In this document: positions 1 to 64,000 of the stretch, piece after piece | Layout: the number at the start of each line of letters is the position of its first letter | Position numbering within the stretch: position 1 is the first letter of the stretch | Source of the DNA: a virus | Direction: 5' to 3' (one strand) | Length of the DNA stretch: 64,000 nt | IMG/VR virus record: IMGVR_UViG_3300023296_001674 | Made by a program: the position numbers and the translations under genes | Notes under the pieces: model-generated | The model's input: the letters and a program-made list of their open reading frames with translations, nothing else | Told to the model about the DNA's origin: nothing | Database searches by the model: none

Positions 1-902
1 ATGTTTCCAGTTGTAGTATTTTCTAAAGCCAATAAATTTTTATGAACTACATCCCATTTGCATGGATGGCGTAAATATTCTGCAACTGCGCCCATTCCAT
101 CAATGCTACAACCAACACTAACTTGTTGAAATTTCTCCCACATACGAATCAATCGTTCTGGTAATTTTGCCATATTGGTGTTATATTCTAGATGAATATT
201 TTTAGCCACATCTATTTCTATACACATTTCTAAAAGATTCATATGTTCTTGAATAATAGTTGGTTCACCGCCAGTAAAATATAATCTTTTTATATGTGGC
301 AAATTTTTCATTAATTCAGTCATAACTGCGGAACTTTCATACCAATCATATGTATCATCAACAGTATTCCATTTACCACGTGCATCTTTTTCTAAAAATG
401 TAATACCTATTTTATCATTTCCGAAATTACTTTTACCATGTAACTCTACCCAATCATCATACCATTGTGTCGAATCAGCAGGTCCACAACTTCTACATTT
501 AAGATTGCATTTATTTCCAAATCGTAAATCATAATATGCTATAGGGCGTTCTGAGGCTTGTATGGTGCCATCTTCAGTAGTTATGGCGTTAGCCTCGTCT
601 TTTGTAATTAACCCCATTTGGTTGGCGTGCTGACGTTTTGAATTAGCACCAGATGCTTCTTCATCCCAACATAATTTACATGCTTCATGTTTTTCATCAT
701 TTAACATACTTTTTCTAATATCTTTAGCAATAGATGCATTACGCGCTTCTTCTACGGTATGGGTATTTCCGTTAAATATAGTTCCATCATCTTTTTTTAG
801 TATTGCTTGGTCACCATATATGCACTGACAACATACCCGCATATCGCCATTCGCTTTTAGTGAAACATGATCCCATGGTATAGGGCAATAAGTGTTAGAC
901 AT
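1..902 (-). CDS. Radical SAM protein with N-terminal Twitch/SPASM-like Cys cluster (3' end runs off the window)
   Basis: Absent from the ORF track; hand translation from ATG at 902 gives MSNTYCPIPWDHVSLKANGDMRVCC...CKLCW...DLRFGNKCNLKCRSC (CxxxCxxC) and later YFTGGEPT. Confidence 0.9.
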   Translation of the reverse strand, partial: MSNTYCPIPWDHVSLKANGDMRVCCQCIYGDQAILKKDDGTIFNGNTHTVEEARNASIAKDIRKSMLNDEKHEACKLCWDEEASGANSKRQHANQMGLITKDEANAITTEDGTIQASERPIAYYDLRFGNKCNLKCRSCGPADSTQWYDDWVELHGKSNFGNDKIGITFLEKDARGKWNTVDDTYDWYESSAVMTELMKNLPHIKRLYFTGGEPTIIQEHMNLLEMCIEIDVAKNIHLEYNTNMAKLPERLIRMWEKFQQVSVGCSIDGMGAVAEYLRHPCKWDVVHKNLLALENTTTGN

Positions 903-906
903 ATTT

Positions 907-1857
907 TTAATCCTTTGATTTACTTGCCATGATATCGAAGTTACAATGACAATAATTTTTATCACATATCACTTGTTCTGTTGGTAGGTTTAAATTTTCG
1001 TCATTGATATGACCTAAGCCACCACCAACTTTGCACCAGCCGCGATATATAGACCCGTCCATATCGATAACTATTTGTTCTGTACCAGCACCACATTTCC
1101 AACCAACCCAACTATTTTCACCTTGAGATATAAATCTATGTGGTGCCCAATTTTCCATTGTGTTTCCGTCAGAATCGATTAATGACATTGCTCCACGATA
1201 ACTTTCAAATGTTTTATCTCTAACGATCAACGCGCCGGTTAATGCGAACTGTCTATTTAATATATCTTGTTGATAGTCGGTGTATTCATATAACTCATCG
1301 CCAAAATCCACAATAAGTGGTTGCATTGCCATACTTATATTTTTAATGTCTTTCACTTTTAACGCCACGTCATAACAATCGTCAAAATGTTCAGGTGACA
1401 TCATAATATTAGCGTGAACTCTGATATCATCACTTAGATATTCAATAAATTCTAAAAAGGTGTCCACTTTTGAAAATTCAGGATGATAGCTAGTGCATAC
1501 GTGATTTATGTATGGCTTCAATTCGCTCCAATAACGCATAGTTCTTGACCCGTTCGTTATAAGTCCCACTTTAGCATTCGATTCGCTTAGAAACTTACAC
1601 AACTCCTTAAAATGCTTCCAAAGGGTTACTTCACCACCAGTGAATTCAAAATATACAATTTTAGGTGCATAATGTTCTATAACGCGGGTGCAAAATGATT
1701 TAACGTCATCAACGTCATACCAACCTACAGTGCCATCATGCAGTCCGGTGGGACAATACGAACATGCAAAATTACATGTGTTACCCATGCACCAATTAAC
1801 TACCACATAATCACCGTGTTTTTTATTTTCGTGTTCTAATTTTACATAATCTATCAT
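907..1857 (-). CDS. Radical SAM protein with C-terminal Twitch-type Cys cluster
   Basis: CNFACSYC, FTGGEVT and ITNGS motifs; C-terminal CGAG...GWC...ICDKNYCHC. Confidence 0.92.
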   Translation of the reverse strand: MIDYVKLEHENKKHGDYVVVNWCMGNTCNFACSYCPTGLHDGTVGWYDVDDVKSFCTRVIEHYAPKIVYFEFTGGEVTLWKHFKELCKFLSESNAKVGLITNGSRTMRYWSELKPYINHVCTSYHPEFSKVDTFLEFIEYLSDDIRVHANIMMSPEHFDDCYDVALKVKDIKNISMAMQPLIVDFGDELYEYTDYQQDILNRQFALTGALIVRDKTFESYRGAMSLIDSDGNTMENWAPHRFISQGENSWVGWKCGAGTEQIVIDMDGSIYRGWCKVGGGLGHINDENLNLPTEQVICDKNYCHCNFDIMASKSKD

Positions 1858-2885
1858 ATGTTTTTATCCTTAAATTTGAATTTTGCATTGCGACCAGTAG
1901 CGGCAGTTTCTGAAACAATTAATCCCATTTTGGCGGGATTCTCAATAGTGGATTTAAAAAATTTACTTTGTTGTTTTCCAAGATTGACAATATCTAAACC
2001 AATTTCGTTACGAATATCGTCAACAAGTCTATTATAGTCTTTCTTAAACGCCTCTTGATCTTCTATGATTTTAACCCATTTTTCACGCCATGTTTTATCA
2101 AACCATTCATAATCGGCAATTTGACTAATATCAAAATCCGTAACGTTAGTTAGGTAGCAACCAAGTCTAGCGCCATATATTGCGTATATTCCATTTTTTA
2201 CATCCGCGCCCACCGACATCCATATTTTTAATCTTTTTAAATTTCCATGCCATACAGTGGAAGTCATATCTTCTACTTGTTTTCCTTCATGTAAACTAAG
2301 TTTTACGCCCTCACGAAAACCGACACGAAATGCTTGAAATGGTGTAGTGTTATTATATGAAACAGAATACCAATCATTCATTTGAAAATATGGCAACTTC
2401 CAACAAAATTCAATAGCTTCATCGTCATCGGTATGCTCATGAGTATTCATATGTAAAACTAATCCTTTGGGCCACAATTTTATTCCACCATTGCCGTAAA
2501 TTAATCCATTTATATGATTTTTTCCTGCCCAACTATAAACATAATTGGGATTATATGTTATACTTTGATTAAAAAAATCCTCATCTATTTTATTATCACC
2601 ATCAATAGTAATAAAATTCATAGTATCTGATTGTCTTGCGGCATGTTTGTGTGCTTCATCGAATCCTTTGATTCCATGTATGCGTTTTGCCCATGGTATT
2701 TTACTAATTAAATTTGACCAATTTTCTTCTGCATTAGGTTCGTCATAACTTATATAAAATACATCAAAATCATTAGTTGAGGCATCTTTAATAATTTCAT
2801 CATTTGGTGTAATCGCAGGATATAAATTTTTTAATTCATCATCACGATTTTTCCATTTTTGTTGTTCTTTGGTTAACTTAGTCAT
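1854..2885 (-). CDS. Phage glycosyltransferase-like protein (GT-A fold)
   Basis: DVFYISYDEPNAEENW start, GIKGFDEAH, FITIDGDN DxD motif, YGNGG. Confidence 0.6.
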   Translation of the reverse strand: MTKLTKEQQKWKNRDDELKNLYPAITPNDEIIKDASTNDFDVFYISYDEPNAEENWSNLISKIPWAKRIHGIKGFDEAHKHAARQSDTMNFITIDGDNKIDEDFFNQSITYNPNYVYSWAGKNHINGLIYGNGGIKLWPKGLVLHMNTHEHTDDDEAIEFCWKLPYFQMNDWYSVSYNNTTPFQAFRVGFREGVKLSLHEGKQVEDMTSTVWHGNLKRLKIWMSVGADVKNGIYAIYGARLGCYLTNVTDFDISQIADYEWFDKTWREKWVKIIEDQEAFKKDYNRLVDDIRNEIGLDIVNLGKQQSKFFKSTIENPAKMGLIVSETAATGRNAKFKFKDKNI

Positions 2886-3672
2886 TATTATCAGTCCTAA
2901 TAAATTTCATTATTTTATTGTGTGTCGATATAATCATACTATTGTGTGGCAACATTAATTCAGTATATATTGTTCTATTATCAGTAAAATTAAATGTAAA
3001 CGAATAATATAATATTGATTTATCTATGCTATCCACTACAAAAAACTGATATTCAGTGCCGTGTGTAAACATATGATGATTGGTGTCGCGTTCAACCACT
3101 GTAGATATAGTTAATGATGACCCAATGTATGATATATCAATAATACTCTCATTGTTTATTTCACTTACTATATAATCCCCAATCAATGGAATCATCATAT
3201 AAAAATTTACATCATCGCCATATAACTGAATTAATTCCATTACTAATAACGAGTTATCGTCGTTGATTTTATAGTTTAACATATTTTTTGTGCCATTAAT
3301 GAATTCTGTTATCAATTCATCAACAATCACCAGTCCGCATTTTAATGTATCATCATCGTCTTGAATTTGTTGTTTTCTTGGTACAATACTACTTATGGTT
3401 TTTTCTTTGAAATGATAATACACATAGAATGTTTTTTTGATATTATATATTCCATCTTCATCATATAAAACGAATTTATTTTTTTTGATATTAGCGTTTC
3501 GTTTCCATAAATTGTAAAGTTTTATTACTTCGGGTGCTTTTGATGGCACAATCATGTACAATTCACACTGAAGCAAATAGTCGCACGGTTCCATACTTAT
3601 TTCATGTATAATTCTATTCTCGTCGGTATATACATATATTAAATCACTCATAATTATTCTCCAATATATCAA
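2878..3672 (-). CDS. Hypothetical protein (likely start at 3651)
   Basis: 264-aa ORF overlapping both neighbours in a coupled operon. Confidence 0.7.
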   Translation of the reverse strand: MIYWRIIMSDLIYVYTDENRIIHEISMEPCDYLLQCELYMIVPSKAPEVIKLYNLWKRNANIKKNKFVLYDEDGIYNIKKTFYVYYHFKEKTISSIVPRKQQIQDDDDTLKCGLVIVDELITEFINGTKNMLNYKINDDNSLLVMELIQLYGDDVNFYMMIPLIGDYIVSEINNESIIDISYIGSSLTISTVVERDTNHHMFTHGTEYQFFVVDSIDKSILYYSFTFNFTDNRTIYTELMLPHNSMIISTHNKIMKFIRTDNND

Positions 3673-4507
3673 TCATTCCATCTTTCAAAAACTTTTTGAC
3701 ATGATAATGAAATATTCCAGTTTGTCGTAATGTACCAATTTTAATACCAAGAGAATCATTAAATTCGTCAAATGATATATCGACACATCTCGTCCAATCG
3801 CCATCAAAACTTTTGCTTGGTAGAACCCAATTCATATTTTGTAATTTCATATGTGTAAAATAAGGAAAAGACACTTCGTTGAATATTGCATCGTTTTTCA
3901 TGCCAATCAATTTCAACGAAAGACCAAACGCCACATCAGTACTGAATACTTTAGGGCGTTTTTTATATAAATGTTTTTTGACATAATCGTCCCAATTTTC
4001 GCATATATCTTTCATTGTATCGAACAGTTCTTTGTTATCTTCGTGTTTTTTAAAATAGAAAAATGCATTATACACATTCGGTAGTTTATTTTTTATAAAT
4101 TCTTCACGATAAATTGTATGTGGCGGCACAATTTCACTTTTGTAATTTTTAATGGTTGATGTGAACCAAGTGTTTCTAAGTGACATATAATCCCACCAAT
4201 GACTAATATCTGTTAAAAATAGCATATCACTATCTAACATAACTGTTTCATCATATGGAGTATAATCATATAAGTCTACAATATTATGCAATTTCCAATC
4301 TGCATCTTTGGCGCGATCATTGTCCATTATTATAATTTGGTCAAATGCTTTGATATAGTGATTTGGTATATATTCAATATCAGTGACAATAGACAATTTA
4401 TTGACTCCGCTTTGGGTATTTTTTATACTCAACGCCAACGCATAAGCAAGTCTCAAATAATCAACATCTGGTGTATTTTGAACTATACATATATATCCTT
4501 TATTCAT
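3644..4507 (-). CDS. GT8-like glycosyltransferase
   Basis: TPYDETVMLDSDMLF (DxD), AYALALSIK, STDVAF, FTHMK. Confidence 0.75.
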   Translation of the reverse strand: MNKGYICIVQNTPDVDYLRLAYALALSIKNTQSGVNKLSIVTDIEYIPNHYIKAFDQIIIMDNDRAKDADWKLHNIVDLYDYTPYDETVMLDSDMLFLTDISHWWDYMSLRNTWFTSTIKNYKSEIVPPHTIYREEFIKNKLPNVYNAFFYFKKHEDNKELFDTMKDICENWDDYVKKHLYKKRPKVFSTDVAFGLSLKLIGMKNDAIFNEVSFPYFTHMKLQNMNWVLPSKSFDGDWTRCVDISFDEFNDSLGIKIGTLRQTGIFHYHVKKFLKDGMIDILENNYE

Positions 4508-5427
4508 GAATATATCTCCACGAATGTATCATAATGATGTGTCATACTTACTTTATTCATACAATGCAATGATATATTCTCAACATTGAAAAGTTGTTTT
4601 GGATTCTTCCATTGATGTGTGTGTATCATTAATTTTATTTGTTGTTTATCCACCCTATATACAACATCATTATTAGTTGAGAGAACAAATTTAAATGGTA
4701 TTTCCCATTCAGTTGATGGGATATGATTTCCATTAGCGATATATAATGCAATGCTGAATGAATAATCATTTCTATATGAATTATCACTAACTTGATATAA
4801 TCGTTGAAAATAAAAATAATTTTCTTTAATATGATTAACCACATCAAAATAATTTTTACTAAACTCACTTCTGTCAAAATATACAACCGTAGCCCAATAC
4901 ATCGGAATAGAAAAACTTCCCATTTTTTCTGTTGGATGAAAGTGTGTGTTTTTAGAGTGCGCTTTGTTAATAATAGGAATAATTATTCTATTCATCATAA
5001 TCGATGAATTCGAACCCCAAAGTTTGTCAAGATTTTTATCTTGAAAAATAAAATCCACATCGATCATGATTGTTTCATCATATATAGAATCTGTATATGC
5101 ATTAGAGCGCGAGTGATTAATCCACGTATTTGTTCCGTAGTATATTTCACCATCAGTCGTTTTTCTATAATTTTTTATTTTCTGCTTTACGTCATCAACT
5201 TTTACAAGATCGAATAACTCATTGAGCAATGCAGTTTCATTATCATTCAATGACGCCAATGATTCACTATTGGTAACTACCATTGCGTTAAATTTTGATA
5301 ATTGATATCTACCAGTTAATGCGCTACTTATTGCCAGTTTTAAATAGTTTATAATTTCATTATTATATGCGTAATATAAAAATCCGCATGTTTTTTCATT
5401 AGATTTCAACATCATCTTCCAATTCAT
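4504..5427 (-). CDS. GT8-like glycosyltransferase, paralog of the downstream gene
   Basis: SIYDETIMIDVDFIF (DxD), YWATVVYF, RNDYSFSIA, LHCMNK. Confidence 0.72.
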   Translation of the reverse strand: MNWKMMLKSNEKTCGFLYYAYNNEIINYLKLAISSALTGRYQLSKFNAMVVTNSESLASLNDNETALLNELFDLVKVDDVKQKIKNYRKTTDGEIYYGTNTWINHSRSNAYTDSIYDETIMIDVDFIFQDKNLDKLWGSNSSIMMNRIIIPIINKAHSKNTHFHPTEKMGSFSIPMYWATVVYFDRSEFSKNYFDVVNHIKENYFYFQRLYQVSDNSYRNDYSFSIALYIANGNHIPSTEWEIPFKFVLSTNNDVVYRVDKQQIKLMIHTHQWKNPKQLFNVENISLHCMNKVSMTHHYDTFVEIYS

Positions 5428-5773
5428 GCATTTTTGTTAATGTTGGCACATTTCTTGATTTTTTTAATCGTGCTAAACTCATGGCATACTTATTCAATGA
5501 TTCGGTATAACATGAACGAACTTCTTTTTTGAATTCTACTAAATTTTCTATTTTAATAGGCATGTTATGTATATCTAAAATAAATGCTGATATTTTACCT
5601 TCGTCAATGTACATAGTTAAATCAAAGAATAGAGCAGAACCCAATAAAAAATATCCACCGCTATGTGGATATATTAAATCGCCCTCGAATACTTCCATTA
5701 TTTTTTCTTTTTGATTCTCAAATATTGCCCTAAAATTAGCTTGATCTGACGCTTCTTTATATAATGTTTCCAT
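5399..5773 (-). CDS. Hypothetical protein, first gene of the GT/radical SAM operon
   Basis: 124-aa ORF with AGGA Shine-Dalgarno and an upstream promoter. Confidence 0.75.
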   Translation of the reverse strand: METLYKEASDQANFRAIFENQKEKIMEVFEGDLIYPHSGGYFLLGSALFFDLTMYIDEGKISAFILDIHNMPIKIENLVEFKKEVRSCYTESLNKYAMSLARLKKSRNVPTLTKMHELEDDVEI

Positions 5774-5803
5774 ATAATATCCTTAATGTATTAATTATAA
5801 AAC

Positions 5804-5832
5804 ATTATAATATAACTAGAATATTAAGTCAA
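5804..5832 (-). promoter_or_regulatory. Sigma70-type promoter
   Basis: Minus strand TTGACT-N17-TATAAT. Confidence 0.8.
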
Positions 5833-5838
5833 TTTGTT

Positions 5839-6750
5839 TTAATTTCCATTTGATAAACTTATATTTGTAGTATATGTAGGGGAATCTATATCAAAAGATA
5901 ATGCATATTTACTTTCAACTATTGAGCTAGTAAATGTCCCGTCAACTATGTCTGGTGGATTTGTATGCCCATCTAAAAAATTGGATTGTATTTTAATTTC
6001 TAATCCATTGCCGCCATTTGGTCCTTCTATTCCAACGCGTTGACCTAAAATAGTCCACACGCTTCCAGTAGAACCACCGGTACTACCATATGGTCCACTT
6101 AATGGTGTTATTTGTGATCTCACCAATTCTAACGAGCCGGTTAATGCATAATATTCATCACGACCAAATATTAAATCATTGCCATCAACAACTGAATCCC
6201 ATGCAGCATTTTGTGTATTAACCGCGCCGCCAGTTCTTGTAGTTGCTATACGAAATGTGCTTCCTGTATTAAAGAAATATCGTGCATGATCAACGCTTGT
6301 GAATTTTATTGTAAACACATGCTGTATATATGTACTCCAATCCAAAACTCTTGAATCAGTCAATACCGAACTTGTCGACGGTAAATTAAATGTTGGATCA
6401 GTAAGGAACCGATTTGTAGTAATATCAAACAAATTTTGTGAAGAATTTAATTTTAGAAAGAATGAAGCAACGTCGCCATCTTCCATATCTGCAACTGATG
6501 GCAAAACATCCATCAATGTAGTTCCTTGGTGATCAGCGCAATCCTCGATTGCGTTCCTCAAATTAATCCACGCTTCATTAGTCAATCCACCTCCAGGTAT
6601 TATATCTGGTATGTTACCATCAATTAATACATTAGTGGAATTTCCACCATATCCATAATCACCATTGCCAATACCAAATATTAAATTTAATTCATTAATT
6701 AAATTATTATAATCAGATGCTTCGATTTCACCACCAGTAGAATAAACCAT
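5839..6750 (-). CDS. Virion structural (fibre/baseplate-associated) protein, paralog family 1/4
   Basis: N module YNxLIxxxNxxxGxGxGxxGYGG...W..L..A..DC..HQ; C domain ARYFFNTG..R.GG...QN..W...DGTFTS. Confidence 0.7.
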   Translation of the reverse strand: MVYSTGGEIEASDYNNLINELNLIFGIGNGDYGYGGNSTNVLIDGNIPDIIPGGGLTNEAWINLRNAIEDCADHQGTTLMDVLPSVADMEDGDVASFFLKLNSSQNLFDITTNRFLTDPTFNLPSTSSVLTDSRVLDWSTYIQHVFTIKFTSVDHARYFFNTGSTFRIATTRTGGAVNTQNAAWDSVVDGNDLIFGRDEYYALTGSLELVRSQITPLSGPYGSTGGSTGSVWTILGQRVGIEGPNGGNGLEIKIQSNFLDGHTNPPDIVDGTFTSSIVESKYALSFDIDSPTYTTNISLSNGN

Positions 6751-6779
6751 TATTAATCCTCTATATTCTTACCATGTAT

Positions 6780-7769
6780 TTATAGTTCTACGATATTTAC
6801 AAATACAGCAGAGGTTATGTTAAATATGCCTATTGATCGTTTTTGTGATATTGCACTTGTAAGTATGCCATCAACGCCATCAGCCAAACCACCAACAGGA
6901 TTTCCAGGCAGTCCTAATGCATCTTGCGTTGGTCCTGTAAAACCATCGATAAATTCACATTTGATTCTAATAATAGAACCATTTCCGCCATTAATTCCTG
7001 CCGCATCGTCACGACGGGCGCTAATAACCCATTTATTTTTTTCCGCATCAATAGCAGCAGGATTGGCATAAGTAGTTGTGGTTGCGGCATATACCGTTGA
7101 TTTTATAACATACGATCCGGTTAAGCTAAAATAATCGGTGCCAGCAAATACAATAGGCGAACTACCACTTAACAAATTAGTCCATGATTGATTTTGTGCA
7201 CTGGCTGCACCACCCGTTCTCGATCCAGTTATTCGAAATTCACCACCAGTATTAAAAAAGAATCTAGCATGATCAGAATCATCAAACGTGGCAGTAAACT
7301 CGTGTGTTATTCCAGCACCAGTTCCCCATGCGGTTGACCGAACACTTGATAGTATGGTAGTAGTTGAGAAATTTGAAATATCAGAATTCAATTTATTTGT
7401 TGTTAGTTCAGTGACATTATTTGGCGGCGTTCCATTTAAACTTTCAAATAACGGTGCTGCGTTTGTGCCAAATCCAACTTCGTCGCCATCTTCTAAATTA
7501 GTAAGGAGCGGCAATGTGTTGGGTAGTGTTGTATCTTGGTGTAATGCACAATCATTAAATGCATTAGTTAAATCTAACCACTCTTCATTATTCACTATTT
7601 CACCTAATGCAAAGCTTGGTAAATCAACAGCAGCCGAAACAACATTTGCTGAATTTCCACCATAACCAGAATCGCCAGTTCCAGTACCATATATTGTATT
7701 GATATCATCTATCAAATCACTATAATTCATCGCAGTTATGGGTTTTTCTGACTCGAAATCTGTAACCAT
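6780..7769 (-). CDS. Virion structural protein, paralog family 2/4
   Basis: Same N module and ARFFFNTGG C domain. Confidence 0.7.
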   Translation of the reverse strand: MVTDFESEKPITAMNYSDLIDDINTIYGTGTGDSGYGGNSANVVSAAVDLPSFALGEIVNNEEWLDLTNAFNDCALHQDTTLPNTLPLLTNLEDGDEVGFGTNAAPLFESLNGTPPNNVTELTTNKLNSDISNFSTTTILSSVRSTAWGTGAGITHEFTATFDDSDHARFFFNTGGEFRITGSRTGGAASAQNQSWTNLLSGSSPIVFAGTDYFSLTGSYVIKSTVYAATTTTYANPAAIDAEKNKWVISARRDDAAGINGGNGSIIRIKCEFIDGFTGPTQDALGLPGNPVGGLADGVDGILTSAISQKRSIGIFNITSAVFVNIVEL

Positions 7770-7787
7770 TATATTATTCCTCTTATT

Positions 7788-9878
7788 TTAAACACCAGCA
7801 GTTATTTCTACTATAACATCATATACCGGTAACGGCTTTACAAATATATCAGTGGAATGACTGCCAGATACTGTACTAACAAATGTTCCATCAACTTCAT
7901 CGGTTGCACCCGTATGTTGATCTAGATATTGCATTTGTATTGTCACTATATTACCATTTCCGCCATTTGGTCCACCAATTGCATCAGTTTTTGCTGATAT
8001 AGTCCATTTAATAGGATTTGGTGTGTCGTATGGTCCACCTGAAATATCTTCAATTGCGTAAAATTCTACATATGATGTAGTCAATGCAAAATAATCAGAA
8101 CTTACAAATGGTGGTGGCACCGAAGTTAATAATGCATCCCATGCTGTATTTTGGGTGGTTGCAGAGCCACCACTTCTGTTAGCACTGAAACGTATATCGC
8201 TACCAGTGTTAAAATAAGCACGTGCTTCATCGTCATCGGTGAATGTTAAACTAAATTCATGAAACAGCGCAGCACTCCATGCGGTAGTTCTAGTGCTAGT
8301 ATCAATTACTTCAATAGAAAAACCTTCACCGGAGCTATTTGCGGAATTTGCTAATAATACATCATCATTTCTTCTTAAATCTTGCTCTAATGCAGGCAAT
8401 AAATCATCACCCGGTTCATTATCTTTATCGTGAGGAATTAATTCAGTGAAAAATGACACAATATCATTAACATCATCTATGCTTGATCCGAGTGGTAATG
8501 CACGTCGTGTTATTGCCACAAATCCTAAATCAGCTAATGTGGTTCCAGTTCCCTCTGCCAATGTAAGTACGGGATTTGCGTTGTCTTCTTTGACTGATAC
8601 GTTGTCTACACTTGAAGTGCCAACAGTTGTATTAAATACTTTAAGGTAGGTTGTTGTGCTTTCAGCGTAAAAAACCGCCGTTGTACTAACGCTGCCATTT
8701 GAACTATCTATTAGATCACTACCCGTAAAGAAAGTTGCTAAATGATAACCCCACACTCCCCCCACATGCTCTATTACAATACGATATTTTGTACCAATAA
8801 CAGTAGGAAAATCTGTGTAAGCGCGATTTGTATCAGTCACCTTGGTCATATCCAAATAACCACCAGCATTCCATGATATAACGTTACCTGATCCAGTATC
8901 GGTTGACCCTTCAGCCCACCCAGTCAGGTCGCTATCAAACGACCCATTAGTAACTAATTCTGAACCAAGCGCCTCGCCTTCCATTATAATTTTTATTTTA
9001 GTGTCGCCGTCATCTATAGCAGTTAATTCCGCTCCGGTTTGTGCGGTTATATCTGTTATTGCGTCATCATGATCTGATGTACGAGGGAAAGTCCCTGCGG
9101 TAAATCCTAAATCAACTAACGACGTACCAGAACCCTCTAATAATACTATATCAACCACTGTGCTACTCATTACCAATTCATTGCTTCCAGTTTCACTAAA
9201 ATTCATATTTGGTATGGCAGCAGCATTGAGATCAACCAATGCATCGCTTGCGGTAGATGTTCTCATAAATGTGCCTGCGATAAATCCTAAATCCGCCAGT
9301 GCAGTGCCAGAGCCTTCAGCCAATACTAAATCAACCGACGATGAACCAGTGGATGTCATATTTAACCTTCCGCCAATATCTGACACCGTAACATTAGGAA
9401 TAGCTTCGGCAGTTATGTCTGTTACTGCATTAGAAACTGTTGCTATTCTATCATAAGTGTCAGCGGTAAATCCAAATGGAGTAACGCCTGTTCCTGCTAA
9501 TACCAAATCATTCGTAACTGACGTAAGTTCTAGATAACTACCAACATCGAGTGCAGTTAGCCCAGGAATACTTTCATTATCAATATCTATAACTGCTTGT
9601 GCCAAATCGGCAATAGACAATGATGAAACTCCAGCAACAAATCCTAAATCAACCAGTGCGGTTCCAGTGCCTTCTGCTAATGTTATAGCAGTTAAATTTG
9701 ACGTTAGTGTTATTATATCAGTATTACTAATAGATGCTGTTACATTAGCAACACTGGCAGTGTTTATATCATCAGTTGCATCCTGCATTGATGTTCCCGT
9801 CATAGTTATAGAATCGCCATTTATTACTATGGTTTCACTTGTGGTATATTTGGGGGTATTAACGTATGCAATAGCCAT
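7788..9878 (-). CDS. Virion structural protein, paralog 3/4, with Flagellin_IN-like repeats and a CBM-like insert
   Basis: Repeated LAEGxGTALxDLGF; ELVTNGSFDSDLTGW...VDNVSVKE; C-terminal ARAYFNTG domain. Confidence 0.72.
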   Translation of the reverse strand: MAIAYVNTPKYTTSETIVINGDSITMTGTSMQDATDDINTASVANVTASISNTDIITLTSNLTAITLAEGTGTALVDLGFVAGVSSLSIADLAQAVIDIDNESIPGLTALDVGSYLELTSVTNDLVLAGTGVTPFGFTADTYDRIATVSNAVTDITAEAIPNVTVSDIGGRLNMTSTGSSSVDLVLAEGSGTALADLGFIAGTFMRTSTASDALVDLNAAAIPNMNFSETGSNELVMSSTVVDIVLLEGSGTSLVDLGFTAGTFPRTSDHDDAITDITAQTGAELTAIDDGDTKIKIIMEGEALGSELVTNGSFDSDLTGWAEGSTDTGSGNVISWNAGGYLDMTKVTDTNRAYTDFPTVIGTKYRIVIEHVGGVWGYHLATFFTGSDLIDSSNGSVSTTAVFYAESTTTYLKVFNTTVGTSSVDNVSVKEDNANPVLTLAEGTGTTLADLGFVAITRRALPLGSSIDDVNDIVSFFTELIPHDKDNEPGDDLLPALEQDLRRNDDVLLANSANSSGEGFSIEVIDTSTRTTAWSAALFHEFSLTFTDDDEARAYFNTGSDIRFSANRSGGSATTQNTAWDALLTSVPPPFVSSDYFALTTSYVEFYAIEDISGGPYDTPNPIKWTISAKTDAIGGPNGGNGNIVTIQMQYLDQHTGATDEVDGTFVSTVSGSHSTDIFVKPLPVYDVIVEITAGV

Positions 9879-11707
9879 TATAATGTCACCGTTGTTGCGA
9901 ATGTTGGGGCAGTAATTGTTAAGAACGTGCCATCTACATTTCTCATTGATATATCAGAAGTTAGCGTTCCATCTACGCTGTCTGGACCGCCGCCAGTACC
10001 AACGTGATCGTCATTATATTGCGATCTAAATGTTAAAATATTTCCTTTGCCACCACGCCCAGTGCCATCAGTTACCGTGTTGGTTTTAGCCGCGATATCC
10101 CAATCATTTGCTGAATATACACCAGTTCCGACAAAATTGGCTACACTAACAAAAGATGTCGTTAAGGCAAAATAGTCATCGCCGTCATATAGAACTGTTC
10201 CAGCAGTGGATAATAATGTTGTCCAATTTGTGTTTTGATTGGTTGCAGAGCCACCTGATCGAGAACCCGCGAGTCTTATTTGCCCACCAGCATTAAAGAA
10301 TGCTCTCGCATGATCTTGGTCTGTAAATGTAACAGTAAATTCATGACTTACGGTTGAAACCCACGCCGATCCTCTTGATTGACTTATCGAGTTAGGGTCA
10401 ACCGTAATAGCCGTACTTGCAACAGAGTCTACTAATGTTGGGTCGAGTTCTAGTTGATTTAAATTCGTAACCAATGTATCAAAATATACTTCAGCGGTCC
10501 ACGGCTTTGGGTCTTGTATTATAGAATCTAAAGGCAATGTCGGTGATAATGTAATACCTTGATGTTGTTCCAAATCTGATATTATATCTTTCCATGCATC
10601 CAACGTTACTTCACTCATACATACATCTACCGTTGGACTTGTGACGGCAGTTTGACCATACCCAGTTGCACCGGTACCCAATGCATATATCAAATTTATA
10701 TCGGTCACAAATGTAGATGTATCTACCTTAGTTCTACCGGTTGCGGATGTACCCGATCCATTTACAAATGTTGCACAATTTACATGTATGATAAAAACTT
10801 GCTGAACGGTTGAAGTACCACCATCATCTGCTTCTGTATTAAAACTGTAAACGGTATCTGTGGTTATCGAAGCAACCGTTACCGTTCCAGTTATATCACC
10901 TGATACTGCACCCAACGAAAGCCCTGTGGGCAACGTACCTAATAGCGTATACCCAGGTGTTATAGGTGCTTCAGCATCATCAACTGCCGAGATTGAAAAC
11001 CCAACAGCAGCCTCGCCTTCGCCTACAGTTCCTACAAAATCATTAAACGCCGATGCAACATTAACGGTTGGTAGGTGTAGAACTACATCTGTTCCGTTTA
11101 TTGTCAATGTTTCACCAAATGTGGTAGGATTGATAGTAGAACCGGTCTCAGTTATTGTACCAAGGGTAAAATTCATTTGAACCCCATTTATAAACATATC
11201 ATTATTTGTGGTATATGTTATAGGGAGACCGCCAATTGATCCTGTTTCTGAAACCGTGCCGGTTGCAAAATTCACAGGAACCGTATTGACTACGATACCA
11301 TCATTTGTGATATATTCAGGATCGGGTGGTACTGTACCACCCGTCAATGTTATACCACCAGTGGTAAATGTTACGGTGTCGGCATTAACAATTATTGTAT
11401 CACCTGGAAAATAGGTAGCTGCTAAAACAGTACCTTTTTGCCTCACAGATAACAATGTGCCTTGATGTCTTGCGCAGTCTTCATACGCATTTCTCAAATC
11501 CAGCCAATCACGCAATGTGATCACATCACCTAATATTTTACTAGGCAATTCCGTTATACTATTAATCCCTGGCTCCACTGATCCCGGACCTGTCGCCAAT
11601 CCACCATAACCCGATGTTCCGGTTCCTGTGCCATATGTTACATTAATGTTAGTGATTAGTGTATTATAATCAGCAAAACTTATTAATCCAGTTTGTTCGT
11701 ATGCCAT
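9878..11707 (-). CDS. Virion structural protein, paralog 4/4, with an Ig-like (He_PIG-type) domain
   Basis: Two N modules, GTLPTGLSLGAVSGDITGT Ig motif, ARAFFNAGG C domain. Confidence 0.72.
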   Translation of the reverse strand: MAYEQTGLISFADYNTLITNINVTYGTGTGTSGYGGLATGPGSVEPGINSITELPSKILGDVITLRDWLDLRNAYEDCARHQGTLLSVRQKGTVLAATYFPGDTIIVNADTVTFTTGGITLTGGTVPPDPEYITNDGIVVNTVPVNFATGTVSETGSIGGLPITYTTNNDMFINGVQMNFTLGTITETGSTINPTTFGETLTINGTDVVLHLPTVNVASAFNDFVGTVGEGEAAVGFSISAVDDAEAPITPGYTLLGTLPTGLSLGAVSGDITGTVTVASITTDTVYSFNTEADDGGTSTVQQVFIIHVNCATFVNGSGTSATGRTKVDTSTFVTDINLIYALGTGATGYGQTAVTSPTVDVCMSEVTLDAWKDIISDLEQHQGITLSPTLPLDSIIQDPKPWTAEVYFDTLVTNLNQLELDPTLVDSVASTAITVDPNSISQSRGSAWVSTVSHEFTVTFTDQDHARAFFNAGGQIRLAGSRSGGSATNQNTNWTTLLSTAGTVLYDGDDYFALTTSFVSVANFVGTGVYSANDWDIAAKTNTVTDGTGRGGKGNILTFRSQYNDDHVGTGGGPDSVDGTLTSDISMRNVDGTFLTITAPTFATTVTL

Positions 11708-11775
11708 TTAGATATCCCACATTAAAACGTATTATTAATATTTATTAATATCATGCAAGGTAGTGATTGGTCAAT

Positions 11776-11804
11776 AAAAAACGCCACCGAAGTGACGTTG
11801 TTTA
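11776..11804 (-). terminator. Rho-independent terminator
   Basis: Minus strand AACGTCAC-TTCG-GTGGCGTT followed by a T run. Confidence 0.75.
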
Positions 11805-11822
11805 TTATAATTGCATCCATAT

Positions 11823-12869
11823 TTAAGAATATAATGCTTTTGTCGATGTTCCGTGTAGAACGGTAGGTTCTGTATCTACACCCAATATTGGTGATAGATT
11901 TAATCCACGTTCTATCTTTAAATCGTCGCCCGTGTCGGTAATATTATTAAAGTGCCATTGTCTAGCTGGCCCTACAACCGTGTCAGGAACACCAATCGTA
12001 ACTGTTCCAGTTCCAGATGCAACCAACTCTCTAATAGGTGCTGCTGGAATGAAATCAATTCCTGACCATATACCAACAATTGCATCATCAATAACAACAG
12101 CCATTAACGCGTTTCCGTCAATATCTATAGGATATGACCCAGTTTCCAATCCAGCACCAATAACCGATGGGCTAAATCCAGAAGGGGTTGATGGGCCTAT
12201 TAATCGATAAGAAGCACCAACTGCATCATAAATTTTTAACTGTTTATTTTCTGAATCCCACCACTCGTCGCCATCTTTCGGGCCTGTTGGCGCGGTTGGT
12301 CCTTGATATCTCGATGGGCCAACTATATCCCAACCAGTTGCAGCGGTTCCGTGCAAATCAGGACTTAATACTTTTAACTCTAATGTGTCTTCATCGTAAA
12401 ATAAATCACCTATGTCAGATTCACCGATTGGCGGCTCGCCACCAGTTGCTGATTTATTAGTTTTAACTGTAATCCATGTTGTTCCATCAACTGATATATT
12501 AAGCAAGCTATTTGCGGTATCATACCATAAACCACCTACGTCATAGCTATGGGTGCCAGTAGTAGGTTCCACACCGCTAATAATTGTTTGGGTTAATTCA
12601 GTCCATGATGGTGTGCCAATAATATCACTGGTATTAACTTTTAATCTACCAATTACTGTATCAAACCACAACTGACCTCTCATTGCATTACTAGGCGCGG
12701 TAGGGCTAGAAAAATGCTCCATCATATGAATCCAATCTTCTGCTACAATTTCACCATAATTGTTGAATCCTTTGCCCAATAATGTGATAGTAGTACTCGT
12801 TGTATCGATAGTACCATCAGCTATTGTAGCTATTACTGTACCAATCGAATTATTAACAATATATGCCAT
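11823..12869 (-). CDS. Baseplate/tail fibre-associated structural protein
   Basis: MAYIVN...DGTID...LLGK...YGE...HMMEHF N-terminus and repeated GxLWxD...LK(V/I) fibre motifs. Confidence 0.7.
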   Translation of the reverse strand: MAYIVNNSIGTVIATIADGTIDTTSTTITLLGKGFNNYGEIVAEDWIHMMEHFSSPTAPSNAMRGQLWFDTVIGRLKVNTSDIIGTPSWTELTQTIISGVEPTTGTHSYDVGGLWYDTANSLLNISVDGTTWITVKTNKSATGGEPPIGESDIGDLFYDEDTLELKVLSPDLHGTAATGWDIVGPSRYQGPTAPTGPKDGDEWWDSENKQLKIYDAVGASYRLIGPSTPSGFSPSVIGAGLETGSYPIDIDGNALMAVVIDDAIVGIWSGIDFIPAAPIRELVASGTGTVTIGVPDTVVGPARQWHFNNITDTGDDLKIERGLNLSPILGVDTEPTVLHGTSTKALYS

Positions 12870-12889
12870 TTTTTATTTCTCCGTATGCA

Positions 12890-13492
12890 TTAAGCAAGTT
12901 GAATTCGCACTGTGTATACAACTTCAATGCTTCTGTTTAAACTTTTTTGTATTGGGTGGAATATAACATGCGTAAGTAATGGTCCTGCATTAATATCTGT
13001 ATTAAATCCCTTTAATCCGATTTCATCGAATACGTATTCTTGTTCCATGTCAGTAGCGTCATCAAAACTGCTTTGTCCTGCTGGCTCGCCAAATCCTAAA
13101 ACTGCGGTTACAACAATATCACTAAACAATGCATTTTGTGTATGCCTCACCGTTAGATTATTTGCTGCGGGTGCCAATCTATTTTCATCAACTATTGTGT
13201 GATATGTCGGACTATATAGATTTGACGCCGCACCCAACGTATTAGGTGGTAAATATGTGACAATACCAAGCCCGTTAACTGTGGCACCACCGTTACCAAA
13301 TGCCATGGAATATATAGGCCCATCGCTTTTATTTGCTAGAGAACTAGCAAGCGCAAAAGACATATTTTCATGATGTATGCTATTATATTTATTAAGCAAT
13401 ACTTCACCTGTATCAACATCGCGTATCAATACATGACCAGTTATGGTTCCTCTTACATCATCCTTCATTATCATCTTTACCTTTTTTATCAA
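12890..13492 (-). CDS. Conserved virion structural protein (likely start at 13468)
   Basis: GHVLIRD...NSIH, FDEIGL, LLTHVIFHPIQKSLNR...YTVRI; lies in the baseplate module. Confidence 0.7.
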   Translation of the reverse strand: MIKKVKMIMKDDVRGTITGHVLIRDVDTGEVLLNKYNSIHHENMSFALASSLANKSDGPIYSMAFGNGGATVNGLGIVTYLPPNTLGAASNLYSPTYHTIVDENRLAPAANNLTVRHTQNALFSDIVVTAVLGFGEPAGQSSFDDATDMEQEYVFDEIGLKGFNTDINAGPLLTHVIFHPIQKSLNRSIEVVYTVRIQLA

Positions 13493-13598
13493 TCAGCGAA
13501 CTTTCGCTTTTATTTAACAATATTTTACCAGTTTCGGTGTCACGTATAATAATGTGTCCTGAAACTATAACATTGCCTTTTTCTATTAATTTATCCAT
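13458..13598 (-). CDS. 46-aa protein paralogous to the N-terminus of the next gene
   Basis: Hand translation MDKLIEKGNVIVSGHIIIRDTETGKILLNKSESSLIDKKGKDDNEG*; AGGA SD and ATAAATA upstream. Confidence 0.65.
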   Translation of the reverse strand: MDKLIEKGNVIVSGHIIIRDTETGKILLNKSESSLIDKKGKDDNEG

Positions 13599-13650
13599 AT
13601 TATAAGTCCTAATAGTCAAGTATTATTTATCAAAATTAAAAACCACGGTT

Positions 13651-16600
13651 TTAACATGATCCTGATCCATTCTTTAAGAAGGTAGATAGCGTGCTATCCA
13701 ATGATTGCAATCCGGCAGGTGATGCTTCCCATGAATAACCACCCGGTATAGCTTGTTTTTGTGTTCCATCTATAATTCTTGTACCACTAGGATATATAAC
13801 ATCTCCTACATTAACGTCTAAATAGTTACTTATTAGATCGCCACCAGAATCATATATACTATCCAAACCTGCACTTGTTCCACCGGTTCCACGACGAATA
13901 TATCGCAATGTGGTTCCATCACGCCTATGATATTCTATTCGTTCACCACCAATCCAAATGACACCGGGTATTTTCATTAAATCTTCATCTACTTTTTGTT
14001 TGGGCAATCCAACAACGCTAGTTATTTCCATTTCTATATCGCCAAGATTAAAGTCGGCGGCTAATGTGGTTGTTGCAGCATCGTTTATTCTATAAAATTC
14101 CCAATCTGCCACTGTAAATTCATCTACGTTTAATACTAATACAATACCACTATTATGTGTTATTGGATTGGGTCTCGTTAACCCTGAAATAGTATTATCC
14201 ACAACAGAAGTATAAGTAATAAATTCATAAGCAGGTATACCATCTACAAATGAACCAACAATTAATGCTCCTGTGGATTGCAATCCTGTGGTTTTTGTAA
14301 CAAATATATCAGTATCAGTATCAGTAAATATAGCATCCAATGTAGTCAAGAAGAATGGGCTAATGCTCTGCGATTCTCTCGCTTTTGTGCTATTTAACCA
14401 ATGTTTAAATGCGGTATTGGGTGCACCAGAAACACTTTGTGATGCTACATTGGCTGTAAATCCTAAATCAACTAATGCGGTTCCAGAACCTTCTACTAAT
14501 ATTATACTATCTACAGATGACAATATTTTCATATTTGTTCCATCAAATGATACAGATATAGGTTTTATCGCCGATCCTTCTGCTGCATTAATTACAGCAT
14601 CAGTGATATCAATTACAGCATCAGCAGGGAATACACCCGAACTTAATGTTATTATTACACCATTTATATCTATGGTTTCGCCATTATTATATGTTCCACC
14701 ATGAATATCAGTTCCTATTACTTCAAACATTTCTAACGAGTTAACACAAATGCTAATAGATTCACCAATAATGGATAATACTAATTCTTCTGGATGATTG
14801 CTTTCACTGCTTGGTTGAATAAACAGGTTGCCATCTACTATAATATCATCGGGATTTATTGGTGCGCCAGGATTTAACATTGCTCCACCATCTAAAAAGT
14901 TATCTATGTCGTCTATGTCAATAACCATTCCCGCACCGTCAACAATAGTTCCTTTGAACCCACATCCACTAATAAGTGATGCAATATCTTTCGATTCAGA
15001 CACATCGTTCGCTGGATTAATAGTTGCGGGATCGACGTCTGTTATACTAAATGGTTGTGGTGCATATAATCTTATAATACGATCCGCCGCCGTTTCATTG
15101 AGTGCGAATGTAGACAAATCCCAATTTTCATTAACACCAGAATCCCATCCAAATAAATTATCCCAACCACCACTTGCATCACAACTAACGCGATCAAACA
15201 AAATTTGAACATTGCCTTGGCGTATATTATCTGAATCTGCTATATAATTATTAAACCAATCGTTTTGTAACGAACTAGAATCAGATAAAATCGCAACATC
15301 TGCTGGGATATCTAAACTCAACACGCGTGTAATATTAGTATCTGGATCGGTATATACAGGTTTATCAAAATCAGTGACGTGAGTTATATAGTCGTCTATG
15401 CCAAAATTTTCTTTTGTTGTAAAATCACGAAGTTTTGTATGATACGGCTTTGCTTCATTTATAAACTCGATTATATTATCAGTAGTATCAGTTGTTAATA
15501 CTGGATTTTGATTAGCAGCTTGATTTAATCCAACCGCTAAAATATATGATGTTTTGAAAACCCAATCAACCAAATGTTGTTCACTGAATACATATCGTAT
15601 CATAACATAGAACATTTGATTTTGTTCTAAATTGGTTAAAATATCATTTCTTAATGCATCAATTATCACACGCAACGCTTGATCGCGACCAGATTGATCC
15701 GTGAGTGTATCAACATTTCCATATGTGCTATCAGTTATAACATCTATAAGAAATTCTATTGTACATCCTTCTTTTGCTTTTAATGCCCAAGGATTGAACG
15801 CGTCTACTGGTTGATATTGATATATCGCCCACACATTGGTTCCGTCGCTATTAGAATCACGAACGCGAACAATCATATCATCAAATGGATCAATTAACGC
15901 GTTCATTTCTGGTATAGTATCTACCGTTAATGAAGCTTCCGTGTCTTCATCGAAACCTATTTCAAAATAATCTATAATATTCCACAAATCCGCAACTTTA
16001 TATGCTTCACTATGTATTTCAGTATATATCGGTTTTTGTGTAGTAATATCTATGCCATCATAAACATAAACTTTCCAAAAACTTAATGTTTCTGTAATTC
16101 CATCTACCCATACTTGTTCACCAATGCTAATGATAGCACTAGTAGCCAAGGTATCACGTTCGGTATTATCACCAACATGATAATCATACATATTAACAGC
16201 TTTTGTGCCACTTACATACAAAACTGGTTCAACTGATGTGTTATTCAAGTTATCAAACATCGTAGGGCGATCATCGACAATACATTGATGTAACAATTCA
16301 ATGTTTATTGCATTGAATAAAATACGAATAGCCTCTTCGCGATGAACAAACCACGTTTGTCTTGGACGAATAAAGTTACCATATTTTCTACTTTGTTCAA
16401 GATTTGGGTCTGGAACGATGTCATTGTTTACATCATATCCAACCAAACTATCACGCATTTTATTCCAGAATCTATCAGTTGGTACATCACTATCATCACC
16501 ATCTCTACTTAATGCCCATTCACGATGATGATTAATGTCAGTATGTGTAATATTATAATTTAACTGATATACAGAATCGGTATTAGTTAATAGATGCTCG

Positions 16601-19600
16601 ATGCCACTAATAATGATCGCATCATTAGAAATAGGTGCAAACCAAGGAATACCAGCAAGTGTGGGATTAGTCATTGAACGTGCAATTTGTGCCACCGATT
16701 GATTTCGAGTTTTAACATTAGGAACAGTTTCACTATTTTTAACCCAGAAATAATATGATGTAACATCAAGTTTTGTTGTTCTATCTGTTATAGTCTTTTT
16801 TGTATATGGTGGATTTTCTGAAACATCAGCCATAAATGCGTCACCAGATGGTTTATATTCAAAACTTTCTTCTGGTTGATCTGCATTTTCTTCAACATAA
16901 TTTGCCCATTCCAATGGTGGAACTGGTGATTTAACCCAATCATAAACATCTATGGATTTGCCATTAATAATTGTGCCCCAGTTATTACGACGCTGTCTAT
17001 TAGAACCTTGATCATATATTGTATATTCAACCGCAGATACATCCCACCATGCTTTTCCAACATATGAATCATTCCATGACATTGTTGGATCGATTTGAAA
17101 TACCGTTTCGTCACCATCGGTGTATTTAGCTGGATCATATTCGATGCGATATGATAAATCCCCAGTAACTTGTGATGGAAATAATCCTTTAGCTGGATCG
17201 AATACACTCATTCTTGCATCGGTTATATCTTCTATATTATTATATAATATAGATTGTGAAAATAAATCAACATCTATTCTCGATGATTGTGTTCTTTCGA
17301 CATTGTCATATTCTGCTATGTCCCAACTTGCGCCATTATATACATAAACTTCCCATAATGGAACTATTTCCGAAATAGTGGTTCGAGTGTCAACATATAC
17401 ATAATCATCTGCAACGAATGTTATACTACCAAGAACGGCATTTATTGTAGCAGCATCACGTGCGGCAATATCAACAAATCTCGATTCTGTAAATACACCC
17501 AAAGTTCCATGGTGAACACCAATATTGGTATCATTTGATATAGTGTTTTGTATCACAAAACTATCACTTGATAATGCGACGAATGTTCCAGCAGTTAACC
17601 CAATTTCATTTAATACATTTTCATATGTACCAGCAACAATCCCAAGATCGGCAAATGCGGTGTCACCACCATCATCTGCAACAACCAATGATGTTGTAGT
17701 ATTCGATATTCTCAATGCAGCGCCTTCATTTACTGCAACGATATCTGTTATAAGTGCAGCAGTAATATCAGTCACTGCGTCATCAATGGTGGATACCAGA
17801 TCATATGTTAAAACACTTAATCCTAAATCTGCCAATGCGGTTCCGCCGCCTTCGGCTAATATAAATGCACTTTCACCTTCGATTACTAAACCACCAGAAC
17901 GTTTATATGCAGTAATTCCAGATACTGAAGCCAAGTTAATATCTATTATCGCAGAATCTACATCAGTTCCAGTAGAAAGTGTGATTATTGTTGCGTCAAT
18001 ATCTATTGTTTGACTATTAGTATATGTGGCATTGGCGGTTCCTAGCGCTGTGGCGGTTCCAGTTGAAAGTGTAACAGGTGTGCCACTAATACTTATTATA
18101 TGTCCATTCGTGTATGTAGCCCCAACGTCACCAATAACAGATGCATCTGAGCCAACTGTAAGAACTATGTCGGCAGTTTCTATATCAACTAATGTTATTG
18201 CGTCACCGGAGTTGTATGCACTAACATGTGGAACCAACGCGTCATTGATTAATGCTATTATTTCATCCACGGTGTCGCATATTATATCGATGCGTTGTCC
18301 GTTGATGGTTATATACATTCCCTCTATTAACTCACCCAACGATGTAAATGTCGTGCCTGTAACTTCAGTTGGTACAGTTATAACATATGAACCATTAATA
18401 TCAGGGCTAGTTCCTTCATCACTATCAATCATAACTATTTGACTGGTTATAAATCCATGATCTGCCGACGATAACACTAATGTTCCGCCATTATCCGATG
18501 GTAACACTGGTAAACTAAAGGTTAATCCAGTATCAGTATAACGATATACCATAAAACTGTTATTATATCTTACCATAGGATCGTCGTCATTTATATCATT
18601 TGGGTCATTAATATCATAATAATTGCTTATATCATCAACCCAAATTAAATCACCAAACGCTAAATCTATTGCGGTTAATGTTATTTTTTGCGTATCGAAT
18701 ATTTCATCGCGTTCTTCTATTGTATTCACGTGATAAGTTACTTCATCATCTAACACATAACCACCAACAGAAACGTCTGTTCTAAATAAATATGAAGAAT
18801 TTTTAGATCGAATTTCTGCTGTTGGTGTTCTATAAGGAAAACGAGCAAGACCATCAAACGGAGGTCTAGTTATCCAACGATCATCATCGGTAGTCATTTC
18901 TATTATATCATCAAATTTACTATCAGGATTTTCCGCAGTTGTAAAATCTATGAAATTAATCATTTGTGGTTCTGCACGCCATTCTTCTTCGAATAACGAG
19001 AAACCTATTTGTGCAAAATCTTGAACAGCACCATATTCTCCCAATCGCAACGCCCATTCTTCAAATATGGTAATATCACCAGAATCATCGTCGCTATTAC
19101 GGAATAATTTATCAATAACTAATCTAGTTCCTTTTTCGCGAATGAAACCTTGATAGAATTGGAATTGGGTGTCACCACTCATTCCCAAACCAGTGAGATA
19201 ATCACGCTCTTGGAATCCTATCAAACGCCTTGCGGATGATTCTAATACAGTTCTATCTACGCTATTTTCAATAGAAAAATACTTTCTAATATCATTTACT
19301 GATTTTTCAAAGTTTGGTGTTAGCGTATTTCCAGTTATTATATATCCAGGAGCATCATATTTACCATCCCATCCACCCGCACGCGTAGTGAATACTTTAA
19401 GCCTATATTGGCGAAGGTTGAGTAATGGATTGTATATCAAATCATTAAATATAGTGCTATTACTAAATGTTATTATGTGTTCATATTCGGTGACAAACAA
19501 TCTAGCAGAAAATATATATCTACCATTAATTGGAACCACTAATATGGTATTATCATCATCGCGTGATATAAATGTATCTTCTGGTTGAATCACTCTACCA

Positions 19601-22600
19601 TCACGGTCTAATAAACTATAAACGCCGTTTATTATTTGTTCCATATTCGCAACAATTCCATGATCACTTTTAAACTTAACACGTTCCGCAAGTGGACTAA
19701 CAACCATTAATGAACCATCGTCCCAATTACCTTGTGACCAAAATAAGAATTGCTTACCAGATAAACTCCAATCGTTTTGTTCATTTTGATCATAATCAAA
19801 TCCATCAAATATCCATCCTTTTGATTCAAGATATATACCATATCCTATAAGAAAATCATAAAGACTTTGTCTCGAATTGAATATAGTGCCATAAGGAATT
19901 GTATTAACGGTGTCTTTATAATCAGACGATTTCAAAACACGAATAGTTCCCACCTCGATGGCTATTTGACGCGAGCTTTTAATAGGAATATTCATTGTAA
20001 ATACTGGATTTAATGCATCGTATCCATTTACAGTCCATCCTGTGCCCACACGTTCTATAATAACGCCACTATATAGCTCTTCGCGTATACTAGGTGAATT
20101 GTATAGCAAAGTAGTTACATCTTCCTGTGGAACAACGCCGAAGTTATCTGCCACCACTCTAGTTGAATTGGTATTGATAAATCCACCCATTTTATGAGCT
20201 AATCTAACATCAATATTACGAATAACATCACCAAATTTACCAGTTATAGATTGCCCATTAAATGTAACGTAATTGGTAATCCATTGTTGGATGCCATCAG
20301 ATAGAACAACTTCGCCGCTATCCAATGTTTCACCATGAACATATAGTTCACTTAGACGTAATCTATCACGAGTTTCGTCGCTGATCCATTGTTTATTCGT
20401 TTGTGTACCATGTGCATAACTATATACATTAGAGTTCCAACCCAATTCGATAAATCTGGATGGTTTCATCAAGTAACTTATTTGAGCTATCGCAAACGAC
20501 CATCCCTCGCTGCGTCTAAACACCGATTCAGCAGGCCCATGATCACCAATTTCCCAATCTGCGCGTGCATCATTTACGCCGGGCTGTGAAACTATTCCAA
20601 GAGCAACAGGGTCTAACAACATACCAGAACCATTAACAGGTATGGTCACATCCGGTCTTTCATATTTGGCATATATTCCAGCACGTGAACCCCCCGCAAT
20701 ACGCCCAGCTTTCATATCATTCCATAAAAATGTATTGCTGCTTGTATATGGTGCAACACCATATCTATCGTTCCACCATTCTGGTGTTTGGCTAAATCCG
20801 AACATTTCCCAAGGGTGTGTGTTAGGACGATCCGTGTCATAACAAAATTTATATATGCCGCGCCAATAACCAGGAACGCCTTGTTTACTATAGTTCCATG
20901 TAAATGGGTCAGTGGGTGAATATATAGAATTTTCAGATAGATTTATATCATTAAATACCGCCCATCGCTGTATTATAGGAGTTAATAATTTATTGAATTC
21001 TACTACCGAATATTCGCCGACATTATGATTAGTTGTATTATATATAGTCCAATCAAAATCTGGTAGATTTTCGGTTTTGTAATCATCAGGTATGGTGTTA
21101 TATATATTGTTTTCAAAATCCAAAATAACATCATCACGAAAATCGTTATACGCTATAACTATACTGCCGTCATGCATTTGTAATACATTCTTGGCTGGTG
21201 AATAAGTGGAATCAAGATATATACCGGGTTTGTATACTTGATATATACCCAATCTACTCGGACTTGATGGATGATATGTAGACTCATCGTTTGCGCGGAT
21301 ACCCATTCCACTCAATGAAAATGGAAAATCATTTATTTTTCCTAAATTAATAGAATCTAATGCATCTTCAACCCATTCAGAAGGAGCTTGTGTATCAGAA
21401 TGTATACCATCGTTGTTATATTCAGTTATCTTACGTAAAAATTTATTTCTAAATCTGATGTACTCACGTTCTACATAACGCACCGATAACATAAAATCGA
21501 TAGCTCTATCACTCCCTAATGCTAAAGTTTTCAATAGCGGTGTGCGGTGTTGTAATATCCATTCACCCACTGAACGATCCTGTGTGGTATCTCTCCAGTT
21601 ATTAGCACCATTTGGTGTGCCTATCAATCCTACTTGATTATTAATAACACTTGTAAAATGAGCAAAATAATCACTATTAGCAATGTAATCAACTTCAATA
21701 TTGTCTGGGTTGGCAGTCAAGTTTATTGGTATTTCATATGTTACGTCTTCGATATTATTATTACTGTAGTAATATATTTTTATTATATCAGACTTAATCA
21801 ATGCGTTATCGAAAATAATATTTTTACCACCCACTGTCCAATTGTCAAATTGTTGGATGCCATTAATATACACATCAATTAAATTCAAATCGGTAGGTTC
21901 GGTTGATAATGTTACAATATTAGTTGTTATATTAGAAAAATTCTCAATAATACGTTGATTGCTTTCCTCAATCCTAACATTCCAACCATTATTATAATTA
22001 TTCATGACATCATCAATATTCCGAATATTGTAATAATAATACCCAACTTCTTCTTCTTGTGGTGTATTGAATGAATATCTATCAGTTACAAGATGATTTT
22101 CAAATATAATTTCACTAAAATCATTGAAAGTAAGTGGAATATTTAATACATCATCCAATGGTTGTCGAGGGTCATCATTTAATTGATATCCGAACACTTT
22201 GCCACCCACGAAATTACTTAATGGGTATTCACCAGGGTCTTGTAATTTAATAGCATTTGTATCGTATAATTGAAACAATGGATATTGATTGGTTGTTAAT
22301 TTGCTTTGAGATTCCACCCAAAAATCTTCACTATCACTCCAATAATATGTTATACCTTGATGTGTAACACCCAATAATATGTTTATTTGATCTCCGTCTA
22401 TGGGTGAGCCATCCTCGCTTTGACCGTCTGCAACCAACGTCAATGTTATACCACCGCCTACACCAACGCCATTTATTTCAAATACTCTATTCTGAAAAAC
22501 AGTCGTTAATTGTATAAACGTAACATTACCAGTACCAAGTTCGCCAACGTCAACCAATGGTTCTACAAATGTCATTATTTTTCCTGACAAATCAATATCT

Positions 22601-23991
22601 TGAATTGTGTATATTCCATCATTTGCTGTTGTTCCACTCATTGATATTCTCATACCAGTAGAAAATCCTAATGTAAAGAAATTTTCAGCTAATGTGATAG
22701 CTACTGCACTACCAGTAACCTCAGTTAATGATATATCACCTATTGGTGCGGAGTATGACACATTATAAAATGGATCAAATGTTCCAGTTGCCCATTCGAA
22801 TCCATCTTGACCTAATTGTGGGTGTGGTGCAGACAATGCAGTTACGTTAAATTCGCTAGGGTCTTCAAAATCCCAGCCTTGTTCGTCCCATAAACCCTGT
22901 AAGGATGGCGTATTCGTGAATAATACTGTATCACCATCCCTCATATCTATGCCATCAATAGTATAAGATTGTTGACCTAATATTTGAACTGCTGGATCAG
23001 TAGTAACATCATCACGAACAGTTGCTGCACCTCGACCATGTGTTCCATGATTATAAAGTTCCATATCTTTTTGAAATTCGATAATAGGTCTTGTTGCTTG
23101 TCGAGTTAATGCAATAGTAAGTTGTGATTGCGTTAGTTCATCGCGATGATACCAACGATTTCCTTTACTCCATGCATTATTATCAGAAGCGCCTCGTTCC
23201 ATTACTATATAATCTGGATTATCGGCAGAAATTATCACTTCAAAGTCTGTTCCATCCCATGGATTATCATCCCATCCTGAAATAACATCATCCCATCCCG
23301 CTTGATCTAATTCTGAATCAGTTTCTAATGCAAATGCAACTCCGACTCCACTTATTACAAATACGCGATCATTATATAATGTTGAGATGTCTTCTTTAAA
23401 TAATACTCTCATGCCATCTTCTAATTCTACACCTTGAATCGTAACAGGGTCGGCAGTTCCTATTTTATTACCAATATCGGTAATTTCGAGAAATATATTT
23501 ATATCTGGTCCTGATGGGAACCAAAAATAATTGGTAAAATTCATTATTTTATCAGGATTGATTGGTGGGAGCCATGAATAAATCTCGGATTTAAATAATC
23601 TATCTTGATTATAAGTTAATCCACCTTGAAATCTTATTAAATCCAATAAATCATCATATACCATAACGTTGGTTATTTCTGTTGTGTCTGGATCAACGCT
23701 AATCATTGATGGCTCAAGTTGATGCTCTTGGCGTTCTTTTGATTGCTCATTAATATAAAAATCAGTAGTCAAATCAGTATGAGTGGGTGTTCTTCCTATA
23801 AAGCCAGATATTTTTTCAGATATTTCTGGTTGAAATAGATTGTCGGCGGTCCCTGCAAAAAACTTTCTCAATAAATCAGTATTAAATACATCAGGAAGTT
23901 GCTTTATTATCCTTCGACGTTCAATTATATTGGCGCTTTTTTCAACATCAATTGCATCAACTGGTGTTGGTTTACCGTTATTTTCTTCCAT
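13651..23991 (-). CDS. Giant virion structural/baseplate wedge-associated protein (3446 aa)
   Basis: Directly follows gp6; FYQGFIREKGT, EEWALRLGEYG, KPYHTKLR and xWD acidic repeats, as in jumbo T4-like baseplate proteins. Confidence 0.75.
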   Translation of the reverse strand: MEENNGKPTPVDAIDVEKSANIIERRRIIKQLPDVFNTDLLRKFFAGTADNLFQPEISEKISGFIGRTPTHTDLTTDFYINEQSKERQEHQLEPSMISVDPDTTEITNVMVYDDLLDLIRFQGGLTYNQDRLFKSEIYSWLPPINPDKIMNFTNYFWFPSGPDINIFLEITDIGNKIGTADPVTIQGVELEDGMRVLFKEDISTLYNDRVFVISGVGVAFALETDSELDQAGWDDVISGWDDNPWDGTDFEVIISADNPDYIVMERGASDNNAWSKGNRWYHRDELTQSQLTIALTRQATRPIIEFQKDMELYNHGTHGRGAATVRDDVTTDPAVQILGQQSYTIDGIDMRDGDTVLFTNTPSLQGLWDEQGWDFEDPSEFNVTALSAPHPQLGQDGFEWATGTFDPFYNVSYSAPIGDISLTEVTGSAVAITLAENFFTLGFSTGMRISMSGTTANDGIYTIQDIDLSGKIMTFVEPLVDVGELGTGNVTFIQLTTVFQNRVFEINGVGVGGGITLTLVADGQSEDGSPIDGDQINILLGVTHQGITYYWSDSEDFWVESQSKLTTNQYPLFQLYDTNAIKLQDPGEYPLSNFVGGKVFGYQLNDDPRQPLDDVLNIPLTFNDFSEIIFENHLVTDRYSFNTPQEEEVGYYYYNIRNIDDVMNNYNNGWNVRIEESNQRIIENFSNITTNIVTLSTEPTDLNLIDVYINGIQQFDNWTVGGKNIIFDNALIKSDIIKIYYYSNNNIEDVTYEIPINLTANPDNIEVDYIANSDYFAHFTSVINNQVGLIGTPNGANNWRDTTQDRSVGEWILQHRTPLLKTLALGSDRAIDFMLSVRYVEREYIRFRNKFLRKITEYNNDGIHSDTQAPSEWVEDALDSINLGKINDFPFSLSGMGIRANDESTYHPSSPSRLGIYQVYKPGIYLDSTYSPAKNVLQMHDGSIVIAYNDFRDDVILDFENNIYNTIPDDYKTENLPDFDWTIYNTTNHNVGEYSVVEFNKLLTPIIQRWAVFNDINLSENSIYSPTDPFTWNYSKQGVPGYWRGIYKFCYDTDRPNTHPWEMFGFSQTPEWWNDRYGVAPYTSSNTFLWNDMKAGRIAGGSRAGIYAKYERPDVTIPVNGSGMLLDPVALGIVSQPGVNDARADWEIGDHGPAESVFRRSEGWSFAIAQISYLMKPSRFIELGWNSNVYSYAHGTQTNKQWISDETRDRLRLSELYVHGETLDSGEVVLSDGIQQWITNYVTFNGQSITGKFGDVIRNIDVRLAHKMGGFINTNSTRVVADNFGVVPQEDVTTLLYNSPSIREELYSGVIIERVGTGWTVNGYDALNPVFTMNIPIKSSRQIAIEVGTIRVLKSSDYKDTVNTIPYGTIFNSRQSLYDFLIGYGIYLESKGWIFDGFDYDQNEQNDWSLSGKQFLFWSQGNWDDGSLMVVSPLAERVKFKSDHGIVANMEQIINGVYSLLDRDGRVIQPEDTFISRDDDNTILVVPINGRYIFSARLFVTEYEHIITFSNSTIFNDLIYNPLLNLRQYRLKVFTTRAGGWDGKYDAPGYIITGNTLTPNFEKSVNDIRKYFSIENSVDRTVLESSARRLIGFQERDYLTGLGMSGDTQFQFYQGFIREKGTRLVIDKLFRNSDDDSGDITIFEEWALRLGEYGAVQDFAQIGFSLFEEEWRAEPQMINFIDFTTAENPDSKFDDIIEMTTDDDRWITRPPFDGLARFPYRTPTAEIRSKNSSYLFRTDVSVGGYVLDDEVTYHVNTIEERDEIFDTQKITLTAIDLAFGDLIWVDDISNYYDINDPNDINDDDPMVRYNNSFMVYRYTDTGLTFSLPVLPSDNGGTLVLSSADHGFITSQIVMIDSDEGTSPDINGSYVITVPTEVTGTTFTSLGELIEGMYITINGQRIDIICDTVDEIIALINDALVPHVSAYNSGDAITLVDIETADIVLTVGSDASVIGDVGATYTNGHIISISGTPVTLSTGTATALGTANATYTNSQTIDIDATIITLSTGTDVDSAIIDINLASVSGITAYKRSGGLVIEGESAFILAEGGGTALADLGLSVLTYDLVSTIDDAVTDITAALITDIVAVNEGAALRISNTTTSLVVADDGGDTAFADLGIVAGTYENVLNEIGLTAGTFVALSSDSFVIQNTISNDTNIGVHHGTLGVFTESRFVDIAARDAATINAVLGSITFVADDYVYVDTRTTISEIVPLWEVYVYNGASWDIAEYDNVERTQSSRIDVDLFSQSILYNNIEDITDARMSVFDPAKGLFPSQVTGDLSYRIEYDPAKYTDGDETVFQIDPTMSWNDSYVGKAWWDVSAVEYTIYDQGSNRQRRNNWGTIINGKSIDVYDWVKSPVPPLEWANYVEENADQPEESFEYKPSGDAFMADVSENPPYTKKTITDRTTKLDVTSYYFWVKNSETVPNVKTRNQSVAQIARSMTNPTLAGIPWFAPISNDAIIISGIEHLLTNTDSVYQLNYNITHTDINHHREWALSRDGDDSDVPTDRFWNKMRDSLVGYDVNNDIVPDPNLEQSRKYGNFIRPRQTWFVHREEAIRILFNAINIELLHQCIVDDRPTMFDNLNNTSVEPVLYVSGTKAVNMYDYHVGDNTERDTLATSAIISIGEQVWVDGITETLSFWKVYVYDGIDITTQKPIYTEIHSEAYKVADLWNIIDYFEIGFDEDTEASLTVDTIPEMNALIDPFDDMIVRVRDSNSDGTNVWAIYQYQPVDAFNPWALKAKEGCTIEFLIDVITDSTYGNVDTLTDQSGRDQALRVIIDALRNDILTNLEQNQMFYVMIRYVFSEQHLVDWVFKTSYILAVGLNQAANQNPVLTTDTTDNIIEFINEAKPYHTKLRDFTTKENFGIDDYITHVTDFDKPVYTDPDTNITRVLSLDIPADVAILSDSSSLQNDWFNNYIADSDNIRQGNVQILFDRVSCDASGGWDNLFGWDSGVNENWDLSTFALNETAADRIIRLYAPQPFSITDVDPATINPANDVSESKDIASLISGCGFKGTIVDGAGMVIDIDDIDNFLDGGAMLNPGAPINPDDIIVDGNLFIQPSSESNHPEELVLSIIGESISICVNSLEMFEVIGTDIHGGTYNNGETIDINGVIITLSSGVFPADAVIDITDAVINAAEGSAIKPISVSFDGTNMKILSSVDSIILVEGSGTALVDLGFTANVASQSVSGAPNTAFKHWLNSTKARESQSISPFFLTTLDAIFTDTDTDIFVTKTTGLQSTGALIVGSFVDGIPAYEFITYTSVVDNTISGLTRPNPITHNSGIVLVLNVDEFTVADWEFYRINDAATTTLAADFNLGDIEMEITSVVGLPKQKVDEDLMKIPGVIWIGGERIEYHRRDGTTLRYIRRGTGGTSAGLDSIYDSGGDLISNYLDVNVGDVIYPSGTRIIDGTQKQAIPGGYSWEASPAGLQSLDSTLSTFLKNGSGSC

Positions 23992-26900
23992 TATTTACCA
24001 ATCCTTAGTATGTTATCATTAAACGATGTAACTATTTGTATATCAGACACCTTGGCGGAGCTTATAAACACTTCATTAGCAGCAGAACGAACTTGAAATA
24101 AATCGCCAAATTTTTGTTCTGCGTCCAATGGTACCAACACAATAGAACTTATTTGTGTAGCTAATCGTTGATGTATAAATGCAGACAATTCAGTGTAATA
24201 AAATGTCTCACCAAAATCAAAATTATTTATACCAAAATATTCATTCATAGTACTTATAATATCAGATTTTATTTGACCATCACTACTTGATGTGCCATCA
24301 ATTTTTGTTACCTTAAATCTTGCACGCAAAGATTCGTCTGCTTGATCACCAAATAGTAATTTATATTTTATAGGATGCCATGATATTTCATCACTAATCA
24401 TTTTATTTTGCACTTCTTCTGAAAATAAATTACTCAAATCTTCATTCGTTTGTGGTGTTGGGCGTGTATCGGCAGTGGAGCCAACATCAATCCATTTACG
24501 TATTTCTGTATCATACGCTATAGTCATAACATATATATCTATGACGTTTGTTATAGCAGGGTCTATTCTATTTTGAATTGCCGAATAATGTTTCCATTGA
24601 AAATAAAGACTATTTCTACCACGTTTATATAAATATAATCCAGTAACCAACACAAATTCATCCAATCCTTCACCTATTACTGATTGATAGAAATCTTCTG
24701 TATCGCGGAAATATATAACATCACCTTGTAATATAGCAGCATCAAACAATGATGGTTTATTTGACGATGATGCTGGTGTTGGTTCTAATAAATCACCAGG
24801 ATCAACATTATATGCAGACGCCACCGCATCAGATGGTCTAAACTCGATAAATCCATCACTGTTTGTAAATGATTCCCAGTATAATTCGGAGGCATCCAAT
24901 GTATTATCTATTAATGGCAAATTTATTGTGTTATCAGCATCATCAGTTCCGTCACCAAATCCGGTTATTTTAGTAATAATCTCAAATAATGTTGGATCAT
25001 CAGGTATACCATCTTCGTCTGTATCGGGATATGTTATTTTAATTCTTCTTGGATCAATATATCCATCACTCTCTGTAAATACAGATTCTATATTAAATGA
25101 ATAATCTATACCCAAACCATCACATGGTGTGATTTCATTAAATATTACACTATCTGGAGTAGTCAACAAATCAGCTTCGAATTGTGGATTAATCTTAAGT
25201 GTTTTAACGAAATCGCTTACAGACCTACCCGTATTTGGGTCAATGATGTTATTATTTTCCGAGAAATAAAATCTCATATCAATATCGCTTTCGTATATAT
25301 AATCCATACCACGCGAGGTAAAACGCCAATTCGTTGGGCTAAAATCCGCCCTAATCAACCAACTAGAATCCAATGGCAATCCCAATTCACTTCCTGCATC
25401 ATCAAATGAAAAATCAGTATCGATGTCCGCTATATTATCACCAGTAACGACAATCCATGTTTCGGTTGTGACATCATATCTAATACCGAATGTGTTATGT
25501 TGTGATAACTGCGATTTTATAGATGCGTGTTCGATATCACTAAATTGCGTTTTTAGACGCATAATAATCAACTCAACATAATCTTCTTCATCAACACTTT
25601 CTGACAATCCAACTGAGCCATCACCATTGGTCAATATAGTATCACCATCACCTATGATGCTAACAATAGAAACCCATCCGGCTTTATTAAATTTAACCAA
25701 TGATCCTTCACCCATGTGAAATTCAGGCGTAGCAGGTGTAGCGTTTTCGCCTATTTTAATAGGTGCTTCACTAACATAATTCTGTTGGTCTACATCTGTA
25801 AAAAATCTACCTGTGCTGCTATTAACTGCATTTGTTGCAGATCGCCAATATGTTCCATACACGCGTGCAGGATACGTAGTTGGTGCAGCGGTAATTCCAA
25901 AATCCGCAAATACAATTCCAATGTCTTCTAATATTAACGAGCCGCCACCAGTTTTTTCTATATTAAGACGATCATTGTCGATATCCGCAGTAACATTTGT
26001 TATAGCTGCGCCGTTAATATCATCAACTATTGATTGTAGGTCGATTTGTGTGCTAGAACCCGCAGTTAAAACAACTGTATTGCCATCTATTATTATACTT
26101 TGTGGTAATGCATCGGTATTAACTTGAACACCCAACACAACCGCATCACCCGTCACACCTGCTATCGCTGCTACTATTGCTTCCGTTGGTTCAAATCTAG
26201 GATAATTAAAATAGAAAAAATGTTTACGTTCAATTTTAGTTACTAATGGTAATATAATTTGATTTATTATAGTATCATCACTTAAATCTGATATACCATC
26301 AACGAGCGCCAATTCCTCAAGGGTATTATTAATATCAAAATATAACAATCCATCTTCGCCAAATAAATTAACGTTTTGTGTTTTTCCGGTGGGATCATTA
26401 ATATCTATATAACGATTAAATCCACTATAAATTCTATTCACTGCTTTTATTTTCGCCGCTTCTGGATTGCGCAATGGAAACACGTTATAATCTTCACCAT
26501 TGACCATTCGATTTTGAACATAAAACCCTTGCTGTGCTATTTGTTTTATATTTTCAGTTTGTTGCGTAGGCGCGGAATTACTCACCTGTTCTTGTAGGGA
26601 GAAAGTTAAGCTAACAAAAAATGTGCTATTATCTATACTGCTTTTATAAGGTATATCAAGACGATTATTTCTCATATTTTCTGGCTTGATTGTATATCGT
26701 TTGTTCGCCGATTCTCTATACCATGTTCTAAATATTCCAACAGGAACATTGCCATAACGTCCATCAGCAAATTTGATATCTATTTTGTCATCTGGTTGTG
26801 TTATCACACTAAAAATATTGCGTATATCTTTTTCAACGCTATTGAATATGATATTACTACCAGTTACAGATGGAACCTTTTCCCACTTGTTTATAATAAA

Positions 26901-27800
26901 TCCACTTTCGTCAATTTCTTGAACGAATACATCTGAATTATTGATATTCGTTCCACTTATGTTTAATATTCTATTCTCAATAGGAACATCTATCAAAAAA
27001 TCTTCTTTTATTAAGGAACCTTGTTTAAAGTATAAGAAAAATCCTGTATTGGTACTAGCATTACCTTCGCCATCATTTCTATAAATGATATTCAATGGAT
27101 CGGTAGGATCGGGATCGCGCTCAAAGAAAAATTCATTGGTTGTAAAGTCTGGATTGACTATTTCAAAACCCAATGTTTCATTATTAATCACTGCGCTAAA
27201 CGGAAAAGCTCTATTTGCAGATGAATCATTATTCAATGTATATAATTGTGTTTTTATACCACTAACTGTGCCATCTTTTACCGGTTTACCAAAGGGAGCG
27301 GTAGATATAAATACCGCATTCAATACTAATACAAATTGTTCAAACCAATCAGGATTGTTCGCATCATTCCATCGTATTGTTCTATTCGCTAAATTGGTTC
27401 CGTTACTATCAGTTACTGGTTGTGTTGTTGATATTTGCTCAACTTTCAATAAACCATTGGCGGCTATGTTGCGACTTGCATTAAACGATATCATACGAGC
27501 GAGTTTTAATACAGATTCACGACGTTCTGCGGTATCTAAAAAGTTTTCACGTGTATTCAAATCAACTCTGAATGCCAATGATTGCCCTAAATATGCCAAT
27601 AATTCAATTATTGAAATAAATTCAGAACTTTCAACCCAATCATTAAAATCTTCAGGAAAATTAATTCTAATATAATCAACCATTGATGCACGGATTGTAT
27701 CAAAATCATATGCTGAAAAGTTAACTTCAGTAAATGCTCTGTATATTACTTTCCAATCTTCTGCGACAAATAATCCACTCTGTCTTGTTGCTGTAGCCAT
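23991..27800 (-). CDS. gp6: Baseplate wedge protein (T4 gp6-like)
   Basis: DFDTIRASM...DFND..ESSE...ELLAY...ENFLDTAERRESV; KFADGRYG; QNRMVNGEDY. Confidence 0.85.
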   Translation of the reverse strand: MATATRQSGLFVAEDWKVIYRAFTEVNFSAYDFDTIRASMVDYIRINFPEDFNDWVESSEFISIIELLAYLGQSLAFRVDLNTRENFLDTAERRESVLKLARMISFNASRNIAANGLLKVEQISTTQPVTDSNGTNLANRTIRWNDANNPDWFEQFVLVLNAVFISTAPFGKPVKDGTVSGIKTQLYTLNNDSSANRAFPFSAVINNETLGFEIVNPDFTTNEFFFERDPDPTDPLNIIYRNDGEGNASTNTGFFLYFKQGSLIKEDFLIDVPIENRILNISGTNINNSDVFVQEIDESGFIINKWEKVPSVTGSNIIFNSVEKDIRNIFSVITQPDDKIDIKFADGRYGNVPVGIFRTWYRESANKRYTIKPENMRNNRLDIPYKSSIDNSTFFVSLTFSLQEQVSNSAPTQQTENIKQIAQQGFYVQNRMVNGEDYNVFPLRNPEAAKIKAVNRIYSGFNRYIDINDPTGKTQNVNLFGEDGLLYFDINNTLEELALVDGISDLSDDTIINQIILPLVTKIERKHFFYFNYPRFEPTEAIVAAIAGVTGDAVVLGVQVNTDALPQSIIIDGNTVVLTAGSSTQIDLQSIVDDINGAAITNVTADIDNDRLNIEKTGGGSLILEDIGIVFADFGITAAPTTYPARVYGTYWRSATNAVNSSTGRFFTDVDQQNYVSEAPIKIGENATPATPEFHMGEGSLVKFNKAGWVSIVSIIGDGDTILTNGDGSVGLSESVDEEDYVELIIMRLKTQFSDIEHASIKSQLSQHNTFGIRYDVTTETWIVVTGDNIADIDTDFSFDDAGSELGLPLDSSWLIRADFSPTNWRFTSRGMDYIYESDIDMRFYFSENNNIIDPNTGRSVSDFVKTLKINPQFEADLLTTPDSVIFNEITPCDGLGIDYSFNIESVFTESDGYIDPRRIKITYPDTDEDGIPDDPTLFEIITKITGFGDGTDDADNTINLPLIDNTLDASELYWESFTNSDGFIEFRPSDAVASAYNVDPGDLLEPTPASSSNKPSLFDAAILQGDVIYFRDTEDFYQSVIGEGLDEFVLVTGLYLYKRGRNSLYFQWKHYSAIQNRIDPAITNVIDIYVMTIAYDTEIRKWIDVGSTADTRPTPQTNEDLSNLFSEEVQNKMISDEISWHPIKYKLLFGDQADESLRARFKVTKIDGTSSSDGQIKSDIISTMNEYFGINNFDFGETFYYTELSAFIHQRLATQISSIVLVPLDAEQKFGDLFQVRSAANEVFISSAKVSDIQIVTSFNDNILRIGK

Positions 27801-27813
27801 CTTATATCCTCAA

Positions 27814-28224
27814 TTAACCATTTATCTGTTCTGATGTTCCAATATAATTTCTTCTATCGAAATTTACTTCTAATGTATCGACTGCGTTAAATGGTGTATA
27901 TAATAAATCAATATCTATTCTTATGCCATGTTCAAATTCAAACACTTCGATATTTTGCCGTTCAACTCTTGGTTCTTGTGCAATAATATCCTGTGCATCA
28001 GATACAATAGCATCACGCACATCACTATCAAATGGCTCAAATAACAAATCCCAAATAATGCTACCAAAGTCAGGACGCATAACGCGTTCACCTTTAATAG
28101 TGTGAAAATGATTTAACAAATCTCTCTTAATTAGTTCGATATCAACAATTTCAGTTTTGGGGTTTATTCTTCCATAAGAACTAAACCCCCTAAAAAGTTG
28201 TTTTTTGTTTATTTTTTGAGCCAT
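27814..28224 (-). CDS. gp25: Baseplate wedge subunit (gp25/GpW family)
   Basis: LLNHFHTIKGERVMRPDFGS..WDLLFEP...EPRV. Confidence 0.9.
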   Translation of the reverse strand: MAQKINKKQLFRGFSSYGRINPKTEIVDIELIKRDLLNHFHTIKGERVMRPDFGSIIWDLLFEPFDSDVRDAIVSDAQDIIAQEPRVERQNIEVFEFEHGIRIDIDLLYTPFNAVDTLEVNFDRRNYIGTSEQING

Positions 28225-28260
28225 TATATACCATCACAAATAACATTTATATTACTATGT

Positions 28261-28268
28261 TATTTATA
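28261..28268 (-). promoter_or_regulatory. T4-type late promoter
   Basis: TATAAATA on the minus strand upstream of gp25. Confidence 0.7.
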
Positions 28269-28290
28269 TATTTGATTATATATGGTTTTA

Positions 28291-30351
28291 TCAACAAGGA
28301 GCGGGTGCTTTTGCAAATATATTAGCTTCAGCCCGTCTACGATTAGTCAATCCATCACTAACCACTGCACCACCATTAACTCTTATTTTATTCCAACGCA
28401 ACATTTGATTTGGCACTTCTTGGTATTCACCGGCATTTATTTTTTTAACCAATGTGCTATTACAAAATCCACTATTTCCGATGTTAAATGCCAATGAAAC
28501 CATTGAATCGTATTGTTCTTGTGTAACCGGTTGCTTAACACAACCTCTAACACTTTTTTGCGTAGATGCCAAATCGTTTAATAATATAGTATTCATTTCA
28601 TCATCAGTTATAACACCAGACGAAAATGTTCCATCTGCTTTTTCTTGTTTTGTTATAAGATGACCAACACCAATTGTATCTAATCCAGCTTGATCTTTAT
28701 AAACCGTGTTATCAGAACCTTCTGCTTGTTTTATAAAATCTAATCCTGCATCACTAATTTGACGTTGTGTAATAGTGGCTAATGCGCAATCTGGAACATT
28801 TTCTATTTGTATATATTCTGGCTGTTTTGTTACTGATATAGATTTACCCTCAAATCTTCTAGCATCAGGCAATGTAATATCAATAGGTTTTTTAGCCGTT
28901 TCAGATGTTGCACCTTTTGGTATCTTGGTGTTTACCGGACCTTCTTCGACATTATTATTAGTTCCTTTGGTGGTTAATTGATGCTCCAACCACGGCTCAT
29001 GTTGTGGCACACGTGGTACAATATTCACACCAGTTGCATATGGTTCACCAGATTCCCAAGACGAATCGGTGCCACCAGTTTCTGTTGTTGGACCCGATGT
29101 CGGATGTGAAGCGGGTGCTACAGTGCCATTGGCTTGTGGTCCGGGTGCAGTGTTAAGTTCGATAATTGGACCACCCTGTAACGACATTTTGGCTCCAGAT
29201 GTTAAACCCATTTCCGCGCCCGATGTTATACCTATTTGCCCAAGGGCATCTATGCTAGTTTTTCCTACACTGTTTCCTGTATAATCACCATCACATTTAA
29301 CATCAATATCACCGCCGACTTCTAGTATATAATCGCCGCCAATTTTCATGTTTAAATTTCTTGCCGCTTGAACATTAATATCTTGCCCTGATTTTACATT
29401 TACGTTTGCTTTTTCGGCATGTATGGATATATTTTCAGACCCATAAACATCGATGTTTCCATCATTACCTAACTCTATCCATGATTTTCCATCACGACTA
29501 ATCGCATAAATCATACCTTCGGTTTGATGCACGAGTATTTGAGCACCACTTTTTGTTCGCATTCTTATAAATTCTTGTTCTTGTTTATCATCCATGACAA
29601 ATTGATTGCCATCGGGTGTTAAAACACCAAATACTTCACTGGGGGATTCACGTCTGGCTGAACTCGTACTTTGACCACGAACATCGTCTTTATCAAGACC
29701 TTGTTTGTTTTTTAACCCATCACGCAATGGTGTATATGCTTTTTTAAGAGGTTCTAACGCTCCAATATCACCCGGTGTGTGCATATAATCGGGTTCAATA
29801 ACTGGACCAACTTCATCACTCGTTCCACCATTATAAATATCACCTTTCGCAATACCTGGAATCATATGATTCATATCTTGTTGAAATAAAACACCAAACC
29901 AAACACCAAAGTTGATATCACCATTCACGAATGTAATCATGACTTGGTTTCCTATATCTGGTGGTGGAAGCCATAACCCATATGATTGTCTGCCTCCATA
30001 CACTGTATCTTCGTGCTCTGGAGTTCTATGACTATATAAACCATTATTGGAACCATCACCGTAGTAATCTGATATAATAGGTGTTGTATCATCAGTATAA
30101 TAGTTATTGCGGGGGAATGTTGCGCCACCGAACGGTGAACAATAATGACATATAATCCAATTTTTTTCTTTATTTGCATCACCAGTTAGTTCTGGTATCC
30201 ACACTAACAACCTACCCATATTTTGTGGGTCGGCGCTATTTCTGACAAAACCCAAATATGTTTTAGTTAATAAACTTCCATCAATGGCTGGATTTTCATC
30301 ATACCATCGTGATGTAGTTGCTGTTCTCCGGTCTTCGTTATATGTATTCAT
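28291..30351 (-). CDS. gp5: Baseplate hub/tail spike with C-terminal GH24 lysozyme (gp5-like)
   Basis: OB-fold DPQNMGRLLVWIP...PPDIG.QV; beta-helix repeats; EG..N.VYKD.AG..TIGVGH, SLAFNIG, GLTNRRRAE. Confidence 0.88.
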   Translation of the reverse strand: MNTYNEDRRTATTSRWYDENPAIDGSLLTKTYLGFVRNSADPQNMGRLLVWIPELTGDANKEKNWIICHYCSPFGGATFPRNNYYTDDTTPIISDYYGDGSNNGLYSHRTPEHEDTVYGGRQSYGLWLPPPDIGNQVMITFVNGDINFGVWFGVLFQQDMNHMIPGIAKGDIYNGGTSDEVGPVIEPDYMHTPGDIGALEPLKKAYTPLRDGLKNKQGLDKDDVRGQSTSSARRESPSEVFGVLTPDGNQFVMDDKQEQEFIRMRTKSGAQILVHQTEGMIYAISRDGKSWIELGNDGNIDVYGSENISIHAEKANVNVKSGQDINVQAARNLNMKIGGDYILEVGGDIDVKCDGDYTGNSVGKTSIDALGQIGITSGAEMGLTSGAKMSLQGGPIIELNTAPGPQANGTVAPASHPTSGPTTETGGTDSSWESGEPYATGVNIVPRVPQHEPWLEHQLTTKGTNNNVEEGPVNTKIPKGATSETAKKPIDITLPDARRFEGKSISVTKQPEYIQIENVPDCALATITQRQISDAGLDFIKQAEGSDNTVYKDQAGLDTIGVGHLITKQEKADGTFSSGVITDDEMNTILLNDLASTQKSVRGCVKQPVTQEQYDSMVSLAFNIGNSGFCNSTLVKKINAGEYQEVPNQMLRWNKIRVNGGAVVSDGLTNRRRAEANIFAKAPAPC

Positions 30352-30352
30352 A

Positions 30353-32917
30353 TTAATCCAATTTATTTAATAGTTTAATTATATCTTGCTCTTTTGTAAG
30401 TGGGTCAATATGTCCAACTAAATGCTGTGTAAATTTGCCACCAGAAAAATTATTTTCAACCGTTGTTACTCTATATAATCCATTAAATCCGTTTTCTTTT
30501 CGACGTAAATTATATAATCCTGAGCCGCTATATGATTCATCACGACGTTCATTGCCGCCATCATCAATAGAAACTGGAAATTTAAACGATAATAATAATA
30601 ACGAATCAGAACCAGTCAAGTCAATATATCCTTGTGATTGTGTTAATCGTTTATTTATGTTTGGCTCACCCAACCAATATGGATCACCACGAATTTCTAA
30701 CGACAAATTTGTCATTTGACCTTTGAATCCATATATTTGGTTCATCGCGGATGAGAAAAATGCTCTATCAGGATCGTCAGTTCCTTCAATGTTGGTTTCA
30801 CCCGTTGCCGATGTTGGTGATATTTGTGCTCCAATATCATTTACTTCACTGTTTGTTTTTATCTCGACATTGAGGTCTGGGTCTATAATATCTTCGGCAA
30901 AAAATATTGATCCCGTATTATTTTTATTTTCAATTCTTCTTGCCGATGTATTACTTATAGATGATATATTACTGGTTGTTGTATTGTCATTATCAATGCT
31001 AATTCTTCTGAGTTTTTCTTCCGCGCCCCATTGGCTTGAATTTAATGTGGTTTGACTATCACTAAGCGCGACCTCGACTTCTAATTTTATTTTTCTGTCA
31101 ACTTCTGCCAGTCTTTCTGCTGTAGTTTTGATTAGTTCATCTGACGTCTGTATATCACCATCACCAAGGAATATGGATTTATCAGATTTTTGAATATCTT
31201 GCAATGTTGCAAGTTTTTTCTTAAGATCGTCCCTTGATTGAAGCAACGTGGTAGTAGCCGTTTCAGTGACTTGGCTATTTTTTGTGTTTACATTTCCATT
31301 TAAACTGGGTGAGGGATTTGCCGATCTTCCTTGACCTTTAAATAACGGCAAACTGACAAACCATGCCGAGTTTAATTCTACTTTATAATCCAATACTTCA
31401 GTGTTTTCACCCGTAAACATATAATCATATTTCTTTATTAAATTAGAAATCTTTAATTTTGCAGTTAATAATTCTTCACTATTTTGAGTTGATTTTGATT
31501 TTATTATTTGATTTCTTGAAGAAATTGGAATAAATGTTTTATAATCCTTAATAATATATTCTATATCTATATTATATGCCCTTGCAATTTTATTGTAACT
31601 TGTTATCGTTACTTTTGGGTCGATAACAAAAGCAATTGACGGTTTTAATAAATCACGTTCGGTGTCGCCACTCAATCTTCTTCCTATTTCACCAAATAAT
31701 AATAACGACTGCCCTTCTTTGGTGCACCCAATGACTTGTTGTATTATCGTATCAATGGATGTTCCAGCTTTAAATGTTAGAACCCATTTAAGGTCTTTAT
31801 CAAAATCGTTATATGCCTGCGATTTTATATTAAAGCGGTCATCTTCGCGCAATTTCCATGTAGACATCGACGGGAAAGATACCGGATTGCGTTTAGAATC
31901 CCCCACATTAACAAGAGGATGATCTGGTAATGTTATTTTATAATTTCGCAAATTTTCGATTTTATCTTTGTCGAGATATGTGTCATATTTACTAAAACCA
32001 TTCACTACTTCAGTGAATTTTTCAAAAAACTCACCCACGGTAATTGCTTCAATTTTAATCATAGAATCCAATCTTCTCGCGGAGTCTTCTAAACTAGCTT
32101 CATTTTGAACTATGCATTCCAATGTATATTCCGTACCGCCTTTATTCATTTCAATATCAACTTTTGATGTGCGCAAACTCCAAGTTCGGGTTTGATTTTC
32201 TAATGTTACTGTATCACCACCTTCATATGAAGTATCACCACCAGGATTATATCCCTTAAATCTTAAATCTAACCACAATGGAACGCGTTTATGATCAAAT
32301 ACCCCAAGTTCTAGTGCAGATTCTCTCATAAAATCCAACATCGAAGAGCCGAATGGTTCAATTATTTTTATAGTAACACTAGTTGCAAAAGAATTTTTTG
32401 TTTTCAATGATGGAGATATTATAGTATCTATCGACACGTCAGTTATATATAAACCTGTTGATCCAGTTTCAGCAAGAATTATTATATTTTCTTGCGGTAT
32501 GGTTTCAATTGTGGCTCTTTCTGTTGTCATAAATAATCTGAAATTATATGTCATATTATCATATTCAGAAAGAACATTTGGTTTTATTTTCTCTGCCAAT
32601 GGATATGGCTCAAATGGCATAGATGTGCCATTATTTAGAGCTTTAAAATTATCCACTGGTACCTTGTTAGTAAATCTAAAATCATCAACGGGCGCAGGTG
32701 CTGCCCCTATAGAATTAAAACTATCCACTGGGGCAGATGCCGCACCAACAGAATTAAAGTTATCAACGGGTGCGGGTGCTGCTCCTATAGAATTAAAGTT
32801 ATCAACGGGTGCGGGTGCTGCTCCTATAGAATTAAATTCATCAACAGGTGCAGATGCAGCACCAATAGAACTAAAATTTTCAACCGAGGCTGCGCCATTA
32901 TCTGATGTATTACCCAT
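30353..32917 (-). CDS. Baseplate hub-like protein (gp27/gpD-like) with N-terminal tandem repeats
   Basis: Between gp53 and gp5; LEIRGDPYWL and GLYRVTTVENNFSGGKFTQ motifs. Confidence 0.65.
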   Translation of the reverse strand: MGNTSDNGAASVENFSSIGAASAPVDEFNSIGAAPAPVDNFNSIGAAPAPVDNFNSVGAASAPVDSFNSIGAAPAPVDDFRFTNKVPVDNFKALNNGTSMPFEPYPLAEKIKPNVLSEYDNMTYNFRLFMTTERATIETIPQENIIILAETGSTGLYITDVSIDTIISPSLKTKNSFATSVTIKIIEPFGSSMLDFMRESALELGVFDHKRVPLWLDLRFKGYNPGGDTSYEGGDTVTLENQTRTWSLRTSKVDIEMNKGGTEYTLECIVQNEASLEDSARRLDSMIKIEAITVGEFFEKFTEVVNGFSKYDTYLDKDKIENLRNYKITLPDHPLVNVGDSKRNPVSFPSMSTWKLREDDRFNIKSQAYNDFDKDLKWVLTFKAGTSIDTIIQQVIGCTKEGQSLLLFGEIGRRLSGDTERDLLKPSIAFVIDPKVTITSYNKIARAYNIDIEYIIKDYKTFIPISSRNQIIKSKSTQNSEELLTAKLKISNLIKKYDYMFTGENTEVLDYKVELNSAWFVSLPLFKGQGRSANPSPSLNGNVNTKNSQVTETATTTLLQSRDDLKKKLATLQDIQKSDKSIFLGDGDIQTSDELIKTTAERLAEVDRKIKLEVEVALSDSQTTLNSSQWGAEEKLRRISIDNDNTTTSNISSISNTSARRIENKNNTGSIFFAEDIIDPDLNVEIKTNSEVNDIGAQISPTSATGETNIEGTDDPDRAFFSSAMNQIYGFKGQMTNLSLEIRGDPYWLGEPNINKRLTQSQGYIDLTGSDSLLLLSFKFPVSIDDGGNERRDESYSGSGLYNLRRKENGFNGLYRVTTVENNFSGGKFTQHLVGHIDPLTKEQDIIKLLNKLD
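32678..32872 (-). repeat. Five 39-bp coding tandem repeats (NSIGAAPAPVDNF)
   Basis: Near-identical units start at 32762 and 32801; 13-aa period in the protein. Confidence 0.9.
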
Positions 32918-32918
32918 A

Positions 32919-33242
32919 TTACATTCCTAATAAACTAAAAATACGCTGTTTTGATGGTACATATAAATTCAATCCTGCCACTAATCCATATATAGGATCA
33001 ATTAATTGGTCTGGGTTTCTTATTATAAATATCCACCATAAATCTGGTGTTCCATATAAATTATTGCTTAATAAATCAGGACGTTCGTGAAATTTTGTGC
33101 TTACTTCTATGCCTTCATCGCCATCATCCGCCGTAACATCACGAAATTCCATATATCTCATATACTGAACTAGATCATTTGCTTGTGGTGTTTTAAAATA
33201 CGGAGAAGAATTTTTATATATAGTTGTTGGCATTATATCCAC
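32919..33242 (-). CDS. gp53: Baseplate wedge protein (gp53-like, LysM-type; likely start at 33233)
   Basis: ERPDLLSNNLYGTPDLWWIF..RN. Confidence 0.8.
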   Translation of the reverse strand: MDIMPTTIYKNSSPYFKTPQANDLVQYMRYMEFRDVTADDGDEGIEVSTKFHERPDLLSNNLYGTPDLWWIFIIRNPDQLIDPIYGLVAGLNLYVPSKQRIFSLLGM

Positions 33243-34000
33243 CCACCCTTTTTGATTAATTTACCAGTTCTAAAATCATTAAGATTGAAATTTCTTCTCC
33301 ATCTATTTGGTGAGTTTTGAACCGTCATATTAACAGTAATATTAAATTTGGTTGGTATCCAAGCATCATATGGTTGCGAACTTACCGTTCCGTTAAAACT
33401 ATCAACTTCTGTTGCTACATCGGTATTAACAATTGAACTGTTTATAGCCGATGATCCATTAACCTCAACATAATCAACATCTTGTGGCAGTTCTATCGAA
33501 TAACTAGTTACGATAACTGGAACATTATGAAACATTGCGGTACCATGTGCATTGAATAATAACACAGGTGGCGGTGTGCCGCGCAAATTTTTAGATTCTT
33601 GATCCAATCCACCAATTCCAAAAAACATTTTAGTAATAGTTCTCAAAAAATGTATAGCAGCTAAACAATATAATGCTTCATCTTGATTCATTGCAGTAAA
33701 CTGACCAGAACACATTATTTCTTTTGGTGCTACCGACTTGAATGCCATAAATGGCTGATTGCTATGAACAGGATCATATGAATCATATTGAACTGATGTC
33801 ACATCATTAATAATGGGTGTATAAGGCCACAACAATCCACCCGTTTGATATAATGGTCGCAATATGTTTTCATTATCGCTTAATGATCCATATATTTTAT
33901 CACGAACGCCGGGCTTTGCTGATAGCCTTGCGCGTTTATCACCAAATGATCCAGCACCAGATTGCTGTCCACCTATTGGGGTTTTTTGAATATCCACCAT
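33233..34000 (-). CDS. Tail tube initiator/baseplate protein (gp48/gp54-like)
   Basis: WPYTP, HFLRTITKM, GTPPPVLLFN..G, NVPVIVTSYSIELP.DVDY. Confidence 0.7.
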   Translation of the reverse strand: MVDIQKTPIGGQQSGAGSFGDKRARLSAKPGVRDKIYGSLSDNENILRPLYQTGGLLWPYTPIINDVTSVQYDSYDPVHSNQPFMAFKSVAPKEIMCSGQFTAMNQDEALYCLAAIHFLRTITKMFFGIGGLDQESKNLRGTPPPVLLFNAHGTAMFHNVPVIVTSYSIELPQDVDYVEVNGSSAINSSIVNTDVATEVDSFNGTVSSQPYDAWIPTKFNITVNMTVQNSPNRWRRNFNLNDFRTGKLIKKGGWI

Positions 34001-34069
34001 TGTATTGCTCCATTAATAATATAACAATTATATTTATTTTATAAAATAAAACCTATTATAATAAAACAC

Positions 34070-34134
34070 TTGACTTTTGCTGAAATGCTATTATAATAAA
34101 AGTATTTGACTTTTTTTCAACAAAATGATATAAT
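34070..34134 (+). promoter_or_regulatory. Tandem sigma70-type promoters upstream of the late sigma gene
   Basis: TTGACT-N16-TATAAT (34070-34097) and TTGACT-N17-TATAAT with extended TG (34106-34134). Confidence 0.8.
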
Positions 34135-34179
34135 GTTAATTAAATCAACTATTTACCTTTTATATAGGAATATATACCC

Positions 34180-35229
34180 ATGAAAAGAACCACAAATGTA
34201 TATCTAACAAATAAAGAATTATTATCTGAAATACATATATCGAAAATGACCTACACCACAATAGATGATCCAAAATATTACATGTATGATACAATCGTGT
34301 ATGATTTAGATGTATTTATGGATGACGAAGTATGCACATATCATTATGGAACATGGGAAGTGGTGTATATACCCAAACCTAAAACCAAAGATAAAAATAA
34401 AAAGGAAATAGTCGAAGAAGAAATACCAGAAATATTAACTGAAGAAAAATCAAATTTGTGGGCATTTATGAAACATAAAGACGCTCCACATAGAACAATT
34501 ATATCAACAAAACTTCTTAAACCAAAAACTTCCGAAGAATTTATATATGAAGTGAAGCAATCAAAGGCTAAAAAATATAACAAAAAAACTGGTATAATAC
34601 CCAAATTACACGCTGATGATATTTTAACCGGTGATTTGAATATACGATACATGACATATGAGCATATACCATTAGATGAAAATTGGGATGATGAAAAAAT
34701 AAAAAAGAAAGCATCTGATGGATATACAAAACTCAACTTTCCACCATTTAAACTTTATGTGCTTGAGAATGGTGTGCCTAGATGTGTTGGATTAAGTCAT
34801 CATATAGATGATAAGTTCAACCACGAAGACGGGAGAACAACTGAAATGTTAGGTCAAATGTATATGAAACTGGTTGAAAAAATAGGCAAAAAAGGTTCAT
34901 TTAGAAATTATACATACCTCGATGAAATGAAAGCATCAGCATTGGTGCAGTTATCACAAGTTGGATTACTATTCGATGAAGGTAGAAGCCAGAACCCAAA
35001 TCCATTCGCATTTTATACAACTGTTGTCACAAACGTATTCAAACGCATATTAAACAATGAAAAGAAAGTTCGAGATATACGCGATGATTTAATTGAGCAA
35101 GCAGGGCATACTCCTAGCCACTCGCGCCAATCTGAAACCGAATGGGAAAATTATAAAGAGCGATATAATGATAATGACTCAACTTTAATCAAGCAACGCC
35201 GTGAATCGAGAAATAAAAATTTGACATAA
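34180..35229 (+). CDS. gp55: Late transcription sigma factor (gp55-like)
   Basis: YLTNKELL.EI N-terminus; FRNYTYLDEM, FDE.RSQNPNPFAFYT...F.RIL..EKK. Confidence 0.85.
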   Translation: MKRTTNVYLTNKELLSEIHISKMTYTTIDDPKYYMYDTIVYDLDVFMDDEVCTYHYGTWEVVYIPKPKTKDKNKKEIVEEEIPEILTEEKSNLWAFMKHKDAPHRTIISTKLLKPKTSEEFIYEVKQSKAKKYNKKTGIIPKLHADDILTGDLNIRYMTYEHIPLDENWDDEKIKKKASDGYTKLNFPPFKLYVLENGVPRCVGLSHHIDDKFNHEDGRTTEMLGQMYMKLVEKIGKKGSFRNYTYLDEMKASALVQLSQVGLLFDEGRSQNPNPFAFYTTVVTNVFKRILNNEKKVRDIRDDLIEQAGHTPSHSRQSETEWENYKERYNDNDSTLIKQRRESRNKNLT

Positions 35230-35249
35230 CGAACAGCATTTACTATAAT
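35221..35249 (+). promoter_or_regulatory. Consensus sigma70 promoter
   Basis: TTGACA-N17-TATAAT. Confidence 0.85.
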
Positions 35250-35278
35250 AAATGAAAATAATACTATAGGAATACTTA

Positions 35279-36307
35279 ATGACAGATCAACTCTTTAAAA
35301 AAGTTGCTTGTTTCACCGATATTCATCTAGGACTTAAAGGCGACTCTGATCAACATCTAGAGGATTGCGCCAATTTTATAACATGGTTCATAGATAAAGC
35401 AAAAGAAAATAATGCAGAAACTTGTATATTTCTTGGTGATTGGCATGACACACGGGCAAAAACAAGCAATAAAACAATGAATGCCAGTTTGAAGAATATC
35501 GAACGACTTGCGGCGGCATTTGATAATTTTTACTTTATAACTGGTAATCATGATTTATTTTATCGTGATAATCGTGAAATAAACTCAGTGGAATTTAGCA
35601 AACTAATCGACAATGTAACAATTATATCTGAACCATTTTTACAGGGTGATGTTTCTATAATGCCTTGGCTTAACGGCGAAGAATGGAAAGATGTTAAAAA
35701 AATAAAAAGCAAATATATGTTTGGGCATTTTGAATTACCTGGCTTTCTCATGAATGCGATGGTAAGAATGCCCGATTCCGGTAATATACATGGTGATCAT
35801 TTCAAACACCAAGATTATGTGTTTAGTGGTCATTTCCATAAAAGACAAAATCAAGGAAAGATTCATTATATAGGTAACACATTTCCACATAATTTTTCAG
35901 ATATAAATGATGACGAACGTGGTATGATGCTCCTCGAATGGGGCGGAAAACCAGAATTTTTAGAATGGTCAGAAGCACCTAATTATAGAAAACTCACATT
36001 AACGCAATTACTTGAAGAACCAGAAAAATGGATTGATAACCGTTCATATGTTAGGGTTGAAATGGATGTAACACCCACATTCGAAGAAATTGTGTACATT
36101 AAAGAAGAAATTAACAATGAATTTAATCCTCGTGAATTGAGTTTAATTTCATTAGCGAATGATGAAGTATTATTAGATTTCGATGGCGATATAAACTTTG
36201 AATCCGTTGATGCGGTTGTCCTTACGCATATTGATGCAATTGATAGTGTTAACATAGATTCTGATTTTCTTAAAACAATTTATATGGGTCTAAACGATGC
36301 AGAATAA
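35279..36307 (+). CDS. gp47: Recombination endonuclease subunit (Mre11/SbcD-like)
   Basis: DIH, GD, GNHD, GHF and SGHFH metallophosphoesterase motifs. Confidence 0.93.
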   Translation: MTDQLFKKVACFTDIHLGLKGDSDQHLEDCANFITWFIDKAKENNAETCIFLGDWHDTRAKTSNKTMNASLKNIERLAAAFDNFYFITGNHDLFYRDNREINSVEFSKLIDNVTIISEPFLQGDVSIMPWLNGEEWKDVKKIKSKYMFGHFELPGFLMNAMVRMPDSGNIHGDHFKHQDYVFSGHFHKRQNQGKIHYIGNTFPHNFSDINDDERGMMLLEWGGKPEFLEWSEAPNYRKLTLTQLLEEPEKWIDNRSYVRVEMDVTPTFEEIVYIKEEINNEFNPRELSLISLANDEVLLDFDGDINFESVDAVVLTHIDAIDSVNIDSDFLKTIYMGLNDAE

Positions 36308-36322
36308 AAAGGAGTATATAAT

Positions 36323-36832
36323 ATGAAAGTTATAAATTTATTCGGTGGGCCATGTACTGGAAAATCTACCATTGCAGCCGGTCTTTTTCATGAAATGAAA
36401 ATGAAAGGATATAATATTGAATTAGTAACAGAATATGCAAAGGATATGACGTGGGAAGAGCGTGGTAACATCCTTGCTGACCCGTTATATATTCTAGCAA
36501 AACAACATCGTAGAATATCAAGGCTGAAAGGCAAGGTTGATTATATTATAACCGATTCCCCATTGCTGTTAGGATTAGCATATATAAGTGATGATTATTA
36601 TAAAAATTGCAAGCCATTATTGCTTGAGATATTTTCATCATATGACAATTATAATTTCATGCTAACACGTCCTGAAACATATAGCGAAATAGGAAGAAAT
36701 CAAACGTTAGAAGAGGCAAAACTAATCGACGACGCTGTTACAAATGTATTAACCGACAACGACGTCGATTATAAACAACTTCCAGTTCCTATGAGTAAAA
36801 TATTGTCAATAGTATTAAGTGAGACAACATAA
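36323..36832 (+). CDS. P-loop kinase/ATPase (AAA_28/NadR-like)
   Basis: GGPCTGKST Walker A; EYAK; ITDSPLL; GRNQ. Confidence 0.8.
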   Translation: MKVINLFGGPCTGKSTIAAGLFHEMKMKGYNIELVTEYAKDMTWEERGNILADPLYILAKQHRRISRLKGKVDYIITDSPLLLGLAYISDDYYKNCKPLLLEIFSSYDNYNFMLTRPETYSEIGRNQTLEEAKLIDDAVTNVLTDNDVDYKQLPVPMSKILSIVLSETT

Positions 36833-38809
36833 ATGCTAAAAATTAAAAATATTACAATAAAAAACTTCATGTCGGTGGGTTCTGTTACTAAATCCATTAC
36901 ACTTGATGAAAATGATTTAACACTGATTTTAGGTGATAACATCGATCAAGGGTCAGATGGAAGTAGAAACGGTGTTGGAAAGTCTGTTATAGTGGATGCA
37001 TTATCGTATGCATTATATAATGCGCCAGTTCGTAGAATATCATTACCAAAACTTATTAACAAAATTAATGACAAAAATATGATTGTTACGGTTGATTTTG
37101 AAAGAGATGACCAACAATACAGAATAGAACGTGGTAAAAAACCAGAAATATTCAAATTTTTTGTTAATGGTATAGATATTGAAAAACCAATCGACAAAAA
37201 AGATAAAGCGGAAGGCGAGAAAAAGAATACACAAGTGGAAATAGTGAAAATCTTTGGTATGTCGCACTTATTATTCAAGCATATTCTTGCATTGTATAGC
37301 AAAACTATTCCATTCATAGATGAAGGATCAGCAGTTCAACGAACAATTATCGAAGAATTATTGGGTATAACGCAATTAAGTGAAAAAGCGGCTATTTTAA
37401 GTAGCAACATGAAAGATACAAAAACTGAAATAGACCGTGAAGAATTTAGACATAAACTTGTAAATGATTCAAATATACAAATACAACAAAACATCAATCA
37501 ATTTACAATCAAATCAACCGGATGGGATACTACCCATGCAGAAAGTTTAGCTAAATTTGAAAAAAATCTAGAAAAAATGCTTGAAATTGATATAGATGTA
37601 GAAATTCAAAAACATCTTGATAATGAAGAACGACAAAATAAAATCAAAACTATAACTGAATCCAATCGTGATAAACAATTGGTTATAGATGAACAAAATC
37701 GTGATATACAAAAAAAGCATGATGACAATAAACGCGAACAAACCGATCTACATAGCCAAATGACGCGTGACTATAACGAAGTTGTGGGTATATTATCAAC
37801 GACTGAAAAGACGCTTGTTGATATTACATCCTCTGAAAAAACACTTATATCTAATAATGAGCATCTTGTAAAACATGCATGTCCAGAATGTGGTCAAGAT
37901 ATACATGACGACAAACACGATGATATGGTTAAGAAAAACGAAAACGAAATCGAACTTATATCATCTAAAAAAGACGTATGTGTAAATGATATAACTGCGA
38001 TAAAATCGATTATAGTAGAAAAAGAAACATTAGTTCGAGAACAATTGGCATTAATTGATGGCATAACTGCGCCAGTTCTAATGGAAAACGACGAGATGGA
38101 ACCGGTGCCGGTATTAGAACGACCTAACTTAAATTATGATACAATACACGAAGCATATGAACATAAAACTAATTTTGATAATTTGGTGACCACATATGAA
38201 AAAGAAGTAACCAATGAAAATCCATATATTGAACAAATCCAAACTATAACTGATAGCATTAAAGAAATCGATTACGAAATGATTAATGAATTGGTTAATT
38301 TATATAATCATCAAGATTTTCTATTAAAATTGCTAACTCGCAAAGATTCTAATATAAGAATACAGATAATAGAACAAAATTTGACATTCTTGAATAGTCG
38401 GCTTGATCATTATTGCAAAGAACTTGGTTTACCACATCAAGTATATTTCGGCGGAGACTTGAATGTTGATATTATAAAAACTGGTAATTCATATGATGCT
38501 GGTAATTTATCTGGTGGTGAAGTAACCAGATTGGTGTTGGCTTTCAGTTTTGCGTTCAGAGATGTACACGAAGCTTTAAATTTTCCAGTAAATATTATGT
38601 TCGTGGATGAATTAATAGATTCTGGAATGGATTCAAAAGGTGCGGAACTGGCATTGCATATTTTAAAAAATATATCAAGAAATAATAATAAAAATATATA
38701 CTTGATAAGCCATCGTGAAGATTTTATACCACGTGTATCCAATGTTCTTATGGTTACTTTCAACAATAATTTCACTGATTATAATTACGAAATAGACGTT
38801 CAGCCTTAA
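36833..38809 (+). CDS. gp46: Recombination ATPase (Rad50/SbcC-like)
   Basis: NGVGKS Walker A, CPEC zinc hook, LSGGE signature, FVDE Walker B, ISH. Confidence 0.94.
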   Translation: MLKIKNITIKNFMSVGSVTKSITLDENDLTLILGDNIDQGSDGSRNGVGKSVIVDALSYALYNAPVRRISLPKLINKINDKNMIVTVDFERDDQQYRIERGKKPEIFKFFVNGIDIEKPIDKKDKAEGEKKNTQVEIVKIFGMSHLLFKHILALYSKTIPFIDEGSAVQRTIIEELLGITQLSEKAAILSSNMKDTKTEIDREEFRHKLVNDSNIQIQQNINQFTIKSTGWDTTHAESLAKFEKNLEKMLEIDIDVEIQKHLDNEERQNKIKTITESNRDKQLVIDEQNRDIQKKHDDNKREQTDLHSQMTRDYNEVVGILSTTEKTLVDITSSEKTLISNNEHLVKHACPECGQDIHDDKHDDMVKKNENEIELISSKKDVCVNDITAIKSIIVEKETLVREQLALIDGITAPVLMENDEMEPVPVLERPNLNYDTIHEAYEHKTNFDNLVTTYEKEVTNENPYIEQIQTITDSIKEIDYEMINELVNLYNHQDFLLKLLTRKDSNIRIQIIEQNLTFLNSRLDHYCKELGLPHQVYFGGDLNVDIIKTGNSYDAGNLSGGEVTRLVLAFSFAFRDVHEALNFPVNIMFVDELIDSGMDSKGAELALHILKNISRNNNKNIYLISHREDFIPRVSNVLMVTFNNNFTDYNYEIDVQP

Positions 38810-38837
38810 TTAATAAAACAAATATATAGGATTAAAT

Positions 38838-39242
38838 ATGGTAAGTGGTAGAAAATCAACAAAAGAAGAAATTATAATTTTATTCGAAAGTATACATGGA
38901 AACAAATATGATTATTCAAAAATTGATTATATAGGATCACATAATAAAATAGAAATTATTTGTAAAAAACATGGTTCATTTTTACAAAGCCCTAATAATC
39001 ATTCACATGGTAGCGGATGTCCAACCTGTGGGGCGACTAAAACTTTTGATAATTTTTTAAAAGATGCTAGAAATAAACACGGTAATAAGTATGACTATTC
39101 TAAAGTTGTATATATCAATGCACACACAAAAGTGGAAATAATATGCCCAAAACATGGATCATTTTTTCAAATACCAAATAGTCATATAAGATATGATTGT
39201 ATCAAATGCGGTCATGATAAAAATAGAAAAAATGATAAATAG
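38838..39242 (+). CDS. DUF723-type zinc-binding repeat protein (homing endonuclease DNA-binding module with no nuclease domain)
   Basis: Two HGNKYDYSK..Y...K.EIIC.KHG.F.Q.P..H...C..C repeats. Confidence 0.8.
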   Translation: MVSGRKSTKEEIIILFESIHGNKYDYSKIDYIGSHNKIEIICKKHGSFLQSPNNHSHGSGCPTCGATKTFDNFLKDARNKHGNKYDYSKVVYINAHTKVEIICPKHGSFFQIPNSHIRYDCIKCGHDKNRKNDK

Positions 39243-39272
39243 ATATAGCAACTGCTTATAAGGATAATTATT

Positions 39273-40130
39273 ATGTCTGATAACATATATTATGTCTATG
39301 CATTAATAGACCCAAGAAACAATAAACCATTTTATATCGGTAAAGGGAAAGAAAAAAGATGTTTCACGCATCTATCTGAAAATAAAGAACGCACCGATAA
39401 TATATATAAATGGAACACTATTCAAAAAATATATAAATTGGGGTTAGAACCAACTATTAAATTTTTTGAACGTGATATAAGCGAAAATGATGCTTATGAT
39501 ATCGAGGAAGAATTAATTAAACATTATGGACGGAAAAGATTTGATAAAAATGGAATTTTAACAAATTTATGTTTGGGTGCTCGACCTCCAGTTAACAATA
39601 GAGGATGTGTGGCGATATCTGGTTTATCATTTGATGAATATTATGGAAAAGAAAAAGCAGATAAAATAAGAAAGAAAATGAGTGATAGCGTAAAAGGTGA
39701 GAAAAACAGATTTTATGGAAAAACACATACAATAACAAATAAATTAAAATTCGCAACGAATGCAAGCAAACAATGGAAAGGAGTGTCAAAAACAGAAAGT
39801 CATTTAAAAAATTTAAAAAAAACTTATACACCAAAACGCCGAGAAAAATTACGTCAAAATCGCATCATAATGAATAAAAAATTAAACACTCCTGAAATGA
39901 TAGATAAATTACGATTGCGCAATATTAACCATGGTCGTGAAAAAACCAAACAAACAATTATCAACAATTTAATATTTTATCAAAATACAATCAATGATTT
40001 AAATAATGGATTAACCCCGAAAGATATAAAACATAAAAATAATTTTTCACATTCTGTATATTCTAAAATCTGGATGATAAATAAAAATATAACCTATTAT
40101 AATGATTTAATAGATGAAATAAATGGATGA
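39273..40130 (+). mobile_element. Free-standing GIY-YIG homing endonuclease with NUMOD3-like motif
   Basis: YVYALIDPRNNKPFYIGKG..R...H, E..LI..YGR, LTN; KGEKNRFYGKTH. Confidence 0.85.
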
Positions 40131-40135
40131 AATAA

Positions 40136-40750
40136 ATGGCTGGAAGTAAATCTGCAAGATATGGAAAGAATTTTGAGTATGAGGTGCGTGATCTATTACG
40201 TGATGCAACCGGAATTACATCTTTTGAACGAACGCCACAATCGGGCGCATGGATTGGAAAATCCAATATATATAAAGCAAAAACTGCTCGTGCTGATATG
40301 GTTGACATAATGGCTGGCGATATTGTAACTCCTAAAGGATGGAGATGGGTGATAGAAAATAAAAATCATGAAGACATAAGTGTCCATCAACTATATTTCG
40401 GCGAAGAATGTAAACAAATAGACGAATTCTTAGGACAAATATGCGATGATGCCATAACTACCAATAAAGAACCGCTATTAATATTTAAATTAAGGAAGAA
40501 ACCATATTCATTTAAGAAAAAATTTACAGATTTATTAAAATCAGCAAAAATACCAACACCTAAAGTAAATTCAATAACAACTGGTATCATGGTAGCCGAA
40601 ATAGCCGAACATTGTGAGGATATATCAAAAATAAACCATATATTCTATACAAAAAAATTAGAAGATGGAACTGAACAATCATGGAGATTTTTCGATTTTG
40701 CTACATGGTTAACGGTAATAAAAGATAGACAATTCAAAGAACAAAAATAA
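40136..40750 (+). CDS. Holliday junction resolvase-like PD-(D/E)xK nuclease
   Basis: GKNFEYEV, RTPQSGA, GDIV.P, IENK, PLLIFK. Confidence 0.75.
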   Translation: MAGSKSARYGKNFEYEVRDLLRDATGITSFERTPQSGAWIGKSNIYKAKTARADMVDIMAGDIVTPKGWRWVIENKNHEDISVHQLYFGEECKQIDEFLGQICDDAITTNKEPLLIFKLRKKPYSFKKKFTDLLKSAKIPTPKVNSITTGIMVAEIAEHCEDISKINHIFYTKKLEDGTEQSWRFFDFATWLTVIKDRQFKEQK

Positions 40751-40752
40751 TA

Positions 40753-40781
40753 TTGACAAGTATTACAATATTATATATTAT
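40753..40781 (+). promoter_or_regulatory. Sigma70-type promoter
   Basis: TTGACA-N17-TATTAT directly upstream of the ORF at 40806. Confidence 0.7.
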
Positions 40782-40805
40782 AAACAAAATTAACAAGGTC
40801 ATTAA

Positions 40806-41666
40806 ATGTCACCACAACCAAAATATAATCACTTAAAAGAAATGTCAAGCCGTGGCATTGATAGAAAGCAACAAAAACAAAAAAACTATGCAAACCATAG
40901 AGATATTCTACCAACACCGCCGCAGAAAAATGCATTAAAAAGTTTATTTGTGGAAGAAATGAAATTTTATAACAATTTCATTAAATTAATGCAACCGAGA
41001 TTAAAGACATCACCATCATTTTATGAAAATATAGGTGAAAGACAAAAATTGTTATTTGTTAAATTGGCGCAGATTGGTTTTAATGTGCGAGATATAACAA
41101 ATAGAAAAAGCAAAAACGTTGTATTACCTAAATCATTAGAACAATATCGCGATATATTATTTGGTATAACCGGTGATAAAGAAGTGGGATTAAATGAAAC
41201 ACTTGCGGTATTCTACGAAATATGTAAACATCGGGCCATTGTGTTATCAGACACCCGAAAAAATATGGCATATGAATTTTTAAATTTTTATATCAAACAA
41301 ACTAGATCGCATGATAATATGTACACACTTGAAGAAGTTGATAAAATGCAAAAACGGCATATACAATTAGCTAAATCGCAAGTAACGATGTCATTGGTTC
41401 GTACCGCAACTGAATTCGGAGATGAAACTCACACTGAGATAAAAATCCCACAGTTGAAAACACCATTGATCATGGATGCAGATTATAATGACTTACAATC
41501 ATGGAATATCATGATTATACATAAAGACCCATCGCAACTCGATTTAGGAAATACAAACCTTAATTGGGAAGTTGATTTTAGACAAACAGAAGACAAATAC
41601 TTACTCAAATACGTAGAAACGCCTAACCCAATTGCTAAGATGAATAGCAGATTTATAAAGAAATAA
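40806..41666 (+). CDS. Putative TnpB-derived protein retaining REC/WED-like regions and lacking RuvC
   Basis: ILPTPPQKNALKSLF...KFYN resembles the IS605 OrfB HTH; IKIPQL and WNIMIIHK...WEVDF resemble WED strands; the ORF ends before any RuvC motif. Confidence 0.45.
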   Translation: MSPQPKYNHLKEMSSRGIDRKQQKQKNYANHRDILPTPPQKNALKSLFVEEMKFYNNFIKLMQPRLKTSPSFYENIGERQKLLFVKLAQIGFNVRDITNRKSKNVVLPKSLEQYRDILFGITGDKEVGLNETLAVFYEICKHRAIVLSDTRKNMAYEFLNFYIKQTRSHDNMYTLEEVDKMQKRHIQLAKSQVTMSLVRTATEFGDETHTEIKIPQLKTPLIMDADYNDLQSWNIMIIHKDPSQLDLGNTNLNWEVDFRQTEDKYLLKYVETPNPIAKMNSRFIKK

Positions 41667-41759
41667 TTAACTAACACATATACAAATACATATACAAACA
41701 TCATAGATGAACAATAATCTAATACATATACTAACACAGAACCCTTACACATACATGCT

Positions 41760-42405
41760 ATAATAAACTACCGACGGGATATAGACCGTGGTTATGAATC
41801 CTGATGTATGAGGATGATCTGGAATAGAATGACTGATGGTGATGATAATCAAGACGCCATGATGTGTTATGAAGCAATGAAACGCACGCACTCTCCCAAT
41901 GGAGCAGCTACCAGCCAGAATAAACAAAGAGGGGCTTTGACTGATGGTTAAAGTAGAACAAGAAGGATGCGCTGTCTGAGCTATTGACATCATCCAGCTT
42001 ATATCAATACGTTCAGGTCATTTATCGGCGTGATATAAGTACCGAATCCAACAGGACTATGGGAACTAAAGATGGTAAAGGGATTCCGCCATGCGCTTTA
42101 TGCGTTTCCAGTGAATGACTAGAAGCTCACTTATACTATGTGCAAACAACTTATAAATGATTAGACTAAATCCTTCCATTATAACTCTTTTCTAAGTGTT
42201 ATAAAGGGGGGATAAAAGTCTAATTAACAGTGCAATATAAGAATTGAACTACGTTCAACTAAGTGTAACATAGCTTATTATTGTAGACCTATCATAATAT
42301 ACCATAATAATGATAAGAACATAATGTTAAAGATGTAAAGGCTTTATGAATGAACGTAGTGAAATGAATAAAGACGAACATCAGAAAGACGTAGTCTTTC
42401 TCTAA
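41760..42405 (+). ncRNA. Putative large structured non-coding RNA (alternatively an origin)
   Basis: No credible ORF; several long stems, with G-U wobbles compatible only with the + strand (42060-42110, 42158-42226). Confidence 0.55.
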
Positions 42406-42416
42406 ACATAAGTAAA

Positions 42417-42635
42417 TTATATTATAGGAAGTCCTGTCTTTTCTGTTGTCTCAATATTACTTTTTATTTTCTTGGTAATTGTTTCTCTGTGTGATGCGGT
42501 AAGTCGCCATGCTTGATCCCATGATATCGATCCTCTCATGTACCAACATATGTCCGTCACTTCTTTTTCTAAGGCTCTTGCTTCAAATGAAAGATCGATC
42601 ATAAAATCGCGTATTTCATCTGGAGACGAATTCAA
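42417..42635 (-). CDS. Tail/baseplate assembly chaperone C-terminal segment, probably made by -1 frameshift
   Basis: WYMRGSISWDQAW motif; only a weak TTG start; in the -1 frame of the upstream gene. Confidence 0.65.
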   Translation of the reverse strand: MNSSPDEIRDFMIDLSFEARALEKEVTDICWYMRGSISWDQAWRLTASHRETITKKIKSNIETTEKTGLPII

Positions 42636-43480
42636 GAGCTTTGTTCGAAAAAATGCGATGGATCGAAGTTAACTGATGTTTTCCATTCATGTTGACAATT
42701 ATCACAATCAATTTCCATTTCTTTTGGAATGCCTACTTCATTAAGTTTTTTGATGGCTTCTTCTATTTGTTTTGTATCGTTTCTACTTGTTTTACTTAAA
42801 AACTCGCTTATGAAATCTTGATTGTCTGTAACTAACTTGCCTTCTCTATGAACACTGGTAATACTCAATGATAGCAATTCCATTGTTAAATCTACTGCTT
42901 TTTTATAACTACCTGCTGCTTTTGCTGCTTTTTCTTCATCGGATAAATCTTCAGACATTAACATTTGTAAGAATTTTCCTTCATTAAATGCCAATAATGC
43001 AGCCTTAACAGATGATGTATAAGTATATGGTTTTATTTTTATAACTAAACCATTTTCTAATTTAACTTGTGCATTCGGTTCTAATTTGTCTGCATTAGAT
43101 AGCAACCATGAAATATCTAAACCGAATTCTTTTTCTGTTTGACATTCTGGACATTCTGATGAGTAATCAATTTGGATGCCATAAGTGGCTTGTCGTATAG
43201 CCAATAATAATACTTCAATGTCATTCATTGGTAAATCTCGAACATTTGTAATACCGGGTGCGCAACTTTGTATAACTCTTGCGACTGATTCACCGTTAAG
43301 TAATGCATCAGGGCTTTTAAATAATAATTCATCTGCCGTAGTCATTGGATATACTTCTATTTCGCCATCTACCGATGTGATGATATCACCCTTTTCGCTA
43401 TAAAAACCACATGATGGCAGGGGTACATATATAGGAGTTCCTCTAAAAAATTCAGATAGTGGATTTTGTTCATTAACCAT
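42632..43480 (-). CDS. gp26: Baseplate hub assembly/tail chaperone (gp26-like)
   Basis: LPS.G, PMTTADELL, LAIR.ATYG, CPEC...CDNC, C-terminal HFF. Confidence 0.75.
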   Translation of the reverse strand: MVNEQNPLSEFFRGTPIYVPLPSCGFYSEKGDIITSVDGEIEVYPMTTADELLFKSPDALLNGESVARVIQSCAPGITNVRDLPMNDIEVLLLAIRQATYGIQIDYSSECPECQTEKEFGLDISWLLSNADKLEPNAQVKLENGLVIKIKPYTYTSSVKAALLAFNEGKFLQMLMSEDLSDEEKAAKAAGSYKKAVDLTMELLSLSITSVHREGKLVTDNQDFISEFLSKTSRNDTKQIEEAIKKLNEVGIPKEMEIDCDNCQHEWKTSVNFDPSHFFEQSS

Positions 43481-43548
43481 GGATTTTATTCCTCAAATAA
43501 ATAATAATGTAATAGTTTTGGGATTTAGTCAAAATACTTAACCAAAAC

Positions 43549-43568
43549 TATTTATATAACTATTTATA
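43549..43568 (-). promoter_or_regulatory. Two T4-type late promoter boxes
   Basis: TATTTATA at 43549 and 43561 (TATAAATA on the minus strand) upstream of the gp26-like gene. Confidence 0.65.
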
Positions 43569-43582
43569 ACAGGTTTTAACAC

Positions 43583-46117
43583 ATGGCAACAGATAATCCA
43601 TTATTAGGCGGCGGCGATGATTCTTTTAACGATTGGGCTTCAGAAACTACTCAAAAAGAATTAAAAAAAATTCTTGAAGGTAAACTTAAAAATTACGACG
43701 CTAAGAAAATTGAAGAGTTATTAAAGAAGATCGAACTGAATACTCGTGCACTTAAAGGTAAAGGCGCGAGTGGTACTGGTGGTGCTAGTGGAATTGATTT
43801 CACTAAGGTAGTTAAGAATATAAATTTATCAGGCGGTTCTAGTGCTTCGGGTGGTGCTGGTCCATCTATTGCTAAAATAGTAGAAGATGCTACCAATTCT
43901 CCTTCACGAACAGGTGGTGCTGGCGGTGGCGGTGGCCCAATTATAAACAATGATGAAATAAAAAACGCAAAAGAAGAAGAAACTGAAGCAGTTAAAAAAT
44001 CTACTGGAGGTTTTTGGGATTTATCCAAATCTGTAAGTGCGTCCACAATAGGATTGATTAGTTTTACTGCTGTAGCCGGTGCATTGGGTGCATATATAGG
44101 AAACTCAATTGATGGTTATAGAGAACTTATTAATGCAGGTAGCAATTTTAATAGTTCATTGTTAGAAATGAGAAAAGCATCAGCAGATGCTGGCATGGGG
44201 TTTGACACTTTTGTTAAGGTATTAACAAAAAACAGTCAAGTTGTTAAAATGGTTGGCACAGGAGAATTTTTATCATTACAAAAAAGAATTCGACGCGTGG
44301 GTGATGATTTTGGGCAGTTTGGATTAACAGTTGAAGGAACCAGTGATTTTCTATCTGATTACTTAGAAACAAATATTCGTTTGGGTAATAGGCAGAAAAT
44401 AGATGAGACGTCAAGGGCGATAGGGTTTAGATCATATATGAATGAATTGACATCATTATCGAAAGCTACTGGTATACAACGTGAAGAATTGGCTAAAAAT
44501 GCCAAAGGTGTTGCAGATAACTCTAATATTCGCACAGCGATGAATAGAATGTCTAAATCAGAACGTGAAGAATTTAGTAAGACAATGGAAACTATGGGTT
44601 TAAAAATGGCAGCATTTGGTGATCCTATGAAAGAATTGATGGCTGATGCAGTTGGATCATTTATGTCTACTGGTAATATAGGTTTATCAGATTTGGGTAA
44701 AATCGCGGCAGTTGCCAGCGGTGAAACCGCCAATGCGATGACGTCTATGGTGAAAAGAATACAAGGTGGCGGCGATGATGCAAATTTGGCATTAGCAGAC
44801 TTAGCGAAATTAATGAGAGGAACCGATTTTCTTAATGCAGTAGGTGCAATGGAAGTGGCTAATAATTCAGCGGCTCTAGCAGTTAGTGCAGCCGCAGGAA
44901 AATGGATGCATAGTTCAGACACACAAGCTTCCGCTATACTTGACGCAACGCGAATGACGAGAGAACAAACTGATGCGATAGCAAGAAAAGAAGCCATCGA
45001 GTCGGCTGGTTCAAAGGCGCTATTAAACGTTCAATCCAATATGGGTAAAGCGTTTGGAACAATGCAATTTGCTATATTAAATGGTCTCACGCCTGCTATA
45101 ACAGGCGCTGGTGTTATATTTTCTGATATGATGGATGTTATCATGGGCGCATTTACTAAAGATCGAATGGATAGTATTGTATCAACGTTGGGTGATGCGT
45201 TTAAAACAGTTCAGAGTTGGGGTGATAAATTCGCATTATGGATAGGTGAAGGTGGTATTGAACGTAGTATTAAAAATATAATAGGATTTACGCAGTCTTT
45301 GGGTGAATCGATGATGTTTTTGGCTGATAATATAGATGTTATAATTGCTGGTACAGCCACTCTTGCGGTGATATTTGCTGGATTAAAGATAATCGGTATA
45401 GCTCTTGCACTCGGCGGCGCGGCGATAGCAGGCCCAGTGGCGCTAGTTGTTGGTGGTGTTATCGCGTTGGGTGGTGCTATTGCATTAGTGGTTGCATATT
45501 CAGAAGAATTAGGTGGATTTATTTCAAGATTTGGTGAGAATATGTGGAATAGTGTTAGACTTGGACTAACAACGTGGCCGATTGGTAGTTTATTAATGGA
45601 TTCGATTAATAGCATGTTTGATACTAATTTTGATTTTGGTGGATATGTAGAAAGTGTATTATATAAATTAACGGGTGGCATTTTTGGTAAAGACGCACCT
45701 AAGCCAGGATTTTCATTTGGCGATGATGTTGGTAGTGTCGCCGTTGGTGTTAATGATAATAAATCACCTGAAGATATAAAGAAAGATCGCGTAACTATAG
45801 CAAGAGAACGATCATTTAAAGAGATAAAAGCTATTCCTGATTTAAACCATAATCAATTATCAAGAGCAAGGCGCGGAACGAATTTATCTACTGATGATTT
45901 GAAGGCTGATATGGCTGATGATGGAGTACTTACACCACAAAATAGAAAAATAATAGAAGAGAAAGCTAATAGTGGTGAAAAGTATGCCAAGTTGTTATTA
46001 GAGCAAATGACTAGAGCGAATGATTTAGCAGAGCAAGCGCAACAAGCACGCGAAGAACAAATAAAACAGACAAAAAAACGTCAACCTAGCTTTGGAATGG
46101 CTAGTTCTGGAACATAA
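43583..46117 (+). CDS. Tape measure-like protein
   Basis: 844 aa, Ala/Gly-rich and helical with hydrophobic segments; next to the tail chaperone. Confidence 0.7.
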   Translation: MATDNPLLGGGDDSFNDWASETTQKELKKILEGKLKNYDAKKIEELLKKIELNTRALKGKGASGTGGASGIDFTKVVKNINLSGGSSASGGAGPSIAKIVEDATNSPSRTGGAGGGGGPIINNDEIKNAKEEETEAVKKSTGGFWDLSKSVSASTIGLISFTAVAGALGAYIGNSIDGYRELINAGSNFNSSLLEMRKASADAGMGFDTFVKVLTKNSQVVKMVGTGEFLSLQKRIRRVGDDFGQFGLTVEGTSDFLSDYLETNIRLGNRQKIDETSRAIGFRSYMNELTSLSKATGIQREELAKNAKGVADNSNIRTAMNRMSKSEREEFSKTMETMGLKMAAFGDPMKELMADAVGSFMSTGNIGLSDLGKIAAVASGETANAMTSMVKRIQGGGDDANLALADLAKLMRGTDFLNAVGAMEVANNSAALAVSAAAGKWMHSSDTQASAILDATRMTREQTDAIARKEAIESAGSKALLNVQSNMGKAFGTMQFAILNGLTPAITGAGVIFSDMMDVIMGAFTKDRMDSIVSTLGDAFKTVQSWGDKFALWIGEGGIERSIKNIIGFTQSLGESMMFLADNIDVIIAGTATLAVIFAGLKIIGIALALGGAAIAGPVALVVGGVIALGGAIALVVAYSEELGGFISRFGENMWNSVRLGLTTWPIGSLLMDSINSMFDTNFDFGGYVESVLYKLTGGIFGKDAPKPGFSFGDDVGSVAVGVNDNKSPEDIKKDRVTIARERSFKEIKAIPDLNHNQLSRARRGTNLSTDDLKADMADDGVLTPQNRKIIEEKANSGEKYAKLLLEQMTRANDLAEQAQQAREEQIKQTKKRQPSFGMASSGT

Positions 46118-46207
46118 CAAGACTAAATAGTATTGTTACTATGTTGGTTATATCACAAAGTATATACAGATCGTAATAAATAACTTAAATCATTATAAGG
46201 AATATCT

Positions 46208-47971
46208 ATGTCCTGGACAAAACATTTTCAGTCGTCGTCGACCCGAAATCGTCAAAAGTTGGCGTCTCGTTTTATTGACGACCCTATAACATCAGCAAGC
46301 CCTAATTCATTTTCAAACAGATTCACAAGTTGGCTACCAGAAGTATATTCTGGTCAACCTAACCGTATTGAGAGATATTCACAATATGATAACATGGATT
46401 TAGATACTGAAATAAACATGGCGCTTGATACTATTGCTGATTCCATGTCAGAAATTAACGAAGATACCAACACGCCATTTAAATTTACATGGAACGCAGG
46501 AATAACTGAAGAAGATACTGATATGCTTCAACAAATGTTGAGGCAGTGGACACAAGTTAACGATTTAGATAAACGTATGTGGAAGATGATTCGTAGTATT
46601 TTAAAATATGGCGATCAATTTTTCATTCGTGACCCTGATACATATAAATTGTATTGGGTTTCACCAGATAAAATAGACAGTGTTGTGGTTGACGAATCTA
46701 AAGGTAAGAAACCAGAACAATATATTATAAGAGACTTAGATGCTAACTTACAAACATTAGTAGCATCTGGAAATCAAAAGAAACCATCTGACCAACGTGG
46801 TTATAGTTCAGGCCCAATGGCTAGTGGACAGCAAGGTGGTGCTTTAAATACAGCAGGAAGACAACCCGGTGCTAGATTCCAACAGGGAACTGGTGGGGCA
46901 CAAACTGGTGCGGGTGCTGGATTGGCATATTATGTTGATGCAGATAATGTTATCCATATGTCATTATCAGAAGGAATGGATAATATCTGGCCTTTCGGTA
47001 TTTCTATATTAGAAAACGTATTTAAAGTATATAAACAAATGGAACTCATCGAAGACGCGGTTATTATATATCGTGTTCAACGTGCTCCAGAACGACGAGT
47101 ATTTTATGTTGATACAGGTAGACTTCCAAACCACAGGGCTATGGCATATCTTGAACGTATTAAAAACGAAATCCAGCAGAAAAGAATCCCTAGCAGAACC
47201 GGCGGTCAACAAAATGTGTTAGATGCCACGTATAACCCAATGTCTATGCTAGAAGATTACTTTTTCGCTCAAAACGCGGATGGTAAAGGTTCCAGAGTTG
47301 AAACTTTACCAGGAGGTGATCAACTAGGTCAGATTGATGATATGAAGTATTTCCATCATAAAATCCGTACCGGTCTTCGAGTTCCTCGTTCTTATATGCC
47401 AGATTTTGATGATGGTGGTGGCGCTATCTTTAATGATGGGCGAGTAGGAACGGCGTATATCGAAGAGTTACGATTCACCAAATATTGTGTAAGATTGCAA
47501 AACATGATGGCAACTCACTTTGATAGAGAGTTTAAATTGTTTTGTAAACAGCGCGGTATCAACATACATGCGAATCTATTTCAATTAACTTTGAATGAAC
47601 CACAGAACTTTAGTAAGTATCGCCAAACAGAAGTTGATGGTGCGGTATTAAGTGTTTACAGCCAAGTTGCTGATATTAAACATATATCGAAATCATATGG
47701 TTTGATTAAGTATGCTGGGTGGACAATGGAAGATGTTCTTGAGAATGAAAAATGGTGGGCTATTGAAAATGCTGACAAGATAGAAGCAGGTGAAGTTGCA
47801 GCCTCTGGTGATGAAGATATGTCATTCAGTGATACTGGTGCTACATCTGATGGTATGGATGCAGATGCAGGTGGCGAAATCGATTTAGATGGCGGTAATG
47901 ATGATGGTGATGGCTCTGCAAGTGCGATAAGTGGTGATGAAGGCGGTGATGGTGGCGATCTTGAGTTATAA
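46208..47971 (+). CDS. gp20: Portal protein
   Basis: EDAVIIYRVQRAPERRVFYVDTG.LP, EDYFF, VETLPGG. Confidence 0.95.
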   Translation: MSWTKHFQSSSTRNRQKLASRFIDDPITSASPNSFSNRFTSWLPEVYSGQPNRIERYSQYDNMDLDTEINMALDTIADSMSEINEDTNTPFKFTWNAGITEEDTDMLQQMLRQWTQVNDLDKRMWKMIRSILKYGDQFFIRDPDTYKLYWVSPDKIDSVVVDESKGKKPEQYIIRDLDANLQTLVASGNQKKPSDQRGYSSGPMASGQQGGALNTAGRQPGARFQQGTGGAQTGAGAGLAYYVDADNVIHMSLSEGMDNIWPFGISILENVFKVYKQMELIEDAVIIYRVQRAPERRVFYVDTGRLPNHRAMAYLERIKNEIQQKRIPSRTGGQQNVLDATYNPMSMLEDYFFAQNADGKGSRVETLPGGDQLGQIDDMKYFHHKIRTGLRVPRSYMPDFDDGGGAIFNDGRVGTAYIEELRFTKYCVRLQNMMATHFDREFKLFCKQRGINIHANLFQLTLNEPQNFSKYRQTEVDGAVLSVYSQVADIKHISKSYGLIKYAGWTMEDVLENEKWWAIENADKIEAGEVAASGDEDMSFSDTGATSDGMDADAGGEIDLDGGNDDGDGSASAISGDEGGDGGDLEL

Positions 47972-47979
47972 TATAAATA
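47972..47979 (+). promoter_or_regulatory. T4-type late promoter
   Basis: TATAAATA. Confidence 0.65.
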
Positions 47980-48000
47980 ATAAGAAAGGGGATTGATGTT

Positions 48001-48273
48001 ATGAAATTATCTGAGTTTGTACCAAAAGAGATTATGTTAGAGTTTGAAGATTTTTCTGATCTTGCATCATTGACGTTGAATAATCCAGAACAAGATGATT
48101 TAAGTAAACAGAATAATAGCAATCGTTATGATAAATCAAGAAAACCTCTTATAAGTTTACGACATATACATAAATTAAAGTTAATACAAGCAGCCAAGCA
48201 AATAGAAATGGAAGAACGGAAGAAGTTGATGGGACTGATGTATTCAGTGCCAAATGATGAAGAATCTGTTTAA
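48001..48273 (+). CDS. Small conserved head-module protein
   Basis: RKPLISLRHIHKLK; between portal and prohead genes. Confidence 0.7.
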   Translation: MKLSEFVPKEIMLEFEDFSDLASLTLNNPEQDDLSKQNNSNRYDKSRKPLISLRHIHKLKLIQAAKQIEMEERKKLMGLMYSVPNDEESV

Positions 48274-48298
48274 AATCAATCAAAATATATAAAATGTT

Positions 48299-48328
48299 AA
48301 AAAAAGGGTGTTAAATCACTCTTTTTTT
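48299..48328 (+). terminator. Rho-independent terminator
   Basis: AAAAGGGTG-loop-CACTCTTTTTTT. Confidence 0.6.
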
Positions 48329-48337
48329 ATTTGTCTG

Positions 48338-48345
48338 TATAAATA
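48338..48345 (+). promoter_or_regulatory. T4-type late promoter for the head operon
   Basis: TATAAATA. Confidence 0.75.
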
Positions 48346-48398
48346 ATTGTGATTAAAGGATTAATAGTTCTTACCTTTCTCGTTAGGCTGAGAAATCA

Positions 48399-49544
48399 AT
48401 GGAGATTATTCGAATGACAAACAGAACACATTTAGAAGAAGCTTTAGAATTTTTGATTAATGAAGAAGGCGAGCAGGCAACTGCTAGTTTTCATAAATTC
48501 ATCATCGGAAGTGCTAAAACAATTCATGAATCTTTAATGGCAGAAGATGCTATTGATGATGATATCACTGAAGGCGACGAGAAAGTTGAAGAAACTAAAG
48601 ACGAAGAAGTAACCGAAGCTAAAGATGAAGAAGTTACTGAAGAAGCTGAAACTGATACCGACGACAAAGTTGAAGAAGGTATGAATGAATATTTCAGTGG
48701 TGGTGATTTAGGTGAAGCAGGCGACGAAGTTGCACCTGATATGGAACTTGATGCTGCTCCAGAAATGGACGAAACAGTAACTGTTCCTTTATCCGATCTT
48801 GAAGAATTAAAAGCAAAATTTGAAGAAATAACTGCTGCCGTTCCTGAATTGGCTGACGATGATCTTGGTGCTGAACTTGGTGCTGTTGATGACGTTGCTA
48901 CCGGTGACGAATTTGCCGCAGAATCTAACCCTTTTGCTGAAGGCGAAGAAAACAAAGAAGAAGCAGTTGAAGAAGCAGTATCGCATGGCGATGGTGTTCA
49001 AAGCACTGCTGGAACCGATGCTAACGGTGGTGGAACACATGGTAAAAATGCCAGTATTGCACACAATTCCGATGTTGGTAACAAAGATGATTCTAAATTA
49101 TCCGAAACAGCAGAATTCGACTTCGATTTAACTGAAGACGATTTTCTTGATCTTGAAGAAGGTTTAAAATCAGTAAGTGTTTCCATGGGTGGTGAACAAG
49201 GCGGCGTTAAGTATGCTGGCGAAGAAACCAACACGAAATCAACTGTTGCTGATAAAGACAAATCTGATGTAAAAGCTGATCCTAAAACAATGATATCAAA
49301 GCAAGATGAGCATGGCACATACAAACGTGAATCTGCACCTTCCAATGATAAACTTCCGCATAGTGGTGAAAACAATCACGATAAAGCCGAAGGAACACCG
49401 GGACGTAGTTCAGTTTCTGGACATGGTGGATTAGAAAGCAATAGTGGTAATGATGGTGGTGAACAGGGCGGCAAGAAGTTTGCTGGCAAAGAAACCAACA
49501 CAAAATCGATAATTGGTTCTGCTGGTAGCAGAAACGAAAAATAA
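48399..49544 (+). CDS. Acidic prohead core-like protein (likely start at 48414)
   Basis: Very D/E-rich with many (L/I/V)xE sites; directly upstream of the prohead protease. Confidence 0.65.
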   Translation: MEIIRMTNRTHLEEALEFLINEEGEQATASFHKFIIGSAKTIHESLMAEDAIDDDITEGDEKVEETKDEEVTEAKDEEVTEEAETDTDDKVEEGMNEYFSGGDLGEAGDEVAPDMELDAAPEMDETVTVPLSDLEELKAKFEEITAAVPELADDDLGAELGAVDDVATGDEFAAESNPFAEGEENKEEAVEEAVSHGDGVQSTAGTDANGGGTHGKNASIAHNSDVGNKDDSKLSETAEFDFDLTEDDFLDLEEGLKSVSVSMGGEQGGVKYAGEETNTKSTVADKDKSDVKADPKTMISKQDEHGTYKRESAPSNDKLPHSGENNHDKAEGTPGRSSVSGHGGLESNSGNDGGEQGGKKFAGKETNTKSIIGSAGSRNEK

Positions 49545-49559
49545 GGAAGACAAGTTAAA

Positions 49560-50216
49560 ATGGGAATACTAACAGAACAGATGTCAGGTAAGCAAGCACA
49601 ATGGGTTGCTGAATCTGTCGACGGGAAGAATGGTAAGAAAAACTTGTTTTTAACTGGATGTTTTATTCAGGGTGATATCAGAAACCAAAATGGAAGAATT
49701 TATTCCAAAGGCGAGATTACTGGTGCGGTTGGTTCTATAACAGAACAAATACTTAGCGGTGAAAGCGTTATTGGTGAATGCGATCACCCCGAAGAACTAA
49801 CAGTAGGATTAGACCGAGTGAGTCATATGATCACCGAAATGAAAATGGATGGTGCAGATGGTATAGGCAAGTTGAAAATCTTATCTACCCCATGTGGAAA
49901 TATAGTTCAAACACTCATCGAAGAAGGTGTTCGACTTGGTGTATCTTCCCGAGGTTCGGGAAATGTTGATGATAATGGTTATGTTTCGGATTTTGAAATT
50001 GTGACTGTTGACATTGTAGCGAAACCGTCCGCTCCGGGCGCTTATCCTGAAGCAATGTACGAAGGCATGCAATATGCTGCCGTGTATGAAGCTTTAGGTT
50101 ATAAGGCAAGGGGAAACAACATAGCAGACTTAGCAGATGCGGTTAACCATGATCGTGCCGCCCAGAAATACCTTAAGGAAGGTGTTATGGACTGGTTTGG
50201 TAACTTAAAATCTTAA
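49560..50216 (+). CDS. gp21: Prohead core protease
   Basis: NQNGRIY, GECDHP, VSH, GVSSRGSG, DIVAKPSAP.A. Confidence 0.95.
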   Translation: MGILTEQMSGKQAQWVAESVDGKNGKKNLFLTGCFIQGDIRNQNGRIYSKGEITGAVGSITEQILSGESVIGECDHPEELTVGLDRVSHMITEMKMDGADGIGKLKILSTPCGNIVQTLIEEGVRLGVSSRGSGNVDDNGYVSDFEIVTVDIVAKPSAPGAYPEAMYEGMQYAAVYEALGYKARGNNIADLADAVNHDRAAQKYLKEGVMDWFGNLKS

Positions 50217-50228
50217 GGAGATTAAACT

Positions 50229-51464
50229 ATGAAAGATGATGCTTTAAAACCTCTTCTTGAGAACGAACTTTTAGATGATGCTTCCAAGCAAGCGATAAGT
50301 GAAGCTTGGGAAATTAATCTTAAGGAAGCTCGCGAAGAGATTGAAACACAACTACGTGAAGAATATACTTCACGCTACGAGCACGATAAAGGTGTTTTAG
50401 TGGAAGCTGTTGAACGTATGGTCACAGACGGTATGTCAGTAGAAATCGCTGAATTTGTAGCAGATAGTAAAAGACTCACAGAGCAACAAGTTAAGCTTGC
50501 CGAAGAAATTCGTAAAGCAAGAATTGATGCTAAAGAAAAACTAGCAGAACAAATGCAAATGTTAGAAACATTCGTACTTGAAACGTTAGGAACCGAAATT
50601 GGGGCGTTTGAAGCAGACCGCCGCGAAATCAAAGAAGGTAAGCGTGCCGTTGCTAAGAAACTTCGCGAATGCAGAGTGGAATACAACGAAAAACTTGCCG
50701 AAAGTGTTGCTAAGATGGGCGATTTTGTAGTTAATCAGTTATCTACAGAAATGGGCGATTTCCATCAAGATAAAGTTGCACTTCGTAATCAGCGTGTGCG
50801 TATGATTGCAGAAGGGAAGAAAGCGATTGCTGAAACCCGTAAGCAAATTATTGCACGTAGCTCTAAACTAATCGAAAGCAGAATTCCGAAAATGCTTGAA
50901 GCAGAAATGACACAGTTTAAAGATGACATCATTGCTTCTAGACAGAAGAAATTTGGTTCCGAAATGTTTGAAGCATTTGTAGCTGAATACAAAACAACAT
51001 TCTTTAACGAATCTGTTGAAGTTAAAAAACTTAGTGATCAAATCGTTGAAAGCGATGAGAAACTTAAGAAAGCTTCCGCATTATTCGAATCAGCAACCAA
51101 AATGGTTAAAGATTCACAAAAGAAACAGGTACTTGCAGAAAGTAAGGCAACTCGTATTGTGGTTACAAATGAATTGCTATCTAAACTATCTGGAAGCCAA
51201 AAAGACGTTATGGCAGAATTACTTGAAGGTGTGAAAACGGAAAATCTTCGTGCACAGTTTAGAAAGTATATCCCTGCTGTTACTAGCGGTGCCGGTGCTA
51301 CCGCTTTGAGCCGTAAGACTTCCACTGTGAAGCCCTTACAAGAAGGCAAAAAAGAAATTACTGGAAACAAAGAAAACAACAAACTTACCGAGAGTGTTGA
51401 CTCCGAGGATGCCAGCGACGTTGCTGAACTCATCGAGATGAAAAGACTCGCAGGCATGAACTAA
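50229..51464 (+). CDS. gp22: Prohead scaffold protein (gp22-like)
   Basis: Coiled-coil, between protease and capsid; FG..MFEAF. Confidence 0.8.
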   Translation: MKDDALKPLLENELLDDASKQAISEAWEINLKEAREEIETQLREEYTSRYEHDKGVLVEAVERMVTDGMSVEIAEFVADSKRLTEQQVKLAEEIRKARIDAKEKLAEQMQMLETFVLETLGTEIGAFEADRREIKEGKRAVAKKLRECRVEYNEKLAESVAKMGDFVVNQLSTEMGDFHQDKVALRNQRVRMIAEGKKAIAETRKQIIARSSKLIESRIPKMLEAEMTQFKDDIIASRQKKFGSEMFEAFVAEYKTTFFNESVEVKKLSDQIVESDEKLKKASALFESATKMVKDSQKKQVLAESKATRIVVTNELLSKLSGSQKDVMAELLEGVKTENLRAQFRKYIPAVTSGAGATALSRKTSTVKPLQEGKKEITGNKENNKLTESVDSEDASDVAELIEMKRLAGMN

Positions 51465-51488
51465 GGAATCTAAAGGAGATTTATAAAA

Positions 51489-52679
51489 ATGAGTAAACTA
51501 TTTGAATCAAACTGGGATACCACAAGATCAGCACTTTGTGAAGGTTTGGAAGGAACTAAAAAACAAGTTATGGAAACAGTTCTTAACAACACCCGCGCAG
51601 AGTTAAAGCTTATGGAATCCGCAACAGCAGGTGCAACATCCGCTGGTAACGTAGCAACCTTGAACAAGGTTATCCTACCAGTTATCCGCCGTGTTATGCC
51701 AACTGTTATCGCTAACGAAATCATCGGCGTACAGCCAATGACCGGACCTGTTGGTCAAATTCACACATTGCGTGTGCGTTATGCTGACACATTTGGTACT
51801 GGAGCAGGTGCGCCTGTTACTGCTGGTACTGAAGCATTAGGCCCATTCGAAATTGCACGTTTCTATGCTGGTAACGGCGACGGAAACAACCCACGTGCTG
51901 CTTCTACAGCAGTATTGGAAGGTGTACCTGGTAATCGCTTGAACATCCAAGTATTGAAAGAAACCGTTGAGTCAAAGACACGTAGATTGTCTGCTCGTTG
52001 GACTTTCGAAGCTGCACAAGATGCACAAGCACAGCAAGGTATTGATATCGAAGCTGAAATTATGGCTGCGTTGGCTCAAGAAATCACTGCTGAAATCGAT
52101 CAGGAAATCTTGGTTTCCCTTCGTGCTCTTCCGGGTGCTCCAACAGCCATCTTCGATCAAGGTAACGTAAGTGGTACAGCTACTTATGTTGGTGATGAGC
52201 ATGCTGCACTTGCAGTTTTGATCAACCGCCAAAGTAACTTGATTGCTTCCAGAACACGTCGTGGTGCTGGTAACTGGTGTGTTATATCACCAACTGCTTT
52301 AACTGTTCTTCAAAGTGCTACAACGTCCGCGTTCGCACGTACTACTGAAGGTACATTCGAAGCTCCAACAAACACAAAGTTCGTTGGAACATTGAACAAC
52401 TCCATGAGAGTTTATGTTGATCAATATGCTGGTGATTCTACTCCAGTTCTTATTGGTTATAAAGGTCAAGGCGAAATTGATGCGGCTGCTTATTACTGCC
52501 CATACGTTCCGTTGACATCTTCAGGCGTTATAATTGATCCACAGACTTTCGAGCCTGTAGTTTCTTTCATGACGAGGTACGGATACATCGAGTTGACGAA
52601 CACGGCCAGTTCCCTTGGAAATGCTGCTGATTATGTTGGTTTGGTTGGTATCAATACAGCGAACTTGAAGTTCCTTTAA
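51489..52679 (+). CDS. gp23: Major capsid protein
   Basis: IRRVMP..IANEIIGVQPMTGP, R.L.ARWTFEAAQD, EI.AEID.EI, YCPYVPL, FMTRYG. Confidence 0.97.
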   Translation: MSKLFESNWDTTRSALCEGLEGTKKQVMETVLNNTRAELKLMESATAGATSAGNVATLNKVILPVIRRVMPTVIANEIIGVQPMTGPVGQIHTLRVRYADTFGTGAGAPVTAGTEALGPFEIARFYAGNGDGNNPRAASTAVLEGVPGNRLNIQVLKETVESKTRRLSARWTFEAAQDAQAQQGIDIEAEIMAALAQEITAEIDQEILVSLRALPGAPTAIFDQGNVSGTATYVGDEHAALAVLINRQSNLIASRTRRGAGNWCVISPTALTVLQSATTSAFARTTEGTFEAPTNTKFVGTLNNSMRVYVDQYAGDSTPVLIGYKGQGEIDAAAYYCPYVPLTSSGVIIDPQTFEPVVSFMTRYGYIELTNTASSLGNAADYVGLVGINTANLKFL

Positions 52680-52716
52680 GCCTTGTGCTTATAGGCTTTT
52701 CATTAAGCAAAAATTC

Positions 52717-52746
52717 AGGCAGGAACTTCGGTTCCTGCCTTTTTTG
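52717..52746 (+). terminator. Rho-independent terminator
   Basis: AGGCAGGAAC-TTCG-GTTCCTGCCT followed by a T run. Confidence 0.92.
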
Positions 52747-52778
52747 TTGACTTTATTCATGTGTATATGATATAAATA
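52747..52778 (+). promoter_or_regulatory. Promoter for the endonuclease (late TATAAATA box, with an upstream TTGACT)
   Basis: TTGACT at 52747; TATAAATA at 52771-52778. Confidence 0.6.
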
Positions 52779-52783
52779 CTACT

Positions 52784-53572
52784 ATGAATAATAAATTTTA
52801 TGTATACATATATTATGACCCAAGAAATAATCAACCGTTTTATGTTGGTAAAGGAACTGGTGCGCGTTTATATGACCATCTAAAAGAATCTATAGAACGA
52901 ACAGCAAATAAACGCAAGCATTATAAAATACAATCTATCCGACGTGATGGGTTAGAGCCAGTAGTTGAAAAATATAAAGATAATCTTACTGAAAATGAAG
53001 CATATGATTTAGAAGATGAACTCATAATAAAATGGGGTAGAAAGGATTTTGATAAAAACGGCATTTTGTTTAATATAGCAGAAGCAGGCATTAGAGTTCC
53101 GGTGTATCGCGGCAAGGATCATTATAACTGGGGTAAAACTGGTGCCATGCTAGGAAAAAAATTAACACCGGAACAAAAAGAGCGCCAACGAATAGCACAA
53201 ACAGGCAGAACGCGAGAACCATTTAGTGATGAATGGTTAAAAAATATGGGTAAGAAAAAGAAAGGTGATAAAAATCCAATGTATGGTAAAAAACATTCAC
53301 TTGAAACTTTGGAAAAGATACGCATCAAAGCACAAGATAGAATTCATAGTCCAGAATCAAATGAAAAACGTTCTGAAACATTGAAAAAAACCGCCGCGAA
53401 AAAATACCAACGTATCATTCCTGAAATACTTACTATCCAGCAGGATGGTATAATCACATATCGAGGTATTGCACGCGAACTTAATAATCGTGGATTTAAG
53501 ACTGATCGTGGTTCTATATTCCGTGATGATATAGTGAAACGTATTTTGACTACAATGAACACCACAACATAA
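52784..53572 (+). mobile_element. Free-standing GIY-YIG homing endonuclease with NUMOD3 and C-terminal HTH
   Basis: FYVYIYYDPRNNQPFYVGKG..R...H; KGDKNPMYGKKHS; RGIARELNNRG. Confidence 0.88.
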
Positions 53573-53714
53573 TATAGACTCCCCGCCCACCCCTATGCTA
53601 TGCTACTGTTAAACATTATAGAGGCATCATTATGAACACACTAGCAACATGGCACTGGCACATAGAAATTAGTTCTAAGTGTACACATAATACGGCACAA
53701 GAATGGTGATTTAA

Positions 53715-53972
53715 GTGTATATGCAAGTAAATTCAACTGAATATATGTTCACTTGTCATGAAGTAGCGTTGCCTACTAAATTGATTCAAGCCTATCATGT
53801 CGTTTCAGGTATGCCACATACTGCATATGTATTTGACGATCAGGCACCGATTCAATGGTTGATTGATAATGATATAGATTATAAGAATGAAAAAACAGAT
53901 CAATACACACGAAGGATATTAGTAATAAAATCGATAGAGAATTCAATGGCATTCAAGTTGAGGTGGATATGA
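53715..53972 (+). CDS. DAMAFKLRW-family small protein
   Basis: Ends ENSMAFKLRWI; internal QWLIDN. Confidence 0.75.
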   Translation: MYMQVNSTEYMFTCHEVALPTKLIQAYHVVSGMPHTAYVFDDQAPIQWLIDNDIDYKNEKTDQYTRRILVIKSIENSMAFKLRWI

Positions 53973-54214
53973 TATTAAAACAATTGCCACCAAATGATAG
54001 GCAAATATATTTCCATATGTTTGATGTAACATTAGAAAGTGGTGAATATAAAAGTCATATTACTAAATGGTTGAAGGAAAATATAGGTAGATATAAATTT
54101 ATGGAACGAGATAGAAAATGGATTGTTAATAATTATCGTGGTAAACATAATAGATTTTTCTATGGGTTTAGGTATAGCGAAGATGCGATGGCTTTTAAAT
54201 TGATGTGGATATGA
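53969..54214 (+). CDS. DAMAFKLRW-family small protein
   Basis: Start at ATGA overlap; KWLKEN; ends EDAMAFKLMWI. Confidence 0.78.
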   Translation: MILKQLPPNDRQIYFHMFDVTLESGEYKSHITKWLKENIGRYKFMERDRKWIVNNYRGKHNRFFYGFRYSEDAMAFKLMWI

Positions 54215-54504
54215 TTATATTTGATCAACGGTATCATGTTAGTGAGTTTTTATCTGTATATCAAAAATGGATAAAGGTGGGAGTGAGTAGAAGTCTTGCT
54301 ACAGGTATGTCAGATGAACATGATGTAACGTATTGTCGTGATGCTGATATTATATATGAAAAACTTGCAGAAAATATGATTGAAATATCTTTATGGATAT
54401 ATGAAAATATAAACTCTGAATATATTGCATTTAGTATGTATGAACATGCATTTTTTATAAAAAACGAATGTGATGCGATGGCGTTTAAATTGAGGTGGAT
54501 GTAA
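54211..54504 (+). CDS. DAMAFKLRW-family small protein
   Basis: ATGA overlap; LWIYEN; ends CDAMAFKLRWM. Confidence 0.78.
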   Translation: MIIFDQRYHVSEFLSVYQKWIKVGVSRSLATGMSDEHDVTYCRDADIIYEKLAENMIEISLWIYENINSEYIAFSMYEHAFFIKNECDAMAFKLRWM

Positions 54505-54507
54505 ATT

Positions 54508-54729
54508 ATGAAATGTGAAAAGTGTTCAAAGGAAATAATAAACAAATGGAAAGTATACCCCGAAGAACCCGGTTATTCTATCATATCAAAGGATGGAAAA
54601 GATGGTCATCCTATGGGATTCAAACGATTTAAAACAAAATGGGCTTATTTAATTTGCTTCAGTGAAAATCATTTCTCTGAAAAATGGCAAAGAAAGATTC
54701 ATAAATGGTGGAGTTCGCAAAATGGTTAG
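54508..54729 (+). CDS. Hypothetical small protein (CxxC N-terminus)
   Basis: 73-aa ORF following the GAGGTG SD carried by the previous gene's end. Confidence 0.6.
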   Translation: MKCEKCSKEIINKWKVYPEEPGYSIISKDGKDGHPMGFKRFKTKWAYLICFSENHFSEKWQRKIHKWWSSQNG

Positions 54730-55132
54730 ATGTATAAATTTTCCAAGTAGATACGATGAAGAATTGTATAATTTAACCAAACATGTTAATGATTATCAAG
54801 AAGAGGTAGATAAAATAGCACGACGAAGAGAAATGGCGAAACATTCTTCATATAACAGCGAAGAATTTGTAAAAAATCTAACAGAAGATGAACCGACAGC
54901 GATAACGTCATTAAGAAAAGCAAATATTAATCTTACATATTTTAATACATTCACTCGCGATGATTGGAAATTTAATTCTAAAATAATAAAAGGCAATAAT
55001 ACATTAATAAGAAAATGGTGTTTATCAGAATTAAAATATAAACCATATTCAAAATTGGCAGTTGGAGGAACATTGTATATATTTCGTGATGATACGGATG
55101 CAATGGCGGCATATTTAAGGTGGTCTACGTGA
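54722..55132 (+). CDS. DAMAFKLRW-family small protein
   Basis: RKWCLSE; ends TDAMAAYLRWST; start placed at ATG 54722 after GGAG. Confidence 0.7.
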   Translation: MVRCINFPSRYDEELYNLTKHVNDYQEEVDKIARRREMAKHSSYNSEEFVKNLTEDEPTAITSLRKANINLTYFNTFTRDDWKFNSKIIKGNNTLIRKWCLSELKYKPYSKLAVGGTLYIFRDDTDAMAAYLRWST

Positions 55133-55404
55133 TTTATATTGACCTACCGTGGAATCTATATAATCATAATGAAACGATGCAAAGATTTTTTGATAATATA
55201 GATGATGATAACTTGTTTGATTTAAAATATTTAAAACCCAATGAAGATATGGTATCATGGTTGAACGAAAATGATATATCATATGAATTTGTTACCTCAA
55301 AACCAGTTAAAACAATGTGCGGCAAAGATGGTTTGTTGCATGATTATTTTATAAAACTCGACATTAAAGAGGACGCTATGGGGTTTATATTACGATGGAT
55401 ATAA
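55129..55404 (+). CDS. DAMAFKLRW-family small protein
   Basis: GTGA overlap; SWLNEN; ends EDAMGFILRWI. Confidence 0.75.
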   Translation: MIYIDLPWNLYNHNETMQRFFDNIDDDNLFDLKYLKPNEDMVSWLNENDISYEFVTSKPVKTMCGKDGLLHDYFIKLDIKEDAMGFILRWI

Positions 55405-55637
55405 TGACTTATGTATTTGAAAATGATGAACATTTTGTAGAAATCGAGCCAAGTCTTGCGTTATTACCAAATGGTGAAAAAATAGTTTACAGTGGACTTG
55501 TGATACATAATGATGTAATTAAGTGGTGTGACGATAATTTTAATAACTGGAAATATTCATGGGATTCATATGATGCACCTAAAATACAATTTGAATGCAA
55601 GGAGGACGCTATGGGGTTTATACTACGATGGGTATGA
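55404..55637 (+). CDS. DAMAFKLRW-family small protein
   Basis: TAATG overlap; KWCDDN; ends EDAMGFILRWV. Confidence 0.75.
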   Translation: MTYVFENDEHFVEIEPSLALLPNGEKIVYSGLVIHNDVIKWCDDNFNNWKYSWDSYDAPKIQFECKEDAMGFILRWV

Positions 55638-55819
55638 AAAAAACAAAACGATCTGATATCAGACTTGTTTGTTCTATGAGAATTGATGATGAAAAATTGG
55701 ATTGGTTCAAAGATAATGATATACATAAATATTATTTGTTTAATAATGTAAACAGTGGTGCACATATATCGTTTAAATATGCAGAGGACGCGATGGCGTT
55801 TAAGTTGATGTGGTTATGA
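55634..55819 (+). CDS. DAMAFKLRW-family small protein
   Basis: ATGA overlap; DWFKDN; ends EDAMAFKLMWL. Confidence 0.75.
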   Translation: MKKTKRSDIRLVCSMRIDDEKLDWFKDNDIHKYYLFNNVNSGAHISFKYAEDAMAFKLMWL

Positions 55820-56043
55820 TTCAACTTGACGAACATGACCATTTTAATATAGAATACGAAGATTATAAGAACAATATGTATTTTGTTATGTTAAATGATG
55901 AAATAGAAGTATGGATTCGTGAAAATCTAAATAGTGATTATGATTTAGATTGTGAAGATTATTATTATTATAAAGATTCATCAATATATATCACATTTGC
56001 CAACGATGAAGATTCTGTCGCATTTATATTGAGGTGGATATGA
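55816..56043 (+). CDS. DAMAFKLRW-family small protein
   Basis: ATGA overlap; VWIREN; ends EDSVAFILRWI. Confidence 0.75.
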   Translation: MIQLDEHDHFNIEYEDYKNNMYFVMLNDEIEVWIRENLNSDYDLDCEDYYYYKDSSIYITFANDEDSVAFILRWI

Positions 56044-56336
56044 AACTAGTAAAATGTAGAAAGTATAAAAAAGGATCAACCGTTCCGTTAGAATACTTCA
56101 AATATGAATTACGTTTCGATAAAGAAACGGTTAATTTAATATGCAATAAACATAAAAATCCGATAGATGGTCTTACTGATTGGTGTGATGAAAATTATGG
56201 CCCTATGGTACCAAAAGATGGCGTTAAAGGATGGAATTGGGCGATGTGGGCTACACCACATTATAAAAATGTAGAGGCTATAGTATTTTTGCATTTAGTT
56301 GAGGACGCGATGGCTTTTAAATTACGATGGACATAA
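56040..56336 (+). CDS. DAMAFKLRW-family small protein
   Basis: ATGA overlap; DWCDEN; ends EDAMAFKLRWT. Confidence 0.78.
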   Translation: MKLVKCRKYKKGSTVPLEYFKYELRFDKETVNLICNKHKNPIDGLTDWCDENYGPMVPKDGVKGWNWAMWATPHYKNVEAIVFLHLVEDAMAFKLRWT

Positions 56337-56505
56337 ATAAAAAACCAAAACTTACAACTTTGTATTCATTGAGTTTATTGAGTAGTATAGAAATAGTATA
56401 TCCAAAAATTGAAGTGTTTATGGATTATAAAGCTAACGTAATATTAATTATTGACAACGTAGATGATATAACGCTTGGGCATCATGGGATGGATAAAAAT
56501 TTGAA

Positions 56506-56706
56506 ATGAATTATATAACGCGACAATCATCGGGGTGGTTTGCAATAACTAGTTATTGGTATCGAACAGATATTTATACATTATCACAACAACAACGAAA
56601 ATGGATTGAATGCAATATTCGTGGTAGATGGACGGAAAACGCGTTTGGATGTGTAATGTTTGAACACGAAGATGATTACATATTATATATGTTTGCTGGA
56701 TCATGA
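56506..56706 (+). CDS. Divergent DAMAFKLRW-family small protein
   Basis: KWIECN...FEHEDDYILYMF. Confidence 0.55.
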   Translation: MNYITRQSSGWFAITSYWYRTDIYTLSQQQRKWIECNIRGRWTENAFGCVMFEHEDDYILYMFAGS

Positions 56707-57050
56707 AAAAACTTAAACATATATTATCATGGGATATTTCAGATGATATCAAATCTAAATACAATGAAGATGTAGATATTCCATATGAGCATGATAAATT
56801 TACAGTAGAGTTTTATTTATGTGAAGACCTCTGTGATGATGAATGGGAATCATATCGAGTTAAATTTGTAGAACTTGATGATTATTATGATTTACGAATA
56901 GCAGTATATGCTATGGATATAAGCCGTGAAATAGAAAAACGTGATGGTGGCACAATTGTAGAGTTTATATACCATGTGTTGATGGATTTAATAAATGAAG
57001 AGGATAAAGAGATAGCCATGCGGGACTTTTTAGATGAAATAAGTGATTAA
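56703..57050 (+). CDS. Acidic hypothetical protein
   Basis: 115 aa, ATGA overlap with the previous gene, D/E-rich. Confidence 0.65.
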   Translation: MKKLKHILSWDISDDIKSKYNEDVDIPYEHDKFTVEFYLCEDLCDDEWESYRVKFVELDDYYDLRIAVYAMDISREIEKRDGGTIVEFIYHVLMDLINEEDKEIAMRDFLDEISD

Positions 57051-57052
57051 AT

Positions 57053-57280
57053 ATGTCAAAATATCTACGAAAACAAAAAAGAAAAACTAAATTATGTTTA
57101 AAGAAAACATATACATTAGAACGAACGTTATCTAAAGAAGCGCGAGAAGAAATAGAAGAATGGTGTGAAGAAAATCTCACAGGGAGTTGTATGTGGTTAA
57201 GAACTGGATGGAATGATTCAAATACTATGGGATTTCAAGATTTATATGATAAAATGGCATTTATTTTGCGTTGGGCGTGA
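57053..57280 (+). CDS. DAMAFKLRW-family small protein
   Basis: EWCEEN; ends YDKMAFILRWA. Confidence 0.75.
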   Translation: MSKYLRKQKRKTKLCLKKTYTLERTLSKEAREEIEEWCEENLTGSCMWLRTGWNDSNTMGFQDLYDKMAFILRWA

Positions 57281-57344
57281 AATATATTGACCTACCAGTA
57301 TGAAATAATATATTATAATACAATATTAATATGGAGTATATTAA

Positions 57345-57869
57345 ATGAGTGACAATACTTTTGCTGACATGACGTTGTCGGAGCAAATACAGGTAGTTAA
57401 TGATAGATTTATGGGTAATCACCCTGATAGAATAACACAACCAAGTGAATTATTTAATGTTTTGGGTGAAACTGTTTATATAGTTCTTTCGCCATTCGGT
57501 AAAGACCAAGATATAGGCAATGGTTATATTTTTGATATGAGTATTGATGAAATACGATCAAAAGATGGTGAAATATTGAATAATTATGACGTATTATCAA
57601 TAGATAGTTTAGAAAATCCCGTATGTATATGCAATGATGATGAATTTAAAGCATTATGTTTGCGAGATTTGAACATTATACCAAATATATATAATAATCA
57701 TGCTGCATTTACAACAAGAGATGGCGCTGAAGCATACGCCATGTTTAGAAAAATTCAATGGTTAGAAGAACAATCGTTAATAGATATGTCAAATGAATTT
57801 GATTTTTGGATGACGGACGAACAATATAATTCAGATAAGAAAATAATCGATAAAAATAAGGAAAAATAA
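57345..57869 (+). CDS. Hypothetical protein
   Basis: 174-aa ORF with GGAG SD and an upstream TTGACC...TATTAT promoter-like site. Confidence 0.7.
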   Translation: MSDNTFADMTLSEQIQVVNDRFMGNHPDRITQPSELFNVLGETVYIVLSPFGKDQDIGNGYIFDMSIDEIRSKDGEILNNYDVLSIDSLENPVCICNDDEFKALCLRDLNIIPNIYNNHAAFTTRDGAEAYAMFRKIQWLEEQSLIDMSNEFDFWMTDEQYNSDKKIIDKNKEK

Positions 57870-57870
57870 T

Positions 57871-58551
57871 ATGTTAGTAGGTGTTGTTGGTTTTATTGGC
57901 TCCGGTAAGGGTGCTATAGGCGATTTATTAGTTAAAAATAATGGTTTCACGACAGATAGTTTTGCAAAATCAGTTAAAGATGTTGCTTCGGTGATATTTG
58001 GATGGGATCGCGAGATGCTTGAAGGAAAAACAGATGAATCAAGGCATTTTAGAGAACAGCCAGATAGATATTGGTCTAAGAAACTTGATATTAAGAATTT
58101 TACACCACGACAAGCACTGCAAATGGTTGGAACTGAAGCAGGGCGTAACATATTTGGTGAAGTAATATGGACTGCTGGTGTTGAAAGACGTTGGTTGGAC
58201 GCAAAAAAACCTAATACTGTTATCACTGATTGTAGATTTCCTAATGAAATAGATATGATACGCAAATTGGGTGGGCGCGTACTGCGCATTACACGCGGGG
58301 CAGACCCTGAATGGTATCAACAGATGCTATTTTTTAATAAAGGCATGTGTGATGAAGAAGACTTGCGCATGATACGCCAACGACGTGCTACAAAATCTAT
58401 ACCACATGAAAGCGAAACCGCATGGATTGGGTGTAATTTTGATGAAAATATATCAAATGATGGCACACTTAAAGATTTAGAAAAAACAATGGTTGAAATT
58501 TCTGATAAATTGCTTGAAGCTTCTGAAATCCAACTTGGATTAGATTTGTGA
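57871..58551 (+). CDS. Deoxynucleoside monophosphate kinase (gp1-like)
   Basis: GFIGSGKG, SFA..VKD, TPRQALQMVGTE.GR, ITDCRFPNE, HESE, NDGT. Confidence 0.9.
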   Translation: MLVGVVGFIGSGKGAIGDLLVKNNGFTTDSFAKSVKDVASVIFGWDREMLEGKTDESRHFREQPDRYWSKKLDIKNFTPRQALQMVGTEAGRNIFGEVIWTAGVERRWLDAKKPNTVITDCRFPNEIDMIRKLGGRVLRITRGADPEWYQQMLFFNKGMCDEEDLRMIRQRRATKSIPHESETAWIGCNFDENISNDGTLKDLEKTMVEISDKLLEASEIQLGLDL

Positions 58552-59249
58552 CATCAATAACTCCATCAGATATACCATTTATTGGTAAAATAGCAGATGA
58601 TGTGTGCCTTAGTGGTGGGGCAGCAGGGGCTGATGTTGCGTGGGGTAATGCTGCCCTATCTGTTGGTCATCAGGTGGTTCATTGGTCGTTTAAAGGGCAT
58701 AAATCGCATGATAATGATAACACATATATTCTAAATGATGAAGATTTATCAAAATCTGACGAATATCTCGTAGAAGCTAATGCGACACTTAAAAGAAAAC
58801 TAAGTTTTAATAAGCCATATATCGTTAACCTTCTAAAACGGAGTTGGTATCAAGTTAAATATGCCGATTCGGTATATGTAGTTGGTTCGTTAAATGAAAA
58901 AGCAATCAAGTATGACCCAAACCAAGGATTTGATCGAAAATATCATTTGATAAATGATAGAAAGGATAGATTAGGAGTCAACGGTGGAACCGCATGGGCA
59001 ATGCAATTTTATTTAGATATGTATCGAAGGATGAATGGTGATATGGATTTTAATATGATATTATATGATCAACTTGAACGTGAATTATATAGTTATTCAC
59101 CGAAATATGGATGTTGGTTTACAATGGAGGAAAATATGGCATTTTCCAATAAAAAAGTAGGTAAACCAAATGGTATTTATGCAGCGATTGGCTCAAGAGA
59201 TTTAAATCAATCTGGAGAAACATATATCGAAGGCATATATAAAAAATAA
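58548..59249 (+). CDS. SLOG-superfamily-like nucleotide-binding protein
   Basis: SGGAAGAD, GGTAWA and IGSR motifs. Confidence 0.55.
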   Translation: MTSITPSDIPFIGKIADDVCLSGGAAGADVAWGNAALSVGHQVVHWSFKGHKSHDNDNTYILNDEDLSKSDEYLVEANATLKRKLSFNKPYIVNLLKRSWYQVKYADSVYVVGSLNEKAIKYDPNQGFDRKYHLINDRKDRLGVNGGTAWAMQFYLDMYRRMNGDMDFNMILYDQLERELYSYSPKYGCWFTMEENMAFSNKKVGKPNGIYAAIGSRDLNQSGETYIEGIYKK

Positions 59250-59274
59250 AAAGATAAAAATATATGGTATATTA

Positions 59275-59304
59275 GGCGGTTAGTTGATTCTAACCGCCAT
59301 TTTT
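59275..59304 (+). terminator. Rho-independent terminator
   Basis: GGCGGTTAG-loop-CTAACCGCC followed by ATTTTT. Confidence 0.75.
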
Positions 59305-59305
59305 A

Positions 59306-59313
59306 TATAAATA
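59306..59313 (+). promoter_or_regulatory. T4-type late promoter
   Basis: TATAAATA upstream of the neck gene. Confidence 0.75.
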
Positions 59314-59344
59314 CAATAGGTAATGTATATCTGGAGTCATTTAT

Positions 59345-60082
59345 ATGAGTGAAATTCGCAAAAATTTAGCTGATCGTATTATTTCACGTCTTGCGGGGCG
59401 AATAATCGACGTTGAGTTAGGTCCAGAAGATTTGGAAGAATGCATTCTAACAACTTTGGATAAATATAAGCAACGAAGTTCAAATTCCGTTGATGAAGGT
59501 TATTTTTTCCTTGAATTACAGGAAGATAAAACAGAATATTACTTACCAAAAGAAATAGTTGAAGTTCGCGAGATATTTAGACGCGGAATAGGCAGGACAC
59601 AAGGTGGTGTCACATTTGATCCATTTGGTGCTTCAGCAACCAACTTTTATTTACTTGAAGCTGGACGTCAAGGTGGCTTGGCTACTTATAGACTGTTTAC
59701 AGAATATCAAGAATTGATTGGAACGATGTTTGGCGAGCACGTTATGTTTACATGGCAACCAAGCAATCATAGATTAGAAATTGTAAGAAATATACGTGGA
59801 CCAGAATCGGTATTACTGTGGTGTTATTATAATAGAAACGATGATTCAATCATTGATGATATATATGCCAAGCCTTGGGTCGTAGATTACGCGGTTGCGC
59901 GTGCAAAAGTTATGTTAGGTGAAGGTCGTGGTAAATTTTCACAGATTATCGGTCCTCAAGGTGGAACAACCTTGAATGGTGATCAAATAAAAAACGAAGG
60001 TATATCAGATATAGATCGTTTAGAAACAGAAATATTAGAATTAGGTTCGGGTGAAATGCCACTTTCATTCATTATAGGGTAA
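59345..60082 (+). CDS. gp13: Neck protein (gp13-like)
   Basis: IIDVEL...; W..DYA.A..K..LG..RGKF...GP.GG.TLNG; C-terminal FIIG. Confidence 0.85.
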   Translation: MSEIRKNLADRIISRLAGRIIDVELGPEDLEECILTTLDKYKQRSSNSVDEGYFFLELQEDKTEYYLPKEIVEVREIFRRGIGRTQGGVTFDPFGASATNFYLLEAGRQGGLATYRLFTEYQELIGTMFGEHVMFTWQPSNHRLEIVRNIRGPESVLLWCYYNRNDDSIIDDIYAKPWVVDYAVARAKVMLGEGRGKFSQIIGPQGGTTLNGDQIKNEGISDIDRLETEILELGSGEMPLSFIIG

Positions 60083-60084
60083 TC

Positions 60085-60594
60085 ATGACAGATAGTAGTT
60101 GCGATGACATACAAGAGTACTTAAATATAGTACAAGGGAATTTTCCTATTAACGAAAGTCAAAATGATGACGATTCCGTTAGTTTTGGTGTGTCTACAGC
60201 AGGAGCTATTGCTGGTGATACATATATCTATGATAATGGATTAAGATGGGCACAATTAGTCGAAGAAGAAGAAAATCATTGGTTTATACGCAATGGATTT
60301 TTAGAATATAGTGCAGATACAGAAGAATATATATCAAAGCATGATATGACTTCTATGATTAGATCGGGTGATATGGTTTTATTTGAAGAAGATGCTAGTG
60401 ATGATGTTCTATTAGAGGAAACGTTGTCACTAGAAGACGGCAAATTTGACGATTTTATGAATAACGTTGAACGATACCTTTTAATAAATGAAGGACGTGA
60501 GACTTTTGATTTTGATTATGAATGGAGTGATGCATGGTTAGAAGGTAAAACCCCTTCTGAATCCGCCGATGAAGCAATTTTATTGGAAGGATAA
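60085..60594 (+). CDS. Acidic hypothetical protein
   Basis: 169-aa ORF within the late operon. Confidence 0.7.
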   Translation: MTDSSCDDIQEYLNIVQGNFPINESQNDDDSVSFGVSTAGAIAGDTYIYDNGLRWAQLVEEEENHWFIRNGFLEYSADTEEYISKHDMTSMIRSGDMVLFEEDASDDVLLEETLSLEDGKFDDFMNNVERYLLINEGRETFDFDYEWSDAWLEGKTPSESADEAILLEG

Positions 60595-60597
60595 ACT

Positions 60598-60945
60598 ATG
60601 ATACCAGAAATAACTTTAGGTGCTGATGCCATTTTATGGATTACCGCTTTAATATCTATCACCGTTGCATTAGTTGTTAAAGATTTTATAACAACATTTG
60701 TTGCTGGATTTTTCTTTTATATGAATCGTGATTTTTCTGAAGGACATCATGTTTTTATTGATGGTGAAGAAGCGGTTATTATAAAAGTTGGTTTAAGAAA
60801 TACCATATTTGAAATAAAAAATGGTCGCGGTGAGACATGGCGATATGTTCCCAATGATAGAATAAAAATGTTAAAACTTGAGAGAGTTATAACCCCAAAA
60901 CCAAAACCCCAAAATAGACGAAATGTAGACAAAAAGGATGTGTAA
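60598..60945 (+). CDS. Small membrane protein with an MscS-like TM3/beta domain
   Basis: Hydrophobic N-terminus, VKDFITTFVAGFF...F.EG..V.IDG, VPN. Confidence 0.65.
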   Translation: MIPEITLGADAILWITALISITVALVVKDFITTFVAGFFFYMNRDFSEGHHVFIDGEEAVIIKVGLRNTIFEIKNGRGETWRYVPNDRIKMLKLERVITPKPKPQNRRNVDKKDV

Positions 60946-62096
60946 TGTCAAAACTGCGCTTATGGAATCGAAAAAAAGGTAATGATTATAAGTTCTTCGA
61001 TAGAACTATAAGTGAAATGTTCAATGTGGGCGGCACGGAGTTTATGGTGCATAAATACGTTGGCACAGTTAATCAAGGTGGTGGCACCAATCCAACACAG
61101 CCTAGTTATCCGGGCGATGCCGCAACTAATATTCAAGACATGTTATTATTGGAAAATCGCGACAGAGTTTATGATAAAAATATATATTCATTAATGGGTT
61201 CGTATAATGTTCAAGATAATGATTTCGACTTAAGTCAATTTGGTTTATTTTTAAGCGGTGATACATTATTCATACAATTTCACCTTAATGACATGGTTGA
61301 TTTGGTTGGAAGAAAACTTATCGCTGGTGATGTATTAGAAGTTCCACATTTACGCGACGATTTAGTATTGGACGGCGAAGATGATGGAATAAGTGATACA
61401 TATGCTATACCAAAGTTATATAAAATTGAAGATGCAAGTAGATCATCTGAGGGATTTAGCCCCACGTGGTATCCGCATATATGGAGAGTTAAGATAAGTC
61501 CATTATCAGACAGCCAAGAATACAGAGATTTACTTGAACGTGATATTGGTAGTTTTAATGATGGATATCCATCATGTTTTGATGGCACTGATGCCGACGA
61601 TGATGGCAATTTGGGCGATACTGGTGTTTCGTTATCCGATTTAATAAGTACTGGCCCAATTGAAAAAGAAATAGCCGATGCGATTATAGCAGAAGCGGAA
61701 CGCGATGTCCCCAATCGCAATTTAGAACATTCACAATTATGGGTTTCAGAGCATAATGAACAAGGATTGCCACATTTATTCATGACCGACGGTGAAGCAC
61801 CAAATGGTGCAACATTATTAGGTTCCGGTTCAGAGTTTCCAGAACTCCCACCTGATGGATCATGGTTTTTACGAACAGATTATTCTCCTGATGTTTTATA
61901 TAAAAGAGAAGGATCATCATGGATTAGAACCGAAGTTGATTGGCGTGAAAAATGGACTACAGCAAATAGAACATTATTACAGTTCTTGAATAACAGAAAT
62001 ACAGTCGATACTGCCGACGGACCAATAGATTCAAAAGTTGCAGTAAGTAAAATTGTCCCACATAGAAACAAACCGGGACCAGACGAGGTAAGTTAA
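60945..62096 (+). CDS. gp14: Neck protein/head closure (gp14-like)
   Basis: IQDMLLLENRDR.YD, DLSQFGLFL, GRKLIAGDVLEVPH, WYPHIWR. Confidence 0.75.
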   Translation: MSKLRLWNRKKGNDYKFFDRTISEMFNVGGTEFMVHKYVGTVNQGGGTNPTQPSYPGDAATNIQDMLLLENRDRVYDKNIYSLMGSYNVQDNDFDLSQFGLFLSGDTLFIQFHLNDMVDLVGRKLIAGDVLEVPHLRDDLVLDGEDDGISDTYAIPKLYKIEDASRSSEGFSPTWYPHIWRVKISPLSDSQEYRDLLERDIGSFNDGYPSCFDGTDADDDGNLGDTGVSLSDLISTGPIEKEIADAIIAEAERDVPNRNLEHSQLWVSEHNEQGLPHLFMTDGEAPNGATLLGSGSEFPELPPDGSWFLRTDYSPDVLYKREGSSWIRTEVDWREKWTTANRTLLQFLNNRNTVDTADGPIDSKVAVSKIVPHRNKPGPDEVS

Positions 62097-63457
62097 TGGC
62101 AGATTATTTTTATGACCACCAAATAAGAAGATTAATAATTCAAGTATGTAGAATGCTTGGTGGATTTGTAGTGCATACTGGTGAAAATGCAGATGGTGTA
62201 GTGCAAGTAAGAGATGCACCATGTAGATGGGGTGAACCATCACGAATGGTTTCTCAGATAATGAGAAAAGGTTCAGAAAATACAATGCTTTATACACCAT
62301 TAATGAGTGTTCATATAGCAGGTATAAGTGCCGCACCGTCAAGGCGACAAAATCCCACACATGTTGAAACCGATCTTGTGGATGAACGTGAATTTGATAA
62401 TGATACTGGTTTGTATACAGAAAATTTAGGTGATAGATTTACCGTTAAGAGATATATGTCTGTTCCATATGATTTTACATTTCAATTGGATATATGGACA
62501 AGCAACCAAGATCAAAAAATGCAATTATTGGAACAATTAATGACATTATTTAATCCATCTGTCGATATTCAAACAGGTGATAATCCATTGGATTGGTCTG
62601 CTATTACATTTGCTACATTAGAAGATGATATAACATGGACGTCGAGATCAATACCAATGGGAACGGATGAACAGATTGATATCTCTACAATGAGATTTAA
62701 TATTCCTTATTGGATTAATCCACCAGCAGAACAATCACGCCGACGTGCGATTGAAACCATCGTTACTAATATGAGTACCGTGGATGAACTACCCGTCGAT
62801 GATTCAGATTTTTCGTGGAGTGAGGGTGATAATTTATATCAAAGTATTATTACTCCGGGCAATCATATAATAGATGTAACTGGTAATGAAATAAAATTGT
62901 TAGGTGATAATGGTTCAGATGTAGATTTGAATAATGAGATATATGATTGGAGTAAATTATTATATAAATATAGCAATTTCAGTGATAATAAAACAAATAA
63001 TTTAGAAATAAAAACAAAATTTGGCGATTCTGATGGTATACAGGGGAGTATTGCGTTCCATACAACAGAAAGTAATATATTATTATGGACTATTGATGAA
63101 GATACACTACCGCAAGATACACTTACACCAGTGGACGCCATTACTGACCCATCGGCTAAATTTCCTGGTGACGGTTTGCCTGCTGCTGCTTTGGGTCAGA
63201 GGTATTTGATCGCCGATAACATAACCGCAACTGGATCGATATGGGGAGATATAACTGCTGAAGTTAATAGCATTATAGAATACACCGGAACGGTGTGGAT
63301 TGTGTCGTTTGATAGCACCGCTGTAGTGGCAGACACCAAACAAGTTGTGCTTAATGTATTCACTAATAAACAATTGCGATGGAACCCAGAAAAAAAGGAT
63401 TGGGAGTTCGCAGTCGATGGGACATACAAACCAGGAACGTGGAAAATTATAACATAA
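62096..63457 (+). CDS. gp15: Tail sheath stabiliser/terminator (gp15-like)
   Basis: YFYDHQIRR, VPY..TFQLDIWTSN.DQK.Q.LEQ...LFNP. Confidence 0.85.
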   Translation: MADYFYDHQIRRLIIQVCRMLGGFVVHTGENADGVVQVRDAPCRWGEPSRMVSQIMRKGSENTMLYTPLMSVHIAGISAAPSRRQNPTHVETDLVDEREFDNDTGLYTENLGDRFTVKRYMSVPYDFTFQLDIWTSNQDQKMQLLEQLMTLFNPSVDIQTGDNPLDWSAITFATLEDDITWTSRSIPMGTDEQIDISTMRFNIPYWINPPAEQSRRRAIETIVTNMSTVDELPVDDSDFSWSEGDNLYQSIITPGNHIIDVTGNEIKLLGDNGSDVDLNNEIYDWSKLLYKYSNFSDNKTNNLEIKTKFGDSDGIQGSIAFHTTESNILLWTIDEDTLPQDTLTPVDAITDPSAKFPGDGLPAAALGQRYLIADNITATGSIWGDITAEVNSIIEYTGTVWIVSFDSTAVVADTKQVVLNVFTNKQLRWNPEKKDWEFAVDGTYKPGTWKIIT

Positions 63458-63533
63458 TATAAAACACAGACAAAACCAGATAAAAAATAAATACATATAG
63501 AATTTGGTTGGAAAATAAGAGGATAACAACGCT

Positions 63534-64000
63534 ATGCCACAATTAGTATCACCCGGTGCATCAATTACAATAACGGATGAGTCATTCTACCCTACTGCTG
63601 GGCAAGGAACCATACCACTTATTGTATTTGCTACTAGATCGAACAAGGCTAACCCAAACGATTCAGATTTTTCAGTTGAATCATCTCTTGCTCCAGGCAC
63701 AGTTCCTGACGTGGCAGGAAAATTGACTTTAGTGACAAGTCAACGTGAATTGATTCAAACATTTGGAGAGCCGGTCTTTGTTGAAGAAGCAGGAACGCCC
63801 AGCCATGGTAATGAACTTAATGAATATGGATTACATGCCGCAATGCAATATTTTGGAATAGCAGATCGTGCGTATGTAATACGTGCAGACATTCCAATGG
63901 AAGAATTAGAGCCACGCGATGTTCCCCCTGTTGGCCCTCCAGTAAATGGAACATATTGGTTTGACTTAACAACTACACAGTTTGGTGTATTTCAAGGCGA
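63534..64000 (+). CDS. gp18: Tail sheath protein (5' part; runs off the window)
   Basis: Hand translation MPQLVSPGASITITDESFY...TSQRELIQTFGEP...ELNEYGL.AA..Y...AYVIRAD; GAGGA SD and ATAAATA upstream. Confidence 0.9.
   Translation, partial: MPQLVSPGASITITDESFYPTAGQGTIPLIVFATRSNKANPNDSDFSVESSLAPGTVPDVAGKLTLVTSQRELIQTFGEPVFVEEAGTPSHGNELNEYGLHAAMQYFGIADRAYVIRADIPMEELEPRDVPPVGPPVNGTYWFDLTTTQFGVFQG

Follow-up and report, generated by a model that had tools for sequence, protein, structure and literature searches.

Halves of nested FliD-like domains divided between two adjacent genes of a giant phage

FliD, the axial protein that caps the flagellum, follows an out-and-back logic, each inner domain being placed within a loop of its outer neighbor. 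Its small outer domains have counterparts among phages, where the insertion domain (InD) of the Vibrio phage XM1 sheath is reported to resemble FliD D3 (PMC10457771) and FliD-D3-like insertion domains are likewise found in the cyanophage A-1(L) sheath and in PhiTE, the same small domain thus decorating contractile-tail proteins. In these phages the domain is single, complete and contained in one chain, and half-domains or interchain complementation have not been described for them. The completion of an incomplete fold in one chain by a segment of another is the principle of donor-strand complementation in chaperone-usher pili.

Here we report on a gene pair of a giant phage (IMG/VR record IMGVR_UViG_3300023296_001674; the 64,000-nucleotide stretch analyzed is referred to as the window) in which domains of this kind occur as separate halves. 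Judging from their sequences, the two genes, p609 and p696, represent a real split gene, most likely derived from an ancestor that made a baseplate or fibre protein as one chain.

Contents of the gene pair and its single-chain relatives

The first gene, p609 (positions 9878 to 11707, minus strand), encodes a 609-aa protein that begins with an orphan N module, continues with four orphan A hairpins and a probable Ig domain of He_PIG type, and ends in a complete second family unit, N'-C'. In the product of p696 (7788 to 9878, minus strand; 696 aa), an intact A+B domain comes first, then four orphan B halves and, at the end, an orphan C module. N and C denote the two modules of a protein family described below, and A and B the first and second halves of a small domain. 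Both genes are on the minus strand, next to each other, and overlap by 1 nt in the TAATG stop/start motif that the initial annotation had pointed out (9876 to 9880, minus strand; stop TAA 9880-9878, start ATG 9878-9876), with a Shine-Dalgarno (SD)-like GGTGA at 9886 to 9890, 7 nt upstream of the p696 ATG. Its open reading frames (ORFs) and translations for the pair were reproduced. Five contigs from separate assemblies, among them one of 570,549 bp, carry the identical ORF pair with the identical 1-nt overlap, which indicates that the split is no assembly error. The locus lies in the baseplate and fibre region of the phage, with gp5-like and gp6-like baseplate genes adjoining. Neither p609 and p696 (no Pfam at E ≤ 0.1) nor the neighboring paralogs p303 and p329 could be assigned to a family in Pfam or PHROGs.

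When the 303-aa paralog p303 was used to search the phage's own record, its matches divided cleanly between the two proteins: p696 matched query residues 80 to 297 (C) only and the p609 N terminus residues 1 to 79 (N) only, in agreement with the earlier observation that p609 carries an N module that p696 lacks, and the C-terminal part of p609 matched residues 13 to 299, i.e., the whole unit. In terms of contents, p609 has two N, one C, four A and no B, and p696 has no N, one C, one A and five B. The sum balances and the orphans pair up, four A against four B and one N against one C, so that the complementary halves initially proposed to be split across adjacent genes are real. In each of the other chains examined the A count equals the B count, and full-length C modules always have an N in the same chain, as seen in the 436-aa relative P0003, which reads N-(A+B)-C, and in the intact N+C paralogs p329 (6780 to 7769, minus strand) and p303 (5839 to 6750, minus strand).

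The N+C family consists of ~300-aa proteins of tailed phages, including RsoM2USA_417, with 514 matches at E < 1e-3 in an exhaustive search; its Atlas clusters are 100% viral and without Pfam. In the phage GenBank collection the sole match was a distant one, to a hypothetical protein of the Ralstonia jumbo phage RsoM2USA whose neighbors are all hypothetical as well. The N and C modules of P0003 were modelled at pLDDT >90. Fold searches with the N+C unit returned generic beta-sandwich matches only (by Foldseek, none at E ≤ 0.001), and the C module has a generic jelly-roll likeness (best VIA-align Z 6.4, to the CspB protease domain); we claim no known fold for the unit. The orphan N module of p609 (11447 to 11707, minus strand; aa 1 to 87), a helical hairpin, retains the family-invariant GYGG and HQG motifs, and the orphan C module of p696 (7791 to 8504, minus strand; aa 459 to 696), a jelly-roll-like sandwich, retains the invariant W, R and FFN-type motif; between them, all family-invariant interface residues are kept. 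An apparent second orphan C module, P0027, was rejected as a fragment: its contig measures 910 bp, the gene beside it is of bacterial type, and the sequence runs out of frame.

Domain architectures were determined with HMMs trained on the intact A+B domains that other proteins contain. For p609 these gave N (residues 1 to 87), A, A, A, N (320 to 389) and C (393 to 609). Its A halves are divergent, scoring 7 to 15 bits against the canonical A HMM; an outer-A HMM from genuine AABB modules nevertheless scored residues 97 to 222 at 22.9 bits, compared with a maximum of 6.8 bits among 1000 shuffles, and the weak A halves are therefore not due to chance. The four consecutive orphan A halves described initially at about 11440 to 11070 were confirmed, in an array at 11042 to 11419 (minus strand; aa 97 to 222) where each repeat is a beta-hairpin plus linker strand of ~33 aa. 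They are followed by the Ig domain (10772 to 11041, minus strand; aa 223 to 312) and the N'-C' unit of the He_PIG-associated subfamily (9881 to 10750, minus strand; aa 320 to 609). The He_PIG assignment is a probable one that derives from the p609 orthologue P0011 (see below), residues 252 to 314 of which match PF05345 (E = 3e-9; 37.6 bits, above the Pfam gathering score of 24) in a region 60% identical to p609; p609 itself had no He_PIG match in Pfam at E ≤ 0.1. The p609 stop codon falls at the natural end of all family units, aligned to the last residue of P0012.

For p696 the HMMs gave A (10 to 28), B (29 to 83), B (92 to 133), B (147 to 202), B (209 to 262), an interrupted B (269 to 301 plus 423 to 454) and C (459 to 693), which upholds the initial reading of one whole A+B followed by four orphan B halves, roughly where they had been placed (about 9630 to 8505). 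The intact, FliD-D3-like A+B domain (9639 to 9878, minus strand; aa 1 to 80) would be the innermost one, at the tip. The orphan B halves (8520 to 9638, minus strand; aa 81 to 138, 139 to 199, 200 to 259 and 260 to 453) score 27 to 65 bits each, and the fourth is interrupted by an insert of ~130 aa (8574 to 8972, minus strand; aa 303 to 435). This is probably a lectin/CBM-like beta-sandwich; its region (query 300 to 445) had many homologues in the exhaustive search and no Pfam name.

Nested order and fold of the A+B domain

In single chains the A and B halves are balanced and nested, as AABB or AAABBB. One AABB module lies in a 3446-aa protein encoded in the window (17608 to 18129, minus strand) and served as the single-chain control for the half-domain logic. 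The same arrangement occurs in five fibres of ~900 aa and in a 4082-aa protein, and AAABBB occurs inside a five-level nest of an IMG/VR giant protein. The A+B domain is also found inserted in the sheath-like P0010, in a gp6-like wedge protein (23991 to 27800) and in giant proteins.

The whole 174-aa AABB module of the 3446-aa protein was modelled with a pLDDT of 93.2 and a pTM of 0.77, the outer A/B pair being as confident as the inner one. Compared by VIA-align, the single A+B domain matched FliD structures best (6iwy_A, Z 9.3, rmsd 2.1 Å over 77 residues, 21% identity; 5h5v_A, Z 8.3; 5h5t_A, Z 7.9); Z values of 8 to 9 are barely above the tool's stated background, yet Foldseek likewise gave FliD as its top match (E = 3e-3, probability 0.89), so that two programs agree and one family dominates the match list. 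Phage tail structures followed (8kee, Z 7.0; 7kh1, Z 6.9; 9cb9, Z 6.5). The AABB model as a whole matched two-domain FliD D2-D3 segments (6kty_A, Z 8.3 over 117 residues; 5h5w_B, Z 8.1 over 120) through model residues 16 to 172, at an rmsd of 5.5 to 6.5 Å which indicates that the domain orientation differs from that in FliD. By these comparisons the A+B domain has a FliD D2/D3-like (flagellin outer-domain-like) fold, and the AABB module has the nested topology, the two parts of its outer domain lying far apart in sequence. At the sequence level, the A+B profile found nothing significant among PDB sequences (best E 0.39), and Pfam Flagellin_IN gave sub-threshold hits only (E = 0.045, in 2 of 21 A+B domains). 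The alignment of these 21 domains was too variable for scanning.

Modelled complex, syntenic relative and rival explanations

The ancestral protein would have had an N helical hairpin packed on a C beta-sandwich with a nested stalk at the N|C junction, in the order N-A1A2A3A4(A5B5)B4B3B2B1-C, i.e., five serially nested FliD-D2/D3-like domains. We infer that the split came about when a He_PIG-type paralog contributed its 3' part, consisting of Ig-N'-C' and a stop codon, as an insertion at the tip that separated A4 from the innermost domain; two translationally coupled ORFs would have resulted. Consistent with such a foreign piece, the N'-C' unit of p609 belongs to the He_PIG subfamily, and the first N module of p609 and the C module of p696 are both of the P0003/p329 type. 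In the assembled product, p609 N (aa 1 to 87) would dock on p696 C (aa 459 to 696) via the family's two most conserved motifs, GYGG plus HQG on the N side and the FFN-type motif on the C side, and each p609 hairpin would complete one p696 B half in antiparallel fashion, the first A with the last B and the fourth A with the first B. This would create a two-chain out-and-back stalk with the Ig domain and second unit, together with the intact A+B domain, at its far end and the lectin-like insert near its base. We put at about one half the probability of this reading as a whole, that is, of a five-level FliD-like nest cut at its tip whose two chains heterodimerize as an antiparallel zipper through four half-domains and a split base.

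To model the complex, residues 81 to 696 of p696 were combined with residues 1 to 225 of p609 in three runs, lectin-like fragments being left out of the p696-chain alignment. The paired modelling, suggested along with the initial annotation, gave ipSAE values of 0.69, 0.67 and 0.70, compared with 0.00 for the best control. Of 80 solved complexes, 58 attain the 0.69 mark, as do 2 of 110 mismatched pairs; where the partners come from one divided gene, a pass in this type of test tends to reflect, in part, likeness to intact relatives. The runs share at least 29% of contacts, with partner pLDDT values between 44 and 73. N-C docking was predicted, tightly, in all three; the A-B zipper was confident in one, partner pLDDT staying below 50 (44 to 48) in the other two. 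In the best run, p609 N and all four A halves contact the C module and B array of p696, the lectin-like insert lies outside the predicted interface, and the tightest pairs (0.8 to 1.0 Å expected error) link p609 G33/Y34 and H81 to conserved C-module positions. With N docked on C, the connectivity of the chains would impose the antiparallel register, and the A-to-B pairing given above is derived from this connectivity rather than from model coordinates. On the strength of the models, reassembly of p609 and p696 in trans is plausible and slightly favored. The proposal of an obligate antiparallel heterodimer is supported as regards the pairing of N with C and of A with B in the model, and is not supported as regards "obligate", given the zipper's confident appearance in a single run and the existence of a phage with P0011 and no p696 gene at the corresponding place.

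P0011 (626 aa, 56% identity) is the sole p609 orthologue found. Its contig (247.8 kb, ENA ERZ24794644) is syntenic throughout and has the p329 orthologue as the following gene, 17 nt downstream, p696 being absent from the syntenic place. At this locus of the relative, then, the two halves do not co-occur: P0011 keeps N and four A halves with no B partner, and its N and A parts (68% and 60%) show no less conservation than the remainder. The P0011 phage was assembled repeatedly, on six contigs of which three exceed 200 kb. P0011 also matches p696, at 184 bits in pairwise comparison, and is a p609/p696 chimera, most simply explained by a deletion. No orphan-B array protein other than p696 was found, the relative's genome beyond the locus being covered through protein databases only; the word-index searches used are lossy, having missed P0011 despite that 184-bit match, and the lack of an orphan-B partner in the relative is consequently not proven. 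No further relatives were detected in IMG/VR with P0011 as the query or in JGI metagenomes with a p609/P0011 alignment or with p696.

This repeatedly assembled relative, with the chimera and no B array, fits the view that the pair is the relic of a split without reassembly, in which the products would work separately, each by its intact parts (Ig and N'-C' in p609; A+B, lectin-like insert and C in p696), the orphan halves serving as linkers that are flexible or only loosely folded. The two complex runs that leave the partner fold uncertain point the same way. We nonetheless regard this as rather unlikely: orphan B halves still score 58 to 65 bits with the HMM of the intact domain, the orphan N and C modules retain every invariant interface residue, the A/B and N/C counts match exactly, N-C docking recurred in every run with controls at 0.00, and a lone C module presumably exposes the surface that N covers in all relatives.

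Less probable still is that the A and B arrays are self-sufficient, for example as homo-oligomeric beta-hairpin stacks, and that the 4:4 match and the N/C split are coincidental. P0011, having N and four A halves without B, would fit, as would the p609 A repeats' own 33-aa period and their divergence from canonical A. However, p609, P0011 and p696 are the sole A-only or B-only cases found, and the one other apparent B-only array, P0073, was rejected when it proved to be a series of seven A+B repeats, all complete, in which the A halves have diverged. Moreover, the p609 repeats are recognized by the outer-A HMM of true nested modules, and in the folded AABB module the outer A half belongs to a confident two-domain FliD D2-D3 topology.

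A sequencing or assembly frameshift or a read-through stop yielding one 1305-aa chain, which the p696 frame (open for 25 codons upstream of its ATG) and the balanced nest of the fused chain would allow, was rejected as highly improbable on account of the natural end of p609, the five contigs and the SD-like sequence preceding the p696 ATG.

Comparison with described systems

If the two chains do assemble as a half-domain zipper, they would exemplify a natural mode of heterodimerization built on serial half-domain complementation, and a clear case of a phage remodelling its host-recognition hardware. A piece of a paralog placed in a tip loop would have added a distal module and turned one protein into a coupled pair, so that a new tip module (Ig plus second unit) was grafted onto a baseplate-anchored stalk without the stalk having to refold. 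The relative lacking the B array would be a ready-made natural control for the role of the stalk, and short hairpin/half-domain pairs could serve as orthogonal protein-assembly tags. More generally, the "Russian-doll" manner in which FliD-like insertion domains grow within virion proteins of phages is given a testable rule, the A^nB^n order, seen up to five levels.

Within the N+C family, p303, p329, the C-terminal part of p609 and the composite of p609 N with p696 C are all members, the composite being the one full-length member whose N and C do not share a single chain. As in naturally split proteins, the halves correspond by homology to successive stretches of one-chain relatives (P0003). 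Their genes are adjacent and overlap, and are probably coupled. Unlike in naturally split proteins, five units (four half-domains and the N/C base) would be completed together, zipper-like, along an out-and-back stalk, and the break would have been caused by an inserted piece of a paralogous gene instead of simple fission. With FliD, p609 and p696 share the insertion of an inner domain in an outer one. They differ from FliD and flagellin proper in being phage structural proteins without D0/D1 coiled-coil segments and without FliD_N/C or Flagellin_N/C Pfam domains, and in that the phage nest is up to five deep and is here broken into two polypeptides.

Complementary domain halves in p609 and p696

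The genes for p609 (609 aa; 9878-11707, minus strand) and p696 (696 aa; 7788-9878, minus) are both intact open reading frames, coupled, as the initial annotation had noted, by a TAATG in which the TAA stop of p609 overlaps the ATG start of p696, with a GGTGA 7 nt 5' of the ATG. When their own record was queried with p303, an intact 303-aa paralog with the N and C modules of the family unit, p696 was matched by p303 residues 80-297 only and the p609 N terminus by residues 1-79 only, indicating that one unit is shared between the p609 start and the p696 end. The C-terminal part of p609 was matched by p303 residues 13-299, so p609 holds an additional, complete unit (N'-C'). HMMs derived from unrelated proteins with intact A+B domains (A and B being the halves of one FliD D2/D3-like domain) read p609 as N, A, A, A, N, C and p696 as A, B, B, B, B, B, C, with the last B split into residues 269-301 and 423-454. 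The fourth A half of p609 was seen by eye and by an outer-A HMM made from true AABB modules; with the latter, p609 residues 97-222 scored 22.9 bits, whereas none of 1,000 shuffles exceeded 6.8, so the weak A halves are real. The first A begins 10 residues past N in p609, the last B half of p696 stops 5 residues short of C, and within the 194-kb record N/C and A/B modules are confined to the p609/p696 gene cluster. The proposed division of complementary domain halves over two adjacent genes is thus borne out and is not due to chance.

In every other single chain examined apart from the p609 orthologue P0011, A and B are equal in number and in nest order: AB in P0003, P0009, P0010, and the gp6-like wedge, seven tandem AB in P0073, AABB in five ~900-aa fibres, the 3446-aa giant protein of the window, and a 4082-aa protein, and AAABBB, enclosed by two more levels, in a giant IMG/VR protein (contig L013). 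The unbalanced chains are p609 (four A), P0011 (four A), and p696 (one A, five B); summed, p609 and p696 balance exactly for both A/B and N/C. Giant virion proteins bear multilevel nests of the FliD-like domain within one chain: the 3446-aa protein (13651-23991, minus) has AABB within another interrupted module, and the L013 protein (1-9240) reads A[AB'{AAABBB}B'']B, five levels deep.

The fourth orphan B half of p696 itself contains a domain of ~130 aa (8574-8972, minus; p696 residues 303-435), making a nest within a nest. It lacks a Pfam name and has >60 homologues in otherwise unrelated proteins of 120 to 2200 aa, where adjoining domains include Laminin_G_3 and DUF642, and is probably a lectin/CBM-like sandwich.

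Proteins with the N+C unit form a large family that has no name and is confined to viruses (an exhaustive search returned 514 proteins at E<1e-3; Atlas clusters 100% viral and without Pfam). In the AF2 model of the single-chain relative P0003, N is predicted as two helices and C as a sandwich with helices, both at pLDDT above 90; fold searches returned generic jelly-roll likeness only. The N|C junction is an insertion hot spot, occupied by one A+B domain in P0003 and by a PF16190-type domain in P0016, P0019, and P0022. A fragment 52 to 58% identical to the p696-type C module, on a 910-bp contig (L011, JGI 3300009537), begins exactly at the C-module boundary, adjoins a bacterial-type solute-binding gene, and then loses frame; a chimeric or decayed origin is probable.

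Proposed reassembly in trans

We modelled p696 residues 81-696 (alignment A4) together with a partner chain, p609 residues 1-225 (alignment A2). The predicted complex gave ipSAE values of 0.69, 0.67, and 0.70, and three controls gave 0.00. Of 80 solved complexes, 58 attained the mark set by the pair, as did 2 of 110 mismatched pairs, this calibration being approximate since custom alignments were used. Split-gene halves pass such a test by resemblance to intact relatives. Contact agreement between runs was at least 29%, with partner pLDDT of 48, 44, and 73. The best run had 598 confident contacts, engaging on the p609 side all four A halves together with N-module residues 9-43 and 65-95, and on the p696 side the B array (12-223, 353-374) and C module (378-438, 470-478, 513-517, 558-560, 595-601). 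These p696 positions are taken as cut-piece numbering (+80 for full length) because the noncontacting gap at 224-352 fits the lectin-like insert. The tightest pairs, p609 G33/Y34 and H81 with invariant C-module positions (cut-piece 477-478 and 437-438), place the family's two most conserved motifs at the N-C joint; both are retained in the orphan modules. Only one run predicted the A-B zipper with confidence, and we infer its pairing register from chain connectivity. Architecture and models together make reassembly of p609 and p696 in trans the best single explanation (probability roughly 0.55).

The initial annotation had called this heterodimer obligate, a part of the claim contradicted by the phage encoding P0011. 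This 626-aa protein aligns with p609 over 98% of its length at 56% identity and lies on a 247.8-kb contig (ENA ERZ24794644) with the same gene order as the p609/p696 locus (3457, 50, 200, 348, 626, 327, 301, 125, 305, 287 aa, and so on). No gene lies between P0011 and the orthologue of p329 (like p303, an intact paralog), which starts 17 nt downstream. P0011 is a chimera, p609-like from residue 1 to ~497 and p696-like, with shared indels, from ~498 to the last residue (626), joined at the QNT motif of the C module, the most conserved of the family. Exactly this product would arise if the C modules of a p609/p696 pair recombined by a single unequal crossover. We favour such a deletion over the reverse event, insertion, under which orphan arrays matched in number would have had to arise on two occasions. 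This phage, assembled repeatedly, has N and four A halves with no B array detected, the main evidence against obligate pairing. Its N module and A array (68% and 60% identical to p609) are conserved as much as the remainder of the protein, which could mean that P0011 functions in the absence of B halves or simply that the deletion is recent.

Origin and genomic setting

BLAST profiles across 78 family members typed the first N of p609 and the C of p696 alike as P0003/P0023/p329, and N'-C' as a type always found behind He_PIG (PF05345) Ig repeats (P0012, P0059, P0025, P0013, P0034); p609 ends at the exact end point of all family units. The simplest reading of these sequences would be a single-chain ancestor, N-A4(AB)B4-C, that received at its tip the 3' part of a He_PIG-type paralog, natural stop included. 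A split-gene origin is, in our judgment, well supported. The C-terminal 110 residues of p609 are ~82% identical to P0012, a paralog among the replication genes of the P0011 phage; this value is above that usual for orthologues of these two phages and suggests that C modules are often exchanged or converted.

All genes from 1 to ~33,000 lie on the minus strand. Upstream of p609/p696 are genes for a gp5-like hub/lysozyme (28291-30351), a gp6-like baseplate wedge (23991-27800; phrog_10646, E 0), the 3446-aa protein, a 200-aa protein (phrog_11259), and a 348-aa fibre-like protein, with portal and major head genes farther along. These neighbours assign the locus to the distal baseplate/fibre genes of a very large phage with a contractile tail. 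The IMG/VR record to which the window belongs spans 194 kb (CheckV completeness 51%), and both genes also occur at 470-478 kb of a 570,549-bp ENA contig (ERZ27315719 k141_202852, L012); the phage may have a genome much bigger than the "provirus" record, or host DNA may be part of that contig. A conserved glycosyltransferase-like and radical SAM gene block (1-5800, minus), which lies immediately downstream of the fibre genes and is syntenic in the P0011 contig, where Radical_SAM Pfam matches are recorded, may serve virion or surface sugar modification.

Relation to FliD and phage insertion domains

The A+B domain is ~70 aa long (beta-hairpin, helix, three strands, short helix). The 174-aa AABB module of the 3446-aa protein, modelled with seven homologues (32 to 49% identity), was predicted at pLDDT 93.2 and pTM 0.77, and both Foldseek and VIA-align ranked FliD D2-D3 top: 6iwy (Z 9.3, rmsd 2.1 Å over 77 residues) and 5h5v (Z 8.3), and, over two domains, 6kty (117 residues, Z 8.3) and 5h5w (120 residues, Z 8.1). 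Matches of Flagellin_IN to A+B sequences were sub-threshold only. Single FliD-domain matches begin at model residue 23-26, and the strand after the outer hairpin is predicted to join the inner-domain sheet, which would account for the 10-13-aa extension behind every orphan A half. In several virion proteins the FliD-D3-like domain behaves like a mobile decoration; single copies are inserted in the gp6-like wedge (residues ~560-640) and in sheath-like P0010 (227-305). Next in the fold ranking were insertion domains of sheath and baseplate proteins of phages A-1(L), XM1, and PhiTE, that of the XM1 sheath having been likened to FliD D3 by its authors (PMC10457771). Both the A+B domain and its nested growth are therefore of kinds already known from FliD/flagellin outer domains and phage sheath insertion domains; what is new here is a deep nest broken into two coupled chains.

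Follow-up and report, generated by a model that had tools for sequence, protein, structure and literature searches.

The stretch of DNA analysed here (the window, 64,000 nucleotides) is part of a 194-kb IMG/VR record, IMGVR_UViG_3300023296_001674, which is classed as 'provirus' and appears to come from an uncultured giant phage of the T4-like kind. Its + strand carries a gene for a protein of 286 aa, here called half-TnpB, followed by a large structured RNA. TnpB, after which the protein is named, is ancestral to CRISPR-Cas12. The features of the locus are listed below, with residue numbers for the half-TnpB protein.

40753..40781, + strand: promoter-like site TTGACA-N17-TATTAT, sigma-70-type, early; a consensus match with a putative function
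40806..41666, + strand: half-TnpB gene, coding for a RuvC-less TnpB/Cas12-type recognition lobe of 286 aa
Residues 1-29: N-terminal tail, basic, low model confidence
Residues 30-34: WED strand beta1
Residues 38-167: helical REC insert
Residues 185-259: other WED strands
Residues 275-284: C-terminal helix
41667..41764, + strand: AT-rich spacer between the half-TnpB gene and the RNA
41666-41736: ACATATAC-type 23-nt repeat, three copies, in the AT-rich spacer
41756-41764: extended -10-like TGCTATAAT, a putative promoter element
41765..41966, + strand: RNA 5' core domain, with H1, H2, H3, CCAGAAUAAACAAAG and H4
~41774-41789: hairpin H1, 5' core
~41797-41815: hairpin H2, 5' core
41818-41822 with 41915-41919: long-range helix H3, which encloses a variable insert
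41915-41929: conserved single-stranded motif CCAGAAUAAACAAAG, then hairpin H4 (~41934-41953)
41996..42128, + strand: RNA central domain, a pseudoknot
42129..42405, + strand: RNA 3' domain, with a long hairpin, conserved blocks and a terminal hairpin
42206-42223: conserved GGGGGGAUAAAAGUCUAA, 3' domain, which also holds a conserved UUUAUGAAUGAACG..GUGAA block
42384-42400: terminal GNA-triloop hairpin, 3' domain

The ORF at 40806-41666 is a real gene, as a sequence-only reading of this DNA had proposed, and the promoter placed before it by that reading is the highest-scoring site of its kind in the region, with 11 of 12 consensus positions matched. An ATATTGACA -35 region also precedes the homologous gene, at the matching position, in the related loci L014, L015, L017 and L001-3, and the half-TnpB gene thus appears to have its own early-type promoter-like site, kept in relatives. 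The protein family comprises at least 166 clusters at 50% identity, and all members are of 345 aa or less among the 150 clusters listed. Our results show that the gene is single-copy and syntenic and that purifying selection acts on it throughout a broad family of giant T4-like phages. It has a fixed place in these genomes, at the end of a gp47/gp46/PDDEXK_15 recombination module and, in most loci with enough flank, between PDDEXK_15 and gp26, where an early module meets a convergent late module of baseplate genes. Accessory DNA gathers at this junction, as homing endonucleases in the window and as small-ORF cassettes in L001. The window protein has no match in Pfam or PHROGs, and neither it nor the distant member P0100 found a match by tblastn among 50,697 GenBank phages; the family profile found none in T4, P-SSM2, HTVC008M, Atu_ph07 or PA5oct. 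The literature searched holds no description of such a protein paired with a large RNA.

An AF2 model of half-TnpB built from 137 sequences reached a pLDDT of 91.2 and a pTM of 0.85, and a shallower model (10 sequences) gave the same result. When compared by VIA-align with 48,161 PDB representatives, its best 33 chains were all Cas12, TnpB or Fanzor (Z 10.4-3.5), with the first chain outside this superfamily at Z 3.4, and the matches fall exactly on the N-terminal WED and REC of these proteins. Foldseek returned a probability of 0.99 for Cas12n and for TnpB 8ex9_A, with E-values of 5e-3 to 0.1 and a high global rmsd, while an ESM Atlas search was uninformative, the Atlas's own model having a pLDDT of 0.39. 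The topology of beta1, helical insert and beta-barrel is that described for TnpB (PMC10097598). The order of TnpB N-terminal domains and the stop before RuvC that had been read from the sequence agree with this comparison, in which model residues 25-260 correspond to residues 2-173 of ISDra2 TnpB; in that enzyme the WED domain extends to residue 176 and RuvC begins at 185 (PMC10097598), and half-TnpB terminates ~25 residues past its last WED strand. REC is kept whole and is enlarged, to ~130 aa from 104 aa in TnpB. As modelled, half-TnpB is shown to be no more than the recognition lobe of a TnpB/Cas12-type enzyme, a WED OB-barrel with REC as its helical insert, and its RuvC nuclease and TNB domains are missing altogether, not just inactivated. 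No RuvC match (PF01385) was obtained in the 194-kb record, which is ~51% complete and in which positive controls matched, and the TNB or zinc-ribbon domain (PF07282) has none there either, the protein having no residues left for it. TnpA (PF01797) is likewise unmatched in the record, in line with the absence of tnpA first noticed by eye; with no TnpA, an RNA in single copy and a syntenic gene, the locus does not have the context of a transposon.

The ~750 nt after the gene had been described as lacking a credible ORF, and indeed no ORF above 47 aa is found on the + strand of 41667-42416. Hidden coding or recoded stops were rejected, as no long frame appears under any stop-codon reassignment, and substitutions relative to L014 have no 3-base periodicity (59/59/57), indicating a non-coding gap. 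Its folding energy stands out only modestly (z -2.3 on the + strand, -1.7 on the - strand), and the structure of the RNA therefore rests on comparison. The gap is 67.5% identical to that of L014 over 514 nt (E 1e-53), and of the 111 pairs predicted from these two sequences, 18 show compensatory changes, 14 one-sided changes and 1 is broken. RNAalifold on the window, L014 and L017 found compensatory changes in 15 of 44 pairs, and the + strand is favoured for the RNA (-88.8 vs -65.2 kcal/mol). The structured RNA, which the earlier reading had also anticipated, spans ~640 nt (41765-42405, + strand, with a putative 3' end) and is conserved with compensatory changes in four lineages, namely the window, L014, L015/16 and L017. 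No terminator-like site occurs in 40000-43700, so there is no terminator hairpin between gene and RNA here.

In the 5' core, RNAalifold on the window, L014, L017 and L015 gave 22 pairs, 10 of them compensatory. The long-range helix of the central domain joins CAGGUCAUUUAU to GUGAAUGACU, the pair of segments with the highest conservation, and shows double compensatory changes in L015 (UCA/UGA to CUG/AGC); a hairpin, CUUAUAUCA/UGAUAUAAG, which covaries in three lineages, encloses the first segment and forms a pseudoknot with this helix. The conserved blocks of the 3' domain were identified by comparison with L014 and L015, and the stem of the terminal hairpin differs in sequence in all four lineages while its pairing is kept. 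The same hairpin may in addition terminate the convergent gp51/gp26 transcript. L017 has a replaced middle section in its RNA and retains both ends. An RNA model, R1, scored 131-141 bits and only in the window, L014, L015 and L016, with one copy in the 194-kb record. On the strength of its covariation support, the ~640-nt RNA is, at the level of sequence comparison, a new family of large pseudoknotted phage RNA.

Searches for a known RNA gave nothing at this locus. Rfam had no match with an E of 1 or below across 38000-45000, only chance-level snoRNA matches (E 3-8) on 41650-42430, and none on the RNA bodies of L014, L015 and L017; in L015 and L017 the terminator-like stretch ahead of the RNA drew weak sRNA matches. 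No tRNA or tmRNA was detected by ARAGORN. By eye, some short stretches resembled conserved regions of RNase P, but this idea was dropped because they come in a different order and none of the RNase P models scores. A CRISPR repeat-spacer array was also sought in 40700-42700, where only the AT-rich 23-nt triple repeat is present. Pattern scans of IMG/VR and GTDB genomes for CCAACAGGACUANGG returned chance matches only, and a scan for CCAGCCAGNAUAAACAAA three chance matches.

Co-occurrence of gene and RNA, which had been suggested as a check, holds in part of the family. The motif CCAGnAUAAACAAA lies 127-360 nt past the stop codon in the window, L014, L017, L264, L265 and L267, and the 5' core (H1, GAACUGG...CCAGUAUAAACAAAG and the next hairpin) lies directly 3' of the gene in the last three, whose proteins are 24-26% identical to that of the window. 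The best three matches of a second RNA model, R2, fall within L263-L267, immediately 3' of the gene and on the + strand. A homologue that is 66% identical (P0002) is followed by a gene-free gap of ~700 nt in the same place. In the L254/L011 clade another covarying RNA, of ~340 nt, occupies the same position and strand (21 compensatory pairs, 0 broken); models R1 and R2 detected no homology between it and the window RNA, and a resemblance seen by eye, CUGGAAUAG...CCAGC, is a lead. On the other hand, the RNA is absent beside the gene in clades L001-8, L009/10, L013 and L266, and the protein of L002, one of these, is 35% identical to the window protein, closer than that of L265. A terminator-like hairpin stands between gene and RNA in L015 and L017, and the RNA may therefore be a separate transcript. 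Models R1 and R2 found no RNA at the syntenic place in PA5oct and Atu_ph07, cultured relatives that lack the gene.

The half-TnpB protein and the ~640-nt RNA probably work together. Whether they do so as a nuclease-free, TnpB-derived ribonucleoprotein, an RNA-associated nucleic-acid binder made early, is a reading we regard as evenly balanced between right and wrong. In TnpB, WED holds the omega-RNA by its stem 4 and pseudoknot, the TAM duplex is gripped in the cleft between WED and REC, and the channel for guide and target is lined by REC (PMC10097598); the surfaces retained here could therefore hold RNA and double-stranded DNA together. As RuvC is lacking, the particle is read as a binder without cutting. 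Protein and RNA would form a ribonucleoprotein that most likely regulates or blocks sites on host or phage DNA early in infection, and the RNA could be a programmable guide, or the protein could hold it as scaffold or cargo. Of the domesticated, nuclease-free and RNA-guided binder first proposed, the WED and REC lobe, the loss of the nuclease and the adjacent RNA stood up. RNA guidance itself is putative, and the RNA shares no stretch of at least 15 nt with the remainder of the 194 kb. A self-targeting guide was rejected on the same search, with 2 shared 14-mers against 3.2 in shuffles.

Other observations weigh against such a particle. Known omega-RNAs are far smaller than this RNA of 640-970 nt, and RuvC, which holds most of the RNA scaffold in TnpB (PMC10097598), is missing. 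To these are added the clades without an adjacent RNA, the accessory DNA that the locus accumulates, the terminator-like hairpins of L015 and L017, the lack of a guide-like match to the phage genome, and the failure of R1 and R2 to link the L254/L011 RNA to that of the window.

A bolder form of the ribonucleoprotein reading would be a third, more radical domestication of TnpB, in which a recognition lobe and a very large modular RNA make a programmable, non-cutting binder of DNA or RNA in a lytic giant phage, with the 5' core and 3' end as scaffold and the replaceable middle as the source of specificity. The middle body of the RNA does differ in L017, L265/267 and L254/L011, and we put this idea forward tentatively, as a rather doubtful one.

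The same facts can be read as those of independent neighbours, with half-TnpB a protein-only DNA binder that uses its WED-REC cleft as an early factor in transcription, replication or recombination, and the RNA an unrelated phage non-coding RNA in free space that separates the early module from the convergent baseplate genes. This is unlikely, yet a serious possibility. TnpB reads its TAM duplex with WED and REC alone (PMC10097598), the gene ends a recombination module, the locus is an insertion hot spot, several clades carry the gene without the RNA, and hairpins separate the two in L015 and L017. Mere proximity accounts poorly for the recurrence of the same RNA core, on the same strand and just 3' of the gene, at ~25% protein identity, for a third clade with another structured RNA in exactly that position, and for cultured relatives without the gene in which neither RNA model finds the RNA at the syntenic place. 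The RNA could also be the active agent, such as a ribozyme, decoy or sponge acting, for example, against host RNA-guided or RNA-sensing defence, with a protein chaperone that folds, protects or localises it and targets no DNA. Its size, multi-domain build, pseudoknot and conserved single-stranded motifs are typical of an RNA with its own tertiary fold, its middle was swapped in L017 with both ends kept, and no guide or target was found; but Rfam searches recognised no catalytic or known motif, and REC, which lines the DNA channel in TnpB, is fully kept and even enlarged, making this explanation improbable.

A split nuclease, in which the recognition lobe recruits a separate enzyme (the PDDEXK_15 protein or gp46/gp47) to DNA specified by RNA or by a motif, would account for a PDDEXK_15 gene that is directly upstream or 1-2 genes off in every locus with enough flank. 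PA5oct, however, has no half-TnpB gene yet keeps the gene order gp46, PDDEXK_15, gp26 and portal, and the adjacency is therefore backbone synteny, to which PDDEXK_15 as a functional partner was downgraded; its orientation relative to half-TnpB varies and PHROGs places its protein among Holliday-junction resolvases, so that we hold this very improbable. That half-TnpB has no kinship to TnpB and is a convergent OB-barrel with a helical insert is hardly credible: sequence evidence is weak (the best match, of the family profile to Fanzor1, has an E of 0.0019), Pfam and PHROGs are empty and Foldseek E-values are modest, but the 33 consecutive best structural matches come from one superfamily before Z passes from 3.5 to 3.4 at unrelated chains, the topology is identical, the end point is the WED/RuvC boundary, and the N-terminal strand and E..YN..L helix resemble PF12323, which 2 of 137 family members match (best E 5.7e-4).

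A widespread, conserved family that consists of the recognition lobe alone shows that this half of TnpB can evolve as an independent protein. If half-TnpB does work with the large RNA, the pair would be a new RNA-protein targeting architecture on a very small protein chassis (~250-300 aa), and a so far unrecognised early function of giant T4-like phages.

Among known systems, ISDra2 TnpB (PDB 8H1J, 8EXA, 8EX9; PMC10097598) shares with half-TnpB a WED OB-barrel in which REC sits between beta1 and beta2, together with the N-terminal strand and the YN motif of the helix, and the two align with a Z of 9.8 over 163 residues. IS200/IS605 TnpB genes also have a structured RNA at or after their 3' end on the same strand, but half-TnpB lacks RuvC, TNB and the C-terminal domain and sits in no transposon. 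The omega-RNA (reRNA) is ~150-250 nt, against 640-970 nt here, and unlike it the present RNA has no visible ORF overlap, lies behind a terminator-like hairpin in some relatives and has no identified 3' guide. TldR (Wiegand et al., 10.1101/2023.11.30.569447) is, like half-TnpB, a domesticated, non-mobile, phage-borne TnpB derivative without nuclease and with an adjacent non-coding RNA, and by analogy a TldR-type function, with DNA bound uncut, is plausible. TldR nevertheless keeps a decayed RuvC, its losses being confined to the active site and to the ZnF/RuvC segment at the C-terminus, whereas half-TnpB has no RuvC fold; TldRs belong to temperate phages and use short guide RNAs with identifiable targets, in contrast to a T4-like giant phage with no target found in 194 kb. 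The best structural matches are Cas12f and the exapted dCas12f-sigma (PDB 8DZJ, 9N9C; PMC12259090), with Z of 10.4 and 10.1 over ~160 residues of the N-terminal WED and REC. Unlike them, this locus has no CRISPR array or tracrRNA-like repeat, no recognised zinc-finger insert, no RuvC lobe and no sigma factor seen beside the gene. To our knowledge, all described TnpB/Cas12 derivatives, including TldR, Cas12k, Cas12m and dCas12f-sigma, retain the RuvC lobe, and a large share of the guide RNA is also held by this lobe. GOLLD and ROOL are large ornate phage-associated RNAs with Rfam families of their own, several hundred nt long, multi-domain, pseudoknotted and of unknown function. The present RNA is likewise several hundred nt long, multi-domain, pseudoknotted and carried by a phage, but it has no Rfam match (E up to 1-10) and, unlike them, has a protein gene as its fixed neighbour.

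Structure prediction places the product of the 286-aa ORF at 40806-41666 (+ strand), which we call the half-TnpB gene, among the TnpB/Cas12-type proteins, as a sequence-only reading had proposed. A first AlphaFold model built from ten sequences (pLDDT 70.5) had top matches solely to Cas12f, TnpB, Cas12n and Cas12k, and with 137 sequences as input pLDDT rose to 91.2, with pTM 0.85. The 33 best of 48,161 PDB representatives were all Cas12, TnpB, TranC or Fanzor chains; the best was AsCas12f (8dzj_A; Z 10.4, 163 residues, rmsd 3.8), with further matches to dCas12f (Z 10.1), ISDra2 TnpB (8h1j_A) and Fanzor2 (both Z 9.8), and the lowest Z within the superfamily was 3.5, next to 3.4 for the first unrelated chain. 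Foldseek ranked the same proteins first, with probabilities up to 0.99 and E-values of only 5e-3 to 0.1. Pfam and PHROGs gave no match for the protein itself, the best PDB match of a 137-sequence family profile was Fanzor1 (N-terminal region, E 0.0019), and two family members reached PF12323 (IS605 OrfB, N-terminal domain); sequence comparison hints, weakly, at kinship with TnpB, in the same direction as the fold.

The structural alignment pairs residues 25-260 of the model with 2-173 of ISDra2 TnpB, in which WED comprises 1-12 and 117-176, REC (13-116) is inserted between beta1 and beta2, and RuvC starts at 185 (PMC10097598). The model repeats this order with a strand at 30-34, helices over 38-167 and six strands at 185-259, and ends after one short helix; at the level of the predicted fold, the earlier reading is therefore correct in placing the end of the protein at the expected start of RuvC-I. 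A word-indexed search found ten relatives and an exhaustive profile search yielded 166 family clusters (50% identity), of which 118 had E <1e-10; the 150 clusters listed all have at most 345 aa, so no longer form with a nuclease half occurs among the listed relatives. The family was undetected, at the sensitivity available, in T4, P-SSM2, HTVC008M, Atu_ph07, PA5oct and the GenBank phage collection. PF01385 (RuvC core) and PF07282 (TNB) were absent from the 194-kb record (51% complete) and, in agreement with the reported lack of tnpA, PF01797 (Y1 transposase) was not found there, while control profiles matched.

CheckV estimates the 194,073-bp IMG/VR virus record, of which the window is a part, to be 51% complete. 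Its 'provirus' label may be wrong, and the carrier is probably a megaphage; a 570,750-bp contig carries an identical copy of the half-TnpB protein. Gene order around the half-TnpB gene is T4-like:

35279-36307, gp47-like Metallophos protein
between the gp47-like and gp46-like genes, AAA_28 protein
36833-38809, gp46-like protein
38838-39242, treble-clef/DUF4379 repeat protein, homing-endonuclease-type gene
39273-40130, GIY-YIG/NUMOD3 protein, homing-endonuclease-type gene
40136-40750, PDDEXK_15 nuclease
42417-42635, minus strand, gp51-like ORF, beyond the gap that follows the half-TnpB gene
42632-43480, minus strand, gp26 baseplate hub
beyond gp26, in this order, 844-aa protein, gp20 portal, prohead protease, gp23 capsid

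The portal's nearest relatives, at 45-48% identity, come from the jumbo phages Atu_ph07, Phosso and PA5oct. The two homing-endonuclease-type genes between gp46 and PDDEXK_15 (38838-40130) are absent from the relative whose half-TnpB protein is 66% identical, and therefore look like a recent mobile insertion in the window. The half-TnpB gene lies between PDDEXK_15 and the convergent gp51/gp26 genes in most loci whose flanks are long enough to tell, an arrangement not seen in locus L266. PA5oct lacks a half-TnpB gene and yet has the series gp46, PDDEXK_15, gp26, portal, so we treat adjacency to PDDEXK_15 as backbone order and not as evidence for partnership. In PA5oct, the corresponding interval from PDDEXK_15 to gp26 contains an unannotated gap of ~660 nt (L262:4306-4968; PA5oct 76517-77179), which gave no match to R1 or R2, covariance models of the central domain and 5' core of the window RNA described below.

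The promoter assigned to the gene earlier, TTGACA-N17-TATTAT, is present at 40753-40781, and its -35 region ATATTGACA recurs ahead of the gene's homologue in seven related loci; this conservation speaks for a genuine early-type promoter and for separate control of the gene. The stretch of ~750 nt described as free of credible ORFs (41667-42416) indeed contains no + strand ORF longer than 47 aa; no stop-codon reassignment opens a frame, and substitutions relative to the nearest available relative are even across codon phases (59/59/57). The spacer from stop codon to RNA holds an AT-rich 23-nt repeat (ACATATAC-type) in triplicate at 41666-41736, possibly a protein-binding or promoter-upstream element.

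The window RNA spans ~41765-42405. The folding energy of the gap by itself is unimpressive (z -2.3). The gap is 67.5% identical to that of L014 over 514 nt (E 1e-53; protein 43% identical), and aligns with L015/L016 across the centre and with L017 across the 5' third and 3' end. The consensus fold of window and L014 is better on the + strand (-88.8 vs -65.2 kcal/mol), its 111 pairs including 18 compensatory, 14 one-sided and 1 broken, and RNAalifold found compensatory changes in 15/44, 10/22 and 6/44 pairs of three sub-alignments. The elements of the RNA are:

hairpin H1, in the 5' core, pattern CCGG-GAnnnAGA-CCGG
hairpin H2, with a stem that differs in each of three lineages
long-range helix H3, CUGG/CCAG, closing a variable insert
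invariant single strand CCAG(A/U)AUAAACAAAG, directly after the CUGG/CCAG helix
central pseudoknot, hairpin CUUAUAUCA/UGAUAUAAG, covarying in three lineages
central pseudoknot, loop segment CAGGUCAUUUAU of this hairpin paired with downstream GUGAAUGACU, double compensatory change in L015

No Rfam family matches this RNA, and R1 matches once in the 194-kb record. An extended -10-like TGCTATAAT lies just upstream of the RNA; no terminator separates gene and RNA in the window, and in L015 and L017 a terminator-like hairpin lies between the two. The RNA could be transcribed as a 3' extension of the gene or from a promoter of its own. The RNA body is modular, L017 keeping both ends around an unrelated middle. 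A called 163-aa gene (L017:6042-6533, minus strand) overlaps the RNA on the opposite strand; since its frame is not kept in other lineages, the call is probably spurious.

The RNA lies next to the gene in the window's clade and, as its 5' core, in L264/L265/L267, and not in L001-L008, L009/L010, L013 and L266. On the positive side, the locus of the closest homologue, 66% identical, shows ~700 nt free of genes at the same place, judged from gene positions, and the RNA is present in 4/4 sequenced lineages of the clade. The IMG/VR loci L264, L265 and L267 encode proteins merely 24-26% identical to the window's. After the gene, L265 and L267 have ~970 ORF-free nt, 74% identical between them, in which codon periodicity is absent and 24 pairs are compensatory; L264 shares about the first 260 nt. 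This stretch holds the window 5' core in the same order: H1-type hairpin, GAACUGG, insert, identical 15-mer CCAGUAUAAACAAAG and covarying hairpin. The three best matches of R2, built solely from the window's clade, in 34 kb searched fall exactly at these 5' cores, + strand, each singly weak (E 0.2-0.45). Two loci of a further clade, with proteins 37% identical to each other, carry a different conserved ~340-nt element directly after the stop codon:

L254:4825-5205 and L011:1825-2205, second structured RNA, apparently unrelated to the window RNA

It is 69% identical between the two (E 6.5e-40), with 21 compensatory and 0 broken pairs, and G-U pairs (30 on + vs 9 on -) favour the + strand. R1 and R2 gave no link to the window RNA; by eye, CUGGAAUAG...CCAGC is like its helix H3.

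Against co-travel, L001-L008 have a terminator, a second promoter and small ORFs behind the gene, L009/L010 a terminator and then gp51, and L013 and L266 no gap; neither R1 nor R2 matched in any of these loci. In L001:4594-4871, L002:2102-2380 and L003:5874-6152, gene and terminator are succeeded by a TTGACA...TATACT promoter, a ~130-nt leader with eight CCAG repeats and a 97-98-aa ORF; a AAGUUUnnAUCCACAACAUUUAUU motif after the terminator in this clade is present also in L015 and L017. On a 296-kb IMG/VR contig, a family member is followed by 1,282 nt without ORFs and with a G+C-rich core (L263:3877-5158), in which the motifs of the window RNA are all absent. In the related phage L015, the minus strand at 3338-3422, flanked by a QueC-like gene and PDDEXK_15, resembles tRNA-Sec at 34 bits (E 0.003), below the gathering score of 47.

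In the ISDra2 TnpB structure, the WED-REC cleft holds the TAM duplex, WED grips stem 4 and, jointly with RuvC, the pseudoknot of the omega-RNA, and REC and RuvC form the heteroduplex channel (PMC10097598). The half-TnpB protein keeps the TAM-duplex surface whole and half each of the omega-RNA and heteroduplex-channel surfaces. The most economical reading, to which we give about an even chance, is a non-cutting nucleic-acid binder with the neighbouring RNA as its partner. Its main rival, a protein-only DNA binder adjoining an unrelated RNA, draws on the loci where the gene lacks the RNA and is opposed by the RNA shared with L264/L265/L267; we regard it as somewhat unlikely. RNA-guided DNA recognition in the strict sense is doubtful. 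On neither strand does the rest of the 194 kb contain a match of at least 15 nt to the RNA, 14-mers in common number 2 against 3.2 expected from shuffles, and the locus has no CRISPR-like array.

Our full-text literature searches yielded papers on TnpB, Fanzor, TldR and dCas12f-sigma, and no description of a RuvC-less WED+REC family or of the window RNA. The retrieved passages of the TnpB census of Altae-Tran et al. describe exapted TnpBs with inactivated catalytic sites and none missing the RuvC domain altogether.
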